Below, piece by piece: positions 1-64,000 of a stretch of DNA of 64,000 bases (positions are counted from its first letter, which is position 1; each line of letters starts with the position of its first letter). A program made the translations under genes and the position numbers. The stretch is from a virus. Lineage: Duplodnaviria; Heunggongvirae; Uroviricota; Caudoviricetes. The notes beneath the pieces are model-generated. The model had not been told where the DNA came from and made no database searches. It saw only the letters and a list, made by a program, of their open reading frames with translations. The DNA lies in the IMG/VR virus record IMGVR_UViG_3300042940_001739. One strand, 5' to 3'.

Positions 1-348
1 GAAGTTGCGTGGGTTGTTAAGTATGGCGATGTATTAAAAGAGACAGTTACTGTTGCAAAACAGCTGATTTCTGAAAAAAAAGACACTAAAAAGCAAGAAG
101 TTGAAATACACATTTCAAAATCTAGAGTTTTACGTCGACTACCAAAGCAATATATTCGTCATCTAGAACGAATTATTGATGCAATGCTTAGAAATACTAA
201 AACGACATTCGAAAAAGAACGTTTAATTGCTGATATTTTAGATAATTTGCAAGTTAACTTCGATTTGTCAGCTAAACACATTCGTCAATCATATGAATTT
301 CATAGATCACAAAAGCGTTTGCAAAAAGAACTAGAAAAAAACAAGTAA
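1..348 (+). CDS. Hypothetical protein, 5'-truncated by window edge
   Basis: Frame 1 open from base 1 (EVAWVVKYGD...ELEKNK) to TAA at 346-348; not in supplied track. Confidence 0.7.
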   Translation, partial: EVAWVVKYGDVLKETVTVAKQLISEKKDTKKQEVEIHISKSRVLRRLPKQYIRHLERIIDAMLRNTKTTFEKERLIADILDNLQVNFDLSAKHIRQSYEFHRSQKRLQKELEKNK

Positions 349-420
349 ATTTCATTTGAATCACGAAATTTTTTTCTTATATTATCAATAAGTTATAGTA
401 TTTATTAAAAACAAATAAAA

Positions 421-591
421 ATGAGTTATTACACAGCAAAAATCCAACTAACGGATGAAGTAGACACGCCGAAAGGAGTGAAAATCAAAAAAGTTACAGA
501 AACTTATCTAGTAGAAGACTTTACCGGATATACATTTGACTTTGAAGTTAAATCAGTAACTGCTAGTAAAATCATCAAAATCTTAGAATAA
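421..591 (+). CDS. DUF4494-like small protein (56 aa, apparently shortened internally)
   Basis: Manual translation MSYYTAKIQLTDEVDTPKGVKIKKVTETYLVEDFTGYTFDFEVKSVTASKIIKILE; KKVTETYLV and FEVKSV motifs resemble Bacteroidota DUF4494; TAATG overlap with next gene. Confidence 0.65.
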   Translation: MSYYTAKIQLTDEVDTPKGVKIKKVTETYLVEDFTGYTFDFEVKSVTASKIIKILE

Positions 592-890
592 TGGCATTCA
601 AGGCAGGAGATGAAGTAATTGTCACAACAGAAGACAAAAATCAATTAGGCGTCGTTTTAGCAAAACGAATTATCAACAAATTATCAGTATATGACATCTT
701 ATTAGAGAGTCGATCAGCATTAGTAATGATAGGAACATCGAATAGTGCTAAAACTTTCATTAATAAAGCATTAACTGCTAAATTGTGTGATACTGAAATG
801 ATTCGTTCTACTATACCATATAAAGAGTTAGTAGCAAATGAACAACTTCCACACTTAGATGCTAATTCTGCAGGTAAAGCTTCTTGGTAA
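591..890 (+). CDS. Hypothetical protein (N-terminal KOW/SH3-like strand pattern)
   Basis: 99-aa ORF coupled to both neighbours; FKAGDEVIV start. Confidence 0.6.
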   Translation: MAFKAGDEVIVTTEDKNQLGVVLAKRIINKLSVYDILLESRSALVMIGTSNSAKTFINKALTAKLCDTEMIRSTIPYKELVANEQLPHLDANSAGKASW

Positions 891-1180
891 TGATTAAACT
901 CGAAACCATACAAAAACAAGTAAAAAAACAATATCCAGGGGCGATGCTATCAGTGTCGCCTTCCGGACATTACTTTATTGAATGGCAAGAACAGAACTTG
1001 AATGATGTTTTTTTACTAGAAGATTGTGATACGATTGAAGAAGCTTGGAATAATGCACTTTTAACCGCACGTACCGAACGTAACATGAATCGTACACATC
1101 CTTTAAAGAAAATGATGTCGGACGAAAGAAAACATCAAAATAAAGAACGTATTGCTAATCGAATTCACAGACAAAGATGA
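890..1180 (+). CDS. Hypothetical protein
   Basis: ORF; likely ATG at 890 (TAATG coupling) rather than TTG at 884. Confidence 0.65.
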   Translation: MIKLETIQKQVKKQYPGAMLSVSPSGHYFIEWQEQNLNDVFLLEDCDTIEEAWNNALLTARTERNMNRTHPLKKMMSDERKHQNKERIANRIHRQR

Positions 1181-1836
1181 AACAAGAAGATATACAAAAC
1201 AAGATAACTAGTATCCTTGATGCCCCAGACGAAACGAAACAGTATTGGGATGGCTTACAACCGACTGATTTAGATTATATGTTATATAGTCCAAAGCCAG
1301 TAGGATATCATGATACAAATGAACAACATTATTTGTTTCAAAACTTATTAGTAGGATATTTGCCTACACAAACAATTTTAGACATCGGATGTGGTAGAGC
1401 GGATATGTGTAACTTCATTAATGATTTTTATGGAGAACATCCTCCATATACTGGAATTGATCATAATCCATTAATGGCAGATTTAGCTAAACAAAAATAT
1501 GGATATGATATCATCACCGGAGCTTTTGAGAAACCACCTGTCAAACTAAATACATATGATTGGGTAGTAGCATCGGGGGTATTCACACAACGAAGATGTG
1601 ATACTGAAGATAAAGATCTTCAAAAATTATTCAATGACATTGAGTTAATGTATGATGCAGCTGGTTCTGTAGTAGCATTTAATTTATTGTCGCCAATTAA
1701 CAACCAACACCACGAAGGATTCTTTTATGTACATCCTGGTTTAGTGATGGATATGTTGATTGAAAAATATCGATATGTAACAATTCGACATAACTACGCA
1801 AATGACGTATATACAGTATTAATTTATAAATTCTAA
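1177..1836 (+). CDS. Class I SAM-dependent methyltransferase
   Basis: ILDIGCGRAD motif I, YTGIDH motif II, YDWVVASGVF motif IV. Confidence 0.85.
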   Translation: MKQEDIQNKITSILDAPDETKQYWDGLQPTDLDYMLYSPKPVGYHDTNEQHYLFQNLLVGYLPTQTILDIGCGRADMCNFINDFYGEHPPYTGIDHNPLMADLAKQKYGYDIITGAFEKPPVKLNTYDWVVASGVFTQRRCDTEDKDLQKLFNDIELMYDAAGSVVAFNLLSPINNQHHEGFFYVHPGLVMDMLIEKYRYVTIRHNYANDVYTVLIYKF

Positions 1837-1841
1837 CAAAA

Positions 1842-2234
1842 ATGACAACAAGTATCAATCAACCATGGGCTATTAGCGACAAAATGAGAAATCGTTACGG
1901 CAATACATGGGCAGACTTAGATTTTACATTCGAATCTAAAATTTCTGCAGAAGTCTTCCGGGAAGATCCAATGAATGTAACAATGGGTTCACTACACGTA
2001 GTAACCACTTCGATTCCTATGCGTTATAAAGATTTAATTTCTTATACGAAATCAATAGGAACATTGTCTACTAATTTATATGCAGAACGTACTGCTAAAA
2101 CTGAGACATTTGAAGTTTCTATTAAAGGGCGTGTATTTATGCTAACTAGAATGGAAATTGGAAAATTATTCGAAACATTGAATGATTCACTTAACTCAGC
2201 TATCAAAGGATATGAGCTAGGTTTATATTTATAA
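1842..2234 (+). CDS. Hypothetical protein
   Basis: 130-aa ORF in operon. Confidence 0.65.
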   Translation: MTTSINQPWAISDKMRNRYGNTWADLDFTFESKISAEVFREDPMNVTMGSLHVVTTSIPMRYKDLISYTKSIGTLSTNLYAERTAKTETFEVSIKGRVFMLTRMEIGKLFETLNDSLNSAIKGYELGLYL

Positions 2235-2252
2235 TAAAATATAGGCACGCTT

Positions 2253-2432
2253 ATGACAACGTATGTGTATTATTATAAATCAGATTCTTCAAGAGAAGTT
2301 ATTGGCCGAGTAAATGCAAATAACTTAGATGAAGCCCAGACTATGGTCATGGAAATTAAAAGACTGCCACTTGACGCAGTTATAAGTTTATTTGAAATAA
2401 AACAGGTGCGTAATGATGAAATCAGTATTTGA
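2253..2432 (+). CDS. Small hypothetical protein (59 aa)
   Basis: Manual translation MTTYVYYYKSDSSREVIGRV...DEISI*; preceded by ATATTTATA at 2225; below track cut-off. Confidence 0.6.
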   Translation: MTTYVYYYKSDSSREVIGRVNANNLDEAQTMVMEIKRLPLDAVISLFEIKQVRNDEISI

Positions 2433-2853
2433 TACAATGCAAGTTAACTATGCAGAATATAGTTACTTCAAAAAACTTCCAAAAGCTGAAAAAATGCAAT
2501 TCTTGTTTGAATTGTATGAAGGGGCTTTGATCCGAGAATCAAAAGGAATTGATTTAGGACGCGTATTTGATATGATTAAAGAATCATTAGTTGAATCTGC
2601 TCAATATGATGAACGTCCTAAACAATTGCCGGCCGGTGCTGATTATGTTGAAGTCATGATAGATGATGAAAATATAATGGTTGAATCTAATAGTATCAGA
2701 TCAGTACGGCAAATTGTATATCGTTTCTTTGAGTCTGGATATATTCTTCGTAGAGATAAAGAAATGGAGAAAATGTTTAAGCGTGATAAAATTACTAGAT
2801 ATCTAAGGGTATTTAATATAATCAATCAGGTATCAGTTATATGCACTAATTAA
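2413..2853 (+). CDS. Hypothetical protein
   Basis: 146-aa ORF. Confidence 0.65.
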   Translation: MMKSVFDTMQVNYAEYSYFKKLPKAEKMQFLFELYEGALIRESKGIDLGRVFDMIKESLVESAQYDERPKQLPAGADYVEVMIDDENIMVESNSIRSVRQIVYRFFESGYILRRDKEMEKMFKRDKITRYLRVFNIINQVSVICTN

Positions 2854-2859
2854 AATCAA

Positions 2860-3444
2860 ATGGCAAAACAAAAAATAACAGATGCCGTTCAGAAAAAATT
2901 TGAGAAGCCGCAGTTCCAATCAGGAGCAGCGGTTTTCTTTTCTTGGATGGGTCAAAAACAATGTGGTTATGTTACTAAATTTAAAAAAGTTGGTTGGGGT
3001 ATTCAATATACGGTTCAATCAGTTGATAAAACGAATTATCCGTGTGGTATGGAGATTCAGAACGAAAAGACGTCGTATAGCGTTGGATACATCCTTTATG
3101 AAACCACAAAGTCAATTGGACAAGACGAACTCACGAGACGCATTGAAACCGAGCGAAATCAACCCAAATCAAGACCAATTAAAACAGTTTCTATTATCAC
3201 CGGAGGGTCAGCAACTAAAATCGCAGCTGATAGTAGAGAAAGCGGATCAGATTCTACAAGTATTATTGTTAAAGATACAAAAGCAAGATCCAAACGATCT
3301 AGCACAAAAGTGGATACTAAATCTAGCGCTGCAAGAAACACTGCAAATAATACAAGAAAACGAAAAGTTGCAGAGCCAACAGAGTTAGATGTTGCAATTC
3401 AAAAGCAACGAGACTTTTTAAATGGATTCGTAAAAAAAGATTAA
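2860..3444 (+). CDS. Hypothetical protein (SH3-like N-terminus, basic disordered C-terminus)
   Basis: 194-aa ORF; beta-rich N-half, K/R/S/T-rich C-half. Confidence 0.65.
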   Translation: MAKQKITDAVQKKFEKPQFQSGAAVFFSWMGQKQCGYVTKFKKVGWGIQYTVQSVDKTNYPCGMEIQNEKTSYSVGYILYETTKSIGQDELTRRIETERNQPKSRPIKTVSIITGGSATKIAADSRESGSDSTSIIVKDTKARSKRSSTKVDTKSSAARNTANNTRKRKVAEPTELDVAIQKQRDFLNGFVKKD

Positions 3445-3528
3445 CTTTTTCTAAGATTCGGTTGGAATTGATTAATTAATTTCTTATTATAATAATATAA
3501 AAGAGTTATTAATTAAAATTAAAGAGTT

Positions 3529-3726
3529 ATGAAAAAGTTAGTAGTTTTATTTGCAGCAGCATTATTTTTTAAATTAGTAGTATTCACAATTTTTACACAA
3601 ACTCCAGCAAAAGGTCAAGGCCCATTGTTTGAAGGATGGTTGTATGATTTGAATATCTTATCAATTGCAATTTTAGCGATTACAATCCCATTATTAGCAA
3701 GAAAAGTTATTCGAAGAATTAAATAA
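3529..3726 (+). CDS. Small two-TM membrane protein
   Basis: Two hydrophobic segments; own TTGG-N19-TATTAT promoter at 3462 and terminator at 3744. Confidence 0.7.
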   Translation: MKKLVVLFAAALFFKLVVFTIFTQTPAKGQGPLFEGWLYDLNILSIAILAITIPLLARKVIRRIK

Positions 3727-3739
3727 TTTAGTTATATAA

Positions 3740-3780
3740 CAGTAAAAAAGCCCCAACTTATTAGGAAGGGGCTTTTTTTT
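3740..3780. terminator. Bidirectional intrinsic terminator
   Basis: A6-GCCCC-13-nt loop-GGGGC-T8 between convergent genes. Confidence 0.85.
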
Positions 3781-3782
3781 AT

Positions 3783-4403
3783 TTAAGCATTATTTTTTTC
3801 TGTTGGTAATTCTTCCTCTAAATTGAATTGTTGCAAGTGACGTTCGATATCTCTATACATACCTTCATAGCCTGTTGCTTTTGCAACCATTGCACCTGGA
3901 GAATCCATTTTAATTCTACTACCTGGAGCATATGCGCCTTTCGCACCAGCTGCATGGGTCATATCTTGTCCTAACATGTTACAAACCGTACTAAAATTAA
4001 AACCATAATTTGCTTTAACTGCAGGAGAATGTGCAACCATATATAAACATGCATAATATAGTTCCGGTGTTTTAATTGAATATACTAAACTTTGTACTGT
4101 TTTATTATCATCAATTCCGCCTGTTGCTTTCATTATGCCACCGATAATTTTAGATGCCATACCTTGTGTTTTTGAATCCGTAGGCACTGGCATTGCTACT
4201 AGGCCTTTACTTGGTGAATCAACATTTACCTTTGCACCTGGTTTTACTGTTGTTTGTTCTGATAATTTTTTACGAATTACATTATATAATCCATGTTGTT
4301 CAATAGTTTCCATAATTGATTTTATAACTAATTCTTTCTGAGCTGCCTCAGACAAATTCTTAGTTCCAAATCGCATCATGTTTTCTGATAAAAGATTCTT
4401 CAT
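3783..4403 (-). CDS. Leader-bearing hypothetical protein (putative internal head protein)
   Basis: MKNLLSENMMRFGTKNLSE leader; ATATTTATA on minus strand at 4430-4438; AAGGA SD-like motif. Confidence 0.7.
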   Translation of the reverse strand: MKNLLSENMMRFGTKNLSEAAQKELVIKSIMETIEQHGLYNVIRKKLSEQTTVKPGAKVNVDSPSKGLVAMPVPTDSKTQGMASKIIGGIMKATGGIDDNKTVQSLVYSIKTPELYYACLYMVAHSPAVKANYGFNFSTVCNMLGQDMTHAAGAKGAYAPGSRIKMDSPGAMVAKATGYEGMYRDIERHLQQFNLEEELPTEKNNA

Positions 4404-4532
4404 ATTTTCCTTGTTTTAAAATTCTTTATTATAAATATAAGCAAAATTAAAATACCATATAGATTGGATTCATGAATTATTCTTCTTATTATATAGTATA
4501 ATTAAATAGTTAATCAGTTAAATTAAAAAGAG

Positions 4533-5075
4533 ATGAAAAAGTTATTATTAGTATTAGCCATTGCAATTAATTCTGTTACATATTCGCAAATAACATTTAC
4601 GATGTTAAATGAAGTTGAAAATGCAGTATTAGACCGTTACGGTATTGAATATACAGGAGCACACGTTAGAAATATGGTTGTTTCCGGCCGTGTTAATAAA
4701 TTAGAATCTAGTATTAAAGATTCATTTATTTCAGCATATGATCGATTTACTAAATGGAATCATGGATACTTTAAATTAATTCCAGACACAATGTATTTTT
4801 CTAATGGATACGATTATATGTCAGATAAAAATGCAGATGAGGTCTTAACAGCAACATTTAATCATACTAGGAAAATTGTAGGAAAATTTAGTTTAGATGT
4901 TAATGATTTTAAAAATAATATTCAGACAATTGAAATCTTAGAATTATATAATACCGGTATTCCAGATTTAATTGATCATGTTATTATGATTAAAGATTTT
5001 TCAGACACTTGGTCGGTATTAACCTTTAATAATATTAACATCGATGTGGAATGTGCACAATGTTTTATCGAATAG
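4533..5075 (+). CDS. Secreted/periplasmic hypothetical protein (moron-like)
   Basis: Sec signal MKKLLLVLAIAINSVTYSQ; own promoter TTGG-N19-TATTAT at 4464; hairpin at 5080. Confidence 0.7.
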   Translation: MKKLLLVLAIAINSVTYSQITFTMLNEVENAVLDRYGIEYTGAHVRNMVVSGRVNKLESSIKDSFISAYDRFTKWNHGYFKLIPDTMYFSNGYDYMSDKNADEVLTATFNHTRKIVGKFSLDVNDFKNNIQTIEILELYNTGIPDLIDHVIMIKDFSDTWSVLTFNNINIDVECAQCFIE

Positions 5076-5103
5076 TAAAATAGGGGCTAATTAAAGCCCC
5101 TAT
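5074..5103 (-). terminator. Intrinsic terminator hairpin
   Basis: ATAGGGGCT-AATTAA-AGCCCCTAT perfect 9-bp stem between convergent genes; TTTTACT tail on minus strand. Confidence 0.75.
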
Positions 5104-5124
5104 CCTACATTATATATTTTTTAT

Positions 5125-5736
5125 TTATACACCAAAGAATGCTTTAGCATTGCCAGTTAGTAATGGCTTAATTGGAGTTGTTGCTGTTTTTAACTGTGCA
5201 ATATATGTATCATATTTTGGTTTTCCTGGCGAAGCATTATATAATGCTTGGATATCTTTAAGTGGCATTTGATTAAATACCTCATTGATCCAAGCTGCTG
5301 CATCAGCTGGCTTTATATTTGGTTCTATAGTTATAGCTGAAGTATCCCACATTAATTGACTGAAGCCGATTGGACCATTTGCTCCAGTACCTTCAAATTG
5401 CCATCTACCACCCATATATAAATCTGGAACTGGTAATACTAAGGTTCCGAATCTAGCTAATTTAAAACCAACTACACTTCCCATATAACGATATGCAGTT
5501 TCGAAGTTAGTTTCTCGATCAGATTTTAAATAATATTGACCTAATATATAACTAGGTTTTTGAACTCGCTTATCCCACGCAGCTTTAAAGAATTTTGTTG
5601 CTGCGGCAACTTGCGGAAGTTTCATTAAATCAACTTCCCCTTCAGTTAATAAAGATTTATTAATGTTTCTAATGTTTGATTCAGATAAATTCTTAGTTCC
5701 AAATCGCATCATATTTTCTGATAAAAGATTCTTCAT
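5125..5736 (-). CDS. Leader-bearing hypothetical protein, paralog A
   Basis: MKNLLSENMMRFGTKNLSE leader; body similar to 5750..6352. Confidence 0.75.
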   Translation of the reverse strand: MKNLLSENMMRFGTKNLSESNIRNINKSLLTEGEVDLMKLPQVAAATKFFKAAWDKRVQKPSYILGQYYLKSDRETNFETAYRYMGSVVGFKLARFGTLVLPVPDLYMGGRWQFEGTGANGPIGFSQLMWDTSAITIEPNIKPADAAAWINEVFNQMPLKDIQALYNASPGKPKYDTYIAQLKTATTPIKPLLTGNAKAFFGV

Positions 5737-5749
5737 ATTTTACTTTTAT

Positions 5750-6352
5750 TTATACTCCGTAGAAAGCTTTAGCATTTCCTGTCAATAATGCTAATACTGG
5801 AGCTTTCGATGCTTTGAATGCTACAATTTGCGCGTTATATTTATTCTTTGTTGCAGCATACATAGCTTGAATATCTTTTAATGGTATTTGATTAAATGCT
5901 GCATTAATTTTGTTCGCCATGCCTGCGGAATCTTTAGGTACAGGACCAAAAGGTTCCGAGTAGAATCTCAATTCCTTCCATGCTAGGTCATACCCTTGCG
6001 GGGTAACTTGGTCCGGGTTAAATTGAAATGATCCGCCTTCGTCTTGCGCGCCATTGGTTAACAATGGTATAGTCATTGTACCGAATCGAACTAGTCCAAA
6101 ACCTAAAACTTTACCGAAATAATTTTTACGAACGTCAGCGTTAAAATCTGTCGGGTTTGTTTTCAAATAATATTGTCCTAATATGTAATTAGGAGCAGGT
6201 ACTTGCTTATCATATGCTGCTTTAAAGAATTGCGTTGCAGCTTTAACTTGAGGCATACCTATTAATTCAATAGCTGCTCCTTGTTCGGTTAATAAATTCT
6301 TAGTTCCGAAGCTACGCATATTTTCTTGTAATATGTTTTTTAATTTAATCAT
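5750..6352 (-). CDS. Leader-bearing hypothetical protein, paralog B
   Basis: MIKLKNILQENMRSFGTKNLLTE leader; shares PQV.AAT.FFKAA.DK, YILGQYYLK and LLTGNAKAF.GV with paralog A. Confidence 0.75.
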   Translation of the reverse strand: MIKLKNILQENMRSFGTKNLLTEQGAAIELIGMPQVKAATQFFKAAYDKQVPAPNYILGQYYLKTNPTDFNADVRKNYFGKVLGFGLVRFGTMTIPLLTNGAQDEGGSFQFNPDQVTPQGYDLAWKELRFYSEPFGPVPKDSAGMANKINAAFNQIPLKDIQAMYAATKNKYNAQIVAFKASKAPVLALLTGNAKAFYGV

Positions 6353-6406
6353 AATTTCCTTTTGAATGTTTTTTCTATTTTAAATATAAATATTACATTA
6401 TATAAC

Positions 6407-7141
6407 TTAGTGATGTAATGTCCATATAAGTTTATGCCAACGATATGCACTTTTTTGTTGCATTAATTTGTCATTGAATCCTAAATTAGGATTTTTAGGT
6501 TTCCATCCAGTAGCAGCAGTCCAATCATCTATATTGGGAAATATAGATTTATTTTTAAATGGTACTACTAATTTGCCGGCATTGTATTGATCTAAATATA
6601 CTTGATATGCACGTTTAGCCTTAGCAAGACCTTCAGCTCCATATACCTTAGTAAGAGCTGCTTCCATTACATCTTTAGTAACTGCAGGTCCGACTATTTT
6701 ACTATATGTAGCCTTCAATATTGATGATCCTGCCTTCGCTCCTGCAGGTGCAATTGTTTTAAATTTTTTCAGCCAATCCTGTCTAGCAGATTCAGGAATA
6801 ATACCATCTAAATCATTAATTGCTTGTTCTGGAGTTATTTTACCTGCTTTAACTTTCTCAAAGACTTCTTTTGTAAATTGTTTGCCTAAATCAACTATAG
6901 CTGCTCCGCCATTTGCATATAAAGCACCCATTTCATTATCTGTTACTCCAGCTGCCTTTAATTTATTACGGTTCCACATATAAGATAACAATGTTTTTCC
7001 ACGTTCCAATACGCCGTATTTTTTTGCTAGTTTTCTGGCAATTACTGCAGCAATGCCTTTTATAGCTAATCCACCTATGGAAATAACTGCTGCATATTCC
7101 AATGGGTTTAATTCATTTAATGATTGTTTTGAGTTACTCAT
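6407..7141 (-). CDS. Hypothetical protein with SLNE leader and Gly/Ala hydrophobic helix
   Basis: 244-aa ORF; AAVISIGGLAIKGIAAVIA segment. Confidence 0.7.
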   Translation of the reverse strand: MSNSKQSLNELNPLEYAAVISIGGLAIKGIAAVIARKLAKKYGVLERGKTLLSYMWNRNKLKAAGVTDNEMGALYANGGAAIVDLGKQFTKEVFEKVKAGKITPEQAINDLDGIIPESARQDWLKKFKTIAPAGAKAGSSILKATYSKIVGPAVTKDVMEAALTKVYGAEGLAKAKRAYQVYLDQYNAGKLVVPFKNKSIFPNIDDWTAATGWKPKNPNLGFNDKLMQQKSAYRWHKLIWTLHH

Positions 7142-8262
7142 TTTTTCATTTCTTGTTTATATAATTGATCCAAATCTTGTAACAATTGTTGTTGTATTTG
7201 TTCTGGCGTTGCTGCTGTTGCTGAATCGTATGTATAATTATATCCTGCTGCAACACCTAATGCGCCTCCTACTGGAGCAGCAATCTTTGCAAAATTAAGT
7301 AATCCTGATTTTACATATGATTTTGCCTTTGATGCAGCAACTTGTTTTGCACTTTTAGCAATTCCTGTTTTTAAGAACACTTCAATTTGTTGTTTGATAA
7401 AGATATTATTTTTAGCTAATTCATTGATAACTTCCATTTCAACAGCTGAAAATTTCACAGCCGTAGTTTTTGCTATACTCAATTTTTTAGCTAATAGTGA
7501 CATTCCTTTTTTGCCTAATTGATTCATTCCAGGTATTTTTTGTACAAGTTTACCAATACCTGGCATCACTGAAAATAAAGCAACAAGTCCAGCTGTTTTA
7601 GGATCGCCCTCTTTTCGATATTCATTTGCATCAATTAATCCAATACCTGCTGACACTGCCCATCCTATAACCGGGAGAAATGCTGTGCCGATTTGTAATA
7701 CTGTTAAAACTGTATGTCCATTATCTTTCCACCAAGCATTCAATTGTTCCCCAGCTGATAATGAACTCCATTTAGACCAAGCTTGTTTATATGGACCATT
7801 CATCAATTTAATAAGAGCTTTTTCTTCTCCTATACTAGTTTCACCAGCTTTCCATTTATCATATATACTCGGATCGTTTTGTGCTACTGTTCTAAAGTCA
7901 TTCCATGGAACTATTTTTTTAATTGTCCAGCCCCATTGGTTTGCAGGTATAAATTGTAATAAATAACTAGCAATCATTAATCTCGGATTGATATCTAAAA
8001 AACTAGTTAGATATTCACCCATCCCACGACCGCCAGTTAATTTTTGTAATTCTTTATTAACTTCAATATATTGTTTGGTATTTTTTATTGCTTGTATTGC
8101 TGGCATTACTTTTTCTTCATCATCTGAAAAAGTGCCTTTTGCATCATATATTTGTTGAGCAATTCGCTGTGCATTAAATGCCCCTTTTATTGCGTTAGGG
8201 TCAGATGGCCCTTGTCGCATTACAGCTCCTTGTTCATTGAATAATGATTTTAATTGTATCAT
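7138..8262 (-). CDS. Leader-bearing protein with pre-toxin-like hydrophobic helices (putative ejected/membrane-active protein)
   Basis: MIQLKSLFNE leader; TVLTVLQIGTAFLPVIGWAVSAGIGLID, AGLVALFSVMPGIG and IAAPVGGALGVAAG helices; ATATTTATT on minus strand at 8266-8274. Confidence 0.65.
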   Translation of the reverse strand: MIQLKSLFNEQGAVMRQGPSDPNAIKGAFNAQRIAQQIYDAKGTFSDDEEKVMPAIQAIKNTKQYIEVNKELQKLTGGRGMGEYLTSFLDINPRLMIASYLLQFIPANQWGWTIKKIVPWNDFRTVAQNDPSIYDKWKAGETSIGEEKALIKLMNGPYKQAWSKWSSLSAGEQLNAWWKDNGHTVLTVLQIGTAFLPVIGWAVSAGIGLIDANEYRKEGDPKTAGLVALFSVMPGIGKLVQKIPGMNQLGKKGMSLLAKKLSIAKTTAVKFSAVEMEVINELAKNNIFIKQQIEVFLKTGIAKSAKQVAASKAKSYVKSGLLNFAKIAAPVGGALGVAAGYNYTYDSATAATPEQIQQQLLQDLDQLYKQEMKK

Positions 8263-8345
8263 ATTAATAAATATTAGTTTAATAAAAAAGCATTTTAATT
8301 TTGTGTTTATGAATTATTTTTCATATAATATAAAAAAATCCATAT

Positions 8346-9374
8346 ATGATAAGATTCGGTTATGCCTGCATCAACACAGAGTTGAGTGCAAAAAATATTC
8401 GCACAGGTCGAACAATGATTGACAAAAAGTTTCAACAAGGTGGTTTACAATTGGCCGGCGAGATTGCATTAGCAAATGCCCGTGACTTGTTAACTATTCT
8501 AGAATGGAATGAAGCAAATGGCATTACATTGTTTCGTTTGGGTTCAGAATTATTTCCTAGGTGGAATCATTATCGCCTAGAAGAACTTCCGCAGATTGCA
8601 GAAATTGCACAACATCTTCGTGCAGCAGGTGATTATGCTAAGGCTCATAACCATCGCATTACAACCCACCCTGGTCCATTTCATATTCTAGGTAGTCCGC
8701 AAGACCATGTTGTTGATAATAGTTTGGTTAGTTTAGAACGCCATTCTGAATTATTTGATATGATGGGCTTTGCTCCTAGCTTTGAAAACAAGATCAATAT
8801 TCATATTGGTTCTACTTATGGCGACAAAGATGCTACAATTGAGCGTTGGTTGCAAAATTACGATCGTTTGTCAGATTCATGCAAAGCTCGTTTAGTTATC
8901 GAGAATGATGACAAGGCATCAATGTATTCAGTGCGTGACTTATATGAGCGTGTTCATTCTCAAATTGATATTCCAATTACATTTGATTATTGGCACCACA
9001 CTTTCAATACCGGTGATTTGTCTGAAGAAGAAGCCTTTTTGATGGCTCGTAGCACTTGGCAGAAGCATGGTGTGACTCAATGTACCCATTATTCAGAATC
9101 TCGTCGTAGAGAGTATCAAACCATGGTAGAACGTATGTTTGAGCATCATGGTATCTCTATGGATAACATTGAAGATTATCCAACCTTCCACAAACAATAC
9201 AAAGAATTTACCAAGATCAAAGAACAGGCTCATGCTGACTTTATTTTAGACTTACCAAAGTCTTATGGCGTTGATGATTTAGATATTATGGTAGAAGCAA
9301 AGGCAAAAGAGCAGGCTTTGATGCGTGTAGGCGTAGAATGCACTCAAAATAGGGCATTGATTTTAGAATCTTAA
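8346..9374 (+). CDS. uvsE: UV damage endonuclease (UvdE/UvsE family)
   Basis: RFGYACIN, LFRLGSELFP, RITTHPGPF, NIHIG, LVIENDD, ITFDYWHH, HYSES, HADF and IMVEAKAKE motifs. Confidence 0.95.
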   Translation: MIRFGYACINTELSAKNIRTGRTMIDKKFQQGGLQLAGEIALANARDLLTILEWNEANGITLFRLGSELFPRWNHYRLEELPQIAEIAQHLRAAGDYAKAHNHRITTHPGPFHILGSPQDHVVDNSLVSLERHSELFDMMGFAPSFENKINIHIGSTYGDKDATIERWLQNYDRLSDSCKARLVIENDDKASMYSVRDLYERVHSQIDIPITFDYWHHTFNTGDLSEEEAFLMARSTWQKHGVTQCTHYSESRRREYQTMVERMFEHHGISMDNIEDYPTFHKQYKEFTKIKEQAHADFILDLPKSYGVDDLDIMVEAKAKEQALMRVGVECTQNRALILES

Positions 9375-9399
9375 TATTTATAATAAAGGAAATAAAGTT

Positions 9400-9579
9400 A
9401 TGGCACATTACAAATTCAAAGCAAAAATTACAGACGATATCGAAGATGCTCGAGAAATTGTTAGAGTTACTGGCAAAATGTTAGAAGAGGGTAAAATAGA
9501 TAAAGAATCTGCTCTAGACAATTTGTCAAGAGCTTTAAAGAAATTAGATTCAGCCCGTTATTATATTGATCGCGAATAA
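9400..9579 (+). CDS. Small helical hypothetical protein (59 aa)
   Basis: Manual translation MAHYKFKAKITDDIEDAREIV...YYIDRE*; ATATTTATA at 9374 and AAGGA at 9386. Confidence 0.7.
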   Translation: MAHYKFKAKITDDIEDAREIVRVTGKMLEEGKIDKESALDNLSRALKKLDSARYYIDRE

Positions 9580-9593
9580 TTAAACTTTAATTT

Positions 9594-9761
9594 ATGGCAA
9601 AAAAAGCAAGACTTGCTCCCAATCAACGTGGGTTTAAAAAATTACAATGTAAATATTGTGATAACATCTGTGAACGAGTTGATAACAATGCAACTTCGGT
9701 AACTTGTTGGCAATGTACCCAACGATTAGTTAACGGAGAAAAATTGGAAATCAAAAAATAA
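9594..9761 (+). CDS. Small zinc-ribbon protein (55 aa)
   Basis: Manual translation containing CKYC...CWQC. Confidence 0.7.
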   Translation: MAKKARLAPNQRGFKKLQCKYCDNICERVDNNATSVTCWQCTQRLVNGEKLEIKK

Positions 9762-9789
9762 TTCATTATAATATTAGTAAAACTAATTT

Positions 9790-10575
9790 ATGTTAGAAGC
9801 AGAAAAAATAAAATCAAATTGGGAAGAATATCGCAATCGTGTTAACACATTGTTTCCAACCCGTAAAGATGCATTAAATAAAATGTATGATATGTTTGAA
9901 GAAAGAATGGTATTTATGCCAGCTTCTTCAATGGAACATTTTCATAATGCATTTGCCGGAGGATATGTTGACCACGTACTTCGTGTTATGGATTGTGTTG
10001 AATCACTTCATGCCACGTGGAGTGCTGCTGGTGCAGATATGTCTGGATATACTCTTGAAGAAATGATGTTTGCAGCAATGCACCACGATTTAGGTAAAGC
10101 AGGTTTCCCAGGCGATGGCAATGAAGTATATCAAGTTGAAACTTCGGATTGGCATAGAAAAAATCAAGGTAAACTTTATAAAACCAATTCAGCAATTCCA
10201 TTTGCAATGGTACCGGACCTATCAGTTTGGTTGTTACAAGAATATGGAGTTAAGATGACTTGGAATGAATATCAAGCAATTAAGATTCATGATGGAATGT
10301 ATGATGATGCAAATAAACCATACTTTGTTGCTCGTGCGCCCCAAGCAAAATTAAAAACAAATTTACCGGTTATTTTGCACCATGCAGATCATATGGCATC
10401 AATTATTGAGTATGAGCGTTGGAAACGTTTAAAAGACGGCACTCCTGCTCCGGTAGTTGAAAAGTCAAAAGCTACAAAAAGTAATGGATTGAAAAACTTA
10501 GCAGAATCGAATCCAAATGTTGAACAAGCCTTAACAGATATATCAAGTATCTTTGGAGCATTTAATAACGATTGA
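9790..10575 (+). CDS. HD-domain phosphohydrolase
   Basis: FHNAFAGGYVDHVLRV, AMHHDLGK, IHDG and LHHAD motifs. Confidence 0.9.
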   Translation: MLEAEKIKSNWEEYRNRVNTLFPTRKDALNKMYDMFEERMVFMPASSMEHFHNAFAGGYVDHVLRVMDCVESLHATWSAAGADMSGYTLEEMMFAAMHHDLGKAGFPGDGNEVYQVETSDWHRKNQGKLYKTNSAIPFAMVPDLSVWLLQEYGVKMTWNEYQAIKIHDGMYDDANKPYFVARAPQAKLKTNLPVILHHADHMASIIEYERWKRLKDGTPAPVVEKSKATKSNGLKNLAESNPNVEQALTDISSIFGAFNND

Positions 10576-10874
10576 TTATGATTATATTATATATAGTATG
10601 TTCCATTCTGTTTGGAAGTGCAGCTTATTTTATGTATCGTGCTTATTATTTAGCGGGAGCATTAGCAGAAGCACAAGAATATATTGAAGAGCTTGAAGTT
10701 ACTAATACATATATGTTTGGTAAAATTGAAGATTCATATAACACGATGCAAGAAATTGACCGTTTAGGTTCTTTTGAAGCAGAAGATGAAGCAGGAACAA
10801 CATTCCAGATGTTGAAAGAAACAATAACAGAACTAAAAGATTTATTCGATGGCGAAGCGCAAGAAAAAAAGTAA
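10572..10874 (+). CDS. Membrane-anchored coiled-coil protein
   Basis: N-terminal TM segment then acidic helix. Confidence 0.7.
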   Translation: MIMIILYIVCSILFGSAAYFMYRAYYLAGALAEAQEYIEELEVTNTYMFGKIEDSYNTMQEIDRLGSFEAEDEAGTTFQMLKETITELKDLFDGEAQEKK

Positions 10875-11550
10875 TGTATACTTTACTAAAATAACAGACC
10901 TTGCGATTACCGCATATAATGGTATCGAAGATGACCGAGTAAAACGTGAAAAGATTTATCGAAGATTTATCTATCCGGCCTTCATGAAGTTAGCAGAAAA
11001 TCTTATTAATAAAGTTAAACCAACTTATATTGATTCTTCGTTTGTTGATTTACAAACAGATCTAGTAACATATTTAACAGAACGTTTAAATAAATTTAAG
11101 CCAGATTCTGGAAAAGCATATTCTTATTATACTAGAACATCTTTTAATTATTTGATTGCTGAAAATCAAAAAGCGTATGCTAAATTAAAAGCCGATACAA
11201 TGGAATTAGACATTGACGAACAGCGTAATATTATTACAGAGATTCATAATGATGAAATGCGTGAGACGTTAAAATATTTTATGGATGCGTATATTGAATA
11301 TTGTTATGACAATCTAAATTACATTTTTTCGAATGGGACAGATATACATGTTGCAGACTCAATTCTTCATATTTTTGAAACTCGAGAAAACATTGAAGAC
11401 TTCAATAAAAAAGCGTTGTATATTTTTATCCGGGAGCGTACGGGATTAGAAACAAACAATATTACACGTGTCATTAAAACACTTAAACAAATATACACAG
11501 ACAAATTCCTTGAATATGAACGTTCAAACTTCGTAAATCTGCCTTTTTGA
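10849..11550 (+). CDS. Putative phage RNA polymerase sigma factor (sigma70 region 2 / T4 gp55-like)
   Basis: LAENLINK, DLQTD, KFKPDSGKAYSYYTRTSFNYLI resemble sigma region 2 of T4-like late sigmas. Confidence 0.65.
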   Translation: MAKRKKKSNVYFTKITDLAITAYNGIEDDRVKREKIYRRFIYPAFMKLAENLINKVKPTYIDSSFVDLQTDLVTYLTERLNKFKPDSGKAYSYYTRTSFNYLIAENQKAYAKLKADTMELDIDEQRNIITEIHNDEMRETLKYFMDAYIEYCYDNLNYIFSNGTDIHVADSILHIFETRENIEDFNKKALYIFIRERTGLETNNITRVIKTLKQIYTDKFLEYERSNFVNLPF

Positions 11551-11558
11551 TATTTATA
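11550..11558 (+). promoter_or_regulatory. Putative late promoter ATATTTAT(A/T), representative of 22 copies
   Basis: Sense-oriented just upstream of operon starts at + 2225, 9374, 11550, 13893, 22749, 24754, 26909, 33277, 36232, 38768, 42600, 44480, 47688, 50557, 51540, 56840, 57121, 58675, 63649 and - 4430, 6385, 8266. Confidence 0.65.
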
Positions 11559-11574
11559 TTAAAGGATTTACGAT

Positions 11575-12009
11575 ATGGACAAGAATGATGAAATATTTAA
11601 AGGCACATCTTTTGCTGACTTAATGTCCGATGTCTATCACAATTCTAAAAAGAAAGATAGACAAATCAACCAACTTATATCACAGCTTCAGCCACTTATC
11701 CGTAATGCATCAGATGCAACGGTTATAGTGCCACTGATAAAAGAATACTTAGACGTAGCAGTTAAGAATGACGATCACCTCGTTAAACTTACTGCTATCG
11801 TTCAACGTTTTATTTCTACAAAACAAACAATTGCAGGAGCAGACGGTTTGTTAAGTGAAGAAGAAAAACAGCAATTAATGAAGATTGCTGAGAAAACAAT
11901 GACTGCTGAGTTAGAAGATGAACTAGACTCAATCGATCAAGAAGATATTGCATTACAAGAGCGTATTACGGCCGTAAAAAGTAAATTAGAGAAGGAACCA
12001 GGTGCGTAA
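11575..12009 (+). CDS. Helical hypothetical protein (possible small terminase subunit)
   Basis: All-alpha 144 aa, first gene after late-type motif at 11550; function is a guess. Confidence 0.4.
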   Translation: MDKNDEIFKGTSFADLMSDVYHNSKKKDRQINQLISQLQPLIRNASDATVIVPLIKEYLDVAVKNDDHLVKLTAIVQRFISTKQTIAGADGLLSEEEKQQLMKIAEKTMTAELEDELDSIDQEDIALQERITAVKSKLEKEPGA

Positions 12010-13027
12010 TATTGAATTCGACGTAGCTGAAGTTTTAGCATACGATGATACGTATCAGTATATTCCCGCGGATCAATCTAATACTACAGTTAATAATTTA
12101 TTTGCATTAAAAGTTAGATCTTGCAGTGAATATTACAACCAAAAAGAATTCATTGTTAAGCCTTCTAATATCAATATGAAACAAATTCCGTTAGTAGGAG
12201 AATTTGTTTTGATTTATAAAACATTTAATCAACAATCAACTCCATCTAGATGGCGTGAGCAATGGTACTACATAACATCGATCGATGTTCATTCGTCAAT
12301 TAACGAAAACATGTTACCCGGAATGTCATCTGATTTGACTCAAACTCAAATTGATGCAATTAAACCAGGATATACATTTAATCAAAAATCTGTATCTCCA
12401 TTACAACCATATGAAGGAGATTTTTTATTAGAAGGTCGTTGGAGCAATAGTATACGTTTTGGTAGTTCACTTAATTATACTGCAGGTAAATACAGTGTAG
12501 AACCAGTTTGGAAGTCAAATGCTATAGGTGATCCAATCATAATAATATCTAATGGCAGAATAAATAAACCAAACAAACAATTTGTAAATGAAAACATTGA
12601 ACAAGATGCTTCGTCAGTTTATTTAACTAGCACACAAAATATACCTACACTCAAATTAGGTGATAAAAATTCGCCTAATTCATTATCTTGTTTTTTACCA
12701 AATGAATCACAATTTGCAAGCTCACAATTTATTGGAACAGCAGACCGTGTTATTTTAAAAGCAAAAACAGATATCGTTGTAATTGATTCTCCTCGTGCAA
12801 TTATATTGAATACTACGGGAGATATAAAACTAGGAAATGATGAAGCTGCATCTAATATGGTGCATGGCGATGTTTTATTAAAAGTCTTACAAAAAATATT
12901 GAGCCAATTAAGTTCGCCAATTCAGTGTGGTACAATGGTTGGCACATTTATAGATCAATCTAATAGAATTTCTGCTCAACAAGAATTACAAAATCTATTA
13001 AGTCAAAAATATTATTTAAGTAAATAA
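12002..13027 (+). CDS. Baseplate hub/central spike protein (gp5/Gp138-like)
   Basis: QIPLVGEFVLI OB-like N-terminus; QPYEGDFLLEGRWSNSIRFGS; C-terminal short beta repeats with VHGD. Confidence 0.65.
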   Translation: MRNIEFDVAEVLAYDDTYQYIPADQSNTTVNNLFALKVRSCSEYYNQKEFIVKPSNINMKQIPLVGEFVLIYKTFNQQSTPSRWREQWYYITSIDVHSSINENMLPGMSSDLTQTQIDAIKPGYTFNQKSVSPLQPYEGDFLLEGRWSNSIRFGSSLNYTAGKYSVEPVWKSNAIGDPIIIISNGRINKPNKQFVNENIEQDASSVYLTSTQNIPTLKLGDKNSPNSLSCFLPNESQFASSQFIGTADRVILKAKTDIVVIDSPRAIILNTTGDIKLGNDEAASNMVHGDVLLKVLQKILSQLSSPIQCGTMVGTFIDQSNRISAQQELQNLLSQKYYLSK

Positions 13028-13035
13028 GGAAAGTT

Positions 13036-13887
13036 ATGAGTGCAGTAGTTCCACCATTAGATTTTATACCAAAACTACCAGGTAAAGCTGTTTCAGAAGT
13101 TATGAAACAACTTGATACACAAACAGACAAATTAGCTGAGCAAGTAGCTAAAACAGTAGAAGACTCGGTTAAGTTACCAGCTAGTGCACAATGTGATGAT
13201 CCGCGAGTTAAAAAAATTAAAGATCAATTAGCTGAAGTTCAAGAGCAAATTACTAAAGTTCAAGAAACTATACCTAAAATTCAAAAAACAATTGAAACGG
13301 TTAAACAAGTTGTAGCTGTGGCGCAAGGTATTAAAACTGCAATATCAATTGCACAGTTGAGTAATCCAATTACTGCGGCCTCATTTATTGCTGGACAATT
13401 AACGGCTATACAAGATGCAACAATTGTTAATGCAATTGAATCGTTGAATCAATTTTCAACAATACCAGCAACACTTACATCTAAATTAGCAACAATTGTT
13501 CCGCCACTAACTAATGCTATTAATAAAGTATCAGCTACATGTGGTGAAACAGATTCGGATTTTGAATTACCGGGCAACTTATTAGGTGATGGTCAATTGG
13601 GTGATGATTATGATTATAATGATTTAGTTGCTACTAAATTCTATAATGACGATAATGTATCTGAGTCTGATTTAGATGATCGATCTGATTCAATTGAATC
13701 ATTATTAATACAACAAAGAAGCTTGCTAACGTCATTACAAGAAGCGCCTAGCAAAGTATACCAATCGCCAGGTGTTCCTGCAGGAGATCTAGGTAAAATA
13801 GGTGATTATTATATTGATATACAATCATCAAAGATATATGGGCCTAAGCCTAATACAACTGCGTGGGGACAACCCGTAAATTTATAA
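13036..13887 (+). CDS. Baseplate-region coiled-coil protein
   Basis: Coiled coil; C-terminal GDLGKIGDYYID...IYGPK motif common in phage tail proteins. Confidence 0.55.
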   Translation: MSAVVPPLDFIPKLPGKAVSEVMKQLDTQTDKLAEQVAKTVEDSVKLPASAQCDDPRVKKIKDQLAEVQEQITKVQETIPKIQKTIETVKQVVAVAQGIKTAISIAQLSNPITAASFIAGQLTAIQDATIVNAIESLNQFSTIPATLTSKLATIVPPLTNAINKVSATCGETDSDFELPGNLLGDGQLGDDYDYNDLVATKFYNDDNVSESDLDDRSDSIESLLIQQRSLLTSLQEAPSKVYQSPGVPAGDLGKIGDYYIDIQSSKIYGPKPNTTAWGQPVNL

Positions 13888-13915
13888 TTACAATATTTAT
13901 ATAAAAATAAGTACT

Positions 13916-14446
13916 ATGGATAACAAAACATTTATATTAGCTCTAAAAAAGATAGTCCGAGAAGAATTAAGATCGGTTATTAAACAAGAACTAACTGAGA
14001 TATTGAAAGAAGGTTTAAAACCTACAATTTCAGAAATGAAACAACCTTCGAAAACTAATATGCCTGGGCACAGAACCCCACCACCATCGGCTGCGAAACA
14101 AACTTCAACAAAAAAAGCTGTATTTGCAGAAAATAAATGGGCATCTGTTTTAAATGATACAGACCCATTAATGGAACACCAACCATTAGCAATGAATAGT
14201 TTTTCTGATATGATGAATGAATCATATGATGATCAAATTACCATGACATCAAAAGATGCAGCGGGCTTTGGTATGATGCGTCAAAATATGGCAGCTTCAA
14301 TAGGATTAGCTCCACAAGCTCCTAAAGTGATGGAAGATCCAGAAACAGGTAAGGTATATGATGTTGACCCTAGTGTTGCAGCAGCAATGACTCGTGACTA
14401 TTCAGCAGTGATGAAAGCGATTGACAAGAAAAAAGGAATGGCATAA
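13916..14446 (+). CDS. Hypothetical late protein
   Basis: 176 aa; late-type motif at 13893. Confidence 0.7.
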   Translation: MDNKTFILALKKIVREELRSVIKQELTEILKEGLKPTISEMKQPSKTNMPGHRTPPPSAAKQTSTKKAVFAENKWASVLNDTDPLMEHQPLAMNSFSDMMNESYDDQITMTSKDAAGFGMMRQNMAASIGLAPQAPKVMEDPETGKVYDVDPSVAAAMTRDYSAVMKAIDKKKGMA

Positions 14447-14880
14447 TGGGATATCGTTTAGAATCAATTAATGATGTAACTCAACAAAATGAAGTAGGAT
14501 TAGGTATATCCTTTTCTGCTAATGCATCATTATTTGCTCCTATATATACAACCGATATACAAACTAAAGAAAATCTTAAAACGTTATTATTGACCAGAAT
14601 TGGCGAACGTGTAATGCAACCAACATATGGAACTAATTTAATAACTATTATTTTCGAACCAAACTTATCTAGTTTAAAAACACAAATACAAACATTGATA
14701 CAAGAACCAGTTAATTATTGGTTACCTTATATTAATATTGACTCAATTGACGTTATCACAAATGAGGATGATCCAACGTTGATTCACAACATACAAATAA
14801 CAATAAATTATTCAGTGGATAATTTAGATACGAATACAATAACGATCGTTGGCGATGCTTCTAGTGTTAGAATAGAATAA
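14446..14880 (+). CDS. Baseplate wedge protein, gp25/GPW-like
   Basis: NLKTLLLTRIGERVMQPTYGT...IFEP...YWLPYI motif. Confidence 0.9.
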   Translation: MGYRLESINDVTQQNEVGLGISFSANASLFAPIYTTDIQTKENLKTLLLTRIGERVMQPTYGTNLITIIFEPNLSSLKTQIQTLIQEPVNYWLPYINIDSIDVITNEDDPTLIHNIQITINYSVDNLDTNTITIVGDASSVRIE

Positions 14881-14890
14881 GGTAAATAAA

Positions 14891-16771
14891 ATGGAAATAA
14901 AAAAAGATGTAACATATTTAGGAAAAGATTTTGGACAATTTAGAAACAATCTAATAGAGTTTACAAAACAATACTTTCCAAATACATATACAGATTTCAA
15001 TGAATCATCTCCTGGGATGTTATTTATTGAATTAGCTTCTTATGTAGGCGATGTTTTATCATTTTATGCAGATACTAATTTAAAAGAATCTTTATTAGAA
15101 CAAGCATCCGAACGAGGTAATATATATGATATTGCAAAAACGTTGGGTTATAATCCAAGCAACGTTGTTCCTGCATATGTAGATTTGAATGTATTTCATT
15201 TAGTTCCAGCAATTGGCACGGGAAATAATGTTCGACCTGATTATAATTATGCATTATCAATAAACCCTGGGTTCCGTATAAAACAAAAATCTGGTGCTGC
15301 TGTATTTAGAACGTTGGATTCAATTGACTTTTCATATTCTTCTAGTATTGATAATACCGAAGTAACAATATATGAAAGTGATCCTATAACTAAAACACCT
15401 ACATATTATTTATTAAAGAAAACAGCACGGGCTGTTTCGGGTGAAGTAAAAACAGCAAAGTTTACATTTAATTCACCAATTGCATATGACAAAGTAGTTT
15501 TACCAGAATCTAATGTAATTGAAATTATATCAGTTACTGAGTCTGATGGTGATAATTGGTATGAAGTTCCATATTTAGCTCAAGACACTATTTTTGAAGC
15601 AGTACCAAATTTGGCAGAAAATGATCCTGAGTTAAGTCAGTATCGTTCATCTTCTCCTAGTTTATTAAAACTTCGTAAATCATCTAAACGTTTTATTACA
15701 AGATTAAGAAGTGATAATCGTTTAGAAATGCAGTTCGGGTCAGGTATATCAGATAATAATGATGAAGAAATAATTCCAAATCCGGATAATGTTGGAAATG
15801 GTTTAGCTGGTTTTAGAAAGAATTTAGATGTTGATATAGATCCGTCTAACTTTTTATATACTAGAACTTACGGTCAAGCTCCGTCTAATACTACATTAAC
15901 TGTAACATATACAATTGGAAATGGTATAACAGATAATGTCCCAGCTGGAGAACTTACTGAGGTTGACTTTATTGCATTTAATGATGATGTTAATTCTTCG
16001 ATATCTGCAGGTGTTGTAAATTTCGTTAAGAATACAGTAGCTGTTACGAATCCGAAACCAGCAACAGGAGCTAAAACATCAGACAGTTTGCAAGATATAA
16101 AAAATAATGCTTTAGCAAATTTTGCGACACAGAATCGTTTGGTAACTAGAGATGATTATATTATTCGAGCTTATTCTATGCCATCAAAATTTGGTAGTGT
16201 AGCAAAAGCTTACATTGTGCCAGATGATCAAATTTCACAACAAGATTATCAAGAAACAAAGATTGCTAATCCATTGGCAATGAATATGTATGTTTTAGGA
16301 TTCAATGCATCAAAACAATTAACTGAATTAAATTTAGCAGTTAAAGAAAATTTAAAAACATACTTAAATTATTATCGTATGTTAACAGATGCTATTAATA
16401 TAAAAGATGCATTTATTATTAACATAGGAATTGATTTCGAAATTTCAGTATTGTCTAATTATAATAGTAATGAAGTTTTATTAAAATGTATTAATTCATT
16501 ACGTGATCATTTTAATGTTGATAAATGGCAAATAAACCAACCTATTATAAAATCTGATATTACTAATTTAATTGCAAATGTTAAAGGCGTTCAATCAGTT
16601 GTAGGAGTTAAGATTTCAAATTTATATGAAACTGACTTAAATTATTCTGGTAATGTTTATGATTTACAAACAGCGACAAAAAATGGAATAATTTATCCTT
16701 CATTAGATCCTAGCATCTTTGAAGTTAAATTTCCAAATCAAGATATTAAAGGACGCGTAGTCAACTATTAA
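14891..16771 (+). CDS. Baseplate wedge protein, T4 gp6/baseplate J-like
   Basis: YLGKDFGQFRNNL, YTDFNESSPG, LSFYAD, QNRLVTRDDY motifs. Confidence 0.9.
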   Translation: MEIKKDVTYLGKDFGQFRNNLIEFTKQYFPNTYTDFNESSPGMLFIELASYVGDVLSFYADTNLKESLLEQASERGNIYDIAKTLGYNPSNVVPAYVDLNVFHLVPAIGTGNNVRPDYNYALSINPGFRIKQKSGAAVFRTLDSIDFSYSSSIDNTEVTIYESDPITKTPTYYLLKKTARAVSGEVKTAKFTFNSPIAYDKVVLPESNVIEIISVTESDGDNWYEVPYLAQDTIFEAVPNLAENDPELSQYRSSSPSLLKLRKSSKRFITRLRSDNRLEMQFGSGISDNNDEEIIPNPDNVGNGLAGFRKNLDVDIDPSNFLYTRTYGQAPSNTTLTVTYTIGNGITDNVPAGELTEVDFIAFNDDVNSSISAGVVNFVKNTVAVTNPKPATGAKTSDSLQDIKNNALANFATQNRLVTRDDYIIRAYSMPSKFGSVAKAYIVPDDQISQQDYQETKIANPLAMNMYVLGFNASKQLTELNLAVKENLKTYLNYYRMLTDAINIKDAFIINIGIDFEISVLSNYNSNEVLLKCINSLRDHFNVDKWQINQPIIKSDITNLIANVKGVQSVVGVKISNLYETDLNYSGNVYDLQTATKNGIIYPSLDPSIFEVKFPNQDIKGRVVNY

Positions 16772-16781
16772 GGAATAATAA

Positions 16782-17900
16782 ATGTTTAGAATATTTTATG
16801 CAGAAAAAGATGCAACCTTATTTGAATCAAATCCAACTAAAAATTATGGATTAGATCAAGTACTAGAAATTGGCAAAAAATTTAATACTGAAGGCGACAC
16901 TTTATTAAAATCTAGAAGCCTTATAAAATTTGATATGACTGAAATTTCAGAATCATTATCATTATATGGAAAAACTGTAAATGATTGTAAATTTATATTG
17001 CAGTTATATACATCATATGCTAAAAATTTGCCATCTGAATATTCTATTCATTCTAAATTAGTAGCTCAAAATTGGATAAATGGTACTGGTGACTCAATAT
17101 CGAATACCATCGATGGTGTAACTTGGAATGGACCATATTCTGGGTCATTATGGGTTTCTTCAAGTCAGCAACAACAAATTGGATCTAGTACATTATATAT
17201 TTCAGGTTCTGGGGCTGGAGGTAGTTGGATGTTTCAGTCAGCAAGTGCTGGGTCAACAGCTGGTCTTATTAATTCACAATCATTTTCATATCAAACAACT
17301 GATATTAATTTAGATGTAACTGATTCAGTAAAAATTTGGATGAGCGGTAGTGGCGGAGCTAGTATTCCTAATAATGGATTTTTATTGCAGCTATCGGATT
17401 CTGATGAAGCTGATACTAATATTCAAGGATACATTAGATATTTTAGTAGAGATACCCACACAATATATGTTCCTAGATTAACAATGTACTTTGATAATAG
17501 TGCGTTTACAACGGGATCATTGACGTCAGTTGATTTAGAATCATATGTTGTATACACTAAAGTAAAACCAACATATAAAGATACTGAGATTGCAAAAATT
17601 AGAATTTACGCTCGCGATAAATATCCTAGAAAATCTCCAACTAATCTTTTCCCTATAGAGACTATAAAATATTTACCAACAACTACTTATTATGCGGTTT
17701 ATGATGCAGCAACAGATGAAGCTATAATTCCGTATGACAATATTTATAATAAAGTAAGTTGCGATTCTACTAGTAATTACATCTACCTAGATATGAATGG
17801 TTTTATGCCTGAGCGAACATATCGTTTAGAAATAAAAATCAAAGATGGGTTCACTGAGCAGTATATCGACAATGACATTTATTTTAAAGTAGTCAGATAA
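16782..17900 (+). CDS. Virion structural protein (DNRLRE-like beta domain)
   Basis: KDATLFE...NYGLDQVLEIGK, RSLIKFD, NNGFLL, FSRDTHTIYVPRL. Confidence 0.6.
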   Translation: MFRIFYAEKDATLFESNPTKNYGLDQVLEIGKKFNTEGDTLLKSRSLIKFDMTEISESLSLYGKTVNDCKFILQLYTSYAKNLPSEYSIHSKLVAQNWINGTGDSISNTIDGVTWNGPYSGSLWVSSSQQQQIGSSTLYISGSGAGGSWMFQSASAGSTAGLINSQSFSYQTTDINLDVTDSVKIWMSGSGGASIPNNGFLLQLSDSDEADTNIQGYIRYFSRDTHTIYVPRLTMYFDNSAFTTGSLTSVDLESYVVYTKVKPTYKDTEIAKIRIYARDKYPRKSPTNLFPIETIKYLPTTTYYAVYDAATDEAIIPYDNIYNKVSCDSTSNYIYLDMNGFMPERTYRLEIKIKDGFTEQYIDNDIYFKVVR

Positions 17901-19144
17901 TGGTAAATAAAAACAATTTAAAAGGAGATATTCAGTTAATTCGTCGTGTATTGGAAACTACGCCAATAAATTTAGGACAATTAACTTTAGATCCAATTAC
18001 AGCTGATCAACAAGCTCGGTACCGTACTGATGGATTAACGTATATTTCAAATAATGAATCCGTTATCCCAAGAGATAGTGCAGGCAATATTGTACTGCAA
18101 GAATCTTCTACTACGAACCCATTGTTAATTATTGATCCAGTAGCTGAATTAATAACTACTAAATCAGCTTTAAAAGTTTTAGATACTAGATTTCAATATT
18201 ATAAATTCCCAGTAACAATTAAACCATCAGCTGATGTTGAAGATTTAGTTATAGATTTAGATTTTGAATCTGATACTATTGCAGCGCGATATACAATTCC
18301 TGCTGCGATTGATGCACAGGGACAACCACAAGGATATCAGAGAATTGCAACATCATATTCTGATACTTGGTTTACGAATGGCGGAGATCTTTATGCCGGC
18401 TACAGTAGATTACCGTTTGCGGGTGGACAACAATCTGAAATTGGATCATATACAATTACGCCGGAAATATTAGAAGCATTACGTGCTAAAAATAAAACAC
18501 TTAAATTTTCAATACAAGCACAATTTACAAGTGAAAACCAAGATGATGCTGTAGGATTTAATATGACTATCAGTCGTAATATGCCAGAAGCATGGAGATC
18601 AACAGGAACTACTTATAGAGTACGATCTGAGTCTAATGGTATATTTGGTGGAAATGAATATCCATTCTTTCAACTTGAATATGTAGTTGATATATTTAAT
18701 GATGCTGCGGCATATGATATGTATTTTATCGAAGTTCAAGCTGGTGCTAGGTCTTGGGTATTAACACCGAATTGTTATTGGAAAATTGATGTTATTGATA
18801 TCCCTACAACGCCATCATTAAATGGAGATATAGGTACTGGTGTTTATTCATTTAGTGATAATTGTATATTAGTTGAAGTAACAAATGCAGGAACTACATT
18901 TACAGATATATTTGAAAAGCGTAACGGTCAATTAATATCATTACCACAATATACTTTAGATAATTCACAAACTTCTGCTAGTAATCCAATGGGTAATGTG
19001 TCGGAAGATATTGATGAAACATATCCTCCATATGGAGAACCAGGAATAAGTGGTGAGACTAGGCCATATTATGATACAGATGGTAATCAAATTGCAACAT
19101 TTGTATGGGATGCAGATGCACAACGTTGGGAACAAGAAGAATGA
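17900..19144 (+). CDS. Hypothetical structural-module protein
   Basis: 414-aa ORF coupled to both neighbours. Confidence 0.65.
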   Translation: MVNKNNLKGDIQLIRRVLETTPINLGQLTLDPITADQQARYRTDGLTYISNNESVIPRDSAGNIVLQESSTTNPLLIIDPVAELITTKSALKVLDTRFQYYKFPVTIKPSADVEDLVIDLDFESDTIAARYTIPAAIDAQGQPQGYQRIATSYSDTWFTNGGDLYAGYSRLPFAGGQQSEIGSYTITPEILEALRAKNKTLKFSIQAQFTSENQDDAVGFNMTISRNMPEAWRSTGTTYRVRSESNGIFGGNEYPFFQLEYVVDIFNDAAAYDMYFIEVQAGARSWVLTPNCYWKIDVIDIPTTPSLNGDIGTGVYSFSDNCILVEVTNAGTTFTDIFEKRNGQLISLPQYTLDNSQTSASNPMGNVSEDIDETYPPYGEPGISGETRPYYDTDGNQIATFVWDADAQRWEQEE

Positions 19145-22100
19145 TTACACAATATAAAAATATCGAGCAAATACAAACTGCAACTAAATCTGTTTCAGCA
19201 ACACGTTTAGAAAAATCAAAAACTGATCTTTTAAGCTATTCTGCAACTAATCGTATTTCACAGGTTCCACAAATTACTAGCGCAACAAATGATTTGCGTA
19301 CAGAGCTTCATGTATACGCAGGAGATTCTTGGATAACTGGTAATCATAAGATACAACTACGAACAAAAATACCACAATATAAAGATAAAATAACTAACCA
19401 AACAATCAAATTACCTAGCAAGCCAATTGCAATTGATTTATATAGTGAATTTGAAAAATTAAAATTAACAGCAGGAAATTTTAAAATTGCAGTTAACTTT
19501 TTTAAAAACTTAATTGGTAGTTATGAACAACAACATTTAAGAATTGACGAAATATCTCCGGACCGAACTGAGTTACGTTTACGTGCTATTGATGAAGATA
19601 ATGCAGAGTTCTTAAAACAATTAACAACTTATATACAAACAGTTAATCATACTTCTACGGAATTTCATAAGACTTACGTTTTAAATTTTAGTAGAAATCA
19701 AACTTTAATGTTTGTTAATAGTGTTGTAATAGGAGAATATGTATATATTAAATTATATGAGCCATTACCTAATACAATCGACGTTAATTTTAAGTGTTGG
19801 GTTGTAGAAGAATTAAAAAGTCCATACATTGATAATGTTGCTATTCAACCAGCACAGTCAATTAAAAAATTTAATAAACTTTCAAATCCAAATTGGCAAG
19901 CAAATTATTCATATAATACGTCAACTGAAACTGGATTGAAAAACTGGAATGACTTATTAGGGTCATCAGTTCAAACATCTCAACAAATTGTTGATGCATA
20001 TTTTTCAGGAAGTTTATCAGGAGTTAAACTGAATATTGATTATTCAGATTTCAATAACTTTGTATTTTATAGTTCAGCCGTTGAACGTTTAGAAAATTTT
20101 AGATATAAATTAGGATTACTAGAATATTATACATCGCAATCGTTAGTTGTGTCTGAATTATCAGGAAGTGTTGCAACAACAAATGCAGCTGATTATGAGT
20201 TAACTAAAACAAATTTAATCAGCGGCTTTGATGCATTTGAGCAGTATTTATATTATCAATCATCTTCTATATTAGCTACATATGAAATTCCTCACGAATC
20301 TCCGAATGTAACTCAGATAACCGGTAGTTATATTACTCCAGTTCCAAAAACAAATTCTACAATACCATATACAATTTCAACTACAACTAGTACGGAATTT
20401 AATACTTGGTATAATAAATTAATTGCTACCGCTTCATTATATGATTCATTGAATATTAATGCATTAGTTTATACTATTCCAGAATATATTCGTTACGATG
20501 TAAATAATCAAGAATTATCTACATTTGTTAATATGTTAGGACATCATTATGATATACTTTATACGTATATTAATCATATGTCTAAAACAAATAAACGAGA
20601 AGAAAATCCTAAATTAGGAATGCCTAATGAATTATTATATTCTGTAGCAAAACAATTTGGATGGAATTTAACTGATGGTAATCAATATCAAGAACTGTGG
20701 CAATATGTATTAGGAACAAATTCAGCCGGCACTCCACTAACTGGTTCAAATACAGTAGGTGATCCGAGTGTACCTGGTCGTGATATGACTTATGCAGTAT
20801 GGAGACGTATTGTTAACAATTTGCCTTTATTATTAAAAAGTAAAGGAACAAAACGAAGTATTCAAGCATTGTTATCATGTTATGGTATTCCACAATCAAT
20901 GATATCAATTAATGAGTATGGCGGTCCTAGATTAGATCGTACTCCAGTATATGAAAAATTAAACTTTGATTATGCGTTAGATTTATTAGCTAATCCAGCT
21001 GGTACTGTAACAATAAATTATACACAACCTATAAACAGCGTAGAGCTTCGTTTTAGAACGGATAATGTAGTTACAAACCCGACGATGTCAAGTACCATGA
21101 ATTTATTTAACATAGGTTCAAACGCAGTAACATTAGATTATACTAGTGGTACTATGGGGTCTATTCAAATTAATGGGACATCATCATTAGATATTGAAAT
21201 GTTTGATGGTGGTTGGTTAACTGCTTTATTAAAAACATCGGGATCTGCTTTACAAGTTGTAGCAAAACGATCTAAATATGGAAAAATAGTTGCAGCAGTT
21301 TCTGCTTCAGCAACGGCATCATTTACTAGCACCGGAACATTAACGTTAGGTAGCACTAGTACAGGAGCAACACGTTTGCAAGGTCAATTGCAAGAGTTAA
21401 GATTGTGGACTTCTAGTTTAAATGATGTTGCATTTGATAATCATGTTAAAGCACCTGCAGCATATGATGGTAATGTTGATACGTATTCTGAATTAGTATT
21501 TAGATTACCATTAACACAAAAAATTAATCATTTAGCTACAAGTAGTTTATCAGGTGTCGAACCTAATTACTCAGCAATATCTGCTTCATTTGCAAGTTGG
21601 ACTAATAATACTCCATATGATTCAATTGAAGAAACATATTATTATAATGCACCGTCTTTAGGAGCGGGAACATTTGATGACAATAAAATACGTTTAGAAG
21701 ATAATAATTTAGTTGGAACATTAGATGTTAAAACTAGGGCCGAGCGTAGTCAATTTGACAAATCTCCTTTAGACAGTAAAAAGTTAGGAGTTTATTTTTC
21801 TCCGCAAACAATGATTGACGAAGATATCATTGCTCATTTCGGATATGAAGAATTAGATCAATATATTGGAGACCCGGGTGCGGCAGATGCTAAATCATAT
21901 CCAAGATTAATTCAAGCAGCACAAAGCTATTGGAAAAAATATTCAGATAGAAATGATATCAATGCATATATTAATATGTTTACGTTGTTCGATTTATCAT
22001 TCTTCAAGCAACTAGAACAATTATTACCTGCACGAACTGATAAATTATTAGGAATATTAATACAACCTAATTTATTAGAACGTAGCAAAGACAAAATTCT

Positions 22101-22728
22101 TCCAGAAATTAAACGTTATGATTCTGTATATAACGTTATTATTGATAATATTGCACCAACAGGCTCCGGAGATTATCTTCAATATATTGGAACAATGGAT
22201 GGTAAAATTCTAGATATTGTTGCAACAGATGATGATCAATGGCAAATGTATATAACTGCATCTGCAGAAAAGAAATATAATGGAACTACTTATTCATATG
22301 CTTATTTAATTCCATCTGCTAGTACTTGGATAACTGCATCAACACCTAGTTGGAGAAGTGAAGCATTAGCGCCAGTAATAATCACACCTAAAACAAGTGA
22401 ACATGTATATGTATCAGGTTCAGTTTCATATTCTTCAGGATCGTCAGGTTTAACTGCAACTTATGGTGCAGGTGCATATGGAACAGCTACATATTATTTA
22501 GATCCGGTTGGCGCAGGGTTTGAGGGAACTTTAGCAACTGTACAAGATTATTTACCGACTGGTATACGTAATCAAAGATATGACGGATCTAAAATTTCTA
22601 GTCCGAGATTCAATGTTAATTCTACTCAAACAGTAGATGGCGGCCCGGTAGTTGAATTTAGATCAGCTAATCCAAATCAGTTGGTTTATCAACAAAATGG
22701 AGAACAAGGTAGTTTTGTATTAGTTTAA
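19141..22728 (+). CDS. Large baseplate/tail protein with LamG-like domain
   Basis: Probable ATG at 19141 (ATGA overlap); LLKSKGTKRSIQALLSCYGIP P2 gpI-like motif; SVELRF...LQELRLW LamG pattern. Confidence 0.7.
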   Translation: MITQYKNIEQIQTATKSVSATRLEKSKTDLLSYSATNRISQVPQITSATNDLRTELHVYAGDSWITGNHKIQLRTKIPQYKDKITNQTIKLPSKPIAIDLYSEFEKLKLTAGNFKIAVNFFKNLIGSYEQQHLRIDEISPDRTELRLRAIDEDNAEFLKQLTTYIQTVNHTSTEFHKTYVLNFSRNQTLMFVNSVVIGEYVYIKLYEPLPNTIDVNFKCWVVEELKSPYIDNVAIQPAQSIKKFNKLSNPNWQANYSYNTSTETGLKNWNDLLGSSVQTSQQIVDAYFSGSLSGVKLNIDYSDFNNFVFYSSAVERLENFRYKLGLLEYYTSQSLVVSELSGSVATTNAADYELTKTNLISGFDAFEQYLYYQSSSILATYEIPHESPNVTQITGSYITPVPKTNSTIPYTISTTTSTEFNTWYNKLIATASLYDSLNINALVYTIPEYIRYDVNNQELSTFVNMLGHHYDILYTYINHMSKTNKREENPKLGMPNELLYSVAKQFGWNLTDGNQYQELWQYVLGTNSAGTPLTGSNTVGDPSVPGRDMTYAVWRRIVNNLPLLLKSKGTKRSIQALLSCYGIPQSMISINEYGGPRLDRTPVYEKLNFDYALDLLANPAGTVTINYTQPINSVELRFRTDNVVTNPTMSSTMNLFNIGSNAVTLDYTSGTMGSIQINGTSSLDIEMFDGGWLTALLKTSGSALQVVAKRSKYGKIVAAVSASATASFTSTGTLTLGSTSTGATRLQGQLQELRLWTSSLNDVAFDNHVKAPAAYDGNVDTYSELVFRLPLTQKINHLATSSLSGVEPNYSAISASFASWTNNTPYDSIEETYYYNAPSLGAGTFDDNKIRLEDNNLVGTLDVKTRAERSQFDKSPLDSKKLGVYFSPQTMIDEDIIAHFGYEELDQYIGDPGAADAKSYPRLIQAAQSYWKKYSDRNDINAYINMFTLFDLSFFKQLEQLLPARTDKLLGILIQPNLLERSKDKILPEIKRYDSVYNVIIDNIAPTGSGDYLQYIGTMDGKILDIVATDDDQWQMYITASAEKKYNGTTYSYAYLIPSASTWITASTPSWRSEALAPVIITPKTSEHVYVSGSVSYSSGSSGLTATYGAGAYGTATYYLDPVGAGFEGTLATVQDYLPTGIRNQRYDGSKISSPRFNVNSTQTVDGGPVVEFRSANPNQLVYQQNGEQGSFVLV

Positions 22729-22777
22729 CAGCAAAATTAACAATATGTATATTTATATAAAATAAGGTTAAAACACT

Positions 22778-23428
22778 ATGGGATATTTAGATAATACGAG
22801 CGTAACAATTGACGCTATATTAACATTAAAAGGCCGTGAGTTGCTAGCTAAGGGCGGAAATGCTTTTAGTATTACTCAATTTGCAGTAGGAGATGATGAA
22901 GTAGATTATTCATTATGGAATCCAGATCATCCACTTGGAACAAATTATTATGGTACTATTATTGAAAATATGCCAATCACAGAAGCTATTCCAGATGAAA
23001 CTCAAGCTCTTAAATATAAATTAATTACATTACCAAAACAAACAACAAATATTCCGGTTGTAACTGTAGGTAATACATTAATTACATTATCAGCTCCTGG
23101 TGATAGTGCAGTAATTGCTCCGAATACAAGCAACTTCCAAGGAGGAAATGCTAATCTAGGATATACTGCTATTTTATCTGATTCAACAGTTGCAGATATT
23201 CAAGTAACAAGAGCTGTTCAAAATTCAGTTCTTCCAACTACACCTAGATTTATTGGAGATAATGAAGATGCACAAAGTGTTGCAGTAGCAGGGTTTGAAT
23301 TCCGTATTGTTGCTAAGACTCAAATGCTAGAAGATAAAACTGCTTCAGTTACTATCATAGCAAATGAAACGGGTGGTAGTGTGACAATTAATTTAACAGT
23401 TAAAAAAGCAACAACTGCAACTTTATAA
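22778..23428 (+). CDS. Virion structural protein (tail/baseplate module)
   Basis: MGYLDNTSVTIDAILTLKGRELLA, ITQFAVGDDEVDY; late-type motif at 22749. Confidence 0.6.
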   Translation: MGYLDNTSVTIDAILTLKGRELLAKGGNAFSITQFAVGDDEVDYSLWNPDHPLGTNYYGTIIENMPITEAIPDETQALKYKLITLPKQTTNIPVVTVGNTLITLSAPGDSAVIAPNTSNFQGGNANLGYTAILSDSTVADIQVTRAVQNSVLPTTPRFIGDNEDAQSVAVAGFEFRIVAKTQMLEDKTASVTIIANETGGSVTINLTVKKATTATL

Positions 23429-23440
23429 ATAGGTAAAGAT

Positions 23441-24727
23441 ATGAACAACTCATTAATGATCAAAAATTTAAAACAACAACCTAGACACGGTGGTACGCCA
23501 ACTAGAACTGCAATTGCATCTAGATCAGCATTACCAACTAGTCCAGCTCCAGCAGCTGCTGCAGCAACGAGTGCTGCCGTAACGCAACAAGTTCAGCAAT
23601 TAGCTCAAGCATTAGCTAATCAAATGATTGCAGAACAACAACAAAGTCAAATACTTTCTAGAAACGGACGAGTATATACAAAATTTGATTCTGTTAATGA
23701 TATAGTTTCAAATCAAACTGAAGTAGTTACTGGTGGGTTGTGGTCTGATAATGTTGCTAGTTTAACAACTTATTTTACATCATCAACAGCTACAACATCG
23801 CAACGTAGATATTATATCGATGTATATCAAGACGCCCCAGCAAATGAAGGAGCAGCAGTACAATATTCATTAGCATATGGTCATGCATTAGGAAGTGGAT
23901 CTGATTCACAAGGTCAATTGAATGATTCACCTAGTAAAGCAGTATATTCTCAATATCGTCAGTTATTACTTAATCCAACAGACACTAGATTTACAACTGC
24001 TGGTAGTGGAAGTACTGATTATATTTATGTTGTTAATTTCAAACGTAATCGTTTAAAAGAACGTTTAGATGCTGGTAATTTTGAATTGCCATTAGCTAAT
24101 ATTACAGCTAGATCAGTAAATGCAACTGGTTCTGTAACTGCAGGATCTTCTATAATTACATTAATTGATGACTCTTCAATTGCGTCAGCTACAAATGTAG
24201 GAGCAGGGAAAGTTTATAATATCGTTTCCGGTTCAATTGCAACCGGTGTACATAATCCAGCTGCACCTAAGTATTATGGACTTGTTTATCCTGATTATGG
24301 AACTTTAATATTAGATGGTAAAATGATGGATCAACAATTAGGATTTAAAACTAATTTAAGTTCTAGTGTTGAAGGTAATAACCATTTCACATTACATCAT
24401 TCAATTTCTGCTTCAGCATTACAAACAAATCCATTAACATCAGATCCTTATGGATTCCAAGCACGTAGCTCAGAAAAAGTTACTAGTACACATTACTTTG
24501 TAAGAATTAAAAATGCTGAATATAATTTCTCTAACAACCCTTCATATGTAACAGGTAGTGTTGGTCAATTAGCTCAAACATCATTTGTCGGTGATCCTAA
24601 AACATATATCACAACAGTTGGTTTATATAATGACCGTCAAGAGTTATTAGCAGTAGCTAAATTAAGTCAACCATTATTAAAATCATTCCAAAGAGAAGCA
24701 CTAATTAGAGTTAAATTAGATTTCTAA
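23441..24727 (+). CDS. Virion structural protein
   Basis: C-terminal YITTVGLYNDRQELLAVAKLSQP motif shared with next gene. Confidence 0.6.
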   Translation: MNNSLMIKNLKQQPRHGGTPTRTAIASRSALPTSPAPAAAAATSAAVTQQVQQLAQALANQMIAEQQQSQILSRNGRVYTKFDSVNDIVSNQTEVVTGGLWSDNVASLTTYFTSSTATTSQRRYYIDVYQDAPANEGAAVQYSLAYGHALGSGSDSQGQLNDSPSKAVYSQYRQLLLNPTDTRFTTAGSGSTDYIYVVNFKRNRLKERLDAGNFELPLANITARSVNATGSVTAGSSIITLIDDSSIASATNVGAGKVYNIVSGSIATGVHNPAAPKYYGLVYPDYGTLILDGKMMDQQLGFKTNLSSSVEGNNHFTLHHSISASALQTNPLTSDPYGFQARSSEKVTSTHYFVRIKNAEYNFSNNPSYVTGSVGQLAQTSFVGDPKTYITTVGLYNDRQELLAVAKLSQPLLKSFQREALIRVKLDF

Positions 24728-24743
24728 AATAATACACTGAATT

Positions 24744-24786
24744 AAGCCCTGTTATATTTATATTAAATGTAGCAGGGTTTTTACTG
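24744..24786 (+). terminator. Intrinsic terminator enclosing a late-promoter motif
   Basis: CCCTGTTATATTT/AAATGTAGCAGGG 13-bp stem (with G-U) followed by TTTTTACTG. Confidence 0.65.
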
Positions 24787-24789
24787 ATT

Positions 24790-26361
24790 ATGGCAGAATC
24801 TAAAATAACAAATATTGAACAATCATATCAAGGCATATATCCATCTGTTTTTAAAAAGATAGATGCAGCTGATGTAATGATTAATCCTTTCCAAGTTTTT
24901 AAAACATGGTCTGTAGTTTCTGGTAGCGCTACTAGTAGTATGTTACCATTACAAGCTATTTATTCTGATATAAATTATTTGCCGGCATTAGGATCTGAAT
25001 TAACATTTAATGATGCTAAAAATATTGATGGCAGTTTGCAAACTGTAACATATTGGAGTGTCAATCATTTATATTATAAACATAAAGAATCTCCAGCATT
25101 AACATTCGGGCCGACAGATTTAACTCGTACTAAAAAAGCTTTATATCAATCAGCTTCGATATTATCTTTTCCACAAAATAAAATTGGAGAAGGAATTAAA
25201 TCAACATCATTTACATTTACTGGCTCATTGAATTTAGCAACTGATAAGTATAGCAATTTATATGATGTTGCATTTAATACAAGTTCGATAGTTAGCGATG
25301 TTAAATGGTATGACGGATTCAATGAATATTTTGATTCTTCTAGATTTACTAATACTAATTCAGGTATAACTTTTATACCAGGAGTTCCTACAACAAATGG
25401 AGCACAGCTACCTATAGGATATGCGGCTAAATTTAATGGCTCTGGTTATATTGAATCTTCGTTAAATGGATTATATGATCGAGATAACGATTATGCTATT
25501 TCATTTTTTATATCTGCATCAAATACAAGTATAACAAATCAATTGGTATTAGCAAAAGCTTCTAGTAGCTTAACTCCATCATATCCATTTAAAATTGAAT
25601 TAAGTGGAAGTAATCAATTAGTATTTTCAGCTGCAGGTAGTACTACATTTAAAACTCAAATAACATCGTCTGCTACAATGACGTCATGGAAACATGTTGT
25701 TTGTCAAAAATCTGGAAGTTCATTACAATTATATATCGATGGGACGTTACATGCATCTATAACTAATACATTACTTGTTAATACAATGTCTCCATTTACA
25801 GCTTCAGCTCGTATAGACAATACAAGTAACTTGTTCATTGGCGGTTTTAATAGTCTAAGCTCAAACCTACAAGGAGTTTTAGATGAAGTTAGAATCTTTA
25901 ATAAGTCACTTACAACTAGCAATATAAGTTCTTTAAAAGACCGTAGTGAAGGTGGAACATTTTTACAAACTGGAAATGTTGGTAATGTATTTAGTAAACA
26001 AGGAGTAGTTGTAATTTCATCTCCGGATTATCGTTATCATAATTTAATTAATGCACCATTTACTGCTAGTTATAGGAGTACTGTAACTATAAATGAATTA
26101 AGCATTTTAACAAAATTAGATGCTGGTGATTTTAATATGTCAACTAATTTATCATTAACGAGAGATGATGATTCAACTTATCTTCCATTTGCAACCGGAA
26201 GTGTATTTGCCCCATATATCACAACAATTGGATTATATAATGATTCAGGTGAATTGTTAGCAATTGGCAAATTAGCTCAACCTATTAAAAAACGTGATGA
26301 CGTAGATATGAATTTCTTAATTCGTATTGATTTAGATAAAAATATTTCATTTAAAGGATAA
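24790..26361 (+). CDS. LamG/concanavalin-like domain virion protein
   Basis: WKHVVCQK...LQLYIDG...GVLDEVRIFNKSL LamG signature; C-terminal YITTIGLYND..ELLAIGKLAQP. Confidence 0.8.
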   Translation: MAESKITNIEQSYQGIYPSVFKKIDAADVMINPFQVFKTWSVVSGSATSSMLPLQAIYSDINYLPALGSELTFNDAKNIDGSLQTVTYWSVNHLYYKHKESPALTFGPTDLTRTKKALYQSASILSFPQNKIGEGIKSTSFTFTGSLNLATDKYSNLYDVAFNTSSIVSDVKWYDGFNEYFDSSRFTNTNSGITFIPGVPTTNGAQLPIGYAAKFNGSGYIESSLNGLYDRDNDYAISFFISASNTSITNQLVLAKASSSLTPSYPFKIELSGSNQLVFSAAGSTTFKTQITSSATMTSWKHVVCQKSGSSLQLYIDGTLHASITNTLLVNTMSPFTASARIDNTSNLFIGGFNSLSSNLQGVLDEVRIFNKSLTTSNISSLKDRSEGGTFLQTGNVGNVFSKQGVVVISSPDYRYHNLINAPFTASYRSTVTINELSILTKLDAGDFNMSTNLSLTRDDDSTYLPFATGSVFAPYITTIGLYNDSGELLAIGKLAQPIKKRDDVDMNFLIRIDLDKNISFKG

Positions 26362-26362
26362 A

Positions 26363-26905
26363 ATGATACGATTAAAATCATTATTAGAAATAGTTGATGA
26401 CGAATTAGCTAGATTGCTAGATAAAATAAAAAATAAACAGTTTCGTTTTATTGGTGCTGGCGACAACGGTCGAGTATATGAAATTGATGGAGAAGATCGT
26501 TGTTTTAAGATTACTCAAGAACGAGATGAATTTGAAGTAGCTAAAGTAATTGTAGGACGTTGGTCAGAATTTACAACATTTATCCCGATATATTATGTTA
26601 ATGAAGAAAAACATTTATATATCATGGCAAATGCTGACCCTATTTCTTCTTCAATTAAAATAATGATTGATAGATTTTTACAAGAGTTTACGCAATATGC
26701 ACGTGCAGAAGGCGGCGAAGTTAGTATTTTTGAATTTTTAGATAATGACGGTGCTAGAAATACTGACCCGAAACTTGTTAATTTTTTACGTGCATTACAA
26801 AAAGATGTTGAACGTACAGGAATTGAAGAATTTGATTTAGATTTAGATTTTAATTCAAGCAATGTAATGATGTGGAACGGAAATATAGTCTTAGTTGACT
26901 GGTAA
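26363..26905 (+). CDS. Protein-kinase-like fold enzyme with MIRLKSLLE leader
   Basis: IGAGDNGRVY Gly loop, FKIT (beta3 Lys), DEFE (alphaC Glu), DFNSSNVM catalytic loop, VLVDW (DFG-equivalent). Confidence 0.75.
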   Translation: MIRLKSLLEIVDDELARLLDKIKNKQFRFIGAGDNGRVYEIDGEDRCFKITQERDEFEVAKVIVGRWSEFTTFIPIYYVNEEKHLYIMANADPISSSIKIMIDRFLQEFTQYARAEGGEVSIFEFLDNDGARNTDPKLVNFLRALQKDVERTGIEEFDLDLDFNSSNVMMWNGNIVLVDW

Positions 26906-26920
26906 TGAATATTTATATAT

Positions 26921-28513
26921 ATGAAATCAAATTTATTAGAACAAATAATTAAATCAGCATTGCAAGAGCAATATGTTAAGAGTGGGTTTATAAAGCCGAT
27001 GTCTAACTCTAAAAGAAATCAAGTTGTAGCTAATGGTGGTATTACTGGGTTTGAACTTCATATGAAGTTTAAAGGAGATCATGGCGATTTATCTGTAATG
27101 ATATCTAATATAAAAAGTCGTATTTTAGTTGATGACAGAACTGGCCCTGGTAGTAGATTTGATGTATTAGATTCTGCTGTTGATCAACCTAGATACATGT
27201 ATGTTATCGGAGATGATGTTTTAAAATCAAAACGCCGCGCATTATTAAATATATGGGTTATTGCTTATAGTCCACTTGCAGAATTAGCTAAAAAAATTGA
27301 TAGTTTAAATAAAAATGATCGATATCAAATACAATTGAAATCTGTAGTTGAATTTCTTGTAGGCGGAATTCCAACATATACATGGTCAGATGCAGCTAAA
27401 TGGATCGCGGTATTAAAAATGCAATCTACATCATTGAAATTTGAATTATTTGATCCTCAACTTAAAAGAAAAGTTGAATTTCCTAACTTAGGTACAATTA
27501 ATAAACTAGAAACAGAACTTCCAGATGTTGCAACTAAAATAGTAAAAATTGATGATACAAATCGTGGAGATTATGATGGTATTGCAGATTTTACTGGAGA
27601 ACTTGAAATTTCATATGATACTAAGGGTAATGAACAAGCAACATATATAAATGGTAGTATATCTGTATATCGTACAGGCGATGGAAAACATGGTACGTAT
27701 ACTGGTACTTTTAAAGATGGAATGCCCTTTAAAGGAACAGCGATTTGGGATGATGGTGAAAAATGGGAAGGCGAATTGCAATCAACGAAAAGTGTAGATC
27801 CTAACACAGGTGATCAAGATTTCCATTTTACTTCAACCGGAGCTAAAATAACAAACTCAACATCAACTAATTCAGAAACATATAGGCTAGAATATCCATA
27901 TACAATTCCAGCAGGTTCAGTTGCAGGGAGTATTGTATATACTATGTCAGACACAGATAAATGGGTTTATGTAAAAGTTAATGATGAGTGGTATACAACA
28001 AATAAAATTGATTTTGAACGACAACAGTTAGATGGAGGCCCTAGGCCAAATGAAAAATTGATTCCTAAAACAGAAACAGATGTGTATGCAAAATTAGATG
28101 CATTAGTAGTAAAAACGCCAGGTGCCCCAACTACAAATAATTCTTCTAATACAGACCAACCAACTACGAATAATTCGGATCAATCGGTTGATACTAAAAA
28201 TACTAAAGATAATAATCCACTCGTACAACCACTCGTACAACGAGAAAAACCAAAAACTGATAAAAATAAAACAACGGTGGAATTCTTAAATAAAGAGAAA
28301 TCTAAAAACAGAAATGGTATTGCATTTATCAAAGTATCTGAAACGCCAATTTATAATTATAAAAATAAACAATGGGTAAAAGCAGGAACATATAATCCAA
28401 AAGATGGTCAATATATTGCATACTTAGGAAATTCGTCAGATTATAAATACATACGAGTTAAATTTGTAAAAGATAAAAAAGTATATTGGATACCAACATC
28501 ATCAGTAAAATAA
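26921..28513 (+). CDS. Multi-domain protein: leader, MORN-like repeats, T/N linker, C-terminal SH3b-like domain
   Basis: GTYTGTFKDGMPFKGTAIWDDGEKWEGEL MORN-like; C-terminal YIRVKF...VYWIPTSSV SH3b-like; late-type motif at 26909. Confidence 0.55.
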   Translation: MKSNLLEQIIKSALQEQYVKSGFIKPMSNSKRNQVVANGGITGFELHMKFKGDHGDLSVMISNIKSRILVDDRTGPGSRFDVLDSAVDQPRYMYVIGDDVLKSKRRALLNIWVIAYSPLAELAKKIDSLNKNDRYQIQLKSVVEFLVGGIPTYTWSDAAKWIAVLKMQSTSLKFELFDPQLKRKVEFPNLGTINKLETELPDVATKIVKIDDTNRGDYDGIADFTGELEISYDTKGNEQATYINGSISVYRTGDGKHGTYTGTFKDGMPFKGTAIWDDGEKWEGELQSTKSVDPNTGDQDFHFTSTGAKITNSTSTNSETYRLEYPYTIPAGSVAGSIVYTMSDTDKWVYVKVNDEWYTTNKIDFERQQLDGGPRPNEKLIPKTETDVYAKLDALVVKTPGAPTTNNSSNTDQPTTNNSDQSVDTKNTKDNNPLVQPLVQREKPKTDKNKTTVEFLNKEKSKNRNGIAFIKVSETPIYNYKNKQWVKAGTYNPKDGQYIAYLGNSSDYKYIRVKFVKDKKVYWIPTSSVK

Positions 28514-28529
28514 AATTTAATAACTAGTT

Positions 28530-29012
28530 ATGGCAAAAAATCATTGGCACAGCGCTGGGAACACTAAACGTTCTGAAGCATATAAATACGGATATAAATC
28601 AGGATTAGAACATACTGTAGCAGAGCAAATAAAAAGTTTTGAATATCCTTTGAATTACGAAACAGAAACATTAAATTATATAGTACCAGAGCGTAAAGCA
28701 AAATATACGCCTGACTTCGTATTTACTAAACGAGATGGTACATTAATGTTAGTTGAAACAAAAGGACGATGGACCGCGGTTGACCGTTTAAAAATGAAAC
28801 ATGTTTTAGCATCTAATCCTGGAATCGATATTCGAATGGTATTTCAATCTCCCAATCAAAAAATATCAAAAGGTAGCAAAACTACATATGAAGCTTATGC
28901 AAATAAACTAGGAATAATTCATGTTGCTAAAAAAGATATTCCTGCAGAATGGTTCGCTGAATGTTTAAAAGATGGCGAAGTTCCTAAGACAATTAAAACT
29001 TTTTTTGGATAA
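28530..29012 (+). CDS. T7 endonuclease I-like Holliday junction resolvase
   Basis: YKSGLE, YTPDF, VETKGRW, DRLKMK, DIRMVF PD-(D/E)xK motifs. Confidence 0.9.
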   Translation: MAKNHWHSAGNTKRSEAYKYGYKSGLEHTVAEQIKSFEYPLNYETETLNYIVPERKAKYTPDFVFTKRDGTLMLVETKGRWTAVDRLKMKHVLASNPGIDIRMVFQSPNQKISKGSKTTYEAYANKLGIIHVAKKDIPAEWFAECLKDGEVPKTIKTFFG

Positions 29013-29165
29013 TGGTTTGATTTGTGAAAAATTTTTAATATATTCATGAATAATTAATGAAATTTATTTAATTAATAGATTATTTGAAAATGATTCATTT
29101 TTAAATGATCGTTATGACAGTAATGAAATGTATGTTCATAACTAATTATTATTTATATTATTAAA

Positions 29166-29194
29166 TTGGAATCGAACTAGAAATTCATTATATT
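29166..29194 (+). promoter_or_regulatory. Putative host-RNAP early/middle promoter TTG(G/A/T)-N18-19-TAT(A/T)(A/T)T, representative copy
   Basis: Same spacing at 356, 3462, 4464, about 8298, 9744, 29017, 29166, 46859, 60465, 63805. Confidence 0.6.
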
Positions 29195-29201
29195 AATATT
29201 A

Positions 29202-30146
29202 ATGAAGAATCTTAAGTTATTACAATTATTAGAATCAGTATTAGGTAAAGGTAAACCTACTTCAGGTGATAATATCGCATTCTTCTCTCCATTTGTTTCG
29301 CATTACAAACCTAAATTAGAAATTAATATCAATACCAATCATGCTGGTGAAAATACTTGGCATTGTTGGATATCAGATAAAAAAGGTCGTAGTATTGCTA
29401 CTTTATTTAAGCAATTAAACTTATCTAAAGAAAAGTTCGAACAACTTAATCGAATCATTGAAACAACACGATATCGTTCAAAAGATTCTGGCACTGAAAA
29501 ACAAGAAATAATTCAATTGCCAGAAGAATATCGTCCATTATGGATTAAAAAATTAACTCCTGATTACAGAAATGCAATTCATTATTTAACTAATCGAGGA
29601 ATAACTATTTTTGATATTATCAAGTATAGAATCGGTTATTGTGAATCAGGAGAATATGCTGGCAAGATTATAATTCCAAGTTATAATGCAGCGGGTCAAT
29701 TAAATTATTTTGTTAGTAGAGCTTTTTATAAAGCAGATACACAAAAACATAAAAATCCGAAAATTTCAAAAGACATCATTGGGTTTGAAATGTTTATTAA
29801 TTGGGCAGAACCAATTATTTTATGTGAAGGTTCATTTGATGCAATTTCAATTAAAAGAAATGCAATTCCATTATTTGGAAAAATTATTCAGCCTGCACTA
29901 CAGAAAAAAATCATTGAAGAACGCGTTAGAAACATTTATATTTGTTTAGATGCAGATGCGTTAAAAAATGCAATTCAAATTGCAGAGCGTTTTATGGGTG
30001 AAGGTTTAAATGTATATTTCGTTGAATTAAAAAACGAAGATGCATCGGAATTAGGATTTAAAAAAATTACAGAAATATTAGCAGATACCGACGTTTTAAC
30101 ATTCGAAGGGCTAATGCAATTAAAAATGGGAATGCTATGGGCATAA
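29202..30146 (+). CDS. DNA primase (DnaG-like, TOPRIM)
   Basis: YLTNRGI, YRIGYC, IIIPSY, YFVSR, ILCEGSFDAI, ICLDADA, DASE motifs. Confidence 0.9.
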   Translation: MKNLKLLQLLESVLGKGKPTSGDNIAFFSPFVSHYKPKLEININTNHAGENTWHCWISDKKGRSIATLFKQLNLSKEKFEQLNRIIETTRYRSKDSGTEKQEIIQLPEEYRPLWIKKLTPDYRNAIHYLTNRGITIFDIIKYRIGYCESGEYAGKIIIPSYNAAGQLNYFVSRAFYKADTQKHKNPKISKDIIGFEMFINWAEPIILCEGSFDAISIKRNAIPLFGKIIQPALQKKIIEERVRNIYICLDADALKNAIQIAERFMGEGLNVYFVELKNEDASELGFKKITEILADTDVLTFEGLMQLKMGMLWA

Positions 30147-33100
30147 AAAAGATTGACATCGGAATTGATAAAATTGATAAAATTTATCATGTTTCAGATA
30201 TACATATTCGAACATTGAAACGACATACGGAATATCGTGAAGTTTTTAAAAACATGTTTGACTATATTGAATCAAATCGAACTGCAAATAGTATTGCGGT
30301 AGTTACTGGGGATATTGTTCATAGCAAATTAGATATGTCTCCGGAGCTAGTTCAAATGCTTGTTGACTTTTTTAATGGATTCAAATTACCTACAATTGTT
30401 ATTCTAGGTAATCACGACATGAACTTGAACAATATGCATCGAATAGATGCTGTTAGTCCTATTTTAGATGTAATTCAAAACAATAATATCATCTTTATCA
30501 AAGAAAATGGTTTGTTTGAATGTGGAGGAGCTGTATGGAATCATATGGCGGTAGATGTTGCACCAACTGAATATATTCTAGCAAAAGACTTTGATGCATC
30601 TTATAAAATAGCAATGCACCATGGAGCTGTTAATACTGCAAAGACTGATATTGGATATCAAATTTCAAATGAGCATGTAACTACAGAATTATTCAAAGGA
30701 CATGACATTACATTATTAGGAGATATTCATAAGCCAGCACAATTTTTAGATGATGAAAAAACAATTGCATATCCAGGGTCATTAATTCAACAAAATCACG
30801 GGGAAGCATTAGATCATGGTATTTTGGTTTGGGATATCGAATCACGTCGTGCTGATTTTGTTGAAATACAAAATGATTACGGATATGTTACATTAGAAGT
30901 GGATGACACTAAAATAATTAAGTCACCACATCGAATGCCTAACAAACCACGTGTTAGAATTAAATTCAACGAAACAAGTGCAGCAGATATGAAAAAGCTG
31001 ATTGCAACGATTCGTAAAAAATACAATGTTCAAGACATTACGATTCAACGTAGCACTACCGGACCTGACACATCAGTTTCATCGTCATTTACAATTGGTA
31101 ATGTTCGTGACGTAGAATATCAAAATACATTGATTACTGATTATATTTCAATTAATCATCCACAAGCAACTCCAGAAGAGACTGATGCTATTAGACATAT
31201 TAATAGAACAATAAATTCTAAATTGCCAGCAGTTGAATCAGTTCGTCACATGACATGGCACCCAGTTCAATTTGAATTTGAAAACATGTTTTCATATGGC
31301 GAGAACAATTTAATTAATTTTGAAAATTTACAAGATGTATGTGGTTTATTTGCTGCAAATACAAGTGGTAAATCTTCATTGCTAGATGCAATTACTTATA
31401 CAATATTTGATAAATGTAGTAAAACTGGTAAAGCTCATGAAGTTTTAAACAACAAGAAAGATCGATTTAAAGGTAAATTTACTTTTGAAATGAACGGCGT
31501 GAATTATACAATTGAACGTACTGGTATCAAACAAAAGAATGGTCATGTTAAAGTATTAGTAGACTTTTATACTGAAACTGAAAATTTGAATGGGGAAGAA
31601 CGAAGTGATACTAATAAATCAATTCGTCGTTACTTAGGCACATATGATGATTTTATTTTAACTGCATTTTCACTTCAAGCAGATAATAATAACTTTATTG
31701 AAAAGTCTCAACGTGAACGAAAAGACTTATTATCACAATTTTTAGATATTACAGTATTTGAACAACTTTATCAATTAGCATCAGATGAAATTAAAGAAAC
31801 TGCTGGTAAATTAAAATCATACAAGAAAACGGATTTTGATGTTATTATCAATGATGCTGATACTATTATTTCAAACAACCAACAAGATATAACTTCATTA
31901 GAAACTGAAGAAGATGAGTTGCAAGAAAAACGCAATGATTATCAAAATGAAATTGTAGACTTAATTCAAACAAAACAACCAACTACATATTCAGGACCGA
32001 ATATTGATCAATTAACTAAAATTGAAACTGAGTTAACTAAAAAAATATCACAACTACAAAGTGATATAGAAACGTCAGAAACAAATTTAGAGTCATTAAC
32101 AAATGAATATTTAATCATTAAAAGAGATAAGCGCCGATACAATGAAACAGACTTATCAGATAAACTTCAACAATTAGAAAAACTCGAAAAGGAATTAGCA
32201 CAGATAGATTCGAGTATTAAAAAACAACAAGGAATTATCAATGCAAAACAAGAAAAAATTAATCACCTTTCCGACCATGAATATGATCCGAACTGCAAAT
32301 ACTGTACATCTAACGTTTTTGTGCAAAATGCAATTGAAGCACAGAACACGATTGGTGCGGATAGAGACATATTGACTGAATTGTCTGAACAACAATTACA
32401 ATTAAAATCAACGATACAAACATATTCGACAGTTAGAATAGATAATGATGCATTAGCAACATTAAAACAAAAACATGAAACAAAACGTATAACAATTGAA
32501 AAACAAGAATTGCAAATTCAAATTATTGAGAATGAATTGCAAACTCGTGAATCAGAATTAGAAACATGTTTAGAACGTCAAGAATCATTTAAAGCTAATG
32601 CTAGTGCAATTACACATAATGAAGTTATTGATAAAAAGATTGATACATTAAAAACATCAATTGAATCAGCAACAAGTCAAATAAAAACTATTACAGATAC
32701 AATTCGTAGCAAACACGGCCGTATTGAAGTTGCAAAAACAACTAAAAAATCTGCAATTGAATCATTAGACAAATACAAACAACTTGAAACTGAATACAAA
32801 GCATTTGAATATTATTTAGATTCAGTTAAGCGTGATGGCGTACCATATGAATTGATTGCTAAGGCAATGCCTAAGATAGAATCTGAAATTAACAATGTTT
32901 TAAACCAAGTTGTTGATTTTAATATGGTATTGCAAAGTGATGGAAAAAACATTAATGGGTATATCATTTATGATGATGAAAACTATTGGCCATTAGAATT
33001 AACATCAGGTATGGAACGATTTATTAGTTCATTAGCAATACGTATTGCATTAATCAATGTATCAGCATTACCACGCCCTAATTTCATTGCAATAGATGAA

Positions 33101-33277
33101 GGATGGGGAAGTTTAGATGCAGAACATATTTCAGCAGTTGTTAATCTTTTTGATTATTTCCGTACGAAGTTTGATTTTTCAATTATCATTTCACACGTTG
33201 ACACAATGCGTGATATGGTAGATAATTTAATAGAAGTAAATAAAATAAATAAATTTAGCCAGATTCAACACGTTTAA
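30137..33277 (+). CDS. Fused Mre11/SbcD nuclease - Rad50/SbcC ATPase (gp47-gp46-like)
   Basis: SDIHIR, GDIVH, GNHD, HHG, GDIHK; then AANTSGKSS Walker A, coiled coil with CKYC hook, TSGMERF signature, IAIDEGWGSLD Walker B/D-loop, IISH. Confidence 0.92.
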   Translation: MGIKKIDIGIDKIDKIYHVSDIHIRTLKRHTEYREVFKNMFDYIESNRTANSIAVVTGDIVHSKLDMSPELVQMLVDFFNGFKLPTIVILGNHDMNLNNMHRIDAVSPILDVIQNNNIIFIKENGLFECGGAVWNHMAVDVAPTEYILAKDFDASYKIAMHHGAVNTAKTDIGYQISNEHVTTELFKGHDITLLGDIHKPAQFLDDEKTIAYPGSLIQQNHGEALDHGILVWDIESRRADFVEIQNDYGYVTLEVDDTKIIKSPHRMPNKPRVRIKFNETSAADMKKLIATIRKKYNVQDITIQRSTTGPDTSVSSSFTIGNVRDVEYQNTLITDYISINHPQATPEETDAIRHINRTINSKLPAVESVRHMTWHPVQFEFENMFSYGENNLINFENLQDVCGLFAANTSGKSSLLDAITYTIFDKCSKTGKAHEVLNNKKDRFKGKFTFEMNGVNYTIERTGIKQKNGHVKVLVDFYTETENLNGEERSDTNKSIRRYLGTYDDFILTAFSLQADNNNFIEKSQRERKDLLSQFLDITVFEQLYQLASDEIKETAGKLKSYKKTDFDVIINDADTIISNNQQDITSLETEEDELQEKRNDYQNEIVDLIQTKQPTTYSGPNIDQLTKIETELTKKISQLQSDIETSETNLESLTNEYLIIKRDKRRYNETDLSDKLQQLEKLEKELAQIDSSIKKQQGIINAKQEKINHLSDHEYDPNCKYCTSNVFVQNAIEAQNTIGADRDILTELSEQQLQLKSTIQTYSTVRIDNDALATLKQKHETKRITIEKQELQIQIIENELQTRESELETCLERQESFKANASAITHNEVIDKKIDTLKTSIESATSQIKTITDTIRSKHGRIEVAKTTKKSAIESLDKYKQLETEYKAFEYYLDSVKRDGVPYELIAKAMPKIESEINNVLNQVVDFNMVLQSDGKNINGYIIYDDENYWPLELTSGMERFISSLAIRIALINVSALPRPNFIAIDEGWGSLDAEHISAVVNLFDYFRTKFDFSIIISHVDTMRDMVDNLIEVNKINKFSQIQHV

Positions 33278-33305
33278 TATTTATATAAAAGAATATTAAG
33301 GTGTA

Positions 33306-36230
33306 ATGAAGCGTAAAGAAGCAGTTTATAAAGGACTACAGTTCAATGATGTATGGTTTACTGATACATCGCTAACTTCTCCTGATTATTTTCAAATTTC
33401 AGAATTTCCAAACAAATTAACAGCAGGTAAAAATTTATTTAAACTGCGAGGTCATCCTACTAATTTAAAAGTGGGTGGATATTTGAATATTGAAGTTTTA
33501 GATTACAATGGCGATCCTATTTATCATCAAATAGTTGATTACATTGATGAAGATAAAAGCCGTGTAATTGCAATTTATATTTATGAAGATACTTCACCGG
33601 GAGATTGTGTTGTAACGTTAACAGCTGAAGCAGTAAATGTTCCACAAGAATGGCAAGGACGTGCTAATATTAAATGGATGCGTCAAGTTCCAGTTAATCC
33701 TAATGTTTCTAATGATTCAGAAATTATTTTTGAGACATTACCAACTGTAACTATTACAGAACAAGTAGGCACACAATTAGATAGAACATTCCCAGGAGGT
33801 AATCAATTCCCAACATATTCTACAGGAACGGTTAAGTATTATTTATATAATAATCAGCCGGCAATAGAATTAAATGGCGGATCATTTACTTCTGATATGT
33901 CGACAGGGACAATAACAGTTGCTACACCTATTAATGCACTTCCTACGGCAACATATATTCCGTCTACTACTAGTTATAGCTCAACCATTAAAAAGATCTT
34001 ATCTCCGAGCCTAGCTTTATTAGATTCGATGTATACAGTGTATAGTAGCCAAAGTATTTCAGCTCATACATATTCTTCATTTGATGCATCATCATATAGT
34101 TTAGCATATGAAGCTACTCCAACATATACTCCAACTGAAAATTCCGAGTCATTTGCATTAATTCAAATATCAGGATTACAACCAGCAACTGGCGATGTTT
34201 CTAGAATTAAAACATTCATGAACAATAACGGACAAGTTGGAACATGGGAATTGATTAATGATATTGAGCTAACAGAAACGGAAATATTTGTAGCAAATAC
34301 AGCATCATTATATCCTGACACTAGTATTGGTTCATTTACAAGTCAAAGCATAATCAATACATATTGGGAAGCACATACATATCAAGGACTTACAGAAACT
34401 ACCGCGCCTACATTAACATGGACTACAAGCTCAATTAGCAATGCAATGTCAATTGTTAGTGCAACTGATATTACGGCACCAAATGCAGTTCATTCAATAC
34501 AAATCAAAGATGCATTTAAAGGTATTTTTATTAAAGATGCTTCTTATAAAATAACATTAGATGCACTCGGAATTAAATCAGGAACACAAGATGCTAAATT
34601 ATCAGTATATTTATCTGGTAGTGCATTTGATTTTGAGTCAACTGATTATTTCAATCAAGAACTACCAACAACATTAGGTAAACGAATTGGAGATATCTCA
34701 GTTAATACCGTAGAACAACGTTTTGACGATTATGTATTTAATTTTGAAGCTTCTAATAACGGAACAGCTGTCTTAATTCTAGTTGTTGAATCAGGAACAT
34801 GGCAAGTTGCTGATATAAGAACAACATCAGATAATGATGCGGGATATACGCCTGATTATACTAGAATAAGAAGCTTAGTTCCAACAGCACATAAATCAAA
34901 CAATCAACTTACATTTAAAATTGAATATTATAATTTTGCAGGAGTAAAAAGCAAACAAATCAATTATCTTTACAATAAAAATTGGGAAGGTGGTAATCGA
35001 TATGTTGATGGCGAATATTCTATGCTTACTGGTTCACTTTATGTTGCAGACTCATTAGAATCAGGAATTGCAATATCCGGATATTCAAATAGCGGATTCA
35101 TTCGTTCATTAGGATATGAAGGTTTTAACTCAGGATTTCCTGGATTCTTATTATGGTCTGGATCTGCACTAAATGGCCAACTAACAAAATATGGAAATGC
35201 ATATAGTGGTGTAGGATTAGAATTATATCTAAATACGTCAAGCTATTTTAGATATTCAACTTCAGATAGTGAAATTGATATTCGAACTAAAACGTTTTTC
35301 TTTGGAAATCCTACAACTACATTTATAAGTGGTAGTAATGGATTACTACAAATATCATCTAGTAATTTTTTATTAAGTAGTTCAGGAGATGTTGTCGCAA
35401 ATAATGCAACATTTACAGGTACCGCACAAGCAAATGTTATCTTAGATAAAAGTGTAAGAATAACAACATCTAATTCATCTAGTTATTTACAGTCATTTAC
35501 TATGCCAAATGGTACACAAACTGGATATCGTTTAGTATTAGATGGAACGTTAAGTGGACAGATTATTAGAAAAGTAGAAATACAGTGTACATTATTATAT
35601 CCAATTGGAGAAATAAAAACTCCAGTTATTGGTACAACTAAAAAATTAGACGTAACGATTACTGGATTAAACTCTGCAGGAGTAACCATGTATGATAGAT
35701 TTAAACCAAATCCATCTGGTTTAATTCCTGTTACATATCAAACAGTTTATATTGGCAATCAAGACTCAATAATAATGTCAGTTTTCGCCCCGGATGAAGC
35801 ATATTATATTGGAGGCACATTTAATCCATATAGTTTTTTAATATCTGGATCATTAGAAGTAATGACTCAAATTAATACACCTACAGTTAATTTATCTAGT
35901 TTCTTACGATATTCGGGCGACACACCTATATTAACTGCATCAACATCATTCGTTGGAGGCTTATCTGGATCATTAATATTAGTAGACACGACAACATCTG
36001 CAGTAACAATTACATTACCAACCGGCCTTAGTACTTCGTTCGGCCGTACATCTATAATAATTAAAAAAGTCGGTGGATCGAATACATTAACAATCGATCC
36101 AAATCTATCAACTCCAATTGATGGTGCACTAACAAAATCTACTACTAACACATATGCTTCAATTGAATTGTTATATATTAATACAACATATGATTATCAA
36201 ATATTAAATGCATACGGAACCTGGACATAA
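33306..36230 (+). CDS. Large tail/baseplate-associated structural protein
   Basis: S/T/G-rich beta protein; C-terminal LVDTTTSAVTITLP...IKKVGGSNTLTI...IDG fibre-tip-like domain; late-type motif at 33277. Confidence 0.65.
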   Translation: MKRKEAVYKGLQFNDVWFTDTSLTSPDYFQISEFPNKLTAGKNLFKLRGHPTNLKVGGYLNIEVLDYNGDPIYHQIVDYIDEDKSRVIAIYIYEDTSPGDCVVTLTAEAVNVPQEWQGRANIKWMRQVPVNPNVSNDSEIIFETLPTVTITEQVGTQLDRTFPGGNQFPTYSTGTVKYYLYNNQPAIELNGGSFTSDMSTGTITVATPINALPTATYIPSTTSYSSTIKKILSPSLALLDSMYTVYSSQSISAHTYSSFDASSYSLAYEATPTYTPTENSESFALIQISGLQPATGDVSRIKTFMNNNGQVGTWELINDIELTETEIFVANTASLYPDTSIGSFTSQSIINTYWEAHTYQGLTETTAPTLTWTTSSISNAMSIVSATDITAPNAVHSIQIKDAFKGIFIKDASYKITLDALGIKSGTQDAKLSVYLSGSAFDFESTDYFNQELPTTLGKRIGDISVNTVEQRFDDYVFNFEASNNGTAVLILVVESGTWQVADIRTTSDNDAGYTPDYTRIRSLVPTAHKSNNQLTFKIEYYNFAGVKSKQINYLYNKNWEGGNRYVDGEYSMLTGSLYVADSLESGIAISGYSNSGFIRSLGYEGFNSGFPGFLLWSGSALNGQLTKYGNAYSGVGLELYLNTSSYFRYSTSDSEIDIRTKTFFFGNPTTTFISGSNGLLQISSSNFLLSSSGDVVANNATFTGTAQANVILDKSVRITTSNSSSYLQSFTMPNGTQTGYRLVLDGTLSGQIIRKVEIQCTLLYPIGEIKTPVIGTTKKLDVTITGLNSAGVTMYDRFKPNPSGLIPVTYQTVYIGNQDSIIMSVFAPDEAYYIGGTFNPYSFLISGSLEVMTQINTPTVNLSSFLRYSGDTPILTASTSFVGGLSGSLILVDTTTSAVTITLPTGLSTSFGRTSIIIKKVGGSNTLTIDPNLSTPIDGALTKSTTNTYASIELLYINTTYDYQILNAYGTWT

Positions 36231-36254
36231 TATATTTATATAAAAAGAAATAAA

Positions 36255-38768
36255 ATGGATAAAATAACAGTACTTTTTCCTGGTGGGTTTAAACCATTAA
36301 CTGGTGCACATCTCGAACTAGCAAATAGATATGCACAAGCTGCAGACGTAGAAAAAGTAATTTTATTGATAGGTGAAAAACCTAGAGAAGAAATTACTCG
36401 TGAAAAAACTATAGAAATTTTTAATTTATTAAATTCAAATTCACAAATTGAAATACAACCTACACAGTTCAATTCTCCAATCATGGCGGCATATGAATAT
36501 TTATTTGCCTTGCCAGAAGATGCTCAAGGACGTTATGCCATGGCTGCATCAACTAAAGGAGATGATTATGTACGAGCAAAAGATTTTGTTCCTAATGTAG
36601 ACAAGTACATAACAATTGGAGATAAAAAAGGTCGTACAATTCCGCGCGGTGTTAATGCAGTAGAATTAAGCATTGACATTGATCCATTACTTTATCCAAA
36701 CGGCGAACCTATTTCAGCATCAACGATTAGAGCTGCATTAGCAAATAATGATTATGCAACATTTCGTGCTTCATATCCAATGCAAAATGATGCTGAAGTT
36801 AAAAATGTTTGGCAAATATTAAAAGGCGTTCAAGAATCTACAATGTTTAGCACCGATTGGTGGGTGTCATCATTAACTGAAGATGTTAATGAAGTTATTG
36901 AAGCAATAATGAATCCAAAAGAAAAAAATCGTCATGATTCGAAAATGAAACAACTTCGTTCATTTTTAGAAAAACATCGAGGACAAGAATTTGTATATGA
37001 TTTTGACCAATTTGCAAAGACAGTAGCTGGAGCTAAACTTATTGAAAATGTAATTACAGAAAATTATATTACACGCGACGAGTTAGCATCATTAGAACCA
37101 GCAATTGACAATTTCTTTAAAGAATATGGAATAGATGTTGATTTCCAAGGTAAATACACGCACTTTATTGAACGATTAAATGACCCTAGAAATGAAGCTC
37201 CTATATATATGGATGAATTGAAAGATTTGTTCCAAGATCTAGCAGATGAATATGGAGACCAAATTGCACAACAATTACAAGCTAACCGTCCAACAGCAAT
37301 TGAATCAGATTATCAATTTGATATTCCAATACATATGCCGTTCATGTTGCAATGGAATTCACGTAAAAATATGATTGAACTAATTCCTAGAACAATTAAA
37401 AAACAACGTAAAACTTGGCAACAAAACGATCCTAATGATGTTATTTATAAAATTGAATCATTAATGCGTGAAGATTATAATCCTGCAGGAAACCTTATTA
37501 AAGAGGGTGGAGCCGCAGGCCATATGGCACATCCGTGGGATGATCACGGATTAACATTTAATGATATGAAAGAAATTGTTTCGAGAGGTTTAGCAGGACG
37601 ATTAGATATTGAACAATCGGTAACTGAAAAGACTGATGGACAAAATATTCAAATTACATGGAAAAACGGAGAAATTGGTTTTGCTAGAAATAAAGGAACT
37701 GTAATTAATCCTATGACAACTCCACAAATTATTGCAGATTTCGAACGCAAGTATCAAGAAGCTGTTGCAAAGAATGGAGTGGAAGCATCGGAAGGATATA
37801 AACAAGTAGTTGATGCATATCGTGCTTGTGCGGAAGATTTAACAGAATCTTTAAGAAGTATCCCAGAAGAAAAATTAAATCAAATATTCAAAAATGGACG
37901 AGTATTTGCTAACATGGAAATAATTTATCCTGCTACAAAAAATGTAATTGCATATGATAAAGCTCATTTACAATTTCATAATTTAGTTGAATACGATGAA
38001 CGAGGTGTAACGGTTGAGACTGATTTAACTGGAGGCGCAATGATGCAACAAGTTATTCAAGATGCTAATGCACATATGCAAAAAACATTTTCATTTATTC
38101 CTCCACAACGTATTAAATTAGGCCGTGTATATGATTTTGAAGATCAACAAGCTGCATTCTTTAATGAGATTGATCAATTACAACAACAATTCAATCTTAA
38201 TGATACAGATATGATTAGCGAATATCATAAAGCGTGGTGGCGAGATGTAATTTCAACAAAAGCTCAACAACTAGGATACGATATCCCAGAAGATATGTTA
38301 ACAACATTGATATATCGTTGGTCATTTGATGACAAATCAAAAAATATCTCAGTATTGAAAAAAGAAATTGAGAACCCAGAATTTTTAGCTTGGGTAAGTG
38401 AATTTGATAAAAAAGATTTTAAACAATATAAAAAACAAAACCTCGAACCATTTGAATCAATCTTTTTAAGATTAGGAGTAGTTGTATTACAAAATGCAGA
38501 AAACTTCTTAGCAGCAAATCCAGATAAAACAGTGCAAGATATTAAAACTGAATTAGCTCAACTTATCAAAGATTTACAAGCAAAGAATGATCCTGCTACA
38601 ATACAAAAATTAGAGCACGAACTTCGACGCATACAAAAATTAGGAGGGTTTAATTCAATTGTACCATCAGAAGGAGTAGTATTTACATTCCAAGGTAATA
38701 CTTACAAAATGACAGGTGCATTTGCACCGGTGAATCAACTACTAGGGGTATTAAAGTACGCAAGGTAA
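36255..38768 (+). CDS. Multi-domain protein: HIGH-family nucleotidyltransferase + unknown/RNase-like domain + ATP-dependent ligase-like domain
   Basis: FPGGFKPLTGAH and ISASTIR; THFIERLNDPRN; GGAAGHMAHPWDD, EKTDG (motif I), NMEII, EGVVF, YKMTG. Confidence 0.7.
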   Translation: MDKITVLFPGGFKPLTGAHLELANRYAQAADVEKVILLIGEKPREEITREKTIEIFNLLNSNSQIEIQPTQFNSPIMAAYEYLFALPEDAQGRYAMAASTKGDDYVRAKDFVPNVDKYITIGDKKGRTIPRGVNAVELSIDIDPLLYPNGEPISASTIRAALANNDYATFRASYPMQNDAEVKNVWQILKGVQESTMFSTDWWVSSLTEDVNEVIEAIMNPKEKNRHDSKMKQLRSFLEKHRGQEFVYDFDQFAKTVAGAKLIENVITENYITRDELASLEPAIDNFFKEYGIDVDFQGKYTHFIERLNDPRNEAPIYMDELKDLFQDLADEYGDQIAQQLQANRPTAIESDYQFDIPIHMPFMLQWNSRKNMIELIPRTIKKQRKTWQQNDPNDVIYKIESLMREDYNPAGNLIKEGGAAGHMAHPWDDHGLTFNDMKEIVSRGLAGRLDIEQSVTEKTDGQNIQITWKNGEIGFARNKGTVINPMTTPQIIADFERKYQEAVAKNGVEASEGYKQVVDAYRACAEDLTESLRSIPEEKLNQIFKNGRVFANMEIIYPATKNVIAYDKAHLQFHNLVEYDERGVTVETDLTGGAMMQQVIQDANAHMQKTFSFIPPQRIKLGRVYDFEDQQAAFFNEIDQLQQQFNLNDTDMISEYHKAWWRDVISTKAQQLGYDIPEDMLTTLIYRWSFDDKSKNISVLKKEIENPEFLAWVSEFDKKDFKQYKKQNLEPFESIFLRLGVVVLQNAENFLAANPDKTVQDIKTELAQLIKDLQAKNDPATIQKLEHELRRIQKLGGFNSIVPSEGVVFTFQGNTYKMTGAFAPVNQLLGVLKYAR

Positions 38769-38794
38769 TATTTATATAAAATAAGGATATTGAA

Positions 38795-39637
38795 ATGGCT
38801 GAAAAACATAAAAGCAAATACAAAAAACCAGAAAATACTAAATACAAATCACGTAAAGATCTTAAGGATTATACGTTAGATGATAAAGATGGAAAATTGA
38901 ATCCAAAATCTACAGGTGAAAAACAATCTAATGTTTTACGTAAAACAGATAAGCCAATGGTAGATGATGGCAAAATGGACGTAAAGTGGAATGCTGACGA
39001 TCGTCTTTATAAAGATTTAGAAGATGGCGAGTATGATGGAAAGCATGCTGCTAAAGTGTTAAAGAAGCGTCAAGATCAAGACGAAAAAGACAACGAGAAA
39101 AATATCAAAGATAAAATTGAAAATTTAACTCGTGAACAAAAAGAGCGTTTAGTTAGAGAGTTTTTACGACGTAAAATCGAAAAAGTACTTTCAGAGCAAT
39201 TTTTAAATGAACAAGCACCTGAAGAAGAGCAACCAGCACCAAATGCAGAAGTTCCAGCACCGGATGCAGCAGCACCTGCGCCTGCTCCAACAGACCCTGC
39301 CGCAGCACCAGCACCAGCTGCACCAGCACCAGCACCAGATGCAGCAGCACCTGCTCCAACAGCAGACGCTACTACACCACCACCGGCAGATGCACCAGCA
39401 CCAGCAGCAGAAGATGAATTATCTGATGAATCTAAAGAAGCTGTATCAATTGAAAAATTTGTTAAACAATTACAGTCAGACGGCGGAAATATTGCTAGAA
39501 TTAAAACATTATCAAAGGTATTTAATTTAGCAATGAAAGATTCTGAAGTTGAAGATAAAAAGAACTTTTTCAAATTATTAAAGCAATTAGCAGTAAAAAA
39601 ATTAAGTACTGCAGAAATTCCTCAAGAAAAAAAATAA
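38795..39637 (+). CDS. Hypothetical late protein with Pro/Ala-rich linker
   Basis: K-rich N-terminus, VLSEQFLNE putative cleavage sites, PAPDAAAP repeats. Confidence 0.7.
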
Positions 39638-39644
39638 AAGTTAT

Positions 39645-40292
39645 ATGTCTAAAAAGTTACAAAATGTCAAAGCTATTCAACAAATGTTGGATGGCAACCA
39701 TAAATTTCAAACTAAGAAAACAATTGGCTTTTCTGATGCTGAAACAGTGGCTAAACAAAATGATCGTCATGATGTCGGCGACTCGTGGGAAGAAACAGAT
39801 TCTTCCACAGGAACAACATATGTTATTGAACAACATGATGGCTTTCGAATAAGAAAATCAAAAAACTCAGATATATTTCAATCTGTTCGTGATGAAATAC
39901 GTTCTTTTCCTAATTGTAGAAAAGAAACATGTACATGTTCCGGTAAAAATCAAGCAGATATTAAAATGCGTAAAATACACGGAATGTGTTTAGATTGCGT
40001 TGTTGATATGGAACATGAATTGAAAAAAGCTGGCAAGTTCGAGGAGTATGAACAAAATAAAATTCGCGAAAATGCAATAGCTTGGTTAGCATCTGCAGAA
40101 CGAGATGTTGAAATGTTAAAACAAGCATATACTGAATCAAGTAAATTTGTTAGTAGTACGAACGGAGACGTTGAAACATGGGCCGCAAAAATGACCCCAG
40201 AAGAATTTCACGAAACAGTTCAAAAACAATTTGACAAATTTAAAGAAGAATTTTTAAACAACCTAAATAAAGAAAACAATGAAACTAATTAA
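39645..40292 (+). CDS. Hypothetical Cys-cluster (zinc-binding) protein
   Basis: CRKETCTC...HGMCLDC. Confidence 0.65.
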   Translation: MSKKLQNVKAIQQMLDGNHKFQTKKTIGFSDAETVAKQNDRHDVGDSWEETDSSTGTTYVIEQHDGFRIRKSKNSDIFQSVRDEIRSFPNCRKETCTCSGKNQADIKMRKIHGMCLDCVVDMEHELKKAGKFEEYEQNKIRENAIAWLASAERDVEMLKQAYTESSKFVSSTNGDVETWAAKMTPEEFHETVQKQFDKFKEEFLNNLNKENNETN

Positions 40293-40611
40293 AAAGTATT
40301 GGTTTGTTATTGCTGGAGCAGTAGCAGCTATCGTTGGATTTATGTTATTGAATAATAGTAAATCTAAAAAAGTAAGTAAAATTAATAAAAAGATCAAAGA
40401 GAACGAAAAAGAAATTGAAGTTCTTGAAGAAAAGATTGAACAAGTAGAAGAAGCACGAGCAGAAGTTGCGGAAGAAATTGTTCAACACGAAACATTAATT
40501 GAAGCATTTGAAGAAAAGAAAGAAAATATTGTAATCGAAGAAGTTCCAGTAGAGGAAGCAAAAGACAATATTTTAGCAAAAACATCACGTGGAAGAAAAA
40601 AGAAAAAATGA
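40279..40611 (+). CDS. Membrane-anchored coiled-coil protein
   Basis: N-terminal TM, then K/E coiled coil. Confidence 0.7.
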   Translation: MKLIKKYWFVIAGAVAAIVGFMLLNNSKSKKVSKINKKIKENEKEIEVLEEKIEQVEEARAEVAEEIVQHETLIEAFEEKKENIVIEEVPVEEAKDNILAKTSRGRKKKK

Positions 40612-40994
40612 AAAAGTTCTTAATCATATTATGTTTAATAATTCCAGCAATTAGTTTTTCACAAAAAGCTAAAGCTAAAGTTGTACCTGATACATGTTTT
40701 ACTCAACAAGAAATTAAAGACATTTCATTTACAATTGATTCTTTATTTGCTGTATGTGATATTAATGATGAACTAATTCCAGAATACAAAAGTTTAATCG
40801 AAAAACAAAAAGAAATGATTAAACTAGATTCTACACAAATTGCATATCAAAAACAACAAACTAGTTTACTTCAAGAAAATATCAACTTATATGTTGAAAA
40901 AGAACGCATAACAAACAAATGGTATAATAACAAATATCTTTGGTTAGGAATGGGCTTCGTTGGTGGAGTATTCATAGACCGATTATTAAAATAA
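40608..40994 (+). CDS. Signal-peptide coiled-coil protein with C-terminal TM
   Basis: MKKFLIILCLIIPAISFSQ signal; YLWLGMGFVGGVFI C-terminal TM. Confidence 0.7.
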   Translation: MKKFLIILCLIIPAISFSQKAKAKVVPDTCFTQQEIKDISFTIDSLFAVCDINDELIPEYKSLIEKQKEMIKLDSTQIAYQKQQTSLLQENINLYVEKERITNKWYNNKYLWLGMGFVGGVFIDRLLK

Positions 40995-40998
40995 CGTT

Positions 40999-42579
40999 AT
41001 GAGTCAACCTAGCATAAAACAAATAATACAGCAACAGTACATGATGTGTGCTAAAGATCCTGTATTTTTTATGCGTAATTATTGTTATATCCAACACCCT
41101 AAGCGAGGAAAGATTAAATTTAACCTTTTCCCATTTCAGGAAGATTCATTAACAGAATTGCGTGATAATCGTTACAATGTAATATTAAAATCACGTCAGT
41201 TAGGTATATCAACATTAGCAGCTGGGTTTGCTCTTTGGTCAATGCTATTTGCGGAAGACTTCAACGTTTTAGTTATTGCAACAACACAAGAAGTAGCAAA
41301 AAACTTAGTAACAAAAGTTCGTGTCATGCACGACAATTTACCGAGTTGGTTAAAAGGATCTGTTGAAGCAGACAATAAACTATCTTTAAAATTTAAAAAC
41401 GGCTCACAAATTAAAGCAGTATCATCAGCAGGTACTGGAGCACGTTCAGAAGCATTATCATTATTAATAGTTGATGAGGCTGCGTTTATTCGTAATATTG
41501 AAGAAATATGGATTGCATCGCAAGCAACATTATCAACGGGTGGGGGTGCTATAGTATTATCAACTCCTAACGGGGTTGGTAACTGGTTTCATCAAACATG
41601 GGCTGATGCTGAAGCAAATATTAACGGATTCCATACAGTTAAACTACATTGGACAGTACATCCAGAACGCGATCAAGATTGGCGAGATGAACAAACTAAA
41701 TTATTAGGCGAACGTGGAGCTGCTCAAGAATGTGATTGTGACTTTGTTAGTTCAGGACATACTGTAGTTGACGGTCCGTTATTATTAGAATATGATGAAC
41801 AAACTTCAGATCCAATTGAAAGACGAGGTTTCGATGGAAACTATTGGGTGTGGGAATATCCAGATTATCAACGTGACTATTTAGTAGTAGCTGACGTCGC
41901 ACGTGGTGATGGAGGAGATTATTCTGCATTTCATGTTTTTGATGTTCAAGATGTACGACAAGTTGCTGAGTATAAAGGAAAAATTCCTCCTAATGAATTT
42001 GGCCAAATGCTTGTAACAGTTGCAACAGAATGGAACAATGCATTGCTAGCAATTGAAAATGCAAACATTGGTTGGGCAGCAATTCAACCAGCATTAGATA
42101 GAGGTTATCCTAATTTACATTATACATATAAAGATGATGGATATACAGATGCTGATGTGCAATTGAAAAAAGGTTATGATATGAAAGATAAGAGCCAAAT
42201 GGTTCCGGGAGTATCAACTACAACACGTACACGTCCATTAATGATTTCAGCATTAGAAATGTATATGCGTGAAAAAACACCTATTATTCGTAGTAAGAGA
42301 TTAATACAAGAGCTATTGGTATTTGTATGGTTAAATGGGAAAGCACAAGCACAACAAGGCTATAACGATGACTTAGTAATGTCATTCTGTATTGGACTTT
42401 GGCTTCGCGACTCAACTTTAAAACTACGTCAACAAGGAATTGAATTAAATAAAAAAGCATTATCATCATTCCAAAAATCTAATACAGTTATTTACACAGG
42501 AAATAGCAAAAACCAAAATACCGGTTGGGATTGGGATACCGGTTTCGGTAATGAAGGCCTAACGTGGCTTATTAAATAG
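40999..42579 (+). CDS. terL: Terminase large subunit
   Basis: KSRQLGIS Walker A, LLIVDEAAF Walker B, STPNG, QECDCDF, VADVARGDGGDYS, NDDLVMS. Confidence 0.97.
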   Translation: MSQPSIKQIIQQQYMMCAKDPVFFMRNYCYIQHPKRGKIKFNLFPFQEDSLTELRDNRYNVILKSRQLGISTLAAGFALWSMLFAEDFNVLVIATTQEVAKNLVTKVRVMHDNLPSWLKGSVEADNKLSLKFKNGSQIKAVSSAGTGARSEALSLLIVDEAAFIRNIEEIWIASQATLSTGGGAIVLSTPNGVGNWFHQTWADAEANINGFHTVKLHWTVHPERDQDWRDEQTKLLGERGAAQECDCDFVSSGHTVVDGPLLLEYDEQTSDPIERRGFDGNYWVWEYPDYQRDYLVVADVARGDGGDYSAFHVFDVQDVRQVAEYKGKIPPNEFGQMLVTVATEWNNALLAIENANIGWAAIQPALDRGYPNLHYTYKDDGYTDADVQLKKGYDMKDKSQMVPGVSTTTRTRPLMISALEMYMREKTPIIRSKRLIQELLVFVWLNGKAQAQQGYNDDLVMSFCIGLWLRDSTLKLRQQGIELNKKALSSFQKSNTVIYTGNSKNQNTGWDWDTGFGNEGLTWLIK

Positions 42580-42626
42580 CCACTGATCTATACTTAGATA
42601 TATTTATATAAAAAAAGATATATAAT

Positions 42627-44471
42627 ATGGCGTCATTAAGAAAACGACTACAAAACCTTTTTAGTACTAACGTAATTGTTAGAGCGTATGGAAAAGATCA
42701 ACTTAGAATAGTTGATACCAATCGTTTACAATCAGTTGGTAACTTAGGTCAAAGTAAAGTAGCAGATAGATATACTAGACTACATGGAGCAAATAAGCAT
42801 CGAGTAGGTGGAATGGGCGGATATGATTCTAACTATTACATGCACCAGAATCGTATGCAATTGTATGCAGATTATGAAATGATGGATAAAGATCCAATTA
42901 TTAGTTCTGCATTAGACATTTATTCAGATGAATCTACATTAGCAGATCAGTTTGGAGAAATTCTAACAATTAAAACAAATAACACTCAAGTACAAAAAAT
43001 CCTTTACAATTTATTTTATGATATTTTAAATATTGAGTTCAATTTATGGACTTGGATTAGAAATATGGTGAAATATGGTGATTTCTTTTTAAAATTAGAT
43101 ATTGCTGATGAAGTAGGAATATTAAATGCTCGTCCGTTTTCTAGCTACGAAATGGAACGTTGGGAAGAATATAATGAAGCAACTGGTGAATATGATATTA
43201 AATTCAAAAATATTGCTTCAGAACAAATGACATATGATGTGTTCGAAATAGCACATTTCCGTATGTTATCAGATTCTAACTTTTTACCATATGGTAGATC
43301 AATGTTAGAAGGAGCTCGTAAAGAATTCCAAAAATTAATGATGATGGAAGACGCAATGCTTATTCATAGAATTATGCGTGCGCCTGAAAAACGTATTTTT
43401 AAAATTGATATTGGTAATATTCCTACAAATGAAGTTGATTCATTTATGGAAGGAATTATCAATAAAATGAAAAAGATTCCACATATCGATCCGAACACAG
43501 GAAATTATAATTTAAAGTTCAATCTTAGCAATATGCTAGAAGATTATTATTTGCCAGTTCGTGGAGGTCAATCATCTACAACAATTGACACATTGCCGGG
43601 AATGACTTTTACCGGAATGGATGATATTGAATATATCAGAACAAAGATGATGGCTGCACTTAAAATACCAGCACCATTCTTAGGATATTCTGAAGCAGTT
43701 GAAGGTAAAAGTACTTTAGCATCAATGGATATTCGTTTTGCTAGAACAATTGAGCGTGTACAAAAAATTGTGACGTCTGAACTAGTTAAGATTGCAATTG
43801 TGCATTTATATTCACAAGGATTTGAAGGCGAAGATTTAGTTGGATTTGAATTAGAATTAACAGCACCATCTATTATTTACGATCAGCAAAAAGTTGCATT
43901 AATGACTGAAAAAATGACATTAGCAACTGCAATGAAAGACAGTAAATTAGTTTCTGACAGATACATTTATGAATATATATTCAATATGTCAGAGGAACAA
44001 TGGCTACAAGAAAGAACAGACGTTGTAGAAGATTTAAAATTACGATTCCGACAAAACCAAATTGAACAAGAAGGAAATGATCCATCAGTAACTGGGGTTT
44101 CATTTGGAACGCCACACGATTTAGCATCAATGCATATGAGTAGTGATGAAGTTGAAGACAAAGATTTAGGTGGACGTCCGAAAGAAGGAATTAAATTTGG
44201 ACAACATAAAAACCAAATGGGTTGGGATCCTACAGGGGCTAAAGGTTTAAAACAAGCATTTAAACCAGAAAACCAAAAAACAACATTCCAACCAGATCCT
44301 AAATTTAAAAAGATGGCAGGATCAGTTGCTGTTGAAAATCATAATATTTTGAAACATTTAAAATCTAAAAATAAGAGCGTTAGTATTATCACTGAATCAT
44401 TAAATTCTAAAAAGAAGCGTGATGCTGATAAAGATGCTGGCACAATGTTAGACGAAAACAACATTTTATAA
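42627..44471 (+). CDS. Portal protein (T4 gp20-like)
   Basis: DYEMMD..PIISSALDI, YGRSMLE, MEDAMLIHRIMRAPEKRIFKIDIGN, EDYYLPVRG, ALKIP. Confidence 0.95.
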   Translation: MASLRKRLQNLFSTNVIVRAYGKDQLRIVDTNRLQSVGNLGQSKVADRYTRLHGANKHRVGGMGGYDSNYYMHQNRMQLYADYEMMDKDPIISSALDIYSDESTLADQFGEILTIKTNNTQVQKILYNLFYDILNIEFNLWTWIRNMVKYGDFFLKLDIADEVGILNARPFSSYEMERWEEYNEATGEYDIKFKNIASEQMTYDVFEIAHFRMLSDSNFLPYGRSMLEGARKEFQKLMMMEDAMLIHRIMRAPEKRIFKIDIGNIPTNEVDSFMEGIINKMKKIPHIDPNTGNYNLKFNLSNMLEDYYLPVRGGQSSTTIDTLPGMTFTGMDDIEYIRTKMMAALKIPAPFLGYSEAVEGKSTLASMDIRFARTIERVQKIVTSELVKIAIVHLYSQGFEGEDLVGFELELTAPSIIYDQQKVALMTEKMTLATAMKDSKLVSDRYIYEYIFNMSEEQWLQERTDVVEDLKLRFRQNQIEQEGNDPSVTGVSFGTPHDLASMHMSSDEVEDKDLGGRPKEGIKFGQHKNQMGWDPTGAKGLKQAFKPENQKTTFQPDPKFKKMAGSVAVENHNILKHLKSKNKSVSIITESLNSKKKRDADKDAGTMLDENNIL

Positions 44472-44513
44472 TTAGAAACATATTTATTAAAAACACAAGG
44501 CATCGTATAGAAC

Positions 44514-45362
44514 ATGAAGAAATTAAAACATTCAAAATATAAAAATACGGGTATTTTATTTGAAATGTTGGTTAGAAAATTAACTTCAGAGACATTAACA
44601 TCAAATAAATCAGTAACCATTGATATTATTAAAAAATACTTTGGTAGAAATACTGAATTATCAAAAGAACTGCAACTATACAATTCTTTAATTAAAGAAC
44701 AGTTTAGAAGTGAAGCTCAAGCATTAGATTATATACGTACTGTTAAGTCTGCATATGATAAATTGAACCAAAGCGTATTGAAACGTCAACGATATAATCT
44801 AGTAAAAGAAATATCAGAAAAGTTTGTATTTACAAATATGGCAAAAATGCATATCAATAACTACAAAGTACTTGCTTCAATTAATATGATATTTGAACAT
44901 ACTGAGACAGATAATCCAAAACAATTAATGGAGTGCAAAACAGCAATCATTGACCATGGTATTATTACTGAACGTGCTCAACCTAAAAAAGATGCGTTAA
45001 TTGAAGCATTTGAATCTCAACCAAAAGATATGCGTTTATTGTCATATAAAATATTAGTTGATAAATTCAATGAAAAATATTCTGGATTAGACGAATCACA
45101 AAAGCAATTGTTGAATAAGTATATTACACACGTTAATGACACAGCAGCTTTACGTGAATATGTACAAACAATTATTCCGAAAATTAAAGCTGATCTAGCA
45201 GAACAAGCAAAATCTATAACAGATGCAGCAACAAAAATAAAAGTATCTAAATTGTCAGAAATGCTTTGTAATGTAGAATCAATGAAGACAATTAAAGAAT
45301 CACACGTGTTATCATTGTTACGTTATTTTGATTTAGTTCGAGAATTAAAGGAGATCCATTAA
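44514..45362 (+). CDS. Head-module hypothetical protein
   Basis: KLKHSKYKNTGILFEMLVR N-terminus; IITE site; between portal and protease. Confidence 0.7.
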   Translation: MKKLKHSKYKNTGILFEMLVRKLTSETLTSNKSVTIDIIKKYFGRNTELSKELQLYNSLIKEQFRSEAQALDYIRTVKSAYDKLNQSVLKRQRYNLVKEISEKFVFTNMAKMHINNYKVLASINMIFEHTETDNPKQLMECKTAIIDHGIITERAQPKKDALIEAFESQPKDMRLLSYKILVDKFNEKYSGLDESQKQLLNKYITHVNDTAALREYVQTIIPKIKADLAEQAKSITDAATKIKVSKLSEMLCNVESMKTIKESHVLSLLRYFDLVRELKEIH

Positions 45363-45850
45363 TGAAATCACTATTAAGAGAAATGAAAGAAAAGTTTCAA
45401 GAAATAGAAAATGATTATTGTGATGGATGTGATCGTCCATCAGATAAATGTATTTGTAATGATGAAATTGACGAACAAAATGTAACAGGTGCTATTGCTG
45501 GATTTAATACTCCTAAGGCATTTGCTAAAAAAACAAATGACAAAACAGCTGAACAACTAGGATATAAAAAAGTTGAAGAAGCAATGGAACAAAAATATTT
45601 AGCAATTATCGAAGGGTATCGAGACTTTAAAAAAGGTGATGTTAAACCATCACATAAAGTAAAAAATACAATTAAAGAAATTGCAAAGAAGCTTCATGAA
45701 ATTGAAACATTAGTGCAATACAATACTAGATTAAAAACAGAATCTGGAATTGCATCGTCTGAATATGGTCCAAGTACCTCAAAAGCACTAAATAAAATAT
45801 CAGAGCGATTAATTAAAATATCAGAACGAGTAAGATCATTAGGGGAGTAA
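45362..45850 (+). CDS. Head-module protein with MKSLLRE leader and Cys cluster
   Basis: CDGC...CIC; IDE-QNVTGAIAGFNTPKAF. Confidence 0.65.
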   Translation: MKSLLREMKEKFQEIENDYCDGCDRPSDKCICNDEIDEQNVTGAIAGFNTPKAFAKKTNDKTAEQLGYKKVEEAMEQKYLAIIEGYRDFKKGDVKPSHKVKNTIKEIAKKLHEIETLVQYNTRLKTESGIASSEYGPSTSKALNKISERLIKISERVRSLGE

Positions 45851-45851
45851 G

Positions 45852-46478
45852 ATGTCAAAATTATTAGTAGAATATATGCAATTTAAACCAATTGGTTCAT
45901 TAAATGAAACAAGCGGTGCTGCATATGGCGTTCCGGGTGGTTTTGTAGTGCAAGGTGTTTTACAACGTGCTGGTGCTAAGAATCAAAACGGAAGAATTTA
46001 TCCAAAAAATATATTGATGCGTGAATGTGTACGTTATCAAAAAGAATATATTGATCAACATAGAGCATTAGGCGAGTTAGATCATCCAGAATCATCAGTT
46101 GTTAACTTGAACAACGTTTCTCATAACATTTTAAAAATATGGTGGGAAGGTGATGATTTAAAAGGAGCAGTTCAAATTTTAGAAACTCCGTCAGGTAAAA
46201 TTCTTAAAGAACTTTTTAAAGCTGGAATTACATTAGGTATTTCATCCCGCGGTTTAGGATCTGTTAAAGAACTTAGAAACGAAGGTGCTGTTGAAGTTCA
46301 AGAAGACTTTGAATTAATTTGTTGGGACTTCGTATCTAATCCTTCTACACATGGGGCTTTTATGCGTCCTACGCACATGCACGAATCAGTTGGTAAAATG
46401 AATACCACAAATAAATATAATAAAGTAAACAGCCTTATAACTTCGATTTTATGCGAAGATGGTAAATGTAGAATATAA
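45852..46478 (+). CDS. Prohead core protease (T4 gp21-like)
   Basis: NQNGRIYP, ALGELDHP, VSH, TPSGKI, GISSRGLGS, DFVSNPS motifs. Confidence 0.97.
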   Translation: MSKLLVEYMQFKPIGSLNETSGAAYGVPGGFVVQGVLQRAGAKNQNGRIYPKNILMRECVRYQKEYIDQHRALGELDHPESSVVNLNNVSHNILKIWWEGDDLKGAVQILETPSGKILKELFKAGITLGISSRGLGSVKELRNEGAVEVQEDFELICWDFVSNPSTHGAFMRPTHMHESVGKMNTTNKYNKVNSLITSILCEDGKCRI

Positions 46479-46482
46479 TAAG

Positions 46483-46857
46483 ATGAAAAGCAACTTAAAA
46501 TATATTTTGGAAATGATCAATGAAGATCAACCACAGCCATTATCTAAAGAAGAAAAACAAGAGTTTTTAGATCAAGTAAAACGTTTCAGCGAAATGGGTG
46601 ATTCTGTTTATGGTAGAGGCGATCTTCAAAATTTAACGGACCGAGTTAAAGACATGATCAACAAAGCAGAACAAATTACAACTGAAGCTGGAGATTGGTT
46701 TGATAATGTAACAGTTAAACGTCACATGAAAAACTTGAATGATTCATATCGTGTATTTGAAGCAACTGCAAAAGAAATGAGTCAATTGCAACAACGTTTA
46801 AGTGCAGCTTATGAAGACATTGCACAAGGTTTAAATAAATACTTCGACGTTAATTAA
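46483..46857 (+). CDS. Head-module helical protein with MKSNLKYILE leader
   Basis: Probable ATG at 46483; all-alpha. Confidence 0.65.
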   Translation: MKSNLKYILEMINEDQPQPLSKEEKQEFLDQVKRFSEMGDSVYGRGDLQNLTDRVKDMINKAEQITTEAGDWFDNVTVKRHMKNLNDSYRVFEATAKEMSQLQQRLSAAYEDIAQGLNKYFDVN

Positions 46858-46898
46858 TTTGGATAATTAACTAATATTTTTTATATTAAAGGTATAAA

Positions 46899-47348
46899 AT
46901 GAATAAACTAAAAAAATTATATAAAGAATTTTTTGGATTAACTGAACAAGCAGTAAAAGGAAGTATATCAGTTAAAGATCCTGCAAAGGCTGAGGAATTA
47001 GCAAAAAAAGGATTAGATGTGAAATTAGTTGATGAAGCTCAACTTATTAATCATATGACTGATTACCGAGGAGGCGTAGAATATGTTATATATGACGCAG
47101 CACAAGCACAAGTAGTAGCCAATGACATTCAACAATGGGCAGAGAAAAAAGGATTTACTATTATCAGCAAAAAGATTTCAAAATCAGGAACTGTAGGATA
47201 TTTTTATTTTAGATTAGGAGAAGACCCAGCACGAGAATCACAAAAAATACAAGGCTATGTTTCACAATTACCAAGTGTAAAACATTTTAGATTCAATGTA
47301 CGTTCACAACGTCCTACAAAGAAACAAAGACCATCAATAGAAATGTAA
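46899..47348 (+). CDS. Hypothetical protein with predicted ferredoxin-like (ACT/bS6-like) C-domain
   Basis: beta-alpha-beta-beta-alpha-beta pattern from VEYVIYD to VKHFRFNV; TTGG-N19-TATATT promoter at 46859. Confidence 0.55.
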   Translation: MNKLKKLYKEFFGLTEQAVKGSISVKDPAKAEELAKKGLDVKLVDEAQLINHMTDYRGGVEYVIYDAAQAQVVANDIQQWAEKKGFTIISKKISKSGTVGYFYFRLGEDPARESQKIQGYVSQLPSVKHFRFNVRSQRPTKKQRPSIEM

Positions 47349-47367
47349 TAAATTTTAAACAAGTTAT

Positions 47368-47613
47368 ATGAGTAAAAAACAAAAACAACATCAACAAATT
47401 GTGCCAGGAAATGCATTAGCAGTTAAAGTTATCGGATCAACGAGAGAAGATTTAGCACATGCACTTAAGGCGTGGAAACGAAAAGTAAAATCAGCAAACA
47501 TCTTAGAAGAAGTTAAAGACAGACGTGAATTTATCAAACCAGGAGTTAAACGTCGCAAACAACTACAAGATGCGGCATTCATGCAAATGGTAAGAGATTT
47601 GCATTCTAAATAA
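47368..47613 (+). CDS. rpsU: Ribosomal protein bS21
   Basis: AVKV...DLAHALKAWKRKVKSANILEEVKDRREFIKPGVKRRKQ matches the bS21 pattern; N-terminal extension. Confidence 0.9.
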   Translation: MSKKQKQHQQIVPGNALAVKVIGSTREDLAHALKAWKRKVKSANILEEVKDRREFIKPGVKRRKQLQDAAFMQMVRDLHSK

Positions 47614-47634
47614 AAATTAATTTAATTAATTATT

Positions 47635-47670
47635 AAAGCCCCTTCCTAATAAGTTGGGGCTTTTTTACTG
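47635..47670 (+). terminator. Intrinsic terminator after rpsU (identical to inverted copy at 3740-3775)
   Basis: AAAGCCCC-TTCCTAATAAGTT-GGGGC-TTTTTTACTG. Confidence 0.85.
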
Positions 47671-47697
47671 GTTTTTCAAACTTGTCTATATTTATTT

Positions 47698-47805
47698 TAG
47701 AATACGCTATTCCAACCTATTATATAGCGTCTAGAAAAAATTAAAATATTCTATTAAGATTCCGAATAATCTTATTTCCAAAAAACAAATTTAAGGAGTA
47801 AACTT
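47698..47805 (+). promoter_or_regulatory. Structured 5' leader of scaffold/capsid operon with SD
   Basis: Stems ACGCTAT/ATAGCGT, TAAGATT/AATCTTA, TAGAATA/TATTCTA; AAGGAG 7 nt before ATG. Confidence 0.5.
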
Positions 47806-48810
47806 ATGGCAAAATCAGATTTGCTAAAAGAAGCAATCGCAGATGCTCGTGCTGTTAAAGAAACTGCATTAGCAAACGCAAAGATCGCTCTTCAAGAAGC
47901 ATTTGCCCCAAGAATCCAACGTATGATCTCTGATCAAATCGAGAATGAACTTGATAGTGAAGAAGAAGTACCAGCTGAAGAACCAGCAATGGATGATATG
48001 GGTGCAGCAGGCGCTGAAGACGAATTAGGGACAGATGTTGGAGATTTATCAATCGACGTTGATGGTGACGGAGAATTTGATGAGTTTGACATTATGTCTA
48101 ATGAACCAATGGGTAACGAAGAAGGCGAAGATATGCCGGCAGAAGAAATGCCAGCAGAAGATATGCCAGCTGAAAACCCTGAGGAAGAGTACAACGAAGG
48201 ATATGAAGAATCTGATGAAGATCTTAATCTTGAAGCAATCATTCGCGAGTTAGAAGGTGACTTAGAAGAACCAGAAGAGCCAATGATGGAAGAAGATGAA
48301 TTTGAATTAGAAGATCCGATGATGGAAGGTGATTACACTGAAGAAGCTGATGACTTAAACATCGACGAAATCATTGAATCAATCCTACGTGAAGAAGAAG
48401 AAGGTGATGTATCTGTACAAGACGAAACTGGTGAAGTTGAAGCAATGAAAGAAGAGTTAGAAGAAGCGTATAATACAGTACGTCAACTTAAATCTATCAT
48501 CAACGAAGTTAACTTGTTAAATGCAAAACTTCTTTACACAAACAAATTGTTCCGCAATTTTGAGTTGACAGAAGGTCAAAAAATGAAAGTAATTGAAAAC
48601 TTTGACAGAGCTGGAAACACAAGAGAAGTAAAATTAGTATTTAGTACTTTAGCTGAATCATTCAACCGTCCAAGTAAAAAACGTGTAGTTAAAGAATCTT
48701 ATGCATCGAAAGCAACAGCAACGACAGCACCTAAGAAAGAAACAACACAAGTTTTATCTGAAGGATTTGAATTAGCTAACAGATGGAAAAAATTAGCAGG
48801 ATTGCTATAA
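47806..48810 (+). CDS. Prohead core/scaffold protein (gp22-like)
   Basis: Highly acidic; LLKEAIADA N-terminus; VNLLNAKLLY; multiple LxE sites; directly upstream of MCP. Confidence 0.85.
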   Translation: MAKSDLLKEAIADARAVKETALANAKIALQEAFAPRIQRMISDQIENELDSEEEVPAEEPAMDDMGAAGAEDELGTDVGDLSIDVDGDGEFDEFDIMSNEPMGNEEGEDMPAEEMPAEDMPAENPEEEYNEGYEESDEDLNLEAIIRELEGDLEEPEEPMMEEDEFELEDPMMEGDYTEEADDLNIDEIIESILREEEEGDVSVQDETGEVEAMKEELEEAYNTVRQLKSIINEVNLLNAKLLYTNKLFRNFELTEGQKMKVIENFDRAGNTREVKLVFSTLAESFNRPSKKRVVKESYASKATATTAPKKETTQVLSEGFELANRWKKLAGLL

Positions 48811-48835
48811 AATTAAAAAAAAAGGAAAACGAAAA

Positions 48836-50467
48836 ATGAGTATTTCAAACTTATTACAAACAAATGACTTCGTTCAAAGAAACAATGCTAAATTAGCAGT
48901 TTCTAAATGGGAGAAGACAGGATTATTAGAAGGTCTTAGATCTGAGACTGAAAAAGCAGGTATGGCGCAATTGCTTGAAAACCAAGCACGTCAATTAGTA
49001 AAAGAAGCAACTTCAACAGGTACAACAGCTGGATCTGAAGAGTGGGCTGGTGTGGCTTTGCCATTGGTACGTCGTATTTTTGCTGAATTTGCAGCTAAAG
49101 AATTCGTATCAGTTCAACCAATGAACTTACCATCAGGACTTATTTTCTATTTAGATTTTAAATATGGTACAGCTCAAGCTGGATTTGATGCAGATAACAA
49201 CGACAGAACAGGTGATCCATTTAGTTCTCCAAATGCTGATGATTCATTATTTGGTGTTACAACTACATCAGGTGATCCATCAGGAGGTCTTTATGGTGCG
49301 GGTCGTTTCGGATACACTTTAAATGATGTATCTGCAACAGGTGTTGCTGCAACTACAGCTTCTGCTGCTTCAGCAGGATCAGGGTCAGTTAATTTTGATT
49401 CAGATTATACAGCAAACTTAGCAGGATATACAGTTGTTTATGTATCAACAGGTTCATTAACTTCTCCAGACTTAAACGCAGTTCGTTCATTCGTATTAAC
49501 TTCAGGTTCAAATGTAACTGCAGCAATGAATGTTCCAGCATTTACAAAATTCAACACAGCAACTGGTAATATTGAGTTCTTCGTATCTAAATCAGCAGGT
49601 ATGAGCGGAACAACATTGTATTCAGTAGCATATAGCAAACAACCAACTGATATCACTCGTGGTGACTTTGAAGATAAAACAGCTTACGGTAACGGATATA
49701 ATGCTGACATCGACATTCCAGAAATCAACTTGGAAATGCAATCAGAGCCAATCGTTGCTAAAACACGTAAATTGAAAGCAGTTTGGACTCCAGAGTTTGC
49801 TCAAGATTTGAACGCTTACCATTCAATTGATGCTGAAGCAGAATTAACTTCTATGTTGTCTGAATACGTTTCTATGGAAATCGATTTAGAGATCTTAGAT
49901 ATGTTGATCGCAGCAGCTCCAACAACTGAGTATTGGTCAGCTAAAAACAACAACGTATGGAACGGAACTGGTTTTACTCAAACTGATTCAACTGGTGCTG
50001 GATTCTACAACACTCAAGGTGGTTGGTTCCAAACTTTAGGTACTAAACTTCAAAAAGTATCTAACAAAATTCACCAAAAAACATTACGTGGTGGTGCTAA
50101 CTTCTTAGTAACAAGTCCAGCAGTAGCTACAATTCTTGAGTCTATCCCAGGATTTGCTGCTGACACAGACGGTACTAAAATGGAATTTGCAGCTGGTGTT
50201 CAAAAAATTGGTGCGATTAATAATCGTTACACAGTTTACAAAAACCCATACATGAAAGAAAATGTAATATTAATGGGCTTCAGAGGTGCGCAGTTCTTAG
50301 AGACAGGTGCAGTATTTAGTCCTTATATTCCGTTGATCATGACTCCATTAGTGTACGATCCAGTTAACTTCACTCCACGTAAAGGTGTTATGACACGTTA
50401 CGCGAAAAAAGTAGTTCGTCCAGAATTCTACGGTAAAGTTTACGTACACGGGTTAAACACTCTTTAA
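48836..50467 (+). CDS. Major capsid protein (T4 gp23-like)
   Basis: LENQ, LPLVRR, VSVQPMNLPSGLIF, AKTRKLKAVWTPEFAQDL, YIPL, TPRKGVMTRY. Confidence 0.97.
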   Translation: MSISNLLQTNDFVQRNNAKLAVSKWEKTGLLEGLRSETEKAGMAQLLENQARQLVKEATSTGTTAGSEEWAGVALPLVRRIFAEFAAKEFVSVQPMNLPSGLIFYLDFKYGTAQAGFDADNNDRTGDPFSSPNADDSLFGVTTTSGDPSGGLYGAGRFGYTLNDVSATGVAATTASAASAGSGSVNFDSDYTANLAGYTVVYVSTGSLTSPDLNAVRSFVLTSGSNVTAAMNVPAFTKFNTATGNIEFFVSKSAGMSGTTLYSVAYSKQPTDITRGDFEDKTAYGNGYNADIDIPEINLEMQSEPIVAKTRKLKAVWTPEFAQDLNAYHSIDAEAELTSMLSEYVSMEIDLEILDMLIAAAPTTEYWSAKNNNVWNGTGFTQTDSTGAGFYNTQGGWFQTLGTKLQKVSNKIHQKTLRGGANFLVTSPAVATILESIPGFAADTDGTKMEFAAGVQKIGAINNRYTVYKNPYMKENVILMGFRGAQFLETGAVFSPYIPLIMTPLVYDPVNFTPRKGVMTRYAKKVVRPEFYGKVYVHGLNTL

Positions 50468-50521
50468 TATTTAATTGAATTATTTTAATTAATGATTTAT
50501 TGAATTAAGGAATAAGGAAAA

Positions 50522-50551
50522 GGGGTGGCTTCGGTCATCCCTTTTTTACTG
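50522..50551 (+). terminator. Intrinsic terminator after MCP
   Basis: GGGGTGGC-TTCG-GTCATCCC (cUUCGg loop) followed by TTTTTTACTG. Confidence 0.9.
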
Positions 50552-50581
50552 TTCAAATATTTATATAAAAAGAAAAACAAT

Positions 50582-50857
50582 ATGGCAGTTCCGCACAACA
50601 AATATTCGATGCAAGCTATAATTCGTTATGATGGACGATTAGTAGATGTATTAGATAGAATCAGAGCAATTAGTTTAGTACTCATGGTTCATATTGAACA
50701 AGATTTAGGACCTGAAAAAGAATTAGTAACTATAAAAGTGATGACACCACATCCTCCACGTGATACATTCTATGGAATTAGAAAAGCATGTTTAGGTAAA
50801 ATTGAAACACTTAAAGATATGACGTTACAAGATACTACACTTACAAAATTATTTTAA
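50582..50857 (+). CDS. Small hypothetical protein (possible ferredoxin-like fold)
   Basis: Probable ATG at 50582 after late-type motif at 50557. Confidence 0.65.
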   Translation: MAVPHNKYSMQAIIRYDGRLVDVLDRIRAISLVLMVHIEQDLGPEKELVTIKVMTPHPPRDTFYGIRKACLGKIETLKDMTLQDTTLTKLF

Positions 50858-50874
50858 TTTAAACAAAGGTTATT

Positions 50875-51534
50875 ATGGCAACACCGAACAAGGAGAAAAC
50901 TCCTCCAAAGAATGATATTAAATTTTCAATTACATTATCTGAGGAACAAAAGGAAGCAAAAGCAAAAATAATTGAAACACCATTCAATTTTATATTAGGG
51001 AAAGCAGGTTCGGGCAAAACACTTTTAGCAGTGCAAATTGCATTAGATATGTTTTTTAAACGTCGAGTTAACAAACTTATTATAACAAGACCAACTGTGT
51101 CGAATGAAGATAATGGATTCTTACCAGGATCACTTACAGAGAAAATGGAACCATGGTTAGTTCCAATTCGTAGCAATATGCGTAAGGTTTATAATAAACC
51201 GGAGCTACTAGAAAAAATGGAAAAGGAAGAAAGTATTGAACTTGTTTCACTAGCACACTTTCGCGGAAGAACATTTGACAACGCAGTTTGTATTGTAGAT
51301 GAATTCCAGAACTTAACAAAAGAACAATTAAAAATGGTATTATCTAGATTAGGTAAAGATAGTATCATGATTTTATGCGGCGACAAATATCAGGTAGATT
51401 TAAAATTTAAAAATGATTCTGCAACACACGAAGTTCCTAAATTGCGAGATTCAAAATGGGTTAATGAAATCATTTTATTAGATAATCATCGCCACGAAGC
51501 TTTAGATGATATTTTAAATCGTCTAAATGATTAA
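50875..51534 (+). CDS. phoH: PhoH-like ATPase
   Basis: GKAGSGKT, IITRP, GFLPGSLTEKMEPW, FRGRTF, IVDEFQN, CGDKYQVDL. Confidence 0.95.
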   Translation: MATPNKEKTPPKNDIKFSITLSEEQKEAKAKIIETPFNFILGKAGSGKTLLAVQIALDMFFKRRVNKLIITRPTVSNEDNGFLPGSLTEKMEPWLVPIRSNMRKVYNKPELLEKMEKEESIELVSLAHFRGRTFDNAVCIVDEFQNLTKEQLKMVLSRLGKDSIMILCGDKYQVDLKFKNDSATHEVPKLRDSKWVNEIILLDNHRHEALDDILNRLND

Positions 51535-51565
51535 TAACTATATTTATTTATAAAAGGAAACAACA

Positions 51566-52795
51566 ATGGATTATAGTGAAAATAAGCCAATTTGGCCAGG
51601 AAGTTCATCATTTACGGTGGGGTCTACACCTTTTGGATTTTTTGACAATGAGACATTGTTTCAATCACATTCAGACAGTTTTGCTCAATATGCAGCACAA
51701 CACCTAGGATATCCTATAATGGATGTCGAACTACAAGATATTAACTTTTATACAGCATTTGAAGCTGCTATAATGGAATATTCAAATCAAGTTAATCAAG
51801 TTAATATTGTTAACAACTTGATGAGTACATTAGGTATACAAACTGGTTCGAACTTCTTATCTAGTAATGGATTCACAGGACAAGTTGTAGGAAATTCATT
51901 TGGGTATGTATCAAAACTGTCAAAAGCATATGGAACAGAAGCTGATTCAGGTGGTACTACTACTTGGAAAAAAGCAATGATTGAAATGGTTCCTGGGCAA
52001 CAAACTTATAGTATTAGAACTGCTGTATCTAAATCATTAGGTATTACCTTATCAAATACTAGTTCAATTGAAATTAAACGAGTACTTCATAATCCACCGC
52101 CAGCAATTGTTAGATACTTTGATCCATTCGTAGGAACAGGTTTAGGTTCACAACAATTGATGGACTCATTTAACTTTGGAGGCTTTTCTCCTTCAATTAG
52201 TTTTATGATGATGCCAATACATGCAGATTTATTGAGACTACAAGCAATTGAGTTTAATGATCAAATACGTAAGTCTCATTACACATTTGAGATACATGGA
52301 GATGATATTAAATTTTATCCAATACCAACATCAGGTACAGGAAGTTCGGCATCATCTATATTTTACGGACAAGTTTGGATTGACTATATCTTCGAAGAAC
52401 AAAAGAATAATGACGCACTTTTATTCGGCAATACAGCACTTATAAACGGTGCGGTAAGTGACGCGTCTAATATACCATATACATATCAAAAATACAGTAG
52501 CATTAATGATATGGGGCGTGCGTGGATTATTAAATATGCAACGGCTCTAGCAAAAGAAATGTTAGGCTTCGTACGAGGTAAATATAGTTCAGTTCCAATT
52601 CCAAATTCAGAAATAACATTAAATGGATCTGAATTAGTCTCTCAAGGGCAAAGTGAAAAAGAATCGTTAATAACACAGCTTCGTGAATTTTTAGATAAAA
52701 TGACACGAGAAGCAATGATAACAAGACAAAATGCAGAATCAACTCAAATGAATGAAATTCTAGCAAAAGTTCCATTAAAAATTTATGTTGGGTAA
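51566..52795 (+). CDS. Neck/head-completion protein (gp13-like)
   Basis: LGYPIMDVEL...FEAAIMEY; WIIKYATALAKEMLGFVRGKY...ITLNG. Confidence 0.75.
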   Translation: MDYSENKPIWPGSSSFTVGSTPFGFFDNETLFQSHSDSFAQYAAQHLGYPIMDVELQDINFYTAFEAAIMEYSNQVNQVNIVNNLMSTLGIQTGSNFLSSNGFTGQVVGNSFGYVSKLSKAYGTEADSGGTTTWKKAMIEMVPGQQTYSIRTAVSKSLGITLSNTSSIEIKRVLHNPPPAIVRYFDPFVGTGLGSQQLMDSFNFGGFSPSISFMMMPIHADLLRLQAIEFNDQIRKSHYTFEIHGDDIKFYPIPTSGTGSSASSIFYGQVWIDYIFEEQKNNDALLFGNTALINGAVSDASNIPYTYQKYSSINDMGRAWIIKYATALAKEMLGFVRGKYSSVPIPNSEITLNGSELVSQGQSEKESLITQLREFLDKMTREAMITRQNAESTQMNEILAKVPLKIYVG

Positions 52796-52806
52796 GGAGA
52801 AGTTTA

Positions 52807-53328
52807 ATGGCACTATTTGGCGGAAAACGAGATGCTAGATTTTTAGCAGCAATTAATTCAGAATTGATCAATGCAATTGTTGACACAGAAATTGAATTTT
52901 TTAAATTAAGTGTAGAACAAAGCAAATCTAATTTGTATGGTGAATCTACAAAAAAAGCTTTTTATGATTCAATATTAATTCCGTGTTTAATTACAAAAGA
53001 AGGCAAAACTGCTTCTATGGATGATTTCGGTCATTCATATACTAGAACAGCACAATTTGGATTATCTAGAGATATCTTAGAAAGAGCAGACTTTTTTCCT
53101 GAAGTTGGCGATATCATATTATGGGATAATGAATACTATGAAATTGACAATGTAGATGCTAATCAGTATTTTGCTGGTAAAAACCCAGACACATGGCCAA
53201 ATGGATCAGAACATGGATATAGTGTATCAGTAATATGTGATGCACATGCAACAAGACAAACGCCACAAGGTATAAAAAATATTAGAAGAGGCGGCAATAA
53301 TGACGCACCTGCATATAAAGGATATTAA
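52807..53328 (+). CDS. Neck protein (gp14-like head closure)
   Basis: NLYGES, FPEVGDIILWDNEYYEI. Confidence 0.7.
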   Translation: MALFGGKRDARFLAAINSELINAIVDTEIEFFKLSVEQSKSNLYGESTKKAFYDSILIPCLITKEGKTASMDDFGHSYTRTAQFGLSRDILERADFFPEVGDIILWDNEYYEIDNVDANQYFAGKNPDTWPNGSEHGYSVSVICDAHATRQTPQGIKNIRRGGNNDAPAYKGY

Positions 53329-54551
53329 TGCCTAGATTGAATAGACAAAATATTGATCGTAAAACAAATAAACCAGAGTTAATTCGTACTGAAGGATTAA
53401 CGCCTGATTTATTGTTAAATCGTGCATCACAAATACGACGTGATGACGATGTTGTACGATCTCAGCAACGCACGGTATATGATATTGATTATGCAATTAA
53501 GTGGTTTCTTGATAATGATATACGACCACAAATAACTGCAGACGAACAATTAATTTCAGTTCCGACAATTTTTGCTAATGGTGAGAAGTGGGATAATGTA
53601 AGACGTTTAGGATATTTGCGTGATGAAAAAGGTATGTTACAATCTCCAGTAATCATGATAAAACGTAATAGCGTTGCAGAACGAGATTCACAAAAAACTT
53701 TAGATGTTAATCGTCCACAGTCTGCAAACCAATTGATTTATAAAAGCAAGTACAATGACAGGAATCGTTATGAAGACGAACTATTCCCAATTCCAACAAA
53801 TCAAAATCAACCATCAGAACAAATATATATTGTAGATATTCCTAAATATGTTACTTTAGAATATGAATTATTGATATGGTGTGATTTCACAGAACAAATA
53901 AACGAATTGATTGATCAAATACTGCCATATGGTAGATTTTCTTGGGGAAATGATGGAAATAAATTTCCAACTTCTATAGGTTCAATTAGTACCGAGACAG
54001 TTAATACCGTTGGCGAAGACCGTCTAGTACGAGCTACAATTCCACTAACTGTGCAAGGCACATTATTGTCAGCACAAGAAAATAGATTGTCAACTATAAG
54101 AAAAATGTATTCAATTAAAAAATTATCATTTGATACAGTGATTGATATCGATACAGATTTATTTAGTAGTACAATTGTACCAAATCAATTATTACAAGCA
54201 CAGAATATTATTTCAAGTGGCGGCAGTGTATTAGTATCAAGTGGTGGCTCTTCTACAACGGTAGATGCAGCAACAATGGGTTACTTGACACAATTAACAG
54301 ATCAGTTTGCAACATATTCATCTGCAACCACAGTAACAATTGCTGCGACTGCGAAAATTAATCCAACTACACTACAAACTGCTAGCAAAAATGAATTTAA
54401 TGTTTATATGAACGGACAATATATTGACAAGATTGCATATAATTGGACACCTAGTGATATGGCGACACAAACAATTGTATTTGATACTGCATTGCTAGGA
54501 TATAGCATCGAATCTCAAGACGTAATTGTAGTAAATGGGAGATGGGCATAA
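53328..54551 (+). CDS. Tail terminator/completion protein (gp15-like)
   Basis: DIDYAIKWFL, QSPVIMIKR, PKYVTLEYELLIW..FTEQINELI. Confidence 0.65.
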   Translation: MPRLNRQNIDRKTNKPELIRTEGLTPDLLLNRASQIRRDDDVVRSQQRTVYDIDYAIKWFLDNDIRPQITADEQLISVPTIFANGEKWDNVRRLGYLRDEKGMLQSPVIMIKRNSVAERDSQKTLDVNRPQSANQLIYKSKYNDRNRYEDELFPIPTNQNQPSEQIYIVDIPKYVTLEYELLIWCDFTEQINELIDQILPYGRFSWGNDGNKFPTSIGSISTETVNTVGEDRLVRATIPLTVQGTLLSAQENRLSTIRKMYSIKKLSFDTVIDIDTDLFSSTIVPNQLLQAQNIISSGGSVLVSSGGSSTTVDAATMGYLTQLTDQFATYSSATTVTIAATAKINPTTLQTASKNEFNVYMNGQYIDKIAYNWTPSDMATQTIVFDTALLGYSIESQDVIVVNGRWA

Positions 54552-56092
54552 TGACAAGACAATTAAGACCAGGCCAACTACGTACGGGTTCATTGTATGA
54601 TATTTCATCTAGTTTTGCATTAACAGCATCATATGCGTTAACAGGCTCTGGGTTTCCGTATAGCGGATCGGCTGTAATTACTGGAAGTTTATTAGTGTCA
54701 GGATCAGGCATAACAGGCTCATTATTTGGGACTGCTTCATTTGCAACAACAGCATCATATGCATTAAATGTACCAGTAACAGCATCATATGCGTTACAGG
54801 CATTATCTAGTTCATTTGCAGCAACAGCCTCATATATTGACACATTATATAGTAGCAACTATACTCAATCATTTAGCAATTCATCTACATGGACTGTTAT
54901 TCATAATTTAGAATCGCGATATGTTTTAGTACAAACGTATGACACTAATTATGATGAAATGATTCCGCAAAATATTGATTTAACAGATTCTAATACTGTA
55001 ACAATTTCGTTTCCAACTTTAGAAAGCGGAACAGCAGTTGTCACTGTCGGCGGAGCATTACAAAATCCATCGCCACAATCATCTTCATATGCATTAACAT
55101 CAACTTCAGCATCTTATGCATTAACAGCATCACACGCATTAAATGTAGGAGGTGCATCAGCAACAGCATCGTATTTAAACACATTGACACAAGATGTAAC
55201 ACTTAATGGTACATTTTATAACAATGCAAAAAATATTTATTTAGATTCAACAGCAACATTTCCATTTATAATTGGATATGGACCAGCTACTCCAAATATT
55301 ACAACAAATTTGATTGTAGGCACTGCAGCATTAACTCAAAACACAACCGGATATAATAATACTATATTCGGCCATGCTGCAATGCAAGTTAATCAAACAG
55401 GTTATATAAACACTGCAATCGGAAATGGAGCATTGGGTAGCAATGTAGCAGGATGGGCAACAACAGCAGTTGGTAATCAAGCAGCAGGAGGCGGTAATGT
55501 ATATAATAGTGTCGCAACAGGTTATCAAGCGTTATACAACGGCGGAAGCAATAATGTAGCATTTGGATACCAAGCAGGTAAAAATGCTAGTAACACGTCT
55601 CAGCGCAATGTTTATTTAGGATTTAGAGCAGGTACAACTAGTTCTGTAACAGAGTCTGATAAATTATACATACATAATGATTACGGCACTCCATTAATTG
55701 GAGGTGATTTTTCAACAAGAAATGTTACTATTACTGGTAATTTAACTGTTACTGGATCATTAATTGTTACGGGTTCAACTCAAAGTAATGTAGTAGCATT
55801 ATCAATTTCATCTAATACAGCATCTATAGATTTATCAAGATCGAGTTTTTATACATTACAATTAGTTGCAGGAACAACCACATTTATAAACCCTTCAAAT
55901 ATACGCCCAGGCGTTACAAGTACATTGCTTATATCAACGACAGGTAGTGCAACCGTTTCGTTTCCTACATCAGTAAAACAACCATCTGGATCAGCATATA
56001 TCCCAACTACAACTACTAGTGTTGATATATTAACATTTATTTCATATGATGAATCTACATTATATGTTGCTAACGTTAAGAATATGATATGA
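54551..56092 (+). CDS. Tail fibre/spike-like protein
   Basis: Probable ATG at 54551; TASYA repeats, WTVIHNL motif, beta-helix N.A.G..AL repeats. Confidence 0.75.
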   Translation: MTRQLRPGQLRTGSLYDISSSFALTASYALTGSGFPYSGSAVITGSLLVSGSGITGSLFGTASFATTASYALNVPVTASYALQALSSSFAATASYIDTLYSSNYTQSFSNSSTWTVIHNLESRYVLVQTYDTNYDEMIPQNIDLTDSNTVTISFPTLESGTAVVTVGGALQNPSPQSSSYALTSTSASYALTASHALNVGGASATASYLNTLTQDVTLNGTFYNNAKNIYLDSTATFPFIIGYGPATPNITTNLIVGTAALTQNTTGYNNTIFGHAAMQVNQTGYINTAIGNGALGSNVAGWATTAVGNQAAGGGNVYNSVATGYQALYNGGSNNVAFGYQAGKNASNTSQRNVYLGFRAGTTSSVTESDKLYIHNDYGTPLIGGDFSTRNVTITGNLTVTGSLIVTGSTQSNVVALSISSNTASIDLSRSSFYTLQLVAGTTTFINPSNIRPGVTSTLLISTTGSATVSFPTSVKQPSGSAYIPTTTTSVDILTFISYDESTLYVANVKNMI

Positions 56093-56826
56093 TAATTCCA
56101 TTTAGTTTTTTATATCCCGTACAGCCCAATATTAGCTCAAATAATACTTCATCTATAGTAACGTCGGGTTTAGTGTTTAACCTACAAACTGCACCAAATT
56201 CAGGAACTACGTGGATAGATGCTACTAGTAATGGATATGACGCAACTTTGCAAGGTTCTCCAACTTATGTATCAAATAATGGAGGTGGTATAAAATTAAA
56301 TAACGCAAGTTATACTGGAAATGACTATATCAGCGTTCCTTATAATATTAACAGCAATACGGTAACTGTCGAAATTGTAGCATCATTTAATCCAACCTCC
56401 CATTGGGCAACTGTTTGGGGTAATGAGGTTTATAGTGGAGGTCGCGGCTATTTTGCGTTTATGGGAAGTGCAACTGGTATCAACTATGGTAGACCTGGTT
56501 TAGCTTCCAATGAAGCAGTAACACCTAGCAATTCAATAAGGCATTGGACTTTTGTTATAAACAACACTGCACACAGCTTATACTTGAATAGTACGCAAGT
56601 CGGAACAACCGATACCATTACAGCTCAAACCCTATTCACTACTAATAATTTCTACTTTGGTTCAAGACATTCAAACGCCGGAACTGGACATACAGATAAG
56701 ATGAATAATTCAGGGTCAGCTTTTCAACCAGTATTCTACCAAATGAGATTGTACAATAGAGCCTTATCAGCTTTAGAAATTACACAAAACTACAATGCAA
56801 TTAAAACCACGTACGGACTACCATAA
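56089..56826 (+). CDS. LamG-like domain protein
   Basis: IVTSGLVFNL, RHWTFV, QMRLYNRALSALEITQNYNA. Confidence 0.8.
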   Translation: MIIPFSFLYPVQPNISSNNTSSIVTSGLVFNLQTAPNSGTTWIDATSNGYDATLQGSPTYVSNNGGGIKLNNASYTGNDYISVPYNINSNTVTVEIVASFNPTSHWATVWGNEVYSGGRGYFAFMGSATGINYGRPGLASNEAVTPSNSIRHWTFVINNTAHSLYLNSTQVGTTDTITAQTLFTTNNFYFGSRHSNAGTGHTDKMNNSGSAFQPVFYQMRLYNRALSALEITQNYNAIKTTYGLP

Positions 56827-56852
56827 AACGTAATAAACGATATTTATACTAA

Positions 56853-57104
56853 ATGAGACTATTTGCACCGATAATAACTGGATCACTTAATTTGACAGGC
56901 TCTTTAGCAGTCACAGGTTCTGTTGGAATCACTAGTACAGCTAATGATATTTTTATTATAAAGAATTGGAGCAATCAATCGTTATTAACAGTATCACAAA
57001 GCGGTGTAATAACAGTAGCAACTCAAAGTTCACAATTATCTAATCCAGCACCAAACGGAGGTATATATTTTACATCTACTTCATTTTGGGTAGGTTTGGA
57101 TTGA
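56853..57104 (+). CDS. Small structural protein
   Basis: ITGSLNLTGSL repeats; late-type motif at 56840. Confidence 0.65.
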   Translation: MRLFAPIITGSLNLTGSLAVTGSVGITSTANDIFIIKNWSNQSLLTVSQSGVITVATQSSQLSNPAPNGGIYFTSTSFWVGLD

Positions 57105-57149
57105 TTTTAACTGAAATACGATATTTATATATAAAACAAGGAAATAAAC

Positions 57150-58277
57150 ATGGCAGAATGGAAAAAGGTTGTTGTCTCGGGCAGTAACATTTCACAATTA
57201 AATAATGATTCTGGATATTTAATAGCTGCGGGCTTGCCGAACACATTTGCTACGATGTCAATCAATGGCGTAAATGTAATTACAGACGCACAGGCAGACA
57301 CATTAACATTCGCATCATCCTCAGGAGCAGGTTTAGCAATCGTAGGAGATGCTGGTGCGGATTCTATTACATTTACATTAGGCGCTATTCCTAATTCTAG
57401 TTTAGCTAATTCAACTATATCCGGTAAAGCTCTAGGAACTAACTTAGATTCATTAACAGCGGGAGCTGGATTATCTGGTACAGCATATAACGGATCTGCG
57501 GCACAAACATTCTCAGTTAACTCTGGGTCAATGTTGCCTTACTATTCTAGTTCAATTTTTGCAACTGTATCAGGTGATATCACAATATCTTCAGCAGGTG
57601 TAGCTTCTATTGCAGCTAACTCAGTAGCATTAGGAACTGATACAACAGGCGATTATGTTGCAAATTTAGGTACAGGTACAGGTGTTTCGATCGGTTCAAA
57701 TACAGGCGAAGGAAGTCAGCCAACAATTGCAGTTAATTATGGTTCGTCATCAAACACAGCAGTTCAAGGTAACACAACAATATCTTTAACTGGTACATCA
57801 AATGAAGTTGAAATTACAGGTACAACGGCACAAGCATTAGGAGCAGGTCCGTCATATACAATTGGATTACCTAATAATGTTACTATAGGAAATAACTTAA
57901 CAGTAACTGGCGATTTATATGTTAATGGTACAACTACAACTGTTAACACTGCGGACTTATATGTTGAAGATAAATTTATCTTATTAGCTTCAGGATCTGC
58001 AACAGCAGGTGATGGGGGTATTATAATTGATAGAGGTTCTGATGCAGCAGGCAATATTGCATTCGGTTATGATTCAGCAACAGACCGTTGGGGATACCAA
58101 AATGGATTAACTGATTCAACCAATGCGATTACAATTGGGACAGATGGTAATTCAGCATTTGCAGCATATGTATTTACTGAGACAGCACATACTTCAACAA
58201 AACCAACCACAGGTGAATTTGTAACAGCTGGTTCAATTTATACAAATACAGATGGTACAATTTGGATGTATGCATAA
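57150..58277 (+). CDS. Tail fibre-like protein
   Basis: MAEWKKVVVSGS N-terminus; IPNSSLANS; LTVTGDLYVNGTTTTVNT...VEDKFILL motif. Confidence 0.75.
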   Translation: MAEWKKVVVSGSNISQLNNDSGYLIAAGLPNTFATMSINGVNVITDAQADTLTFASSSGAGLAIVGDAGADSITFTLGAIPNSSLANSTISGKALGTNLDSLTAGAGLSGTAYNGSAAQTFSVNSGSMLPYYSSSIFATVSGDITISSAGVASIAANSVALGTDTTGDYVANLGTGTGVSIGSNTGEGSQPTIAVNYGSSSNTAVQGNTTISLTGTSNEVEITGTTAQALGAGPSYTIGLPNNVTIGNNLTVTGDLYVNGTTTTVNTADLYVEDKFILLASGSATAGDGGIIIDRGSDAAGNIAFGYDSATDRWGYQNGLTDSTNAITIGTDGNSAFAAYVFTETAHTSTKPTTGEFVTAGSIYTNTDGTIWMYA

Positions 58278-58297
58278 AATTTATTATAATTAGTTAT

Positions 58298-58498
58298 ATG
58301 GGTATTATAAACAGAAAACCACAAAATACAAAAGAAACGGAAAGCTCTTCAACTAACGAGGAGCTTTCGTTGTCTAAACAAGAAATTGAAGTATTGTTGA
58401 ACATGATTCGTACAAACTCATTTCTAGGAGAACATGTTGAGTCAGTATACAACATGGTAATTAAACTTCAACAACAATATCTAAACATTAAAGATTAA
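58298..58498 (+). CDS. Small helical protein (fibre chaperone-like)
   Basis: Probable ATG at 58298. Confidence 0.55.
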   Translation: MGIINRKPQNTKETESSSTNEELSLSKQEIEVLLNMIRTNSFLGEHVESVYNMVIKLQQQYLNIKD

Positions 58499-58503
58499 CG
58501 GTT

Positions 58504-58671
58504 ATGTTCACATTAGCAGAATTAACATTGTTGCGTCAAGCATTAGATGTAATCACAATCACAGGTAAAGATGCACAATATGTTGCACAGCTTCAAGTAA
58601 AAATTGAACAACAATTAACTCCCCCAGCTCCAACCGAAACACAATCTAAAGCTGCTCCTAAATCTAAATAA
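58504..58671 (+). CDS. Small helical protein (55 aa)
   Basis: Manual translation MFTLAELTLLRQALDVITITGKDAQYVAQLQVKIE...KSK*. Confidence 0.65.
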   Translation: MFTLAELTLLRQALDVITITGKDAQYVAQLQVKIEQQLTPPAPTETQSKAAPKSK

Positions 58672-58692
58672 ATCATATTTATATTAAATAAC

Positions 58693-58752
58693 GTTATCGG
58701 CCGCAAGGAAGTAGGCATATACACGGCATAAGTGTATGTATCTAACCGTAAC
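58693..58752 (+). ncRNA. Candidate structured cis-RNA in 5' UTR of fibre gene
   Basis: GTTA(T)CGG/CCGTAAC closing stem, CC-GCAA-GG GNRA hairpin, ATATACAC/GTGTATGT hairpin. Confidence 0.45.
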
Positions 58753-58769
58753 AATAAAGGAATATAAGT

Positions 58770-60458
58770 ATGCCCTCATGGAAAAAAGTCATAGTATCAG
58801 GTTCTGATGCCTCTCTGAATTCAATAACTACCCCTGCAGGTACAATCAACAGTATTACAGCATCATATGCAACAAATGCTTTAACTGCATCATATACTCC
58901 CGCAATTGCAGGTACAGACAATTATATACCTAAATTCAATGGTTCAAGTGCACTAGAAAATAGTGTAATGTATGATGATGGTACTAATATTGGTATTAGT
59001 ACTACTAGTCCTACAGAAAAACTTACAGTATCTGGTAATATTTCAGGTAGTGCTAAATTAACCATAGGAACATCCCACACCAACTCAGGAACATTATCCT
59101 CGATTGCCGGTGGTACTGGAAATATAGCATCAGGAAACTGTTCATTTATCGGTGGTGGTCAACAAAATACTGCATCTGGTGATACTTCAACAGTTAGTGG
59201 TGGATATCGCAATACAGCATCTGGTTATTATTCAACAGTAGGTGGTGGTGCTCAAAACACAGCATCTTGTAATAATTCAACAGTAGGTGGTGGTTTTTTT
59301 AACACAGCATCTAATTATAATTCAACAGTAGGTGGTGGTGTTTTTAACACAGCATCTGGTAATCGTTCAACAGTAGGTGGTGGATATAATAATATAGCAT
59401 CTGGTTATTATTCAACAGTAGGTGGTGGTGGAGGTAACACAGCATCTTGTACTTATTCAACAGTAGGTGGTGGATCTGGCAACACAGCATCTGGTTATTG
59501 TTCAACAGTTAGTGGCGGATATTGCAATACAGCATCTGGTTATTGGTCAACAGTTAGTGGTGGATATTGCAATACAGCATCTAGTACTAATTCAACAGTA
59601 GGTGGTGGTAATACTAACACAGCATCTAGTTTTAATTCAACAGTAAGCGGAGGTACATACAACACAGCATCTTGTAATAATTCAACAGTAGGTGGTGGTT
59701 TTTTTAACACAGCATCTGGTTATAGTTCAACAATAAGCGGAGGTGCAAACAACACAGCATCTAGTTATAATTCAACAGTAGGTGGTGGTGGAGGTAACAC
59801 AGCATCTAACTCATATGCAACAATAAGTGGTGGTCGTTCAAACACAGCATCTGAGTATAGTTCAACAGTAGGTGGTGGATATAATAATATAGCATCTGGT
59901 TATTATTCAACAGTAGGTGGTGGAGTTTTTAACACAGCATCTGGTACTCGTTCAACAGTAGGTGGTGGAAGAACTAATACAGCATCTAGTATTAATTCAA
60001 CAGTTAGTGGTGGATATTGCAATACAGCATCTGGTTATTTATCAACAATAAGTGGTGGTCGTTCAAACATAGCATCTGGTTATAATTCAACAGTTAGTGG
60101 TGGATATTGCAATACAGCATCTAGTTATTGGTCAACAGTTAGTGGTGGTCATTCAAACACAGCTTCTAATTATTTTTCAACAGTTAGTGGTGGAAAATCT
60201 AACACAGCATCTGCTAATTATTCAACAGTTAGTGGTGGTTATACCAATACTGCTTCAGGAACATATTCAGGTATTTTAGGTGGGTGCGGAAATACTGCAT
60301 CATGTGCCTGTTCGTTTATAGTGGGTACACAGATTACAACAGATAGAGTTTGCACAACATTTGTAAATAATCTTTCTATTAAAAATGTCCCAACATCTGC
60401 AGCTGGTTTGCCTGCTGGTTCTGTTTGGTCTAATGGTGGAGTTTTAAATATTGTCTAA
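58770..60458 (+). CDS. Tail fibre/adhesin with YadA-head-like 15-aa repeats
   Basis: MPSWKKVIVSGS N-terminus; 27 x S(T)V(G/S)GGxxNTASxxx; C-terminal PTSAAGLPAGSVW. Confidence 0.85.
   Translation: MPSWKKVIVSGSDASLNSITTPAGTINSITASYATNALTASYTPAIAGTDNYIPKFNGSSALENSVMYDDGTNIGISTTSPTEKLTVSGNISGSAKLTIGTSHTNSGTLSSIAGGTGNIASGNCSFIGGGQQNTASGDTSTVSGGYRNTASGYYSTVGGGAQNTASCNNSTVGGGFFNTASNYNSTVGGGVFNTASGNRSTVGGGYNNIASGYYSTVGGGGGNTASCTYSTVGGGSGNTASGYCSTVSGGYCNTASGYWSTVSGGYCNTASSTNSTVGGGNTNTASSFNSTVSGGTYNTASCNNSTVGGGFFNTASGYSSTISGGANNTASSYNSTVGGGGGNTASNSYATISGGRSNTASEYSSTVGGGYNNIASGYYSTVGGGVFNTASGTRSTVGGGRTNTASSINSTVSGGYCNTASGYLSTISGGRSNIASGYNSTVSGGYCNTASSYWSTVSGGHSNTASNYFSTVSGGKSNTASANYSTVSGGYTNTASGTYSGILGGCGNTASCACSFIVGTQITTDRVCTTFVNNLSIKNVPTSAAGLPAGSVWSNGGVLNIV
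59097..60311 (+). repeat. Coding tandem repeat, 27 x 45 bp
   Basis: Constant blocks TCAACAGT(A/T)(G/A)GTGG and AA(C/T)ACAGCATCT alternating with 6-nt and 9-nt variable blocks. Confidence 0.9.
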
Positions 60459-60513
60459 AACAATTTGGATATTTAAAAAATAATTCTTATATTGTAGTTA
60501 TATTAAATTTGTT

Positions 60514-61410
60514 ATGGAAAAAAAATATTCAATTTTTCACATTGAAGGTGGTTTAGGAAAACATATTGCAGCAACTGCTGTTGCACGTTGTATTAAGAAA
60601 AATCATCCCGATCGTGAACTTATCATAGTTTGTGCTTACCCACAACCCTTTTTAAATTTAGATTTTGTGTCTCGTGTATATAGAATAGGTACTACACCAT
60701 ATTTCTATAAAGATTATATTGAAGAAAAAGATTCACTTATATTCAAACACGAACCGTATTTCACAACAGAACATATCCATAAAACACTTCCACTAATTGA
60801 AAATTGGTGCAAGTTATATAATTTGAAATATAATGGTGAACAACCTGAAATTATATTTAACAATAGAGAATTACAAAAATATCGCCAAATATGGCGTTCT
60901 GAAAAACCTGTATTTGTAATCCAATCAAATGGAGGTCTGTTAGCTACAGACAGTGGTTTACCATATAGATGGACTAGAGATATTCCATTTAACGTTACTC
61001 AAGCAATAGTAAATCGTTATAAAGAAGATTACACAATTTATCAAATTACTCGCCCAGGATCCCCAGTAGCACCAGGAGCAATTCAAGTTTCACATGAAAT
61101 GACTTCAATGGAACTACTTTCTGTATTGTTGTACTCAGAAAAACGATTATTAATTGATTCTTCTTTACAACATGCCGCAGCTGCTTTAAATTTACCTTCA
61201 ACTGTATTGTGGGTTGGAACATCACCAAAAGTATTTGGATATGATCTACACGATAATATTGTTGCTGAAATTCCTGAAAATCAAAAACTTCCAGATAGTT
61301 ATTTCTTTGACTATGATTTTGAAGGTCAAGTTCATGACTATCCATTTATAGAAGAAGAAATATTTGATTTAGATACAATTACAAAATCACTAACAAGACA
61401 AAGTTTATAA
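60514..61410 (+). CDS. Glycosyltransferase (GT-B, GT9-like)
   Basis: IEGGLGKHIAATAV N-terminus; LLIDSSLQHAAAALNLPSTVLWVGT. Confidence 0.7.
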   Translation: MEKKYSIFHIEGGLGKHIAATAVARCIKKNHPDRELIIVCAYPQPFLNLDFVSRVYRIGTTPYFYKDYIEEKDSLIFKHEPYFTTEHIHKTLPLIENWCKLYNLKYNGEQPEIIFNNRELQKYRQIWRSEKPVFVIQSNGGLLATDSGLPYRWTRDIPFNVTQAIVNRYKEDYTIYQITRPGSPVAPGAIQVSHEMTSMELLSVLLYSEKRLLIDSSLQHAAAALNLPSTVLWVGTSPKVFGYDLHDNIVAEIPENQKLPDSYFFDYDFEGQVHDYPFIEEEIFDLDTITKSLTRQSL

Positions 61411-62225
61411 TGCAAAAGTTATTTTTTCAATCATCCTTGCCTAGAGCAGGATCAACCCTATTACAAAATATTATAGGACAAAACCCCGATTTTTATGTTA
61501 CACCAACCTCTGGTGTTCTAGAACTCGTTTATGCTGCACGTAACAACTATTCAACCTCAGCTGAATTCAAAGCACAAGATTCTGATTTGATGCGAGAAGG
61601 ATTTAAACAATTCTGCCATGATGGCGTTACTGGTTTTTTTAAAGCAGTAACAGACAAACCATATGTAATGGACAAAAGTAGAGGATGGGGCTATCATAGA
61701 GATTTCCTAGATTTCTTCTACCCAGATCCAAAAATTGTATGCATGATTCGGGATCCTAGAGCTATATTTTCTTCTATGGAAAAAAACTTTAGAAAAAACC
61801 CCGAACAAGACAAAGGTATAGTTAACCATGCAGAGATGGCAGGTGTAACCACTGAACAACGCATTGATACATGGGCAGCAGGTGTTCCGGTAGGAATGTC
61901 ACTACAGCGTTTATATCAAATAGTAAAAGAAGGAAATGACCAAAAAATGCTATTTGTAAAATATGAAGATCTAATGAAAAACCCACAAGGCGAAATGGAT
62001 CGAATCTACAAATATTTAGATATTCCTTCATATACCCATAACTTTGATAATATCCAACAAATTACCCAAGAAGATGATGAAATATATGGTGCATATGGAG
62101 ACCATACAATTAAACCAAAATTAACCCCAGTAAAACCAGATTGGAACGAAGTACTAGGAAAAAGTGCAGCTGCATGGATTCGTAGTAATTATACATGGTT
62201 CTACGAATATTTCGGATACGTATAA
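61410..62225 (+). CDS. PAPS-dependent sulfotransferase
   Basis: SSLPRAGSTLL 5'-PSB loop; IVCMIRDPRAIFSS 3'-PB; FVKYEDL. Confidence 0.9.
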   Translation: MQKLFFQSSLPRAGSTLLQNIIGQNPDFYVTPTSGVLELVYAARNNYSTSAEFKAQDSDLMREGFKQFCHDGVTGFFKAVTDKPYVMDKSRGWGYHRDFLDFFYPDPKIVCMIRDPRAIFSSMEKNFRKNPEQDKGIVNHAEMAGVTTEQRIDTWAAGVPVGMSLQRLYQIVKEGNDQKMLFVKYEDLMKNPQGEMDRIYKYLDIPSYTHNFDNIQQITQEDDEIYGAYGDHTIKPKLTPVKPDWNEVLGKSAAAWIRSNYTWFYEYFGYV

Positions 62226-62246
62226 TATATATAAATAAAAGACAAT

Positions 62247-62567
62247 ATGACAACAGGATGGACAATTCCCGGTATGAAACGCTTAACCGATGATGGTTTA
62301 GTAGTACAAGCAACTTATATCTTTCAAGCACAGGAAGGTAATTTTATTAATAGAAAAGTAGGTGATATGACATTTACTGGAAGTGTAGATGAGCCTGGCT
62401 ATATCCCCTATGAGGATCTTACTCAAGATGATGTATTGAATTGGGTATTTACTAGATTAGGAGATGAAAAAGCAGCTATTGAAGCAGATGTTACTTTAGC
62501 TACTGAAACACAATATTCCGCGTCATTAAATAATCCATACTCAAACGGAGTTCCTTGGAACAATTAA
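62247..62567 (+). CDS. Small tail-associated hypothetical protein
   Basis: YIPYEDLTQDDVLNWV...GVPW motif typical of phage fibre-region proteins. Confidence 0.6.
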   Translation: MTTGWTIPGMKRLTDDGLVVQATYIFQAQEGNFINRKVGDMTFTGSVDEPGYIPYEDLTQDDVLNWVFTRLGDEKAAIEADVTLATETQYSASLNNPYSNGVPWNN

Positions 62568-62585
62568 TACAAAATTTAAATAGTT

Positions 62586-63056
62586 ATGATTTATTGGTTT
62601 ACCGGACAGCCTGGAGCAGGTAAAACTGTTTTAGCAACTGCTCTAAAACAAGAAATGGACAATACTTTCCACATTGATGGAGATGATTTACGTGCCATTT
62701 TTGACAACAAAGATTATAGTGAAACTGGTAGAAGAAAAAATATTGAGCTAGCGCAACAACTAGCTCATTTTCTTTACAATAAAGGAAACAACGTAGTTGT
62801 ATCCCTTGTTTCACCATACAAAGATCAACGTGAAGAATTTAAAACAAAACTTGGAGATTCAATCAAAGAGTTTTATGTTCACACTACTGAAATACGAGGA
62901 CGAGAAAATTTCCATGTTGAAAACTATCAACAACCAACAGAAAATTATCTTGATATAGATACTACAAATATTTCCATTGAAGAATGTTTAAACAAAATTA
63001 AAAGTTATGCAAAATTGGACCAAGAAAGTACACGTACAATCATCCCTACAATCTAA
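62586..63056 (+). CDS. cysC: Adenylyl-sulfate (APS) kinase
   Basis: WFTGQPGAGKT P-loop, IDGDDLR, GRRKNI, VSLVSPY. Confidence 0.88.
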   Translation: MIYWFTGQPGAGKTVLATALKQEMDNTFHIDGDDLRAIFDNKDYSETGRRKNIELAQQLAHFLYNKGNNVVVSLVSPYKDQREEFKTKLGDSIKEFYVHTTEIRGRENFHVENYQQPTENYLDIDTTNISIEECLNKIKSYAKLDQESTRTIIPTI

Positions 63057-63411
63057 ACCAAACCAATACTCTTTATTTATTGGTCGTTGGCAACCATTAC
63101 ATGATGGGCATAAAGCTCTATTCCAACAAGCTTTAGATGAAGGAAAAAATGTTTGGATTGCAATCCGAGATGTTGAAACAACTGAATCAAACCCATTTGA
63201 TGCTCAAGAAGTACTTAAAAATATTGAAACCGAATACAAAGAATTATGCGATCAAGACAGAGTTAAAGTTAGCATCATCCCTGACATATGTTCAGTGGAG
63301 TTTGGTAGAGGAGTTGGCTATGATATCATTGAACATATACCTCCCACACAGATAGCTGAAATATCAGCAACAAAAGTAAGAGAACAAATGCGTAAAGAAG
63401 GTAAACTATGA
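63007..63411 (+). CDS. HIGH-family nucleotidyltransferase (cytidyltransferase/NadM-like; possible minimal ATP sulfurylase)
   Basis: FIGRWQPLHDGH, GRGVGY, ISATKVR. Confidence 0.8.
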   Translation: MQNWTKKVHVQSSLQSKPNQYSLFIGRWQPLHDGHKALFQQALDEGKNVWIAIRDVETTESNPFDAQEVLKNIETEYKELCDQDRVKVSIIPDICSVEFGRGVGYDIIEHIPPTQIAEISATKVREQMRKEGKL

Positions 63412-63629
63412 GAGAAGATAAAAAACATGCAATGGTCCGCCATATATTAAAAACACTTTCTTATCGTATTTTAGGTACATTAACAACAGTGTTTGTTGCT
63501 TATTCATTAGGTGTATCACTCGAATTATCTTCATTGCTTGGTGTAGGAGAATTATTAATTAAACCTGTATTATATTTTTTCCATGAACGCATTTGGTACA
63601 AATATATTCGAATAGGAAATAAAAAATAG
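63408..63629 (+). CDS. DUF2061 membrane protein
   Basis: RHILKTLSYRILGT...KPVLYFFHERIW. Confidence 0.85.
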   Translation: MREDKKHAMVRHILKTLSYRILGTLTTVFVAYSLGVSLELSSLLGVGELLIKPVLYFFHERIWYKYIRIGNKK

Positions 63630-63678
63630 CATTTTTCCGGTTTCTCATATATTTATAAATAAATAAAAACATTTAAAA

Positions 63679-63750
63679 ATGGCTTTACAAGTAACAGGAT
63701 CTTTTAGATTATCAAACGGTACATTTGAAATTGACGTTATTGAAGAATAA
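63679..63750 (+). pseudogene. 23-codon mini-ORF, possibly a deletion remnant
   Basis: MALQVTGSFRLSNGTFEIDVIEE* between late-type motif (63649) and terminator (63765). Confidence 0.4.
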
Positions 63751-63764
63751 TTCAAAATCAAATC

Positions 63765-63792
63765 AGCGAGTTAGAAATGGCTCGCTTTTTTT
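63765..63792 (+). terminator. Intrinsic terminator
   Basis: AGCGAG-10 nt-CTCGCT followed by T tract. Confidence 0.8.
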
Positions 63793-63851
63793 GTGGGCAT
63801 ACATTTGGAAACATGTAATTATTTTTATATAATATAATGAAAGGACAACTT

Positions 63852-64000
63852 ATGACAACAACATCAAGAAAACTAGATAAAGAACATCTAGAATCACTTC
63901 AAAATCTGCGAGAATCGTTTGCTAAGAATGCGTCTCAACTAGGTAGCGTAGCATTGGAACAAATGGCTATGATTCGTCGATTAGACTTCTTAAACGCAGA
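63852..64000 (+). CDS. Hypothetical helical protein, 3'-truncated
   Basis: MTTTSRKLDKEHLESLQ... open to window end; TTGG-N19-TATAAT at 63805. Confidence 0.65.
   Translation, partial: MTTTSRKLDKEHLESLQNLRESFAKNASQLGSVALEQMAMIRRLDFLNA

Follow-up and report, generated by a model that had tools for sequence, protein, structure and literature searches.

Ribosomes of Flavobacterium-type bacteria normally ignore Shine-Dalgarno (SD) sites, which raises the question of why an uncultured T4-like phage that most likely infects such bacteria places these sites in front of many of its structural genes, and whether this is connected with the ribosomal protein bS21 that it encodes. To address this question, we analyzed a window of 64,000 nucleotides (IMG/VR record IMGVR_UViG_3300042940_001739), in which the bS21 gene rpsU lies within the head module, together with related phage loci. 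The original prediction had proposed that an SD-less phage rpsU escapes the autoregulation of the host gene, and that its product replaces host bS21 and unmasks the anti-SD so that capsid mRNAs are favoured. The observation underlying this proposal was confirmed and is stronger than could be seen from the window alone, whereas its interpretation is only partly supported.

The rpsU locus and the SD sites of the window

The rpsU gene (47368-47613, plus strand) encodes a protein of 81 amino acids that matches the Pfam family Ribosomal_S21 (PF01165) over residues 26-69 with 46.2 bits against a cut-off of 27 (E 3.6e-12). An AlphaFold model predicts the three-helix architecture of bS21, with helices at residues 26-42, 45-52 and 58-80, and low confidence for the N-terminal 25 residues. 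The 25 nucleotides upstream of the gene (atgtaataaattttaaacaagttat) contain no SD and have a duplex energy of 0.0 kcal/mol with the 16S tail. Cellular Flavobacterium-type rpsU, in contrast, has a strong SD with a duplex energy of -21 kcal/mol, and the phage gene therefore lies outside the host autoregulation design, in which a strong extended SD (below -13 kcal/mol) is expected. rpsU is SD-less in all relatives of the clade.

rpsU is the second gene of a small unit. It is preceded by ORF149 (46899-47348, plus strand), which would be co-transcribed with it and encodes an unknown protein with an N-terminal tag MNKLKKLYKEFFGLTE. No Pfam or PHROG match was obtained for ORF149, but in the AlphaFold model its residues 56-135 form a C-terminal ferredoxin-like domain of beta-alpha-beta-beta-alpha-beta fold with pLDDT above 90, for which the fold hits are generic (NikR, ACT and bS6). 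Ahead of both genes lies a bipartite promoter-like motif, TTTGGATA-N-TTATATTA (46858-46888, plus strand), which is not the late box and whose function as a promoter is inferred. The early/middle-type promoter proposed at this place was only partly confirmed, as the window alone gives 8 regular-expression matches to TTTGG-N19-TTATATT against about 4 expected, but the motif sits at the equivalent place in 30 of 57 distinct relatives and is replaced by the late box TATTTATA in about 7. The unit would be closed by an intrinsic-terminator-like hairpin read from the sequence (47636-47666, plus strand; AAGCCCC/GGGGCTT with a 13-nt loop) followed by a T run.

The neighbouring genes belong to the head module. 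Upstream lies a gp21-like prohead protease gene (45852-46478, plus strand; PHROG 207, E 2.1e-54) led by GGGGAG. Downstream, a 192-nt spacer carries the late-box variant TATTTATT (47689-47696, plus strand), followed by an AAGGAG SD (47793-47798, plus strand; duplex energy -7.7 kcal/mol) located 7 nt before the start of a gene encoding an acidic scaffold-like protein of 334 amino acids (47806-48810, plus strand). This protein is 52% identical over 116 residues to the product of the gene that precedes the major capsid protein (MCP) gene in Flavobacterium phage immuto. An AAGGA SD (48822-48826, plus strand) lies 9 nt before the MCP gene (48836-50467, plus strand), which belongs to the T4 gp23 family (Pfam Gp23, E 1.4e-76). 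The box TATTTAT[AT] lies upstream of 12 of the 23 window genes that have an upstream gap of at least 40 nt.

All gene starts predicted to be SD-led carry AAGGA or AAGGAG 4-9 nt before ATG (9400, 11575, 13036, 16782, 38795, 47806, 48836, 51566, 52807, 53328, 57150 and 58770, and 4403 and 6352 on the minus strand), and the same is true of 12002, 14446, 26363, 45362 and 50525. All starts of early and replication genes predicted to be SD-free (421, 3529, 8346, 9790, 28530, 29202, 60514 and 62586) are SD-free, as are portal, terminase and the gene at 36255. In total, AAGGA ends fall 4-9 nt from the start in 19 of 73 genes, against 1 in the -40 to -21 zone, and the duplex energy is at most -5 kcal/mol in 30% of real upstream regions against 8.5% of shuffled ones. 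A difference in pairing energy between late and early genes had been set beforehand as a condition of the hypothesis. Within the window, 16 of 41 genes in structural blocks are SD-led, against 1 of 27 of the other plus-strand genes (Mann-Whitney p 1.3e-4 on pairing energy), although a promoter-based early versus late test was weak within single genomes, with p between 0.07 and 0.38.

The possibility that the AAGGA words are not ribosome-binding sites, but part of late transcription start regions, RNA-processing or stability signals, or targets of a phage RNA or protein, linked to bS21 only by a coincidence of descent, was considered. Several sites lie only 3-8 nt after the late box TATTTATA, so they could fall at or before the transcript start, and the phage does use a leader-tag and antisense-hairpin pair for its early genes. 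However, the distance to the start codon is fixed at 4-9 nt, with a peak at 5-9 nt across 394 distinct contexts, while the distance to the late box varies from 3 to 23 nt. Many sites lie inside the preceding coding sequence at operon-internal genes with no promoter nearby, indicating that they are not promoter parts. G is enriched to 34% right after AAGGA, which extends the complementarity to the 16S tail, (C)UCCUU, and coding regions avoid the strongest 16S-complementary words more than they avoid permuted words of the same composition. We consider this explanation very unlikely.

Distribution of bS21 and SD sites among related phages

We next sought to learn whether SD use and bS21 occur together, and examined 160 related head-module loci. 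In the 66 loci that encode bS21, SD pentamers precede 395 of 1143 genes (34.6%), against 1.0% in a control zone, whereas in the 43 loci that lack bS21, a group that includes immuto, they precede 29 of 660 genes (4.4%), equal to the 4.2% of the control zone. The MCP leader has AAGGA in 44 of 49 distinct bS21+ sequences and in 0 of 40 distinct bS21- sequences, the latter being G-free. A homolog of ORF149 is present in 62 of the 66 bS21+ loci and in 0 of the 43 bS21- loci. The whole genomes of immuto and of a second member of the bS21- clade (G090) contain no bS21 anywhere.

Coding regions gave a concordant picture. Compared with synonymous-codon shuffles, internal strong SD-like pentamers have an observed/expected ratio of 0.64-0.72 in three bS21+ genomes and 1.06-1.26 in three bS21- genomes, and permuted control words of the same composition give 0.84-0.90. 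The depletion is stronger in late-class genes (0.63) than in early-class genes (0.86).

In the rooted MCP tree, bS21 plus SD is the ancestral state, and the immuto clade lost both in one step. The association thus maps to a single branch, and as one evolutionary event that could reflect a host shift it is suggestive but not proof. In such a host-lineage explanation, the bS21-encoding clade would infect bacteria whose ribosomes read SDs anyway, such as cyanobacteria or another non-Bacteroidia group, SD use and avoidance of internal SDs would be ordinary adaptation, and only the immuto clade would have moved to SD-blind Bacteroidia and lost both features. The only cultured phage with rpsU at this position, Mel-JY01 (PP395634), is recorded on Microcystis and uses SDs on most genes, including most head and tail genes and rpsU itself. 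In addition, the early and rpsU promoters can also be read as sigma-70-like (TTGACA or TTGGAT, N17, TATnnT), and T9SS-domain searches in five relatives found nothing.

On the other hand, the phage bS21 profile scores best on Bacteroidia-type cellular bS21, with 52 bits on Flavobacterium-type bS21 against 22-37 bits on other phyla, and in a tree the phage protein joins that group. The two best PDB matches are the bS21 proteins of F. johnsoniae and P. gingivalis, and the sister clade holds a Flavobacterium phage. All bS21 proteins of the window clade and its basal grade carry the Bacteroidia-specific aromatic residue in a short, weakly basic C-terminal helix, whereas Mel-JY01 bS21 has a basic tail without it, as seen in other phyla. 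Only about 16% of genes genome-wide carry an SD, and the core is AAGGA, whereas in Mel-JY01 it is GGAG or GAGG. A host in the class Bacteroidia is therefore inferred as most likely, and we regard the host-lineage explanation as doubtful. Mel-JY01 and immuto (vB_FspM_immuto, MW353175) belong to the same T4-like lineage, with MCPs 56-58% identical and syntenic head and tail modules, but immuto has neither bS21 nor SDs.

The phage bS21 protein and its possible role

The original prediction had attributed unmasking of the anti-SD to the sequence AAFMQ in place of AAYIQ in F. johnsoniae. The alignment is correct, as F71 and M72 align with Tyr54 and Ile55 of F. johnsoniae bS21 (PDB 7JIL chain z), but the Tyr-to-Phe change as the cause is not supported. 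Phe, Tyr and one His alternate at this position within the clade with the same SD use, and Chen et al. 2022 (PMC9723584) already reported aromatic substitutions and inferred that stacking is retained. The residues that hold the 16S tail in F. johnsoniae are conservatively kept as Phe or Tyr and Met or Ile, which argues for sequestration like that of the host.

The distinguishing feature is instead a 16-residue N-terminal extension, MSKKQKQHQQIVPGNA, in which residues M1, K3, K6, H8, I11, P13 and G14 are invariant in 16 diverse relatives. Bacteroidia-type bS21 has about 63-66 amino acids, starts with ML(I/V)I and lacks such an extension, and the extension pattern was not found as a bS21 N-terminus in 185,579 species genomes. 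Phages with host-like Bacteroidia bS21 and no N-terminal extension, 32 distinct types, show no SD use (3.5% against 2.9% in the control).

In F. johnsoniae, bS21 status decides whether ribosomes read SDs, and rpsU is autoregulated (Jha 2020, PMC7797042; McNutt 2023, PMC9976891; 2026 follow-ups PMC13000453 and PMC13000457). Loss of bS21 or the Y54A change makes its ribosomes read SDs (PMC9976891, PMC13000457). The phage protein shares the family and the C-terminal helix and, as in the host, there are SD-led and SD-less mRNAs. In the host, however, a single gene, rpsU, has a very strong SD and is read by ribosomes lacking bS21, whereas in the phage rpsU is SD-less and dozens of structural genes have weak SDs.

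We tentatively propose, with somewhat less than even confidence, that in the lineage of this myophage of about 160 kb the weak to moderate SD sites on about a third of the head, tail and baseplate genes are functional and are read by ribosomes whose anti-SD is accessible, and that this ability depends on the phage bS21, with its conserved and presumably disordered extension and a C-terminal helix adapted to Bacteroidia ribosomes. In this view, ordinary SD-blind host ribosomes would translate the SD-less rpsU from its own non-late promoter, its product would enter 30S subunits in place of, or in addition to, host bS21, and these ribosomes could pair with AAGGA(G), favouring capsid, scaffold, fibre and baseplate mRNAs late in infection. 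Our analysis demonstrates the sites, their position and conservation, their restriction to bS21-encoding relatives and the selection against internal SD-like words, whereas the incorporation of the phage protein, the release or holding of the 16S tail, increased initiation through pairing, and a role of the extension rather than Phe71 are inferred. Several points speak against the proposal. In F. johnsoniae only very strong SDs (below -13 kcal/mol) gained from bS21 loss and a weak-SD mRNA did worse (PMC9976891), while the phage SDs are -5 to -9 kcal/mol, and only about a third of late genes carry an SD, portal and terminase not being among them.

Alternatively, SD reading may be real without phage bS21 being the unlocking part. 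Infection could produce bS21-free ribosomes, for example through host shut-off or a phage factor, which would read the SD-led late genes, while phage bS21 would behave like host bS21 and keep the remaining ribosomes replete for the SD-less majority of phage genes, or set the ratio of the two ribosome pools. The conserved C-terminal contact residues and the strict linkage of ORF149 to rpsU in the main clade are consistent with this. About 70-85% of phage genes are SD-less and bS21-free ribosomes translate SD-less mRNAs about 2-fold worse (PMC9976891), so a supplement would pay, and McNutt et al. speculate about phage factors that drive bS21 exchange (PMC9976891). However, the 32 lineages with host-like bS21 show that a generic supplement does not bring SDs with it, the extension, the most conserved part of the protein, is left unexplained, and the failure of weak SDs to profit from bS21 loss in F. 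johnsoniae also weighs against it. We consider this alternative unlikely.

Implications for phage-encoded ribosomal proteins

Substitution of phage bS21 into host ribosomes has been proposed before (PMC9723584, PMC7797042). In the bS21-encoding freshwater Bacteroidetes phages (Chen et al. 2022, PMC9723584), and for viral bS21 in general (Mizuno 2019, cited in PMC9976891; Watson 2020, PMC7550191), bS21 likewise lies in the head module next to the protease, portal, terminase and MCP genes, a Bacteroidetes host is predicted, an aromatic residue sits at position 54, and the published idea is that phage bS21 enters host ribosomes and favours late phage mRNAs. In those phages, however, the gene is on the opposite strand and genomes reach 331 kb, whereas here it is on the same strand as the head genes in the window and in all 66 bS21+ loci, as the second gene of a unit with its own inferred promoter and terminator, and complete relatives are about 160 kb. 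Those papers report no SD-led late genes, and Watson et al. found no relation between phage S21 and ribosome-binding-site consensus. The co-distribution with SDs, the co-loss and the internal-SD depletion are new here. Phage T4 also has a short A/T late box close to gene starts (TATAAATA, against TATTTATA here), AAGGA or GAGG ribosome-binding sites, with AAGGA-type SDs on structural genes, and the gene order gp20, gp21, gp22, gp23, but its host reads SDs, so T4 needs no ribosomal protein of its own.

In its furthest-reaching form, which is possible but less likely than not, a virus-encoded ribosomal protein would change the start-site chemistry of the ribosomes of its host. The N-terminally extended bS21 would convert SD-blind Bacteroidia ribosomes into SD-reading ones, creating a private translation channel for a late regulon of capsid, scaffold, fibre and baseplate genes that was kept for the whole history of the clade and lost together with the gene in the sister clade.

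bS21 is the ribosomal protein most often carried by phages, yet its function in phages is still a guess. Our findings make this guess amenable to a concrete and cheap test, since one clade couples a distinctive bS21 variant to a defined set of SD-led genes, with natural controls in a sister clade without either feature and in other lineages with host-like bS21 and no SDs, and since SD-plus and SD-minus GFP reporters, bS21 depletion strains, in vitro translation and cryo-EM already exist for F. johnsoniae. If it holds, it would be a clear case of a virus building specialised ribosomes, and it would also explain why Bacteroidia keep a perfect anti-SD that they hide.

Shine-Dalgarno sites and the genes that carry them

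The sequence analyzed is part of the genome of a T4-like myophage with 32.7% G+C, encoding a gp23-family major capsid protein, a gp20-type portal, a large terminase, a gp21-type prohead protease and gp25/gp6-type baseplate proteins, together with a primase, an SbcCD-like nuclease and PhoH, although most structural genes stayed unnamed after PHROG and Pfam annotation and a tRNA scan found none. The nearest cultured relative by DNA is Flavobacterium phage vB_FspM_immuto, with 78% identity over part of the capsid gene, and 28 proteins are syntenic with those of immuto at 28-68% identity. Complete uncultured relatives are about 160 kb. A single ORF of 1046 amino acids (30137-33277) matches both the SbcD-like (residues 13-343) and the SbcC-like (residues 276-1044) nuclease subunits and appears to be a fusion of the two genes that are separate in T4 (gp47 and gp46). 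Two overlapping ORFs (62586-63056 and 63007-63411) match the first part (profile positions 3-100) and the last part (132-229) of the same PHROG kinase family, phrog_10255, which could reflect a split, frameshifted or programmed-frameshift gene.

The gene rpsU (47368-47613) encodes a protein of 81 amino acids that passes the Pfam bS21 threshold, and its best solved relatives are the bS21 proteins of F. johnsoniae (7JIL chain z) and P. gingivalis. Phe71 aligns with Tyr54 and Met72 with Ile55 of the F. johnsoniae protein, so the comparison of AAFMQ with AAYIQ made in the original prediction is right. The gene itself has no SD. To learn how widely SD sites are used, 73 genes were called and the pairing of each upstream region with the 16S tail was computed. 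Nineteen genes carry AAGGA or AAGGAG ending 4-9 nt before the start, whereas only one such word lies in the -40 to -21 zone, and 30% of the real upstream regions reach -5 kcal/mol, against 8.5% of shuffled ones. Every SD site that had been listed in the original prediction is present, and so are several more; the observation on which it rested is confirmed and extended by our analysis.

We considered whether AAGGA might be part of the late promoter, and this was rejected, as the distance from the word to the start codon is fixed while its distance to the late box TATTTATA varies from 3 to 23 nt, and many sites lie inside the preceding gene, at tightly packed operon-internal starts. The sites therefore behave as ribosome-binding sites and not as promoter parts. 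A search for an SD-mimic small RNA found no intergenic AAAGGAGGTG-type word in the window, in relative G001 or in genome G002. At the genes starting at 26921, 56853 and 8262 (minus strand), the late box TATTTATA or TATTTATT ends only 3-4 nt before the start codon, so that their late transcripts may be leaderless or nearly so, which would be a third kind of start signal beside the SD-led and A-rich leaders.

To compare late with early genes, the blocks holding recognized structural genes (11575-28513 and 36255-60458) were taken as late. Sixteen of the 41 genes in these blocks are SD-led, against 1 of 27 other plus-strand genes (Fisher p = 0.0012; Mann-Whitney p on pairing energy = 1.3e-4). The block limits were set after the annotation had been seen, and the test is therefore not fully blind. 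A cruder test based on the nearest upstream promoter motif goes in the same direction but is weak within single genomes (p of 0.07-0.38 per genome), and the host-type promoter pattern in the window alone gave 8 matches against about 4 expected. No recognized replication gene has an SD, and portal and terminase also lack one, as had been stated originally. Among the SD-led genes is that of a 562-aa protein (58770-60458) with UspA1-type adhesin repeats and a beta-roll, which is probably a tail fibre.

Co-distribution of bS21 and SD sites among related phages

Two scans of IMG/VR, using the capsid proteins of the window and of immuto, yielded 160 head-module loci. A bS21 profile finds the gene in 66 of them, always on the same strand and about 1.4 kb upstream of the capsid gene. 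In these loci, 395 of 1143 genes (34.6%) have an SD pentamer at 3-11 nt, against 1.0% in a control zone, whereas in the 43 loci that have enough upstream DNA but no bS21 the figure is 29 of 660 (4.4%), against 4.2% in the control zone. The capsid-gene leader carries AAGGA in 44 of 49 distinct bS21+ sequences and in 0 of 40 bS21- sequences, in which the leader is an A/C-rich, G-free stretch. Neither immuto nor a complete bS21- genome, G090, has bS21 anywhere. Genome-wide, two near-complete bS21+ relatives have about 16% SD-led genes, clustered in the structural regions, while immuto has about 2%. In the immuto genome, the words TATATTTAGGTATCAATAATTAAAAC are strongly enriched upstream of genes, a long conserved leader or promoter element that the clade of the window does not share.

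On the capsid tree, one branch with 99% support separates all bS21+ rows from all bS21- rows. When the tree is rooted with Rhodothermus phage RM378, which sits on a long branch, the order of divergence is LR756508, Mel-JY01, the loci L185/L186, the locus L170, and then the main bS21+ clade as sister to the bS21- clade. So bS21 plus SD is the older state, and the immuto clade lost both together. This is a single evolutionary event, which fits a functional dependency but cannot prove one.

If the ribosomes that translate these mRNAs expose the anti-SD, strong SD-like words inside coding regions should be avoided, as they are in SD-using bacteria. In the window and in two complete bS21+ relatives, GGAGG, AGGAG and GAGGT occur 1.4-1.9 times per kb, which is 0.64-0.72 of the number expected from synonymous-codon shuffles, whereas permuted control words give 0.84-0.90. 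In three bS21- genomes, the density is 4.2-6.9 per kb and the ratio of observed to expected is 1.06-1.26. Within the bS21+ genomes, the depletion is stronger in late-class genes (0.63) than in early-class genes (0.86). Codon usage in the bS21+ genomes also avoids purine-rich G words in general, not only the exact SD words (about 3 per kb against 6-9 per kb in bS21- relatives). The depletion does not say why the anti-SD is exposed, but it rules out the idea that the sites are relics or transcription signals.

The phage bS21, its transcription unit and the inferred host

The argument that the phage changes how ribosomes select start sites only has force if the host is SD-blind, and a host of the class Bacteroidia is considered likely, though it remains inferred. 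The bS21 profile of the clade scores 52 bits on Flavobacterium-type cellular bS21, 26-42 bits on other classes of the phylum and 22-37 bits on other phyla, and in the bS21 tree the phage clade joins the Tyr54-type Bacteroidia group. All members, including the basal grade, keep an aromatic residue at that position, a residue that the literature calls unique to Bacteroidia (PMC7797042, PMC9976891), and the sister clade holds a Flavobacterium phage. Against this, Microcystis phage Mel-JY01 (PP395634), a cultured phage recorded on Microcystis, has rpsU (6185-6412) at the same place, between the protease and the capsid gene. A tblastn search of the phage collection with the bS21 sequence had given no match, although Mel-JY01 holds a divergent homologue; that search was too insensitive for a query of 81 amino acids. 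However, the Mel-JY01 protein has a basic C-terminal tail without the aromatic residue, its rpsU is SD-led, and SDs with a GGAG or GAGG core precede most head and tail genes, so that it looks like the version of the same module for an SD-reading host and offers a useful contrast to the Bacteroidia-type version. The promoters are ambiguous between the Bacteroidota -33/-7 type and the sigma-70 type. The phage GroEL is 59-65% identical to proteins of many phyla and was uninformative, and a search for the T9SS C-terminal domain found nothing in five relatives, although the controls barely responded.

The original prediction had pointed to the change from Tyr to Phe as the switch, and this reading was rejected, since Phe, Tyr and one His alternate within the clade with the same SD use; Chen et al. 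already described such aromatic variants and inferred that stacking is retained (PMC9723584). The presence of bS21 alone was also rejected as the correlate of SD use. Thirty-two distinct phage lineages carry a host-like Bacteroidia-type bS21 that starts ML(I/V)I... with no extension, and they show SD pentamers at 3.5% of genes, against 2.9% in the control zone. The distinguishing feature is a 16-residue N-terminal extension, M[SN]KKQKQH..I.PG, which is the most conserved part of the protein, with M1, K3, K6, H8, I11, P13 and G14 invariant in 16 diverse members. The extension is predicted to be disordered, and it was not found as a bS21 N-terminus in 185,579 species genomes. Similar N-extended bS21 proteins occur in phages of SD-using hosts, and the protein of this clade looks like an old phage lineage of bS21 whose C-terminal helix was fitted to Bacteroidia ribosomes.

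A bipartite, promoter-like motif (TTTGG-N19-TTATATT, 46858-46888) precedes ORF149 (46899-47348), rpsU follows 19 nt later, and a hairpin with a T run (47636-47666) closes the unit. The motif sits at the same place in 30 of 57 distinct relatives, and a late box replaces it in about 7. ORF149 begins MNKLKKLYKEFFGLTE, resembling a putative head-targeting and prohead-protease tag, and it occurs only, and almost always, next to rpsU, with homologues in 62 of 66 bS21+ loci and in 0 of 43 bS21- loci. Its C-terminal domain is confidently predicted to adopt a generic ferredoxin-like fold; bS6 is among many equal fold hits but is no better than NikR or ACT, so no claim is made from this similarity.

A tentative model and the apparent leader codes of the phage

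Our preferred, though tentative, reading is that SD-blind ribosomes make the phage bS21 and that this protein then gives ribosomes access to AAGGA(G) leaders late in infection. What the analysis shows is the sites, their placement and conservation, their restriction to relatives encoding bS21 and the depletion of SD-like words inside genes, whereas the entry of the phage protein into ribosomes, the release of the anti-SD, a gain in initiation from the pairing and a role for the N-terminal extension are inferred. Published work in F. johnsoniae demonstrates that the switch exists in principle, since removing bS21 or mutating Tyr54 to Ala raises SD-dependent translation 3- to 5-fold (PMC9976891) and the 16S tail leaves its pocket (PMC13000457). 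Several points argue against the specific form of the idea: the tail-contacting residues are conserved, the F. johnsoniae effect needs very strong SDs while the phage sites are weak, and only a third of late genes carry a site. A rival model, in which the phage protein acts like that of the host while bS21-free ribosomes read the SDs, stays alive, but it does not explain the conserved extension or the SD-free lineages with host-like bS21. The interpretation offered in the original prediction is thus supported in part.

The general idea that phage bS21 enters Bacteroidetes ribosomes and favours late phage mRNAs has been published (PMC9723584; see also PMC7797042 and PMC9976891). Watson et al. 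compared the ribosome-binding-site consensus between S21 phages and hosts, Bacteroidetes included, and saw no relation (PMC7550191), and our literature search found no paper reporting SD-led late genes tied to a phage bS21, which is what the present case adds to the published idea, now in a form testable with existing tools.

A separate signal marks early genes in relative G001. There, eleven near-identical early promoters of the form TTGAC(A/T)CG-N-CTTATCTTTA lie at about 7.8-16.2 kb, most of them just upstream of small early genes whose leaders carry AAGAGAGA 1-4 nt before the start. A terminator-like hairpin nearby, at about 7070-7140, shows the loop UUUCUCUCUCUUAUU, the antisense of that tag. 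The phage thus seems to use different leader codes for early and late genes.

Follow-up and report, generated by a model that had tools for sequence, protein, structure and literature searches.

Sulfate activation is known from systems in which a HIGH-superfamily adenylyltransferase and a P-loop APS kinase act in two steps to supply PAPS, as in the bifunctional PAPS synthases (human PAPSS1/2 and the Aquifex aeolicus Sat-CysC fusion, 2gks). In rhizobia, NodP and NodQ provide PAPS beside the sulfotransferase NodH that uses it for Nod-factor sulfation, that is, for decoration rather than assimilation. Two further families bear on the locus examined here: the GT9 heptosyltransferases, which include the adhesin O-heptosyltransferase TibC (4rap/4rb4), and the archaeal and NadM-type NMN adenylyltransferases (1f9a, 2qjo). 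We analyzed a window of 64,000 nucleotides from an uncultured lake phage (IMG/VR record IMGVR_UViG_3300042940_001739), where an earlier note, made from the sequence alone, had described a glycosylation and sulfation cluster next to the tail-fibre genes. Inspection of the open reading frames confirmed that observation, with all six genes present on the + strand, tightly packed between 60514 and 63629, and directly following Ser/Thr/Gly-rich repeat proteins at 54542-56092, 57150-58277 and 58770-60458. The features are as follows.

58770-60458, + strand: repeat fibre/adhesin-like protein, 562 aa, with NTAS..STVGGG repeats of about 15 residues rich in Ser, Thr, Gly and Tyr (UspA1_rep 3e-28); context and candidate acceptor only.
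60514-61410, + strand: predicted GT9-fold (GT-B) glycosyltransferase-like protein, 298 aa.
61410-62225, + strand: PAPS-type sulfotransferase, 271 aa.
62247-62567, + strand: DUF7936 protein, 106 aa, a lineage-specific insertion outside the conserved module.
62586-63056, + strand: APS-kinase homologue with a shortened lid, 156 aa, proposed to convert APS and ATP to PAPS.
63007-63411, + strand: minimal HIGH nucleotidyltransferase (NT), 134 aa, proposed to convert ATP and sulfate to APS and PPi.
63408-63629, + strand: DUF2061 two-helix membrane protein, 73 aa, a partner of sulfate activation.
63765-63786, + strand: terminator-like hairpin followed by a T run, a probable 3' end of the transcription unit by consensus match only.

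To learn whether this grouping recurs, which the earlier note had set as a test of its reading, we searched IMG/VR for NT relatives and recovered 495 contigs, and the grouping is not chance. In the 87 loci examined in detail, the kinase is next to NT in 82 and DUF2061 in 80, such that these three genes form the conserved core, while the sulfotransferase is present in 67 and the GT9-like gene in 61. Gene order varies, with the GT9-like gene moving between the two ends of the block, and the GT9-like gene always occurs with the sulfotransferase, whereas the trio also occurs without the GT9-like gene. About 15 of the 87 loci have the trio without a sulfotransferase within 8 kb; of five such records, two hold one elsewhere on the contig and three, which are fragments, do not. 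In contrast, the DUF7936 gene is found in only 5 of the 87 loci, and the label of a small tail-type protein given to it by the earlier note is unsupported.

Each protein was next compared with its closest families. The sulfotransferase scores 85.4 bits against Sulfotransfer_3 (PF13469, 8.7e-24, cut-off 27) and 55.2 bits against Sulfotransfer_1 (PF00685, 8.8e-15, cut-off 22), and also matches phrog_27463 (2.5e-40). Its 5'-PSB-like PRAGST motif (residues 11-16) and 3'-PB-like RDPRAIFSS motif (residues 113-121) align with TPST1, which is among its best solved relatives (3e-6) together with StaL and HS 3-OST, whereas a NoeE model scores 7.9e-10, far below its cut-off. The 298-aa protein has no Pfam hit of its own, scoring 11.7 bits (E 0.16) against PF01075 with a cut-off of 22, although 10 of 20 family members match PF01075, the best at 3.1e-5. 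Its AlphaFold2 model (pLDDT 82) is closest to GT9 structures, where the top 31 Foldseek rows are GT9 entries except one and the leading hits are 3tov (2e-10, TM 0.67), 1psw (WaaF), 2h1f (WaaC) and 4rap/4rb4 (TibC), with E-values of 2e-10 to 1e-5. The identification of a GT-B glycosyltransferase therefore holds at the fold level. The protein shares with this family a C-terminal DSS.QHAAAAL-type motif (PF01075 positions 190-224) and, like TibC, its gene lies next to a Ser-rich repeat adhesin-like protein; however, identity is only 11-13%, and its N-terminal motif reads GGLGK where WaaC has a catalytic Asp.

The kinase scores 56.5 bits against PF01583 (4.2e-15, cut-off 21.1), but only over residues 2-100 and profile positions 4-109 of 152, and 64.6 bits against TIGR00455 (9e-18, cut-off 138.7). 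The best solved hit is the APS kinase 8a8h (7.5e-11). Alignment with four full-length APS-kinase domains, and the pairwise alignment to 8a8h, show that the P-loop, DGD, R36, R49, N52, S73, P77 and R82 are kept, positions which in APS-kinase structures hold Mg-ATP and APS. The lid segment (about RDPKGLYKKAR.GEI..FTGID) is incomplete, with deletions of 14 and 4 residues, or about 18 lid residues relative to canonical domains. The kinase is homologous to the APS-kinase domain of the fused PAPS synthases but, in contrast to these, the phage kinase and NT are separate genes that overlap by 50 nt, and a DUF2061 membrane protein is a constant third partner.

NT belongs to the HIGH nucleotidyltransferase superfamily, with its Rossmann-like fold, scoring 29 bits against CTP_transf_like (PF01467, 1.4e-6, cut-off 21), and carries the motifs GRWQPLHDGH, IRD, NPF, GRGVGYD and ISATKVR, in which H32, H35, S120, T122 and R125 are invariant. 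It is not a member of the Sat family to which the earlier note alluded, as it reaches 21.6 bits against PF01747 (cut-off 24.3) over 64 residues only and is a single predicted domain (AlphaFold2 pLDDT 90) with a core of about 115 residues and no PUA-like or other Sat domains. Its fold neighbors are NMNAT (Z 9.9), PPAT (9.7) and ATP sulfurylase 1v47 (7.6), such that by sequence and fold it is nearer to archaeal or NadM NMNAT and to PPAT than to ATP sulfurylase. Nevertheless, NT also fails as an NMN adenylyltransferase, where the archaeal/NadM models (TIGR01527, NF002243 and PRK05379) give 24-35 bits against cut-offs of 127-449, with matches covering residues 15-94 only and PDB phmmer E-values of 0.004 or worse. 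Relative to 1f9a and 2qjo (Z 9.9 and 8.8-9.0; 24-27% identity), NT shares the GRxQPxHxGH, NPF and ISxTxxR motifs but has a family-specific RD and GRxVGY(D/E) signature, was never seen with a Nudix domain and has a sulfur-specific gene context.

To address what NT may do, we examined its fusions, neighborhoods and distribution in cellular genomes. Relatives 43-57% identical are fused to full-length APS kinases (E 1e-40 to 1e-69) in both orders; one such fusion lies between a Wzx flippase and a sulfotransferase, and another, in a phage, is followed by DUF2061. An APS kinase is fused or adjacent in 53 of 80 bacterial or archaeal loci, and in a Nitrospiraceae genome NT stands alone directly after CysH. 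Four closed chromosomes have NT, one APS kinase, a CysH (ECGxH motif, next to a PiT-like permease) and a bona fide NadD, but no PF01747 and no CysD. In that phylum, 78 of 120 genomes have strong NT, 18 have Sat and none has both (Fisher p 3e-10, confounded by phylogeny), and five further genomes with the NT-kinase pair show no Sat and no CysD-strength hit. Several loci do not fit as simply. A cysD-cysN pair lies right beside an NT-APS kinase fusion in an Acidobacteriota MAG and a Nitrospiraceae genome has both Sat and NT, and NT is therefore not always the only sulfurylase and could have another role. One phage fuses NT to a DHHA1-type domain with no sulfur genes nearby, and Sano-type and DLP6 phages have kinase-NT fusions without a sulfotransferase nearby.

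DUF2061 (PF09834) is matched at 57.9 bits (1.4e-15, cut-off 23.1) over profile positions 1-51 of 52, with R11, H12, K15, R20, E48, K52, H59, E60, R61 and W63 invariant. In some alphaproteobacteria, CysN-DUF2061 and CysN-CysC-DUF2061 open frames occur beside CysD, and a DUF2061 gene lies in the Mesorhizobium nodH-nodP-nodQ locus. The phage block resembles that locus in encoding a private PAPS supply next to the sulfotransferase predicted to use it, although NodPQ is of the GTP-dependent CysD/CysN-CysC type where the phage would use the mini NT, and the rhizobial acceptor is a lipochitooligosaccharide.

We read the block as a late, fibre-linked phage operon that makes PAPS from sulfate and ATP and uses it on the spot, with a probability of about 0.7. 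In this view NT, a member of an undescribed family that stands in for Sat or CysDN, adenylylates sulfate to APS, the kinase phosphorylates APS to PAPS, DUF2061 works with this pair as a membrane tether or a path for sulfate, and the sulfotransferase passes the sulfate to an acceptor that the GT9-fold protein helps to build or decorate. The gene content, co-occurrence and association of DUF2061 with sulfate activation are shown by our analysis, whereas the sulfurylase activity of NT is inferred from fusions, neighbors and complementary distribution alone, that of the kinase from homology and conserved substrate-binding motifs, that of the sulfotransferase from family membership, and the role of DUF2061 is a guess. 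Against this reading stand the score of NT below the Sat cut-off and its closer likeness to NMNAT and PPAT, the loci in which Sat or CysDN accompanies NT, the fusions without sulfur genes or a sulfotransferase nearby, the loci with the trio but no sulfotransferase within 8 kb, and the missing part of the kinase lid. The interpretation in the earlier note, namely a self-contained pathway for sulfated products rather than cysteine synthesis, is partly supported, where the activation-plus-sulfotransfer module, its co-occurrence across hundreds of phage contigs and the sulfurylase reading of the HIGH nucleotidyltransferase gain support while the choice of acceptor does not resolve. Of the fibre, host surface and DNA offered by that note, only the link to fibre genes has some support, in that a fibre-like gene lies just upstream in 42 of 55 sulfotransferase-bearing loci against 1 of 10 without, and homologues of the 562-aa repeat protein end within 2.5 kb upstream of the module in many relatives. 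A glycan or residue on the neighboring Ser/Thr/Tyr-rich fibre is tentatively favored, by a narrow margin, over a host envelope glycan, with other acceptors less likely and nothing pointing to DNA.

Of the alternatives, the one that survives best, though unlikely, is that NT is catalytically idle or regulatory, an APS-binding or oligomerisation partner of the kinase, with APS coming from the host's own ATP sulfurylase so that the phage boosts only the second step. The Acidobacteriota and Nitrospiraceae cases above allow this, and an inactive sulfurylase-like domain occurs on an APS kinase in Thiobacillus denitrificans (entry 3cr8 appears at Z 6.2). However, HxGH, the RD, NP and GRxVGY positions and ISxTxxR are invariant or nearly so across 28 diverse members, as expected of an active enzyme, NT stands alone beside CysH, and genomes with CysH and CysC but neither Sat nor CysD need some sulfurylase.

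Slightly less likely is an HldE-like pair in which the kinase and NT make an ADP- or NDP-activated sugar for the GT9-fold transferase while the sulfotransferase relies on host PAPS. GT9 enzymes use ADP-heptose, NT shares its cytidylyltransferase-like Pfam family with HldC (5x9q, Z 5.8), and in one record, L067, a small HAD phosphatase sits between the kinase and NT among GT2, GT10-like and DegT genes with no sulfotransferase nearby. This contrasts with the kinase being a P-loop APS-kinase homologue with the APS-binding positions kept rather than a PfkB sugar kinase, with the fusions of NT relatives to canonical APS kinases beside sulfotransferases or CysH and of DUF2061 to CysN or CysC, with the GT9-like gene never occurring without the sulfotransferase, and with the presence of a sulfotransferase elsewhere in the L067 record.

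A NadR-like NAD+ salvage pair, with NT as an NMN adenylyltransferase and the kinase of nicotinamide-riboside type, for example to counter NAD-depleting defences and unrelated to the sulfotransferase, is very unlikely. The best sequence and fold matches of NT are NadM, archaeal NMNAT and NadR, the motifs noted above are shared, phages carry genes annotated as NadM-type, and the Sano and DLP6 fusions sit among DNA-metabolism genes. Yet all NMNAT models score far below cut-off (30-35 bits against 127-397), NT is about 35-50 residues shorter than NMNATs with the part after the third strand replaced by the GRGVGY loop, the kinase hits APS-kinase models and not NadR, the bacterial genomes tested have their own NadD, and the fusions and neighbors are sulfur-specific. 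An ordinary auxiliary module boosting host sulfur assimilation towards cysteine is equally improbable, since, although phage cysC and cysH are reported as auxiliary genes and the kinase is cysC-like, no PAPS or APS reductase and no PAPS_reduct domain was found in the window or in five related phage records, including a complete 343-kb genome rated 100% complete, a sulfotransferase co-occurs in 67 of 87 loci and the block sits at the end of the fibre operon.

We found no paper that describes this module. More speculatively, and at somewhat less than even odds, NT may be the founding example of a third, unrecognised class of ATP sulfurylase, a minimal HIGH nucleotidyltransferase derived from the NMNAT/PPAT branch that replaces Sat or CysDN in Dadabacteria-type genomes, many uncultured bacteria and archaea, and hundreds of phages, with DUF2061 as its dedicated membrane partner, possibly a sulfate conduit. 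With this kit a phage would sulfate its own glycosylated tail fibre, a virion modification not described for phages. If NT is an ATP sulfurylase, pathway reconstructions would wrongly score many genomes as unable to activate sulfate, here 78 of 120 genomes of one phylum plus CPR, DPANN, Marinimicrobia and Omnitrophota loci, and DUF2061, a widespread orphan membrane family, would be tied to sulfate activation. A private PAPS supply wired to a sulfotransferase and a GT9-like enzyme behind the fibre genes suggests sulfated glycans or residues on virions or on the infected cell surface, which would bear on host recognition, exclusion of other phages and sulfur turnover in lakes. A kinase-NT pair of about 290 residues would also be a compact PAPS-regeneration tool for enzymatic sulfation.

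Freshwater metatranscriptome assemblies from two studies hold 95-100% identical contigs over 62272-63632, which is weak evidence because DNA carry-over is not excluded. The terminator-like hairpin downstream of the block has a 9-bp stem and a TTTTTTT tail. The DUF7936 protein (PF25590, 3.3e-14) belongs to a widespread family of hypothetical phage proteins, with homologues in cyanopodoviruses and roseophages.

To place the gene block in context, we first characterized the stretch of DNA in which it lies. The window is part of a T4-like myovirus at about 32% GC, encoding a gp6-like baseplate wedge, an SbcCD-like nuclease, a large terminase, a portal and a gp23-like capsid protein. The capsid protein is closest to that of Flavobacterium phage vB_FspM_immuto (57%), and the DNA is found in lake-water and freshwater metagenomes of several studies. 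These data indicate an uncultured freshwater phage, probably of a Bacteroidota host, whereas a marine host, which we considered at first, was rejected on the basis of the lake-water and freshwater runs. Inspection of the region reveals three Ser/Thr/Gly-rich fibre-type genes followed by six packed genes and a terminator-like hairpin:

54542-56092, Ser/Thr/Gly-rich fibre-type gene
57150-58277, Ser/Thr/Gly-rich fibre-type gene
58770-60458, Ser/Thr/Gly-rich fibre-type gene
60514-61410, + strand, 298-aa protein with a predicted GT9 fold
61410-62225, + strand, 271-aa sulfotransferase
62247-62567, + strand, 106-aa DUF7936 protein
62586-63056, + strand, 156-aa APS-kinase homologue
63007-63411, + strand, 134-aa HIGH nucleotidyltransferase (NT)
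63408-63629, + strand, 73-aa DUF2061 protein
63765-63786, terminator-like hairpin

A scan for sigma-70-type promoters found no more sites than in shuffled sequence. The observation made in the earlier note, that these six genes lie consecutively behind the fibre genes, is confirmed.

Each gene product was next examined individually. The 271-aa protein is a clear sulfotransferase (PF13469 8.7e-24, PF00685 8.8e-15) with the PAPS-binding PRAGST and RDPR...S motifs. Its best solved relatives are tyrosylprotein sulfotransferase 1, StaL and heparan-sulfate 3-OST, all of which are weak matches, so that the acceptor class cannot be read from sequence. The 298-aa protein has no Pfam hit of its own, and a profile of its family searched against PDB sequences returned no hit. 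In contrast, an alignment of 20 sequences gave a confident structural model (pLDDT 82), whose best structural matches are almost all GT9 heptosyltransferases, including the adhesin O-heptosyltransferase TibC, and ten of the 20 homologues touch PF01075 weakly. This GT9-like family has an invariant GGLGK near the N-terminus (window 60514-60580, protein residues 12-16). GT9 enzymes carry the catalytic Asp (xxGD) at that place, and the chemistry of the family may therefore differ from that of classical heptosyltransferases. The 106-aa protein is DUF7936, which is widespread among cyanopodoviruses and roseophages as a hypothetical protein but present in only 5 of 87 related loci. It is an insertion rather than a part of the module, and nothing shows it to be a tail protein, as the earlier note had labeled it. 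The 156-aa protein is an APS-kinase homologue in which the P-loop, DGD, R, R..N and S..P..R positions are all kept, but about 18 lid residues are deleted. The 134-aa NT carries GRWQPLHDGH and ISATKVR motifs, passes only the generic PF01467 cut-off and fails the ATP-sulfurylase and NMNAT models. The 73-aa protein is DUF2061.

To address whether the grouping is real, we examined the occurrence of these genes in related phages. NT relatives occur on 495 IMG/VR contigs and in thousands of metagenomic proteins. In the 87 loci examined, the kinase is adjacent in 82, DUF2061 in 80, the sulfotransferase in 67 and the GT9-like gene in 61. The GT9-like gene sits upstream of the sulfotransferase in some lineages and downstream of DUF2061 in others, indicating that selection is keeping the set together, which contrasts with mere synteny. 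In loci with the kinase, NT and DUF2061 only (trio-only loci), a motif scan found no sulfotransferase within 8 kb, although a search of the whole record then found one in 2 of 5 records. Natural variants seen in several samples (related loci L004:7432-8001 and L005:2304-2825) keep the GT9-like gene, NT and DUF2061 but have only the first half of the sulfotransferase and no kinase. This looks like a deletion and suggests that the module can decay.

The kinase and NT reading frames overlap by 50 nt, with NT in the +1 frame, and we considered whether a programmed frameshift joins them. This was rejected. The overlap has a different frame offset in relatives (+1 in related locus L001, +2 in L003), some relatives do not overlap at all, and true fusions exist elsewhere. 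That is to say, these are two separate genes and not a frameshifted fusion. Complex prediction with the kinase, NT and DUF2061, taking DUF2061 as partner, returned a score of 0.00 and no call, which is not evidence either way.

To learn more about the role of NT, we compared its fold and sequence with those of the HIGH superfamily, in which both place it. Structural comparison gave Z 9.9 for archaeal NMNAT, 9.7 for PPAT, 8.8-9.0 for NadM and 7.6 for ATP sulfurylase 1v47, while a Foldseek search of NT against PDB returned nothing at E <= 0.001. These comparisons do not decide what NT does, whereas its context does, albeit by inference. A full-library search found 1118 cluster representatives with many fusions, where NT domains 38-57% identical to that of the window are joined to full-length canonical APS kinases (E 1e-40 to 1e-69) in both orders. 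One is joined to a DHHA1-type domain, namely a 432-aa phage protein in related locus L092 (4051-5349, protein P0378), where the DHHA1-type domain (weak hit) is C-terminal and the gene lies among ThyX, Zincin and nuclease genes, with no kinase or sulfotransferase nearby; DHH-family PAP phosphatases exist. Three fusions have informative neighbors. One NT-APS kinase fusion sits between a Wzx flippase and a sulfotransferase, and one APS kinase-NT fusion, in another phage, is followed by DUF2061. The third lies beside cysD-cysN and sulfotransferase-glycosyltransferase fusions, which calls for caution because a canonical sulfurylase coexists there. Of 80 bacterial and archaeal loci, 53 have an APS kinase fused or adjacent, and in a Nitrospiraceae genome NT follows CysH directly. 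In contrast, the cultured phages Xylella phage Sano (gp35, L006:5584-6321) and Stenotrophomonas phage DLP6 (AAY80_227, L007:5590-6321) carry single-chain lid-less kinase-NT fusions (phrog_10255, annotated 'kinase') among DNA-metabolism genes, with no sulfotransferase nearby and no Pfam DUF2061 downstream.

Given these associations, we next asked whether NT occurs where an ATP sulfurylase is otherwise missing. Four closed chromosomes labeled Thermodesulfobacteriota or Dadabacteria were examined. Each has NT, one canonical APS kinase, a bona fide NadD above cut-off and one PAPS_reduct protein, which is CysH by its ECGxH and C-terminal CxxC motifs and lies next to a PiT-like permease. None of the four has PF01747 or CysD. 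These genomes need an ATP sulfurylase, do not need an extra NMNAT, and have NT. In these closed Dadabacteria-type chromosomes the PiT-like permease gene directly precedes cysH (L175:6058-7785, genome G001), while NT and cysC lie elsewhere, such that the sulfate pathway is scattered across the chromosome. Across 120 genomes of that phylum, 78 have strong NT, 18 have Sat and none has both (Fisher p 3e-10), although the pattern follows clades and so counts as few independent events. Five more genomes with NT-kinase pairs showed no Sat and no CysD-strength hit, where most are incomplete MAGs.

DUF2061 was examined in the same manner. In 301 alphaproteobacterial genomes the family occurs in 53, mostly alone. 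Four long open frames join it to the C-terminus of CysN or CysN-CysC, directly after CysD, and a preprint records a DUF2061 gene inside the nodH-nodP-nodQ locus of Mesorhizobium. A search for longer DUF2061 proteins from the phage query returned only phage forms of 140-154 aa, and an Atlas look-up gave only DUF2061 clusters. Most relatives encode such a 140-154-aa protein, with an extra N-terminal domain of about 78 residues that looks beta-rich and matches no family (related loci L013:8402-8848 and L003:8392-8832), whereas the window (63408-63629) and its nearest relatives (L009, L010) have only the 73-aa membrane part. The phage proteins keep a set of charged residues (R11, H12, K15, R20, E48, K52, H59, E60, R61) in and around two hydrophobic helices, which is more than a passive anchor would need. 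Whether DUF2061 tethers the enzymes or conducts sulfate is a guess.

We then considered where the activated sulfate might go. No PAPS_reduct domain was found in the window or in five related phage records, of which one is rated 100% complete (343 kb) and one 80% complete, arguing against assimilation. The sulfotransferase-bearing form of the module follows a fibre-like gene on the same strand in 42 of 55 loci with enough upstream sequence, in contrast to 1 of 10 for the trio-only form (p 1e-4, relatedness not corrected). A GT9-fold enzyme, as predicted here, beside a Ser-rich repeat protein recalls TibC and its adhesin. This makes the fibre a reasonable candidate acceptor, but a host envelope glycan is not excluded, and nothing supports DNA, the third acceptor that the earlier note had offered.

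Taken together, a PAPS supply plus sulfotransfer is very likely, and the identity of NT as the ATP sulfurylase is likely. The gene content, the co-occurrence of the genes, the fusions and the distribution of NT against Sat are shown by the sequence analysis, whereas APS formation by NT, PAPS formation by the kinase, sulfate transfer and the part played by DUF2061 are inferred from homology and context. The interpretation in the earlier note is thus supported in part, in that a self-contained sulfation pathway is very likely, whereas of the acceptors it offered only the fibre has some support. Literature searches returned no description of a mini ATP sulfurylase, no paper that describes the NT family as a sulfurylase or assigns DUF2061 a role, and no phage module combining PAPS supply with a sulfotransferase. 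The one useful item was the record of the Mesorhizobium nod locus.

Other explanations are less well supported. An idle, regulatory NT is possible, if unlikely, where CysDN or Sat coexist with it, but this does not fit the invariant catalytic motifs or the genomes lacking any other sulfurylase. An HldE-like ADP-sugar route for the GT9-like enzyme, also unlikely, is suggested by the trio-only locus L067, where a 117-aa HAD phosphatase (7646-7999; PNKP-3'-phosphatase-like, weak hits) splits the kinase from NT next to GT2, GT10-like and DegT genes. This phosphatase could be a PAP 3'-phosphatase or part of a sugar pathway. The ADP-sugar route is outweighed by the sulfur-specific fusions, and the L067 record has a sulfotransferase elsewhere. 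NAD salvage fits only the weak homology.

Finally, freshwater metatranscriptome assemblies from two studies contain contigs 95-100% identical over 62272-63632, one of which bridges the kinase/NT overlap. This is weak evidence of expression, because DNA carry-over cannot be excluded, and the RNA contigs cover mainly this stretch, such that the parts of the block that they leave uncovered say nothing. DNA contigs of a related freshwater population show several joints that skip 400-1000 bases inside the repeat fibre gene (window 59200-60340), which would fit either repeat-number variation or assembly collapse in the repeats.
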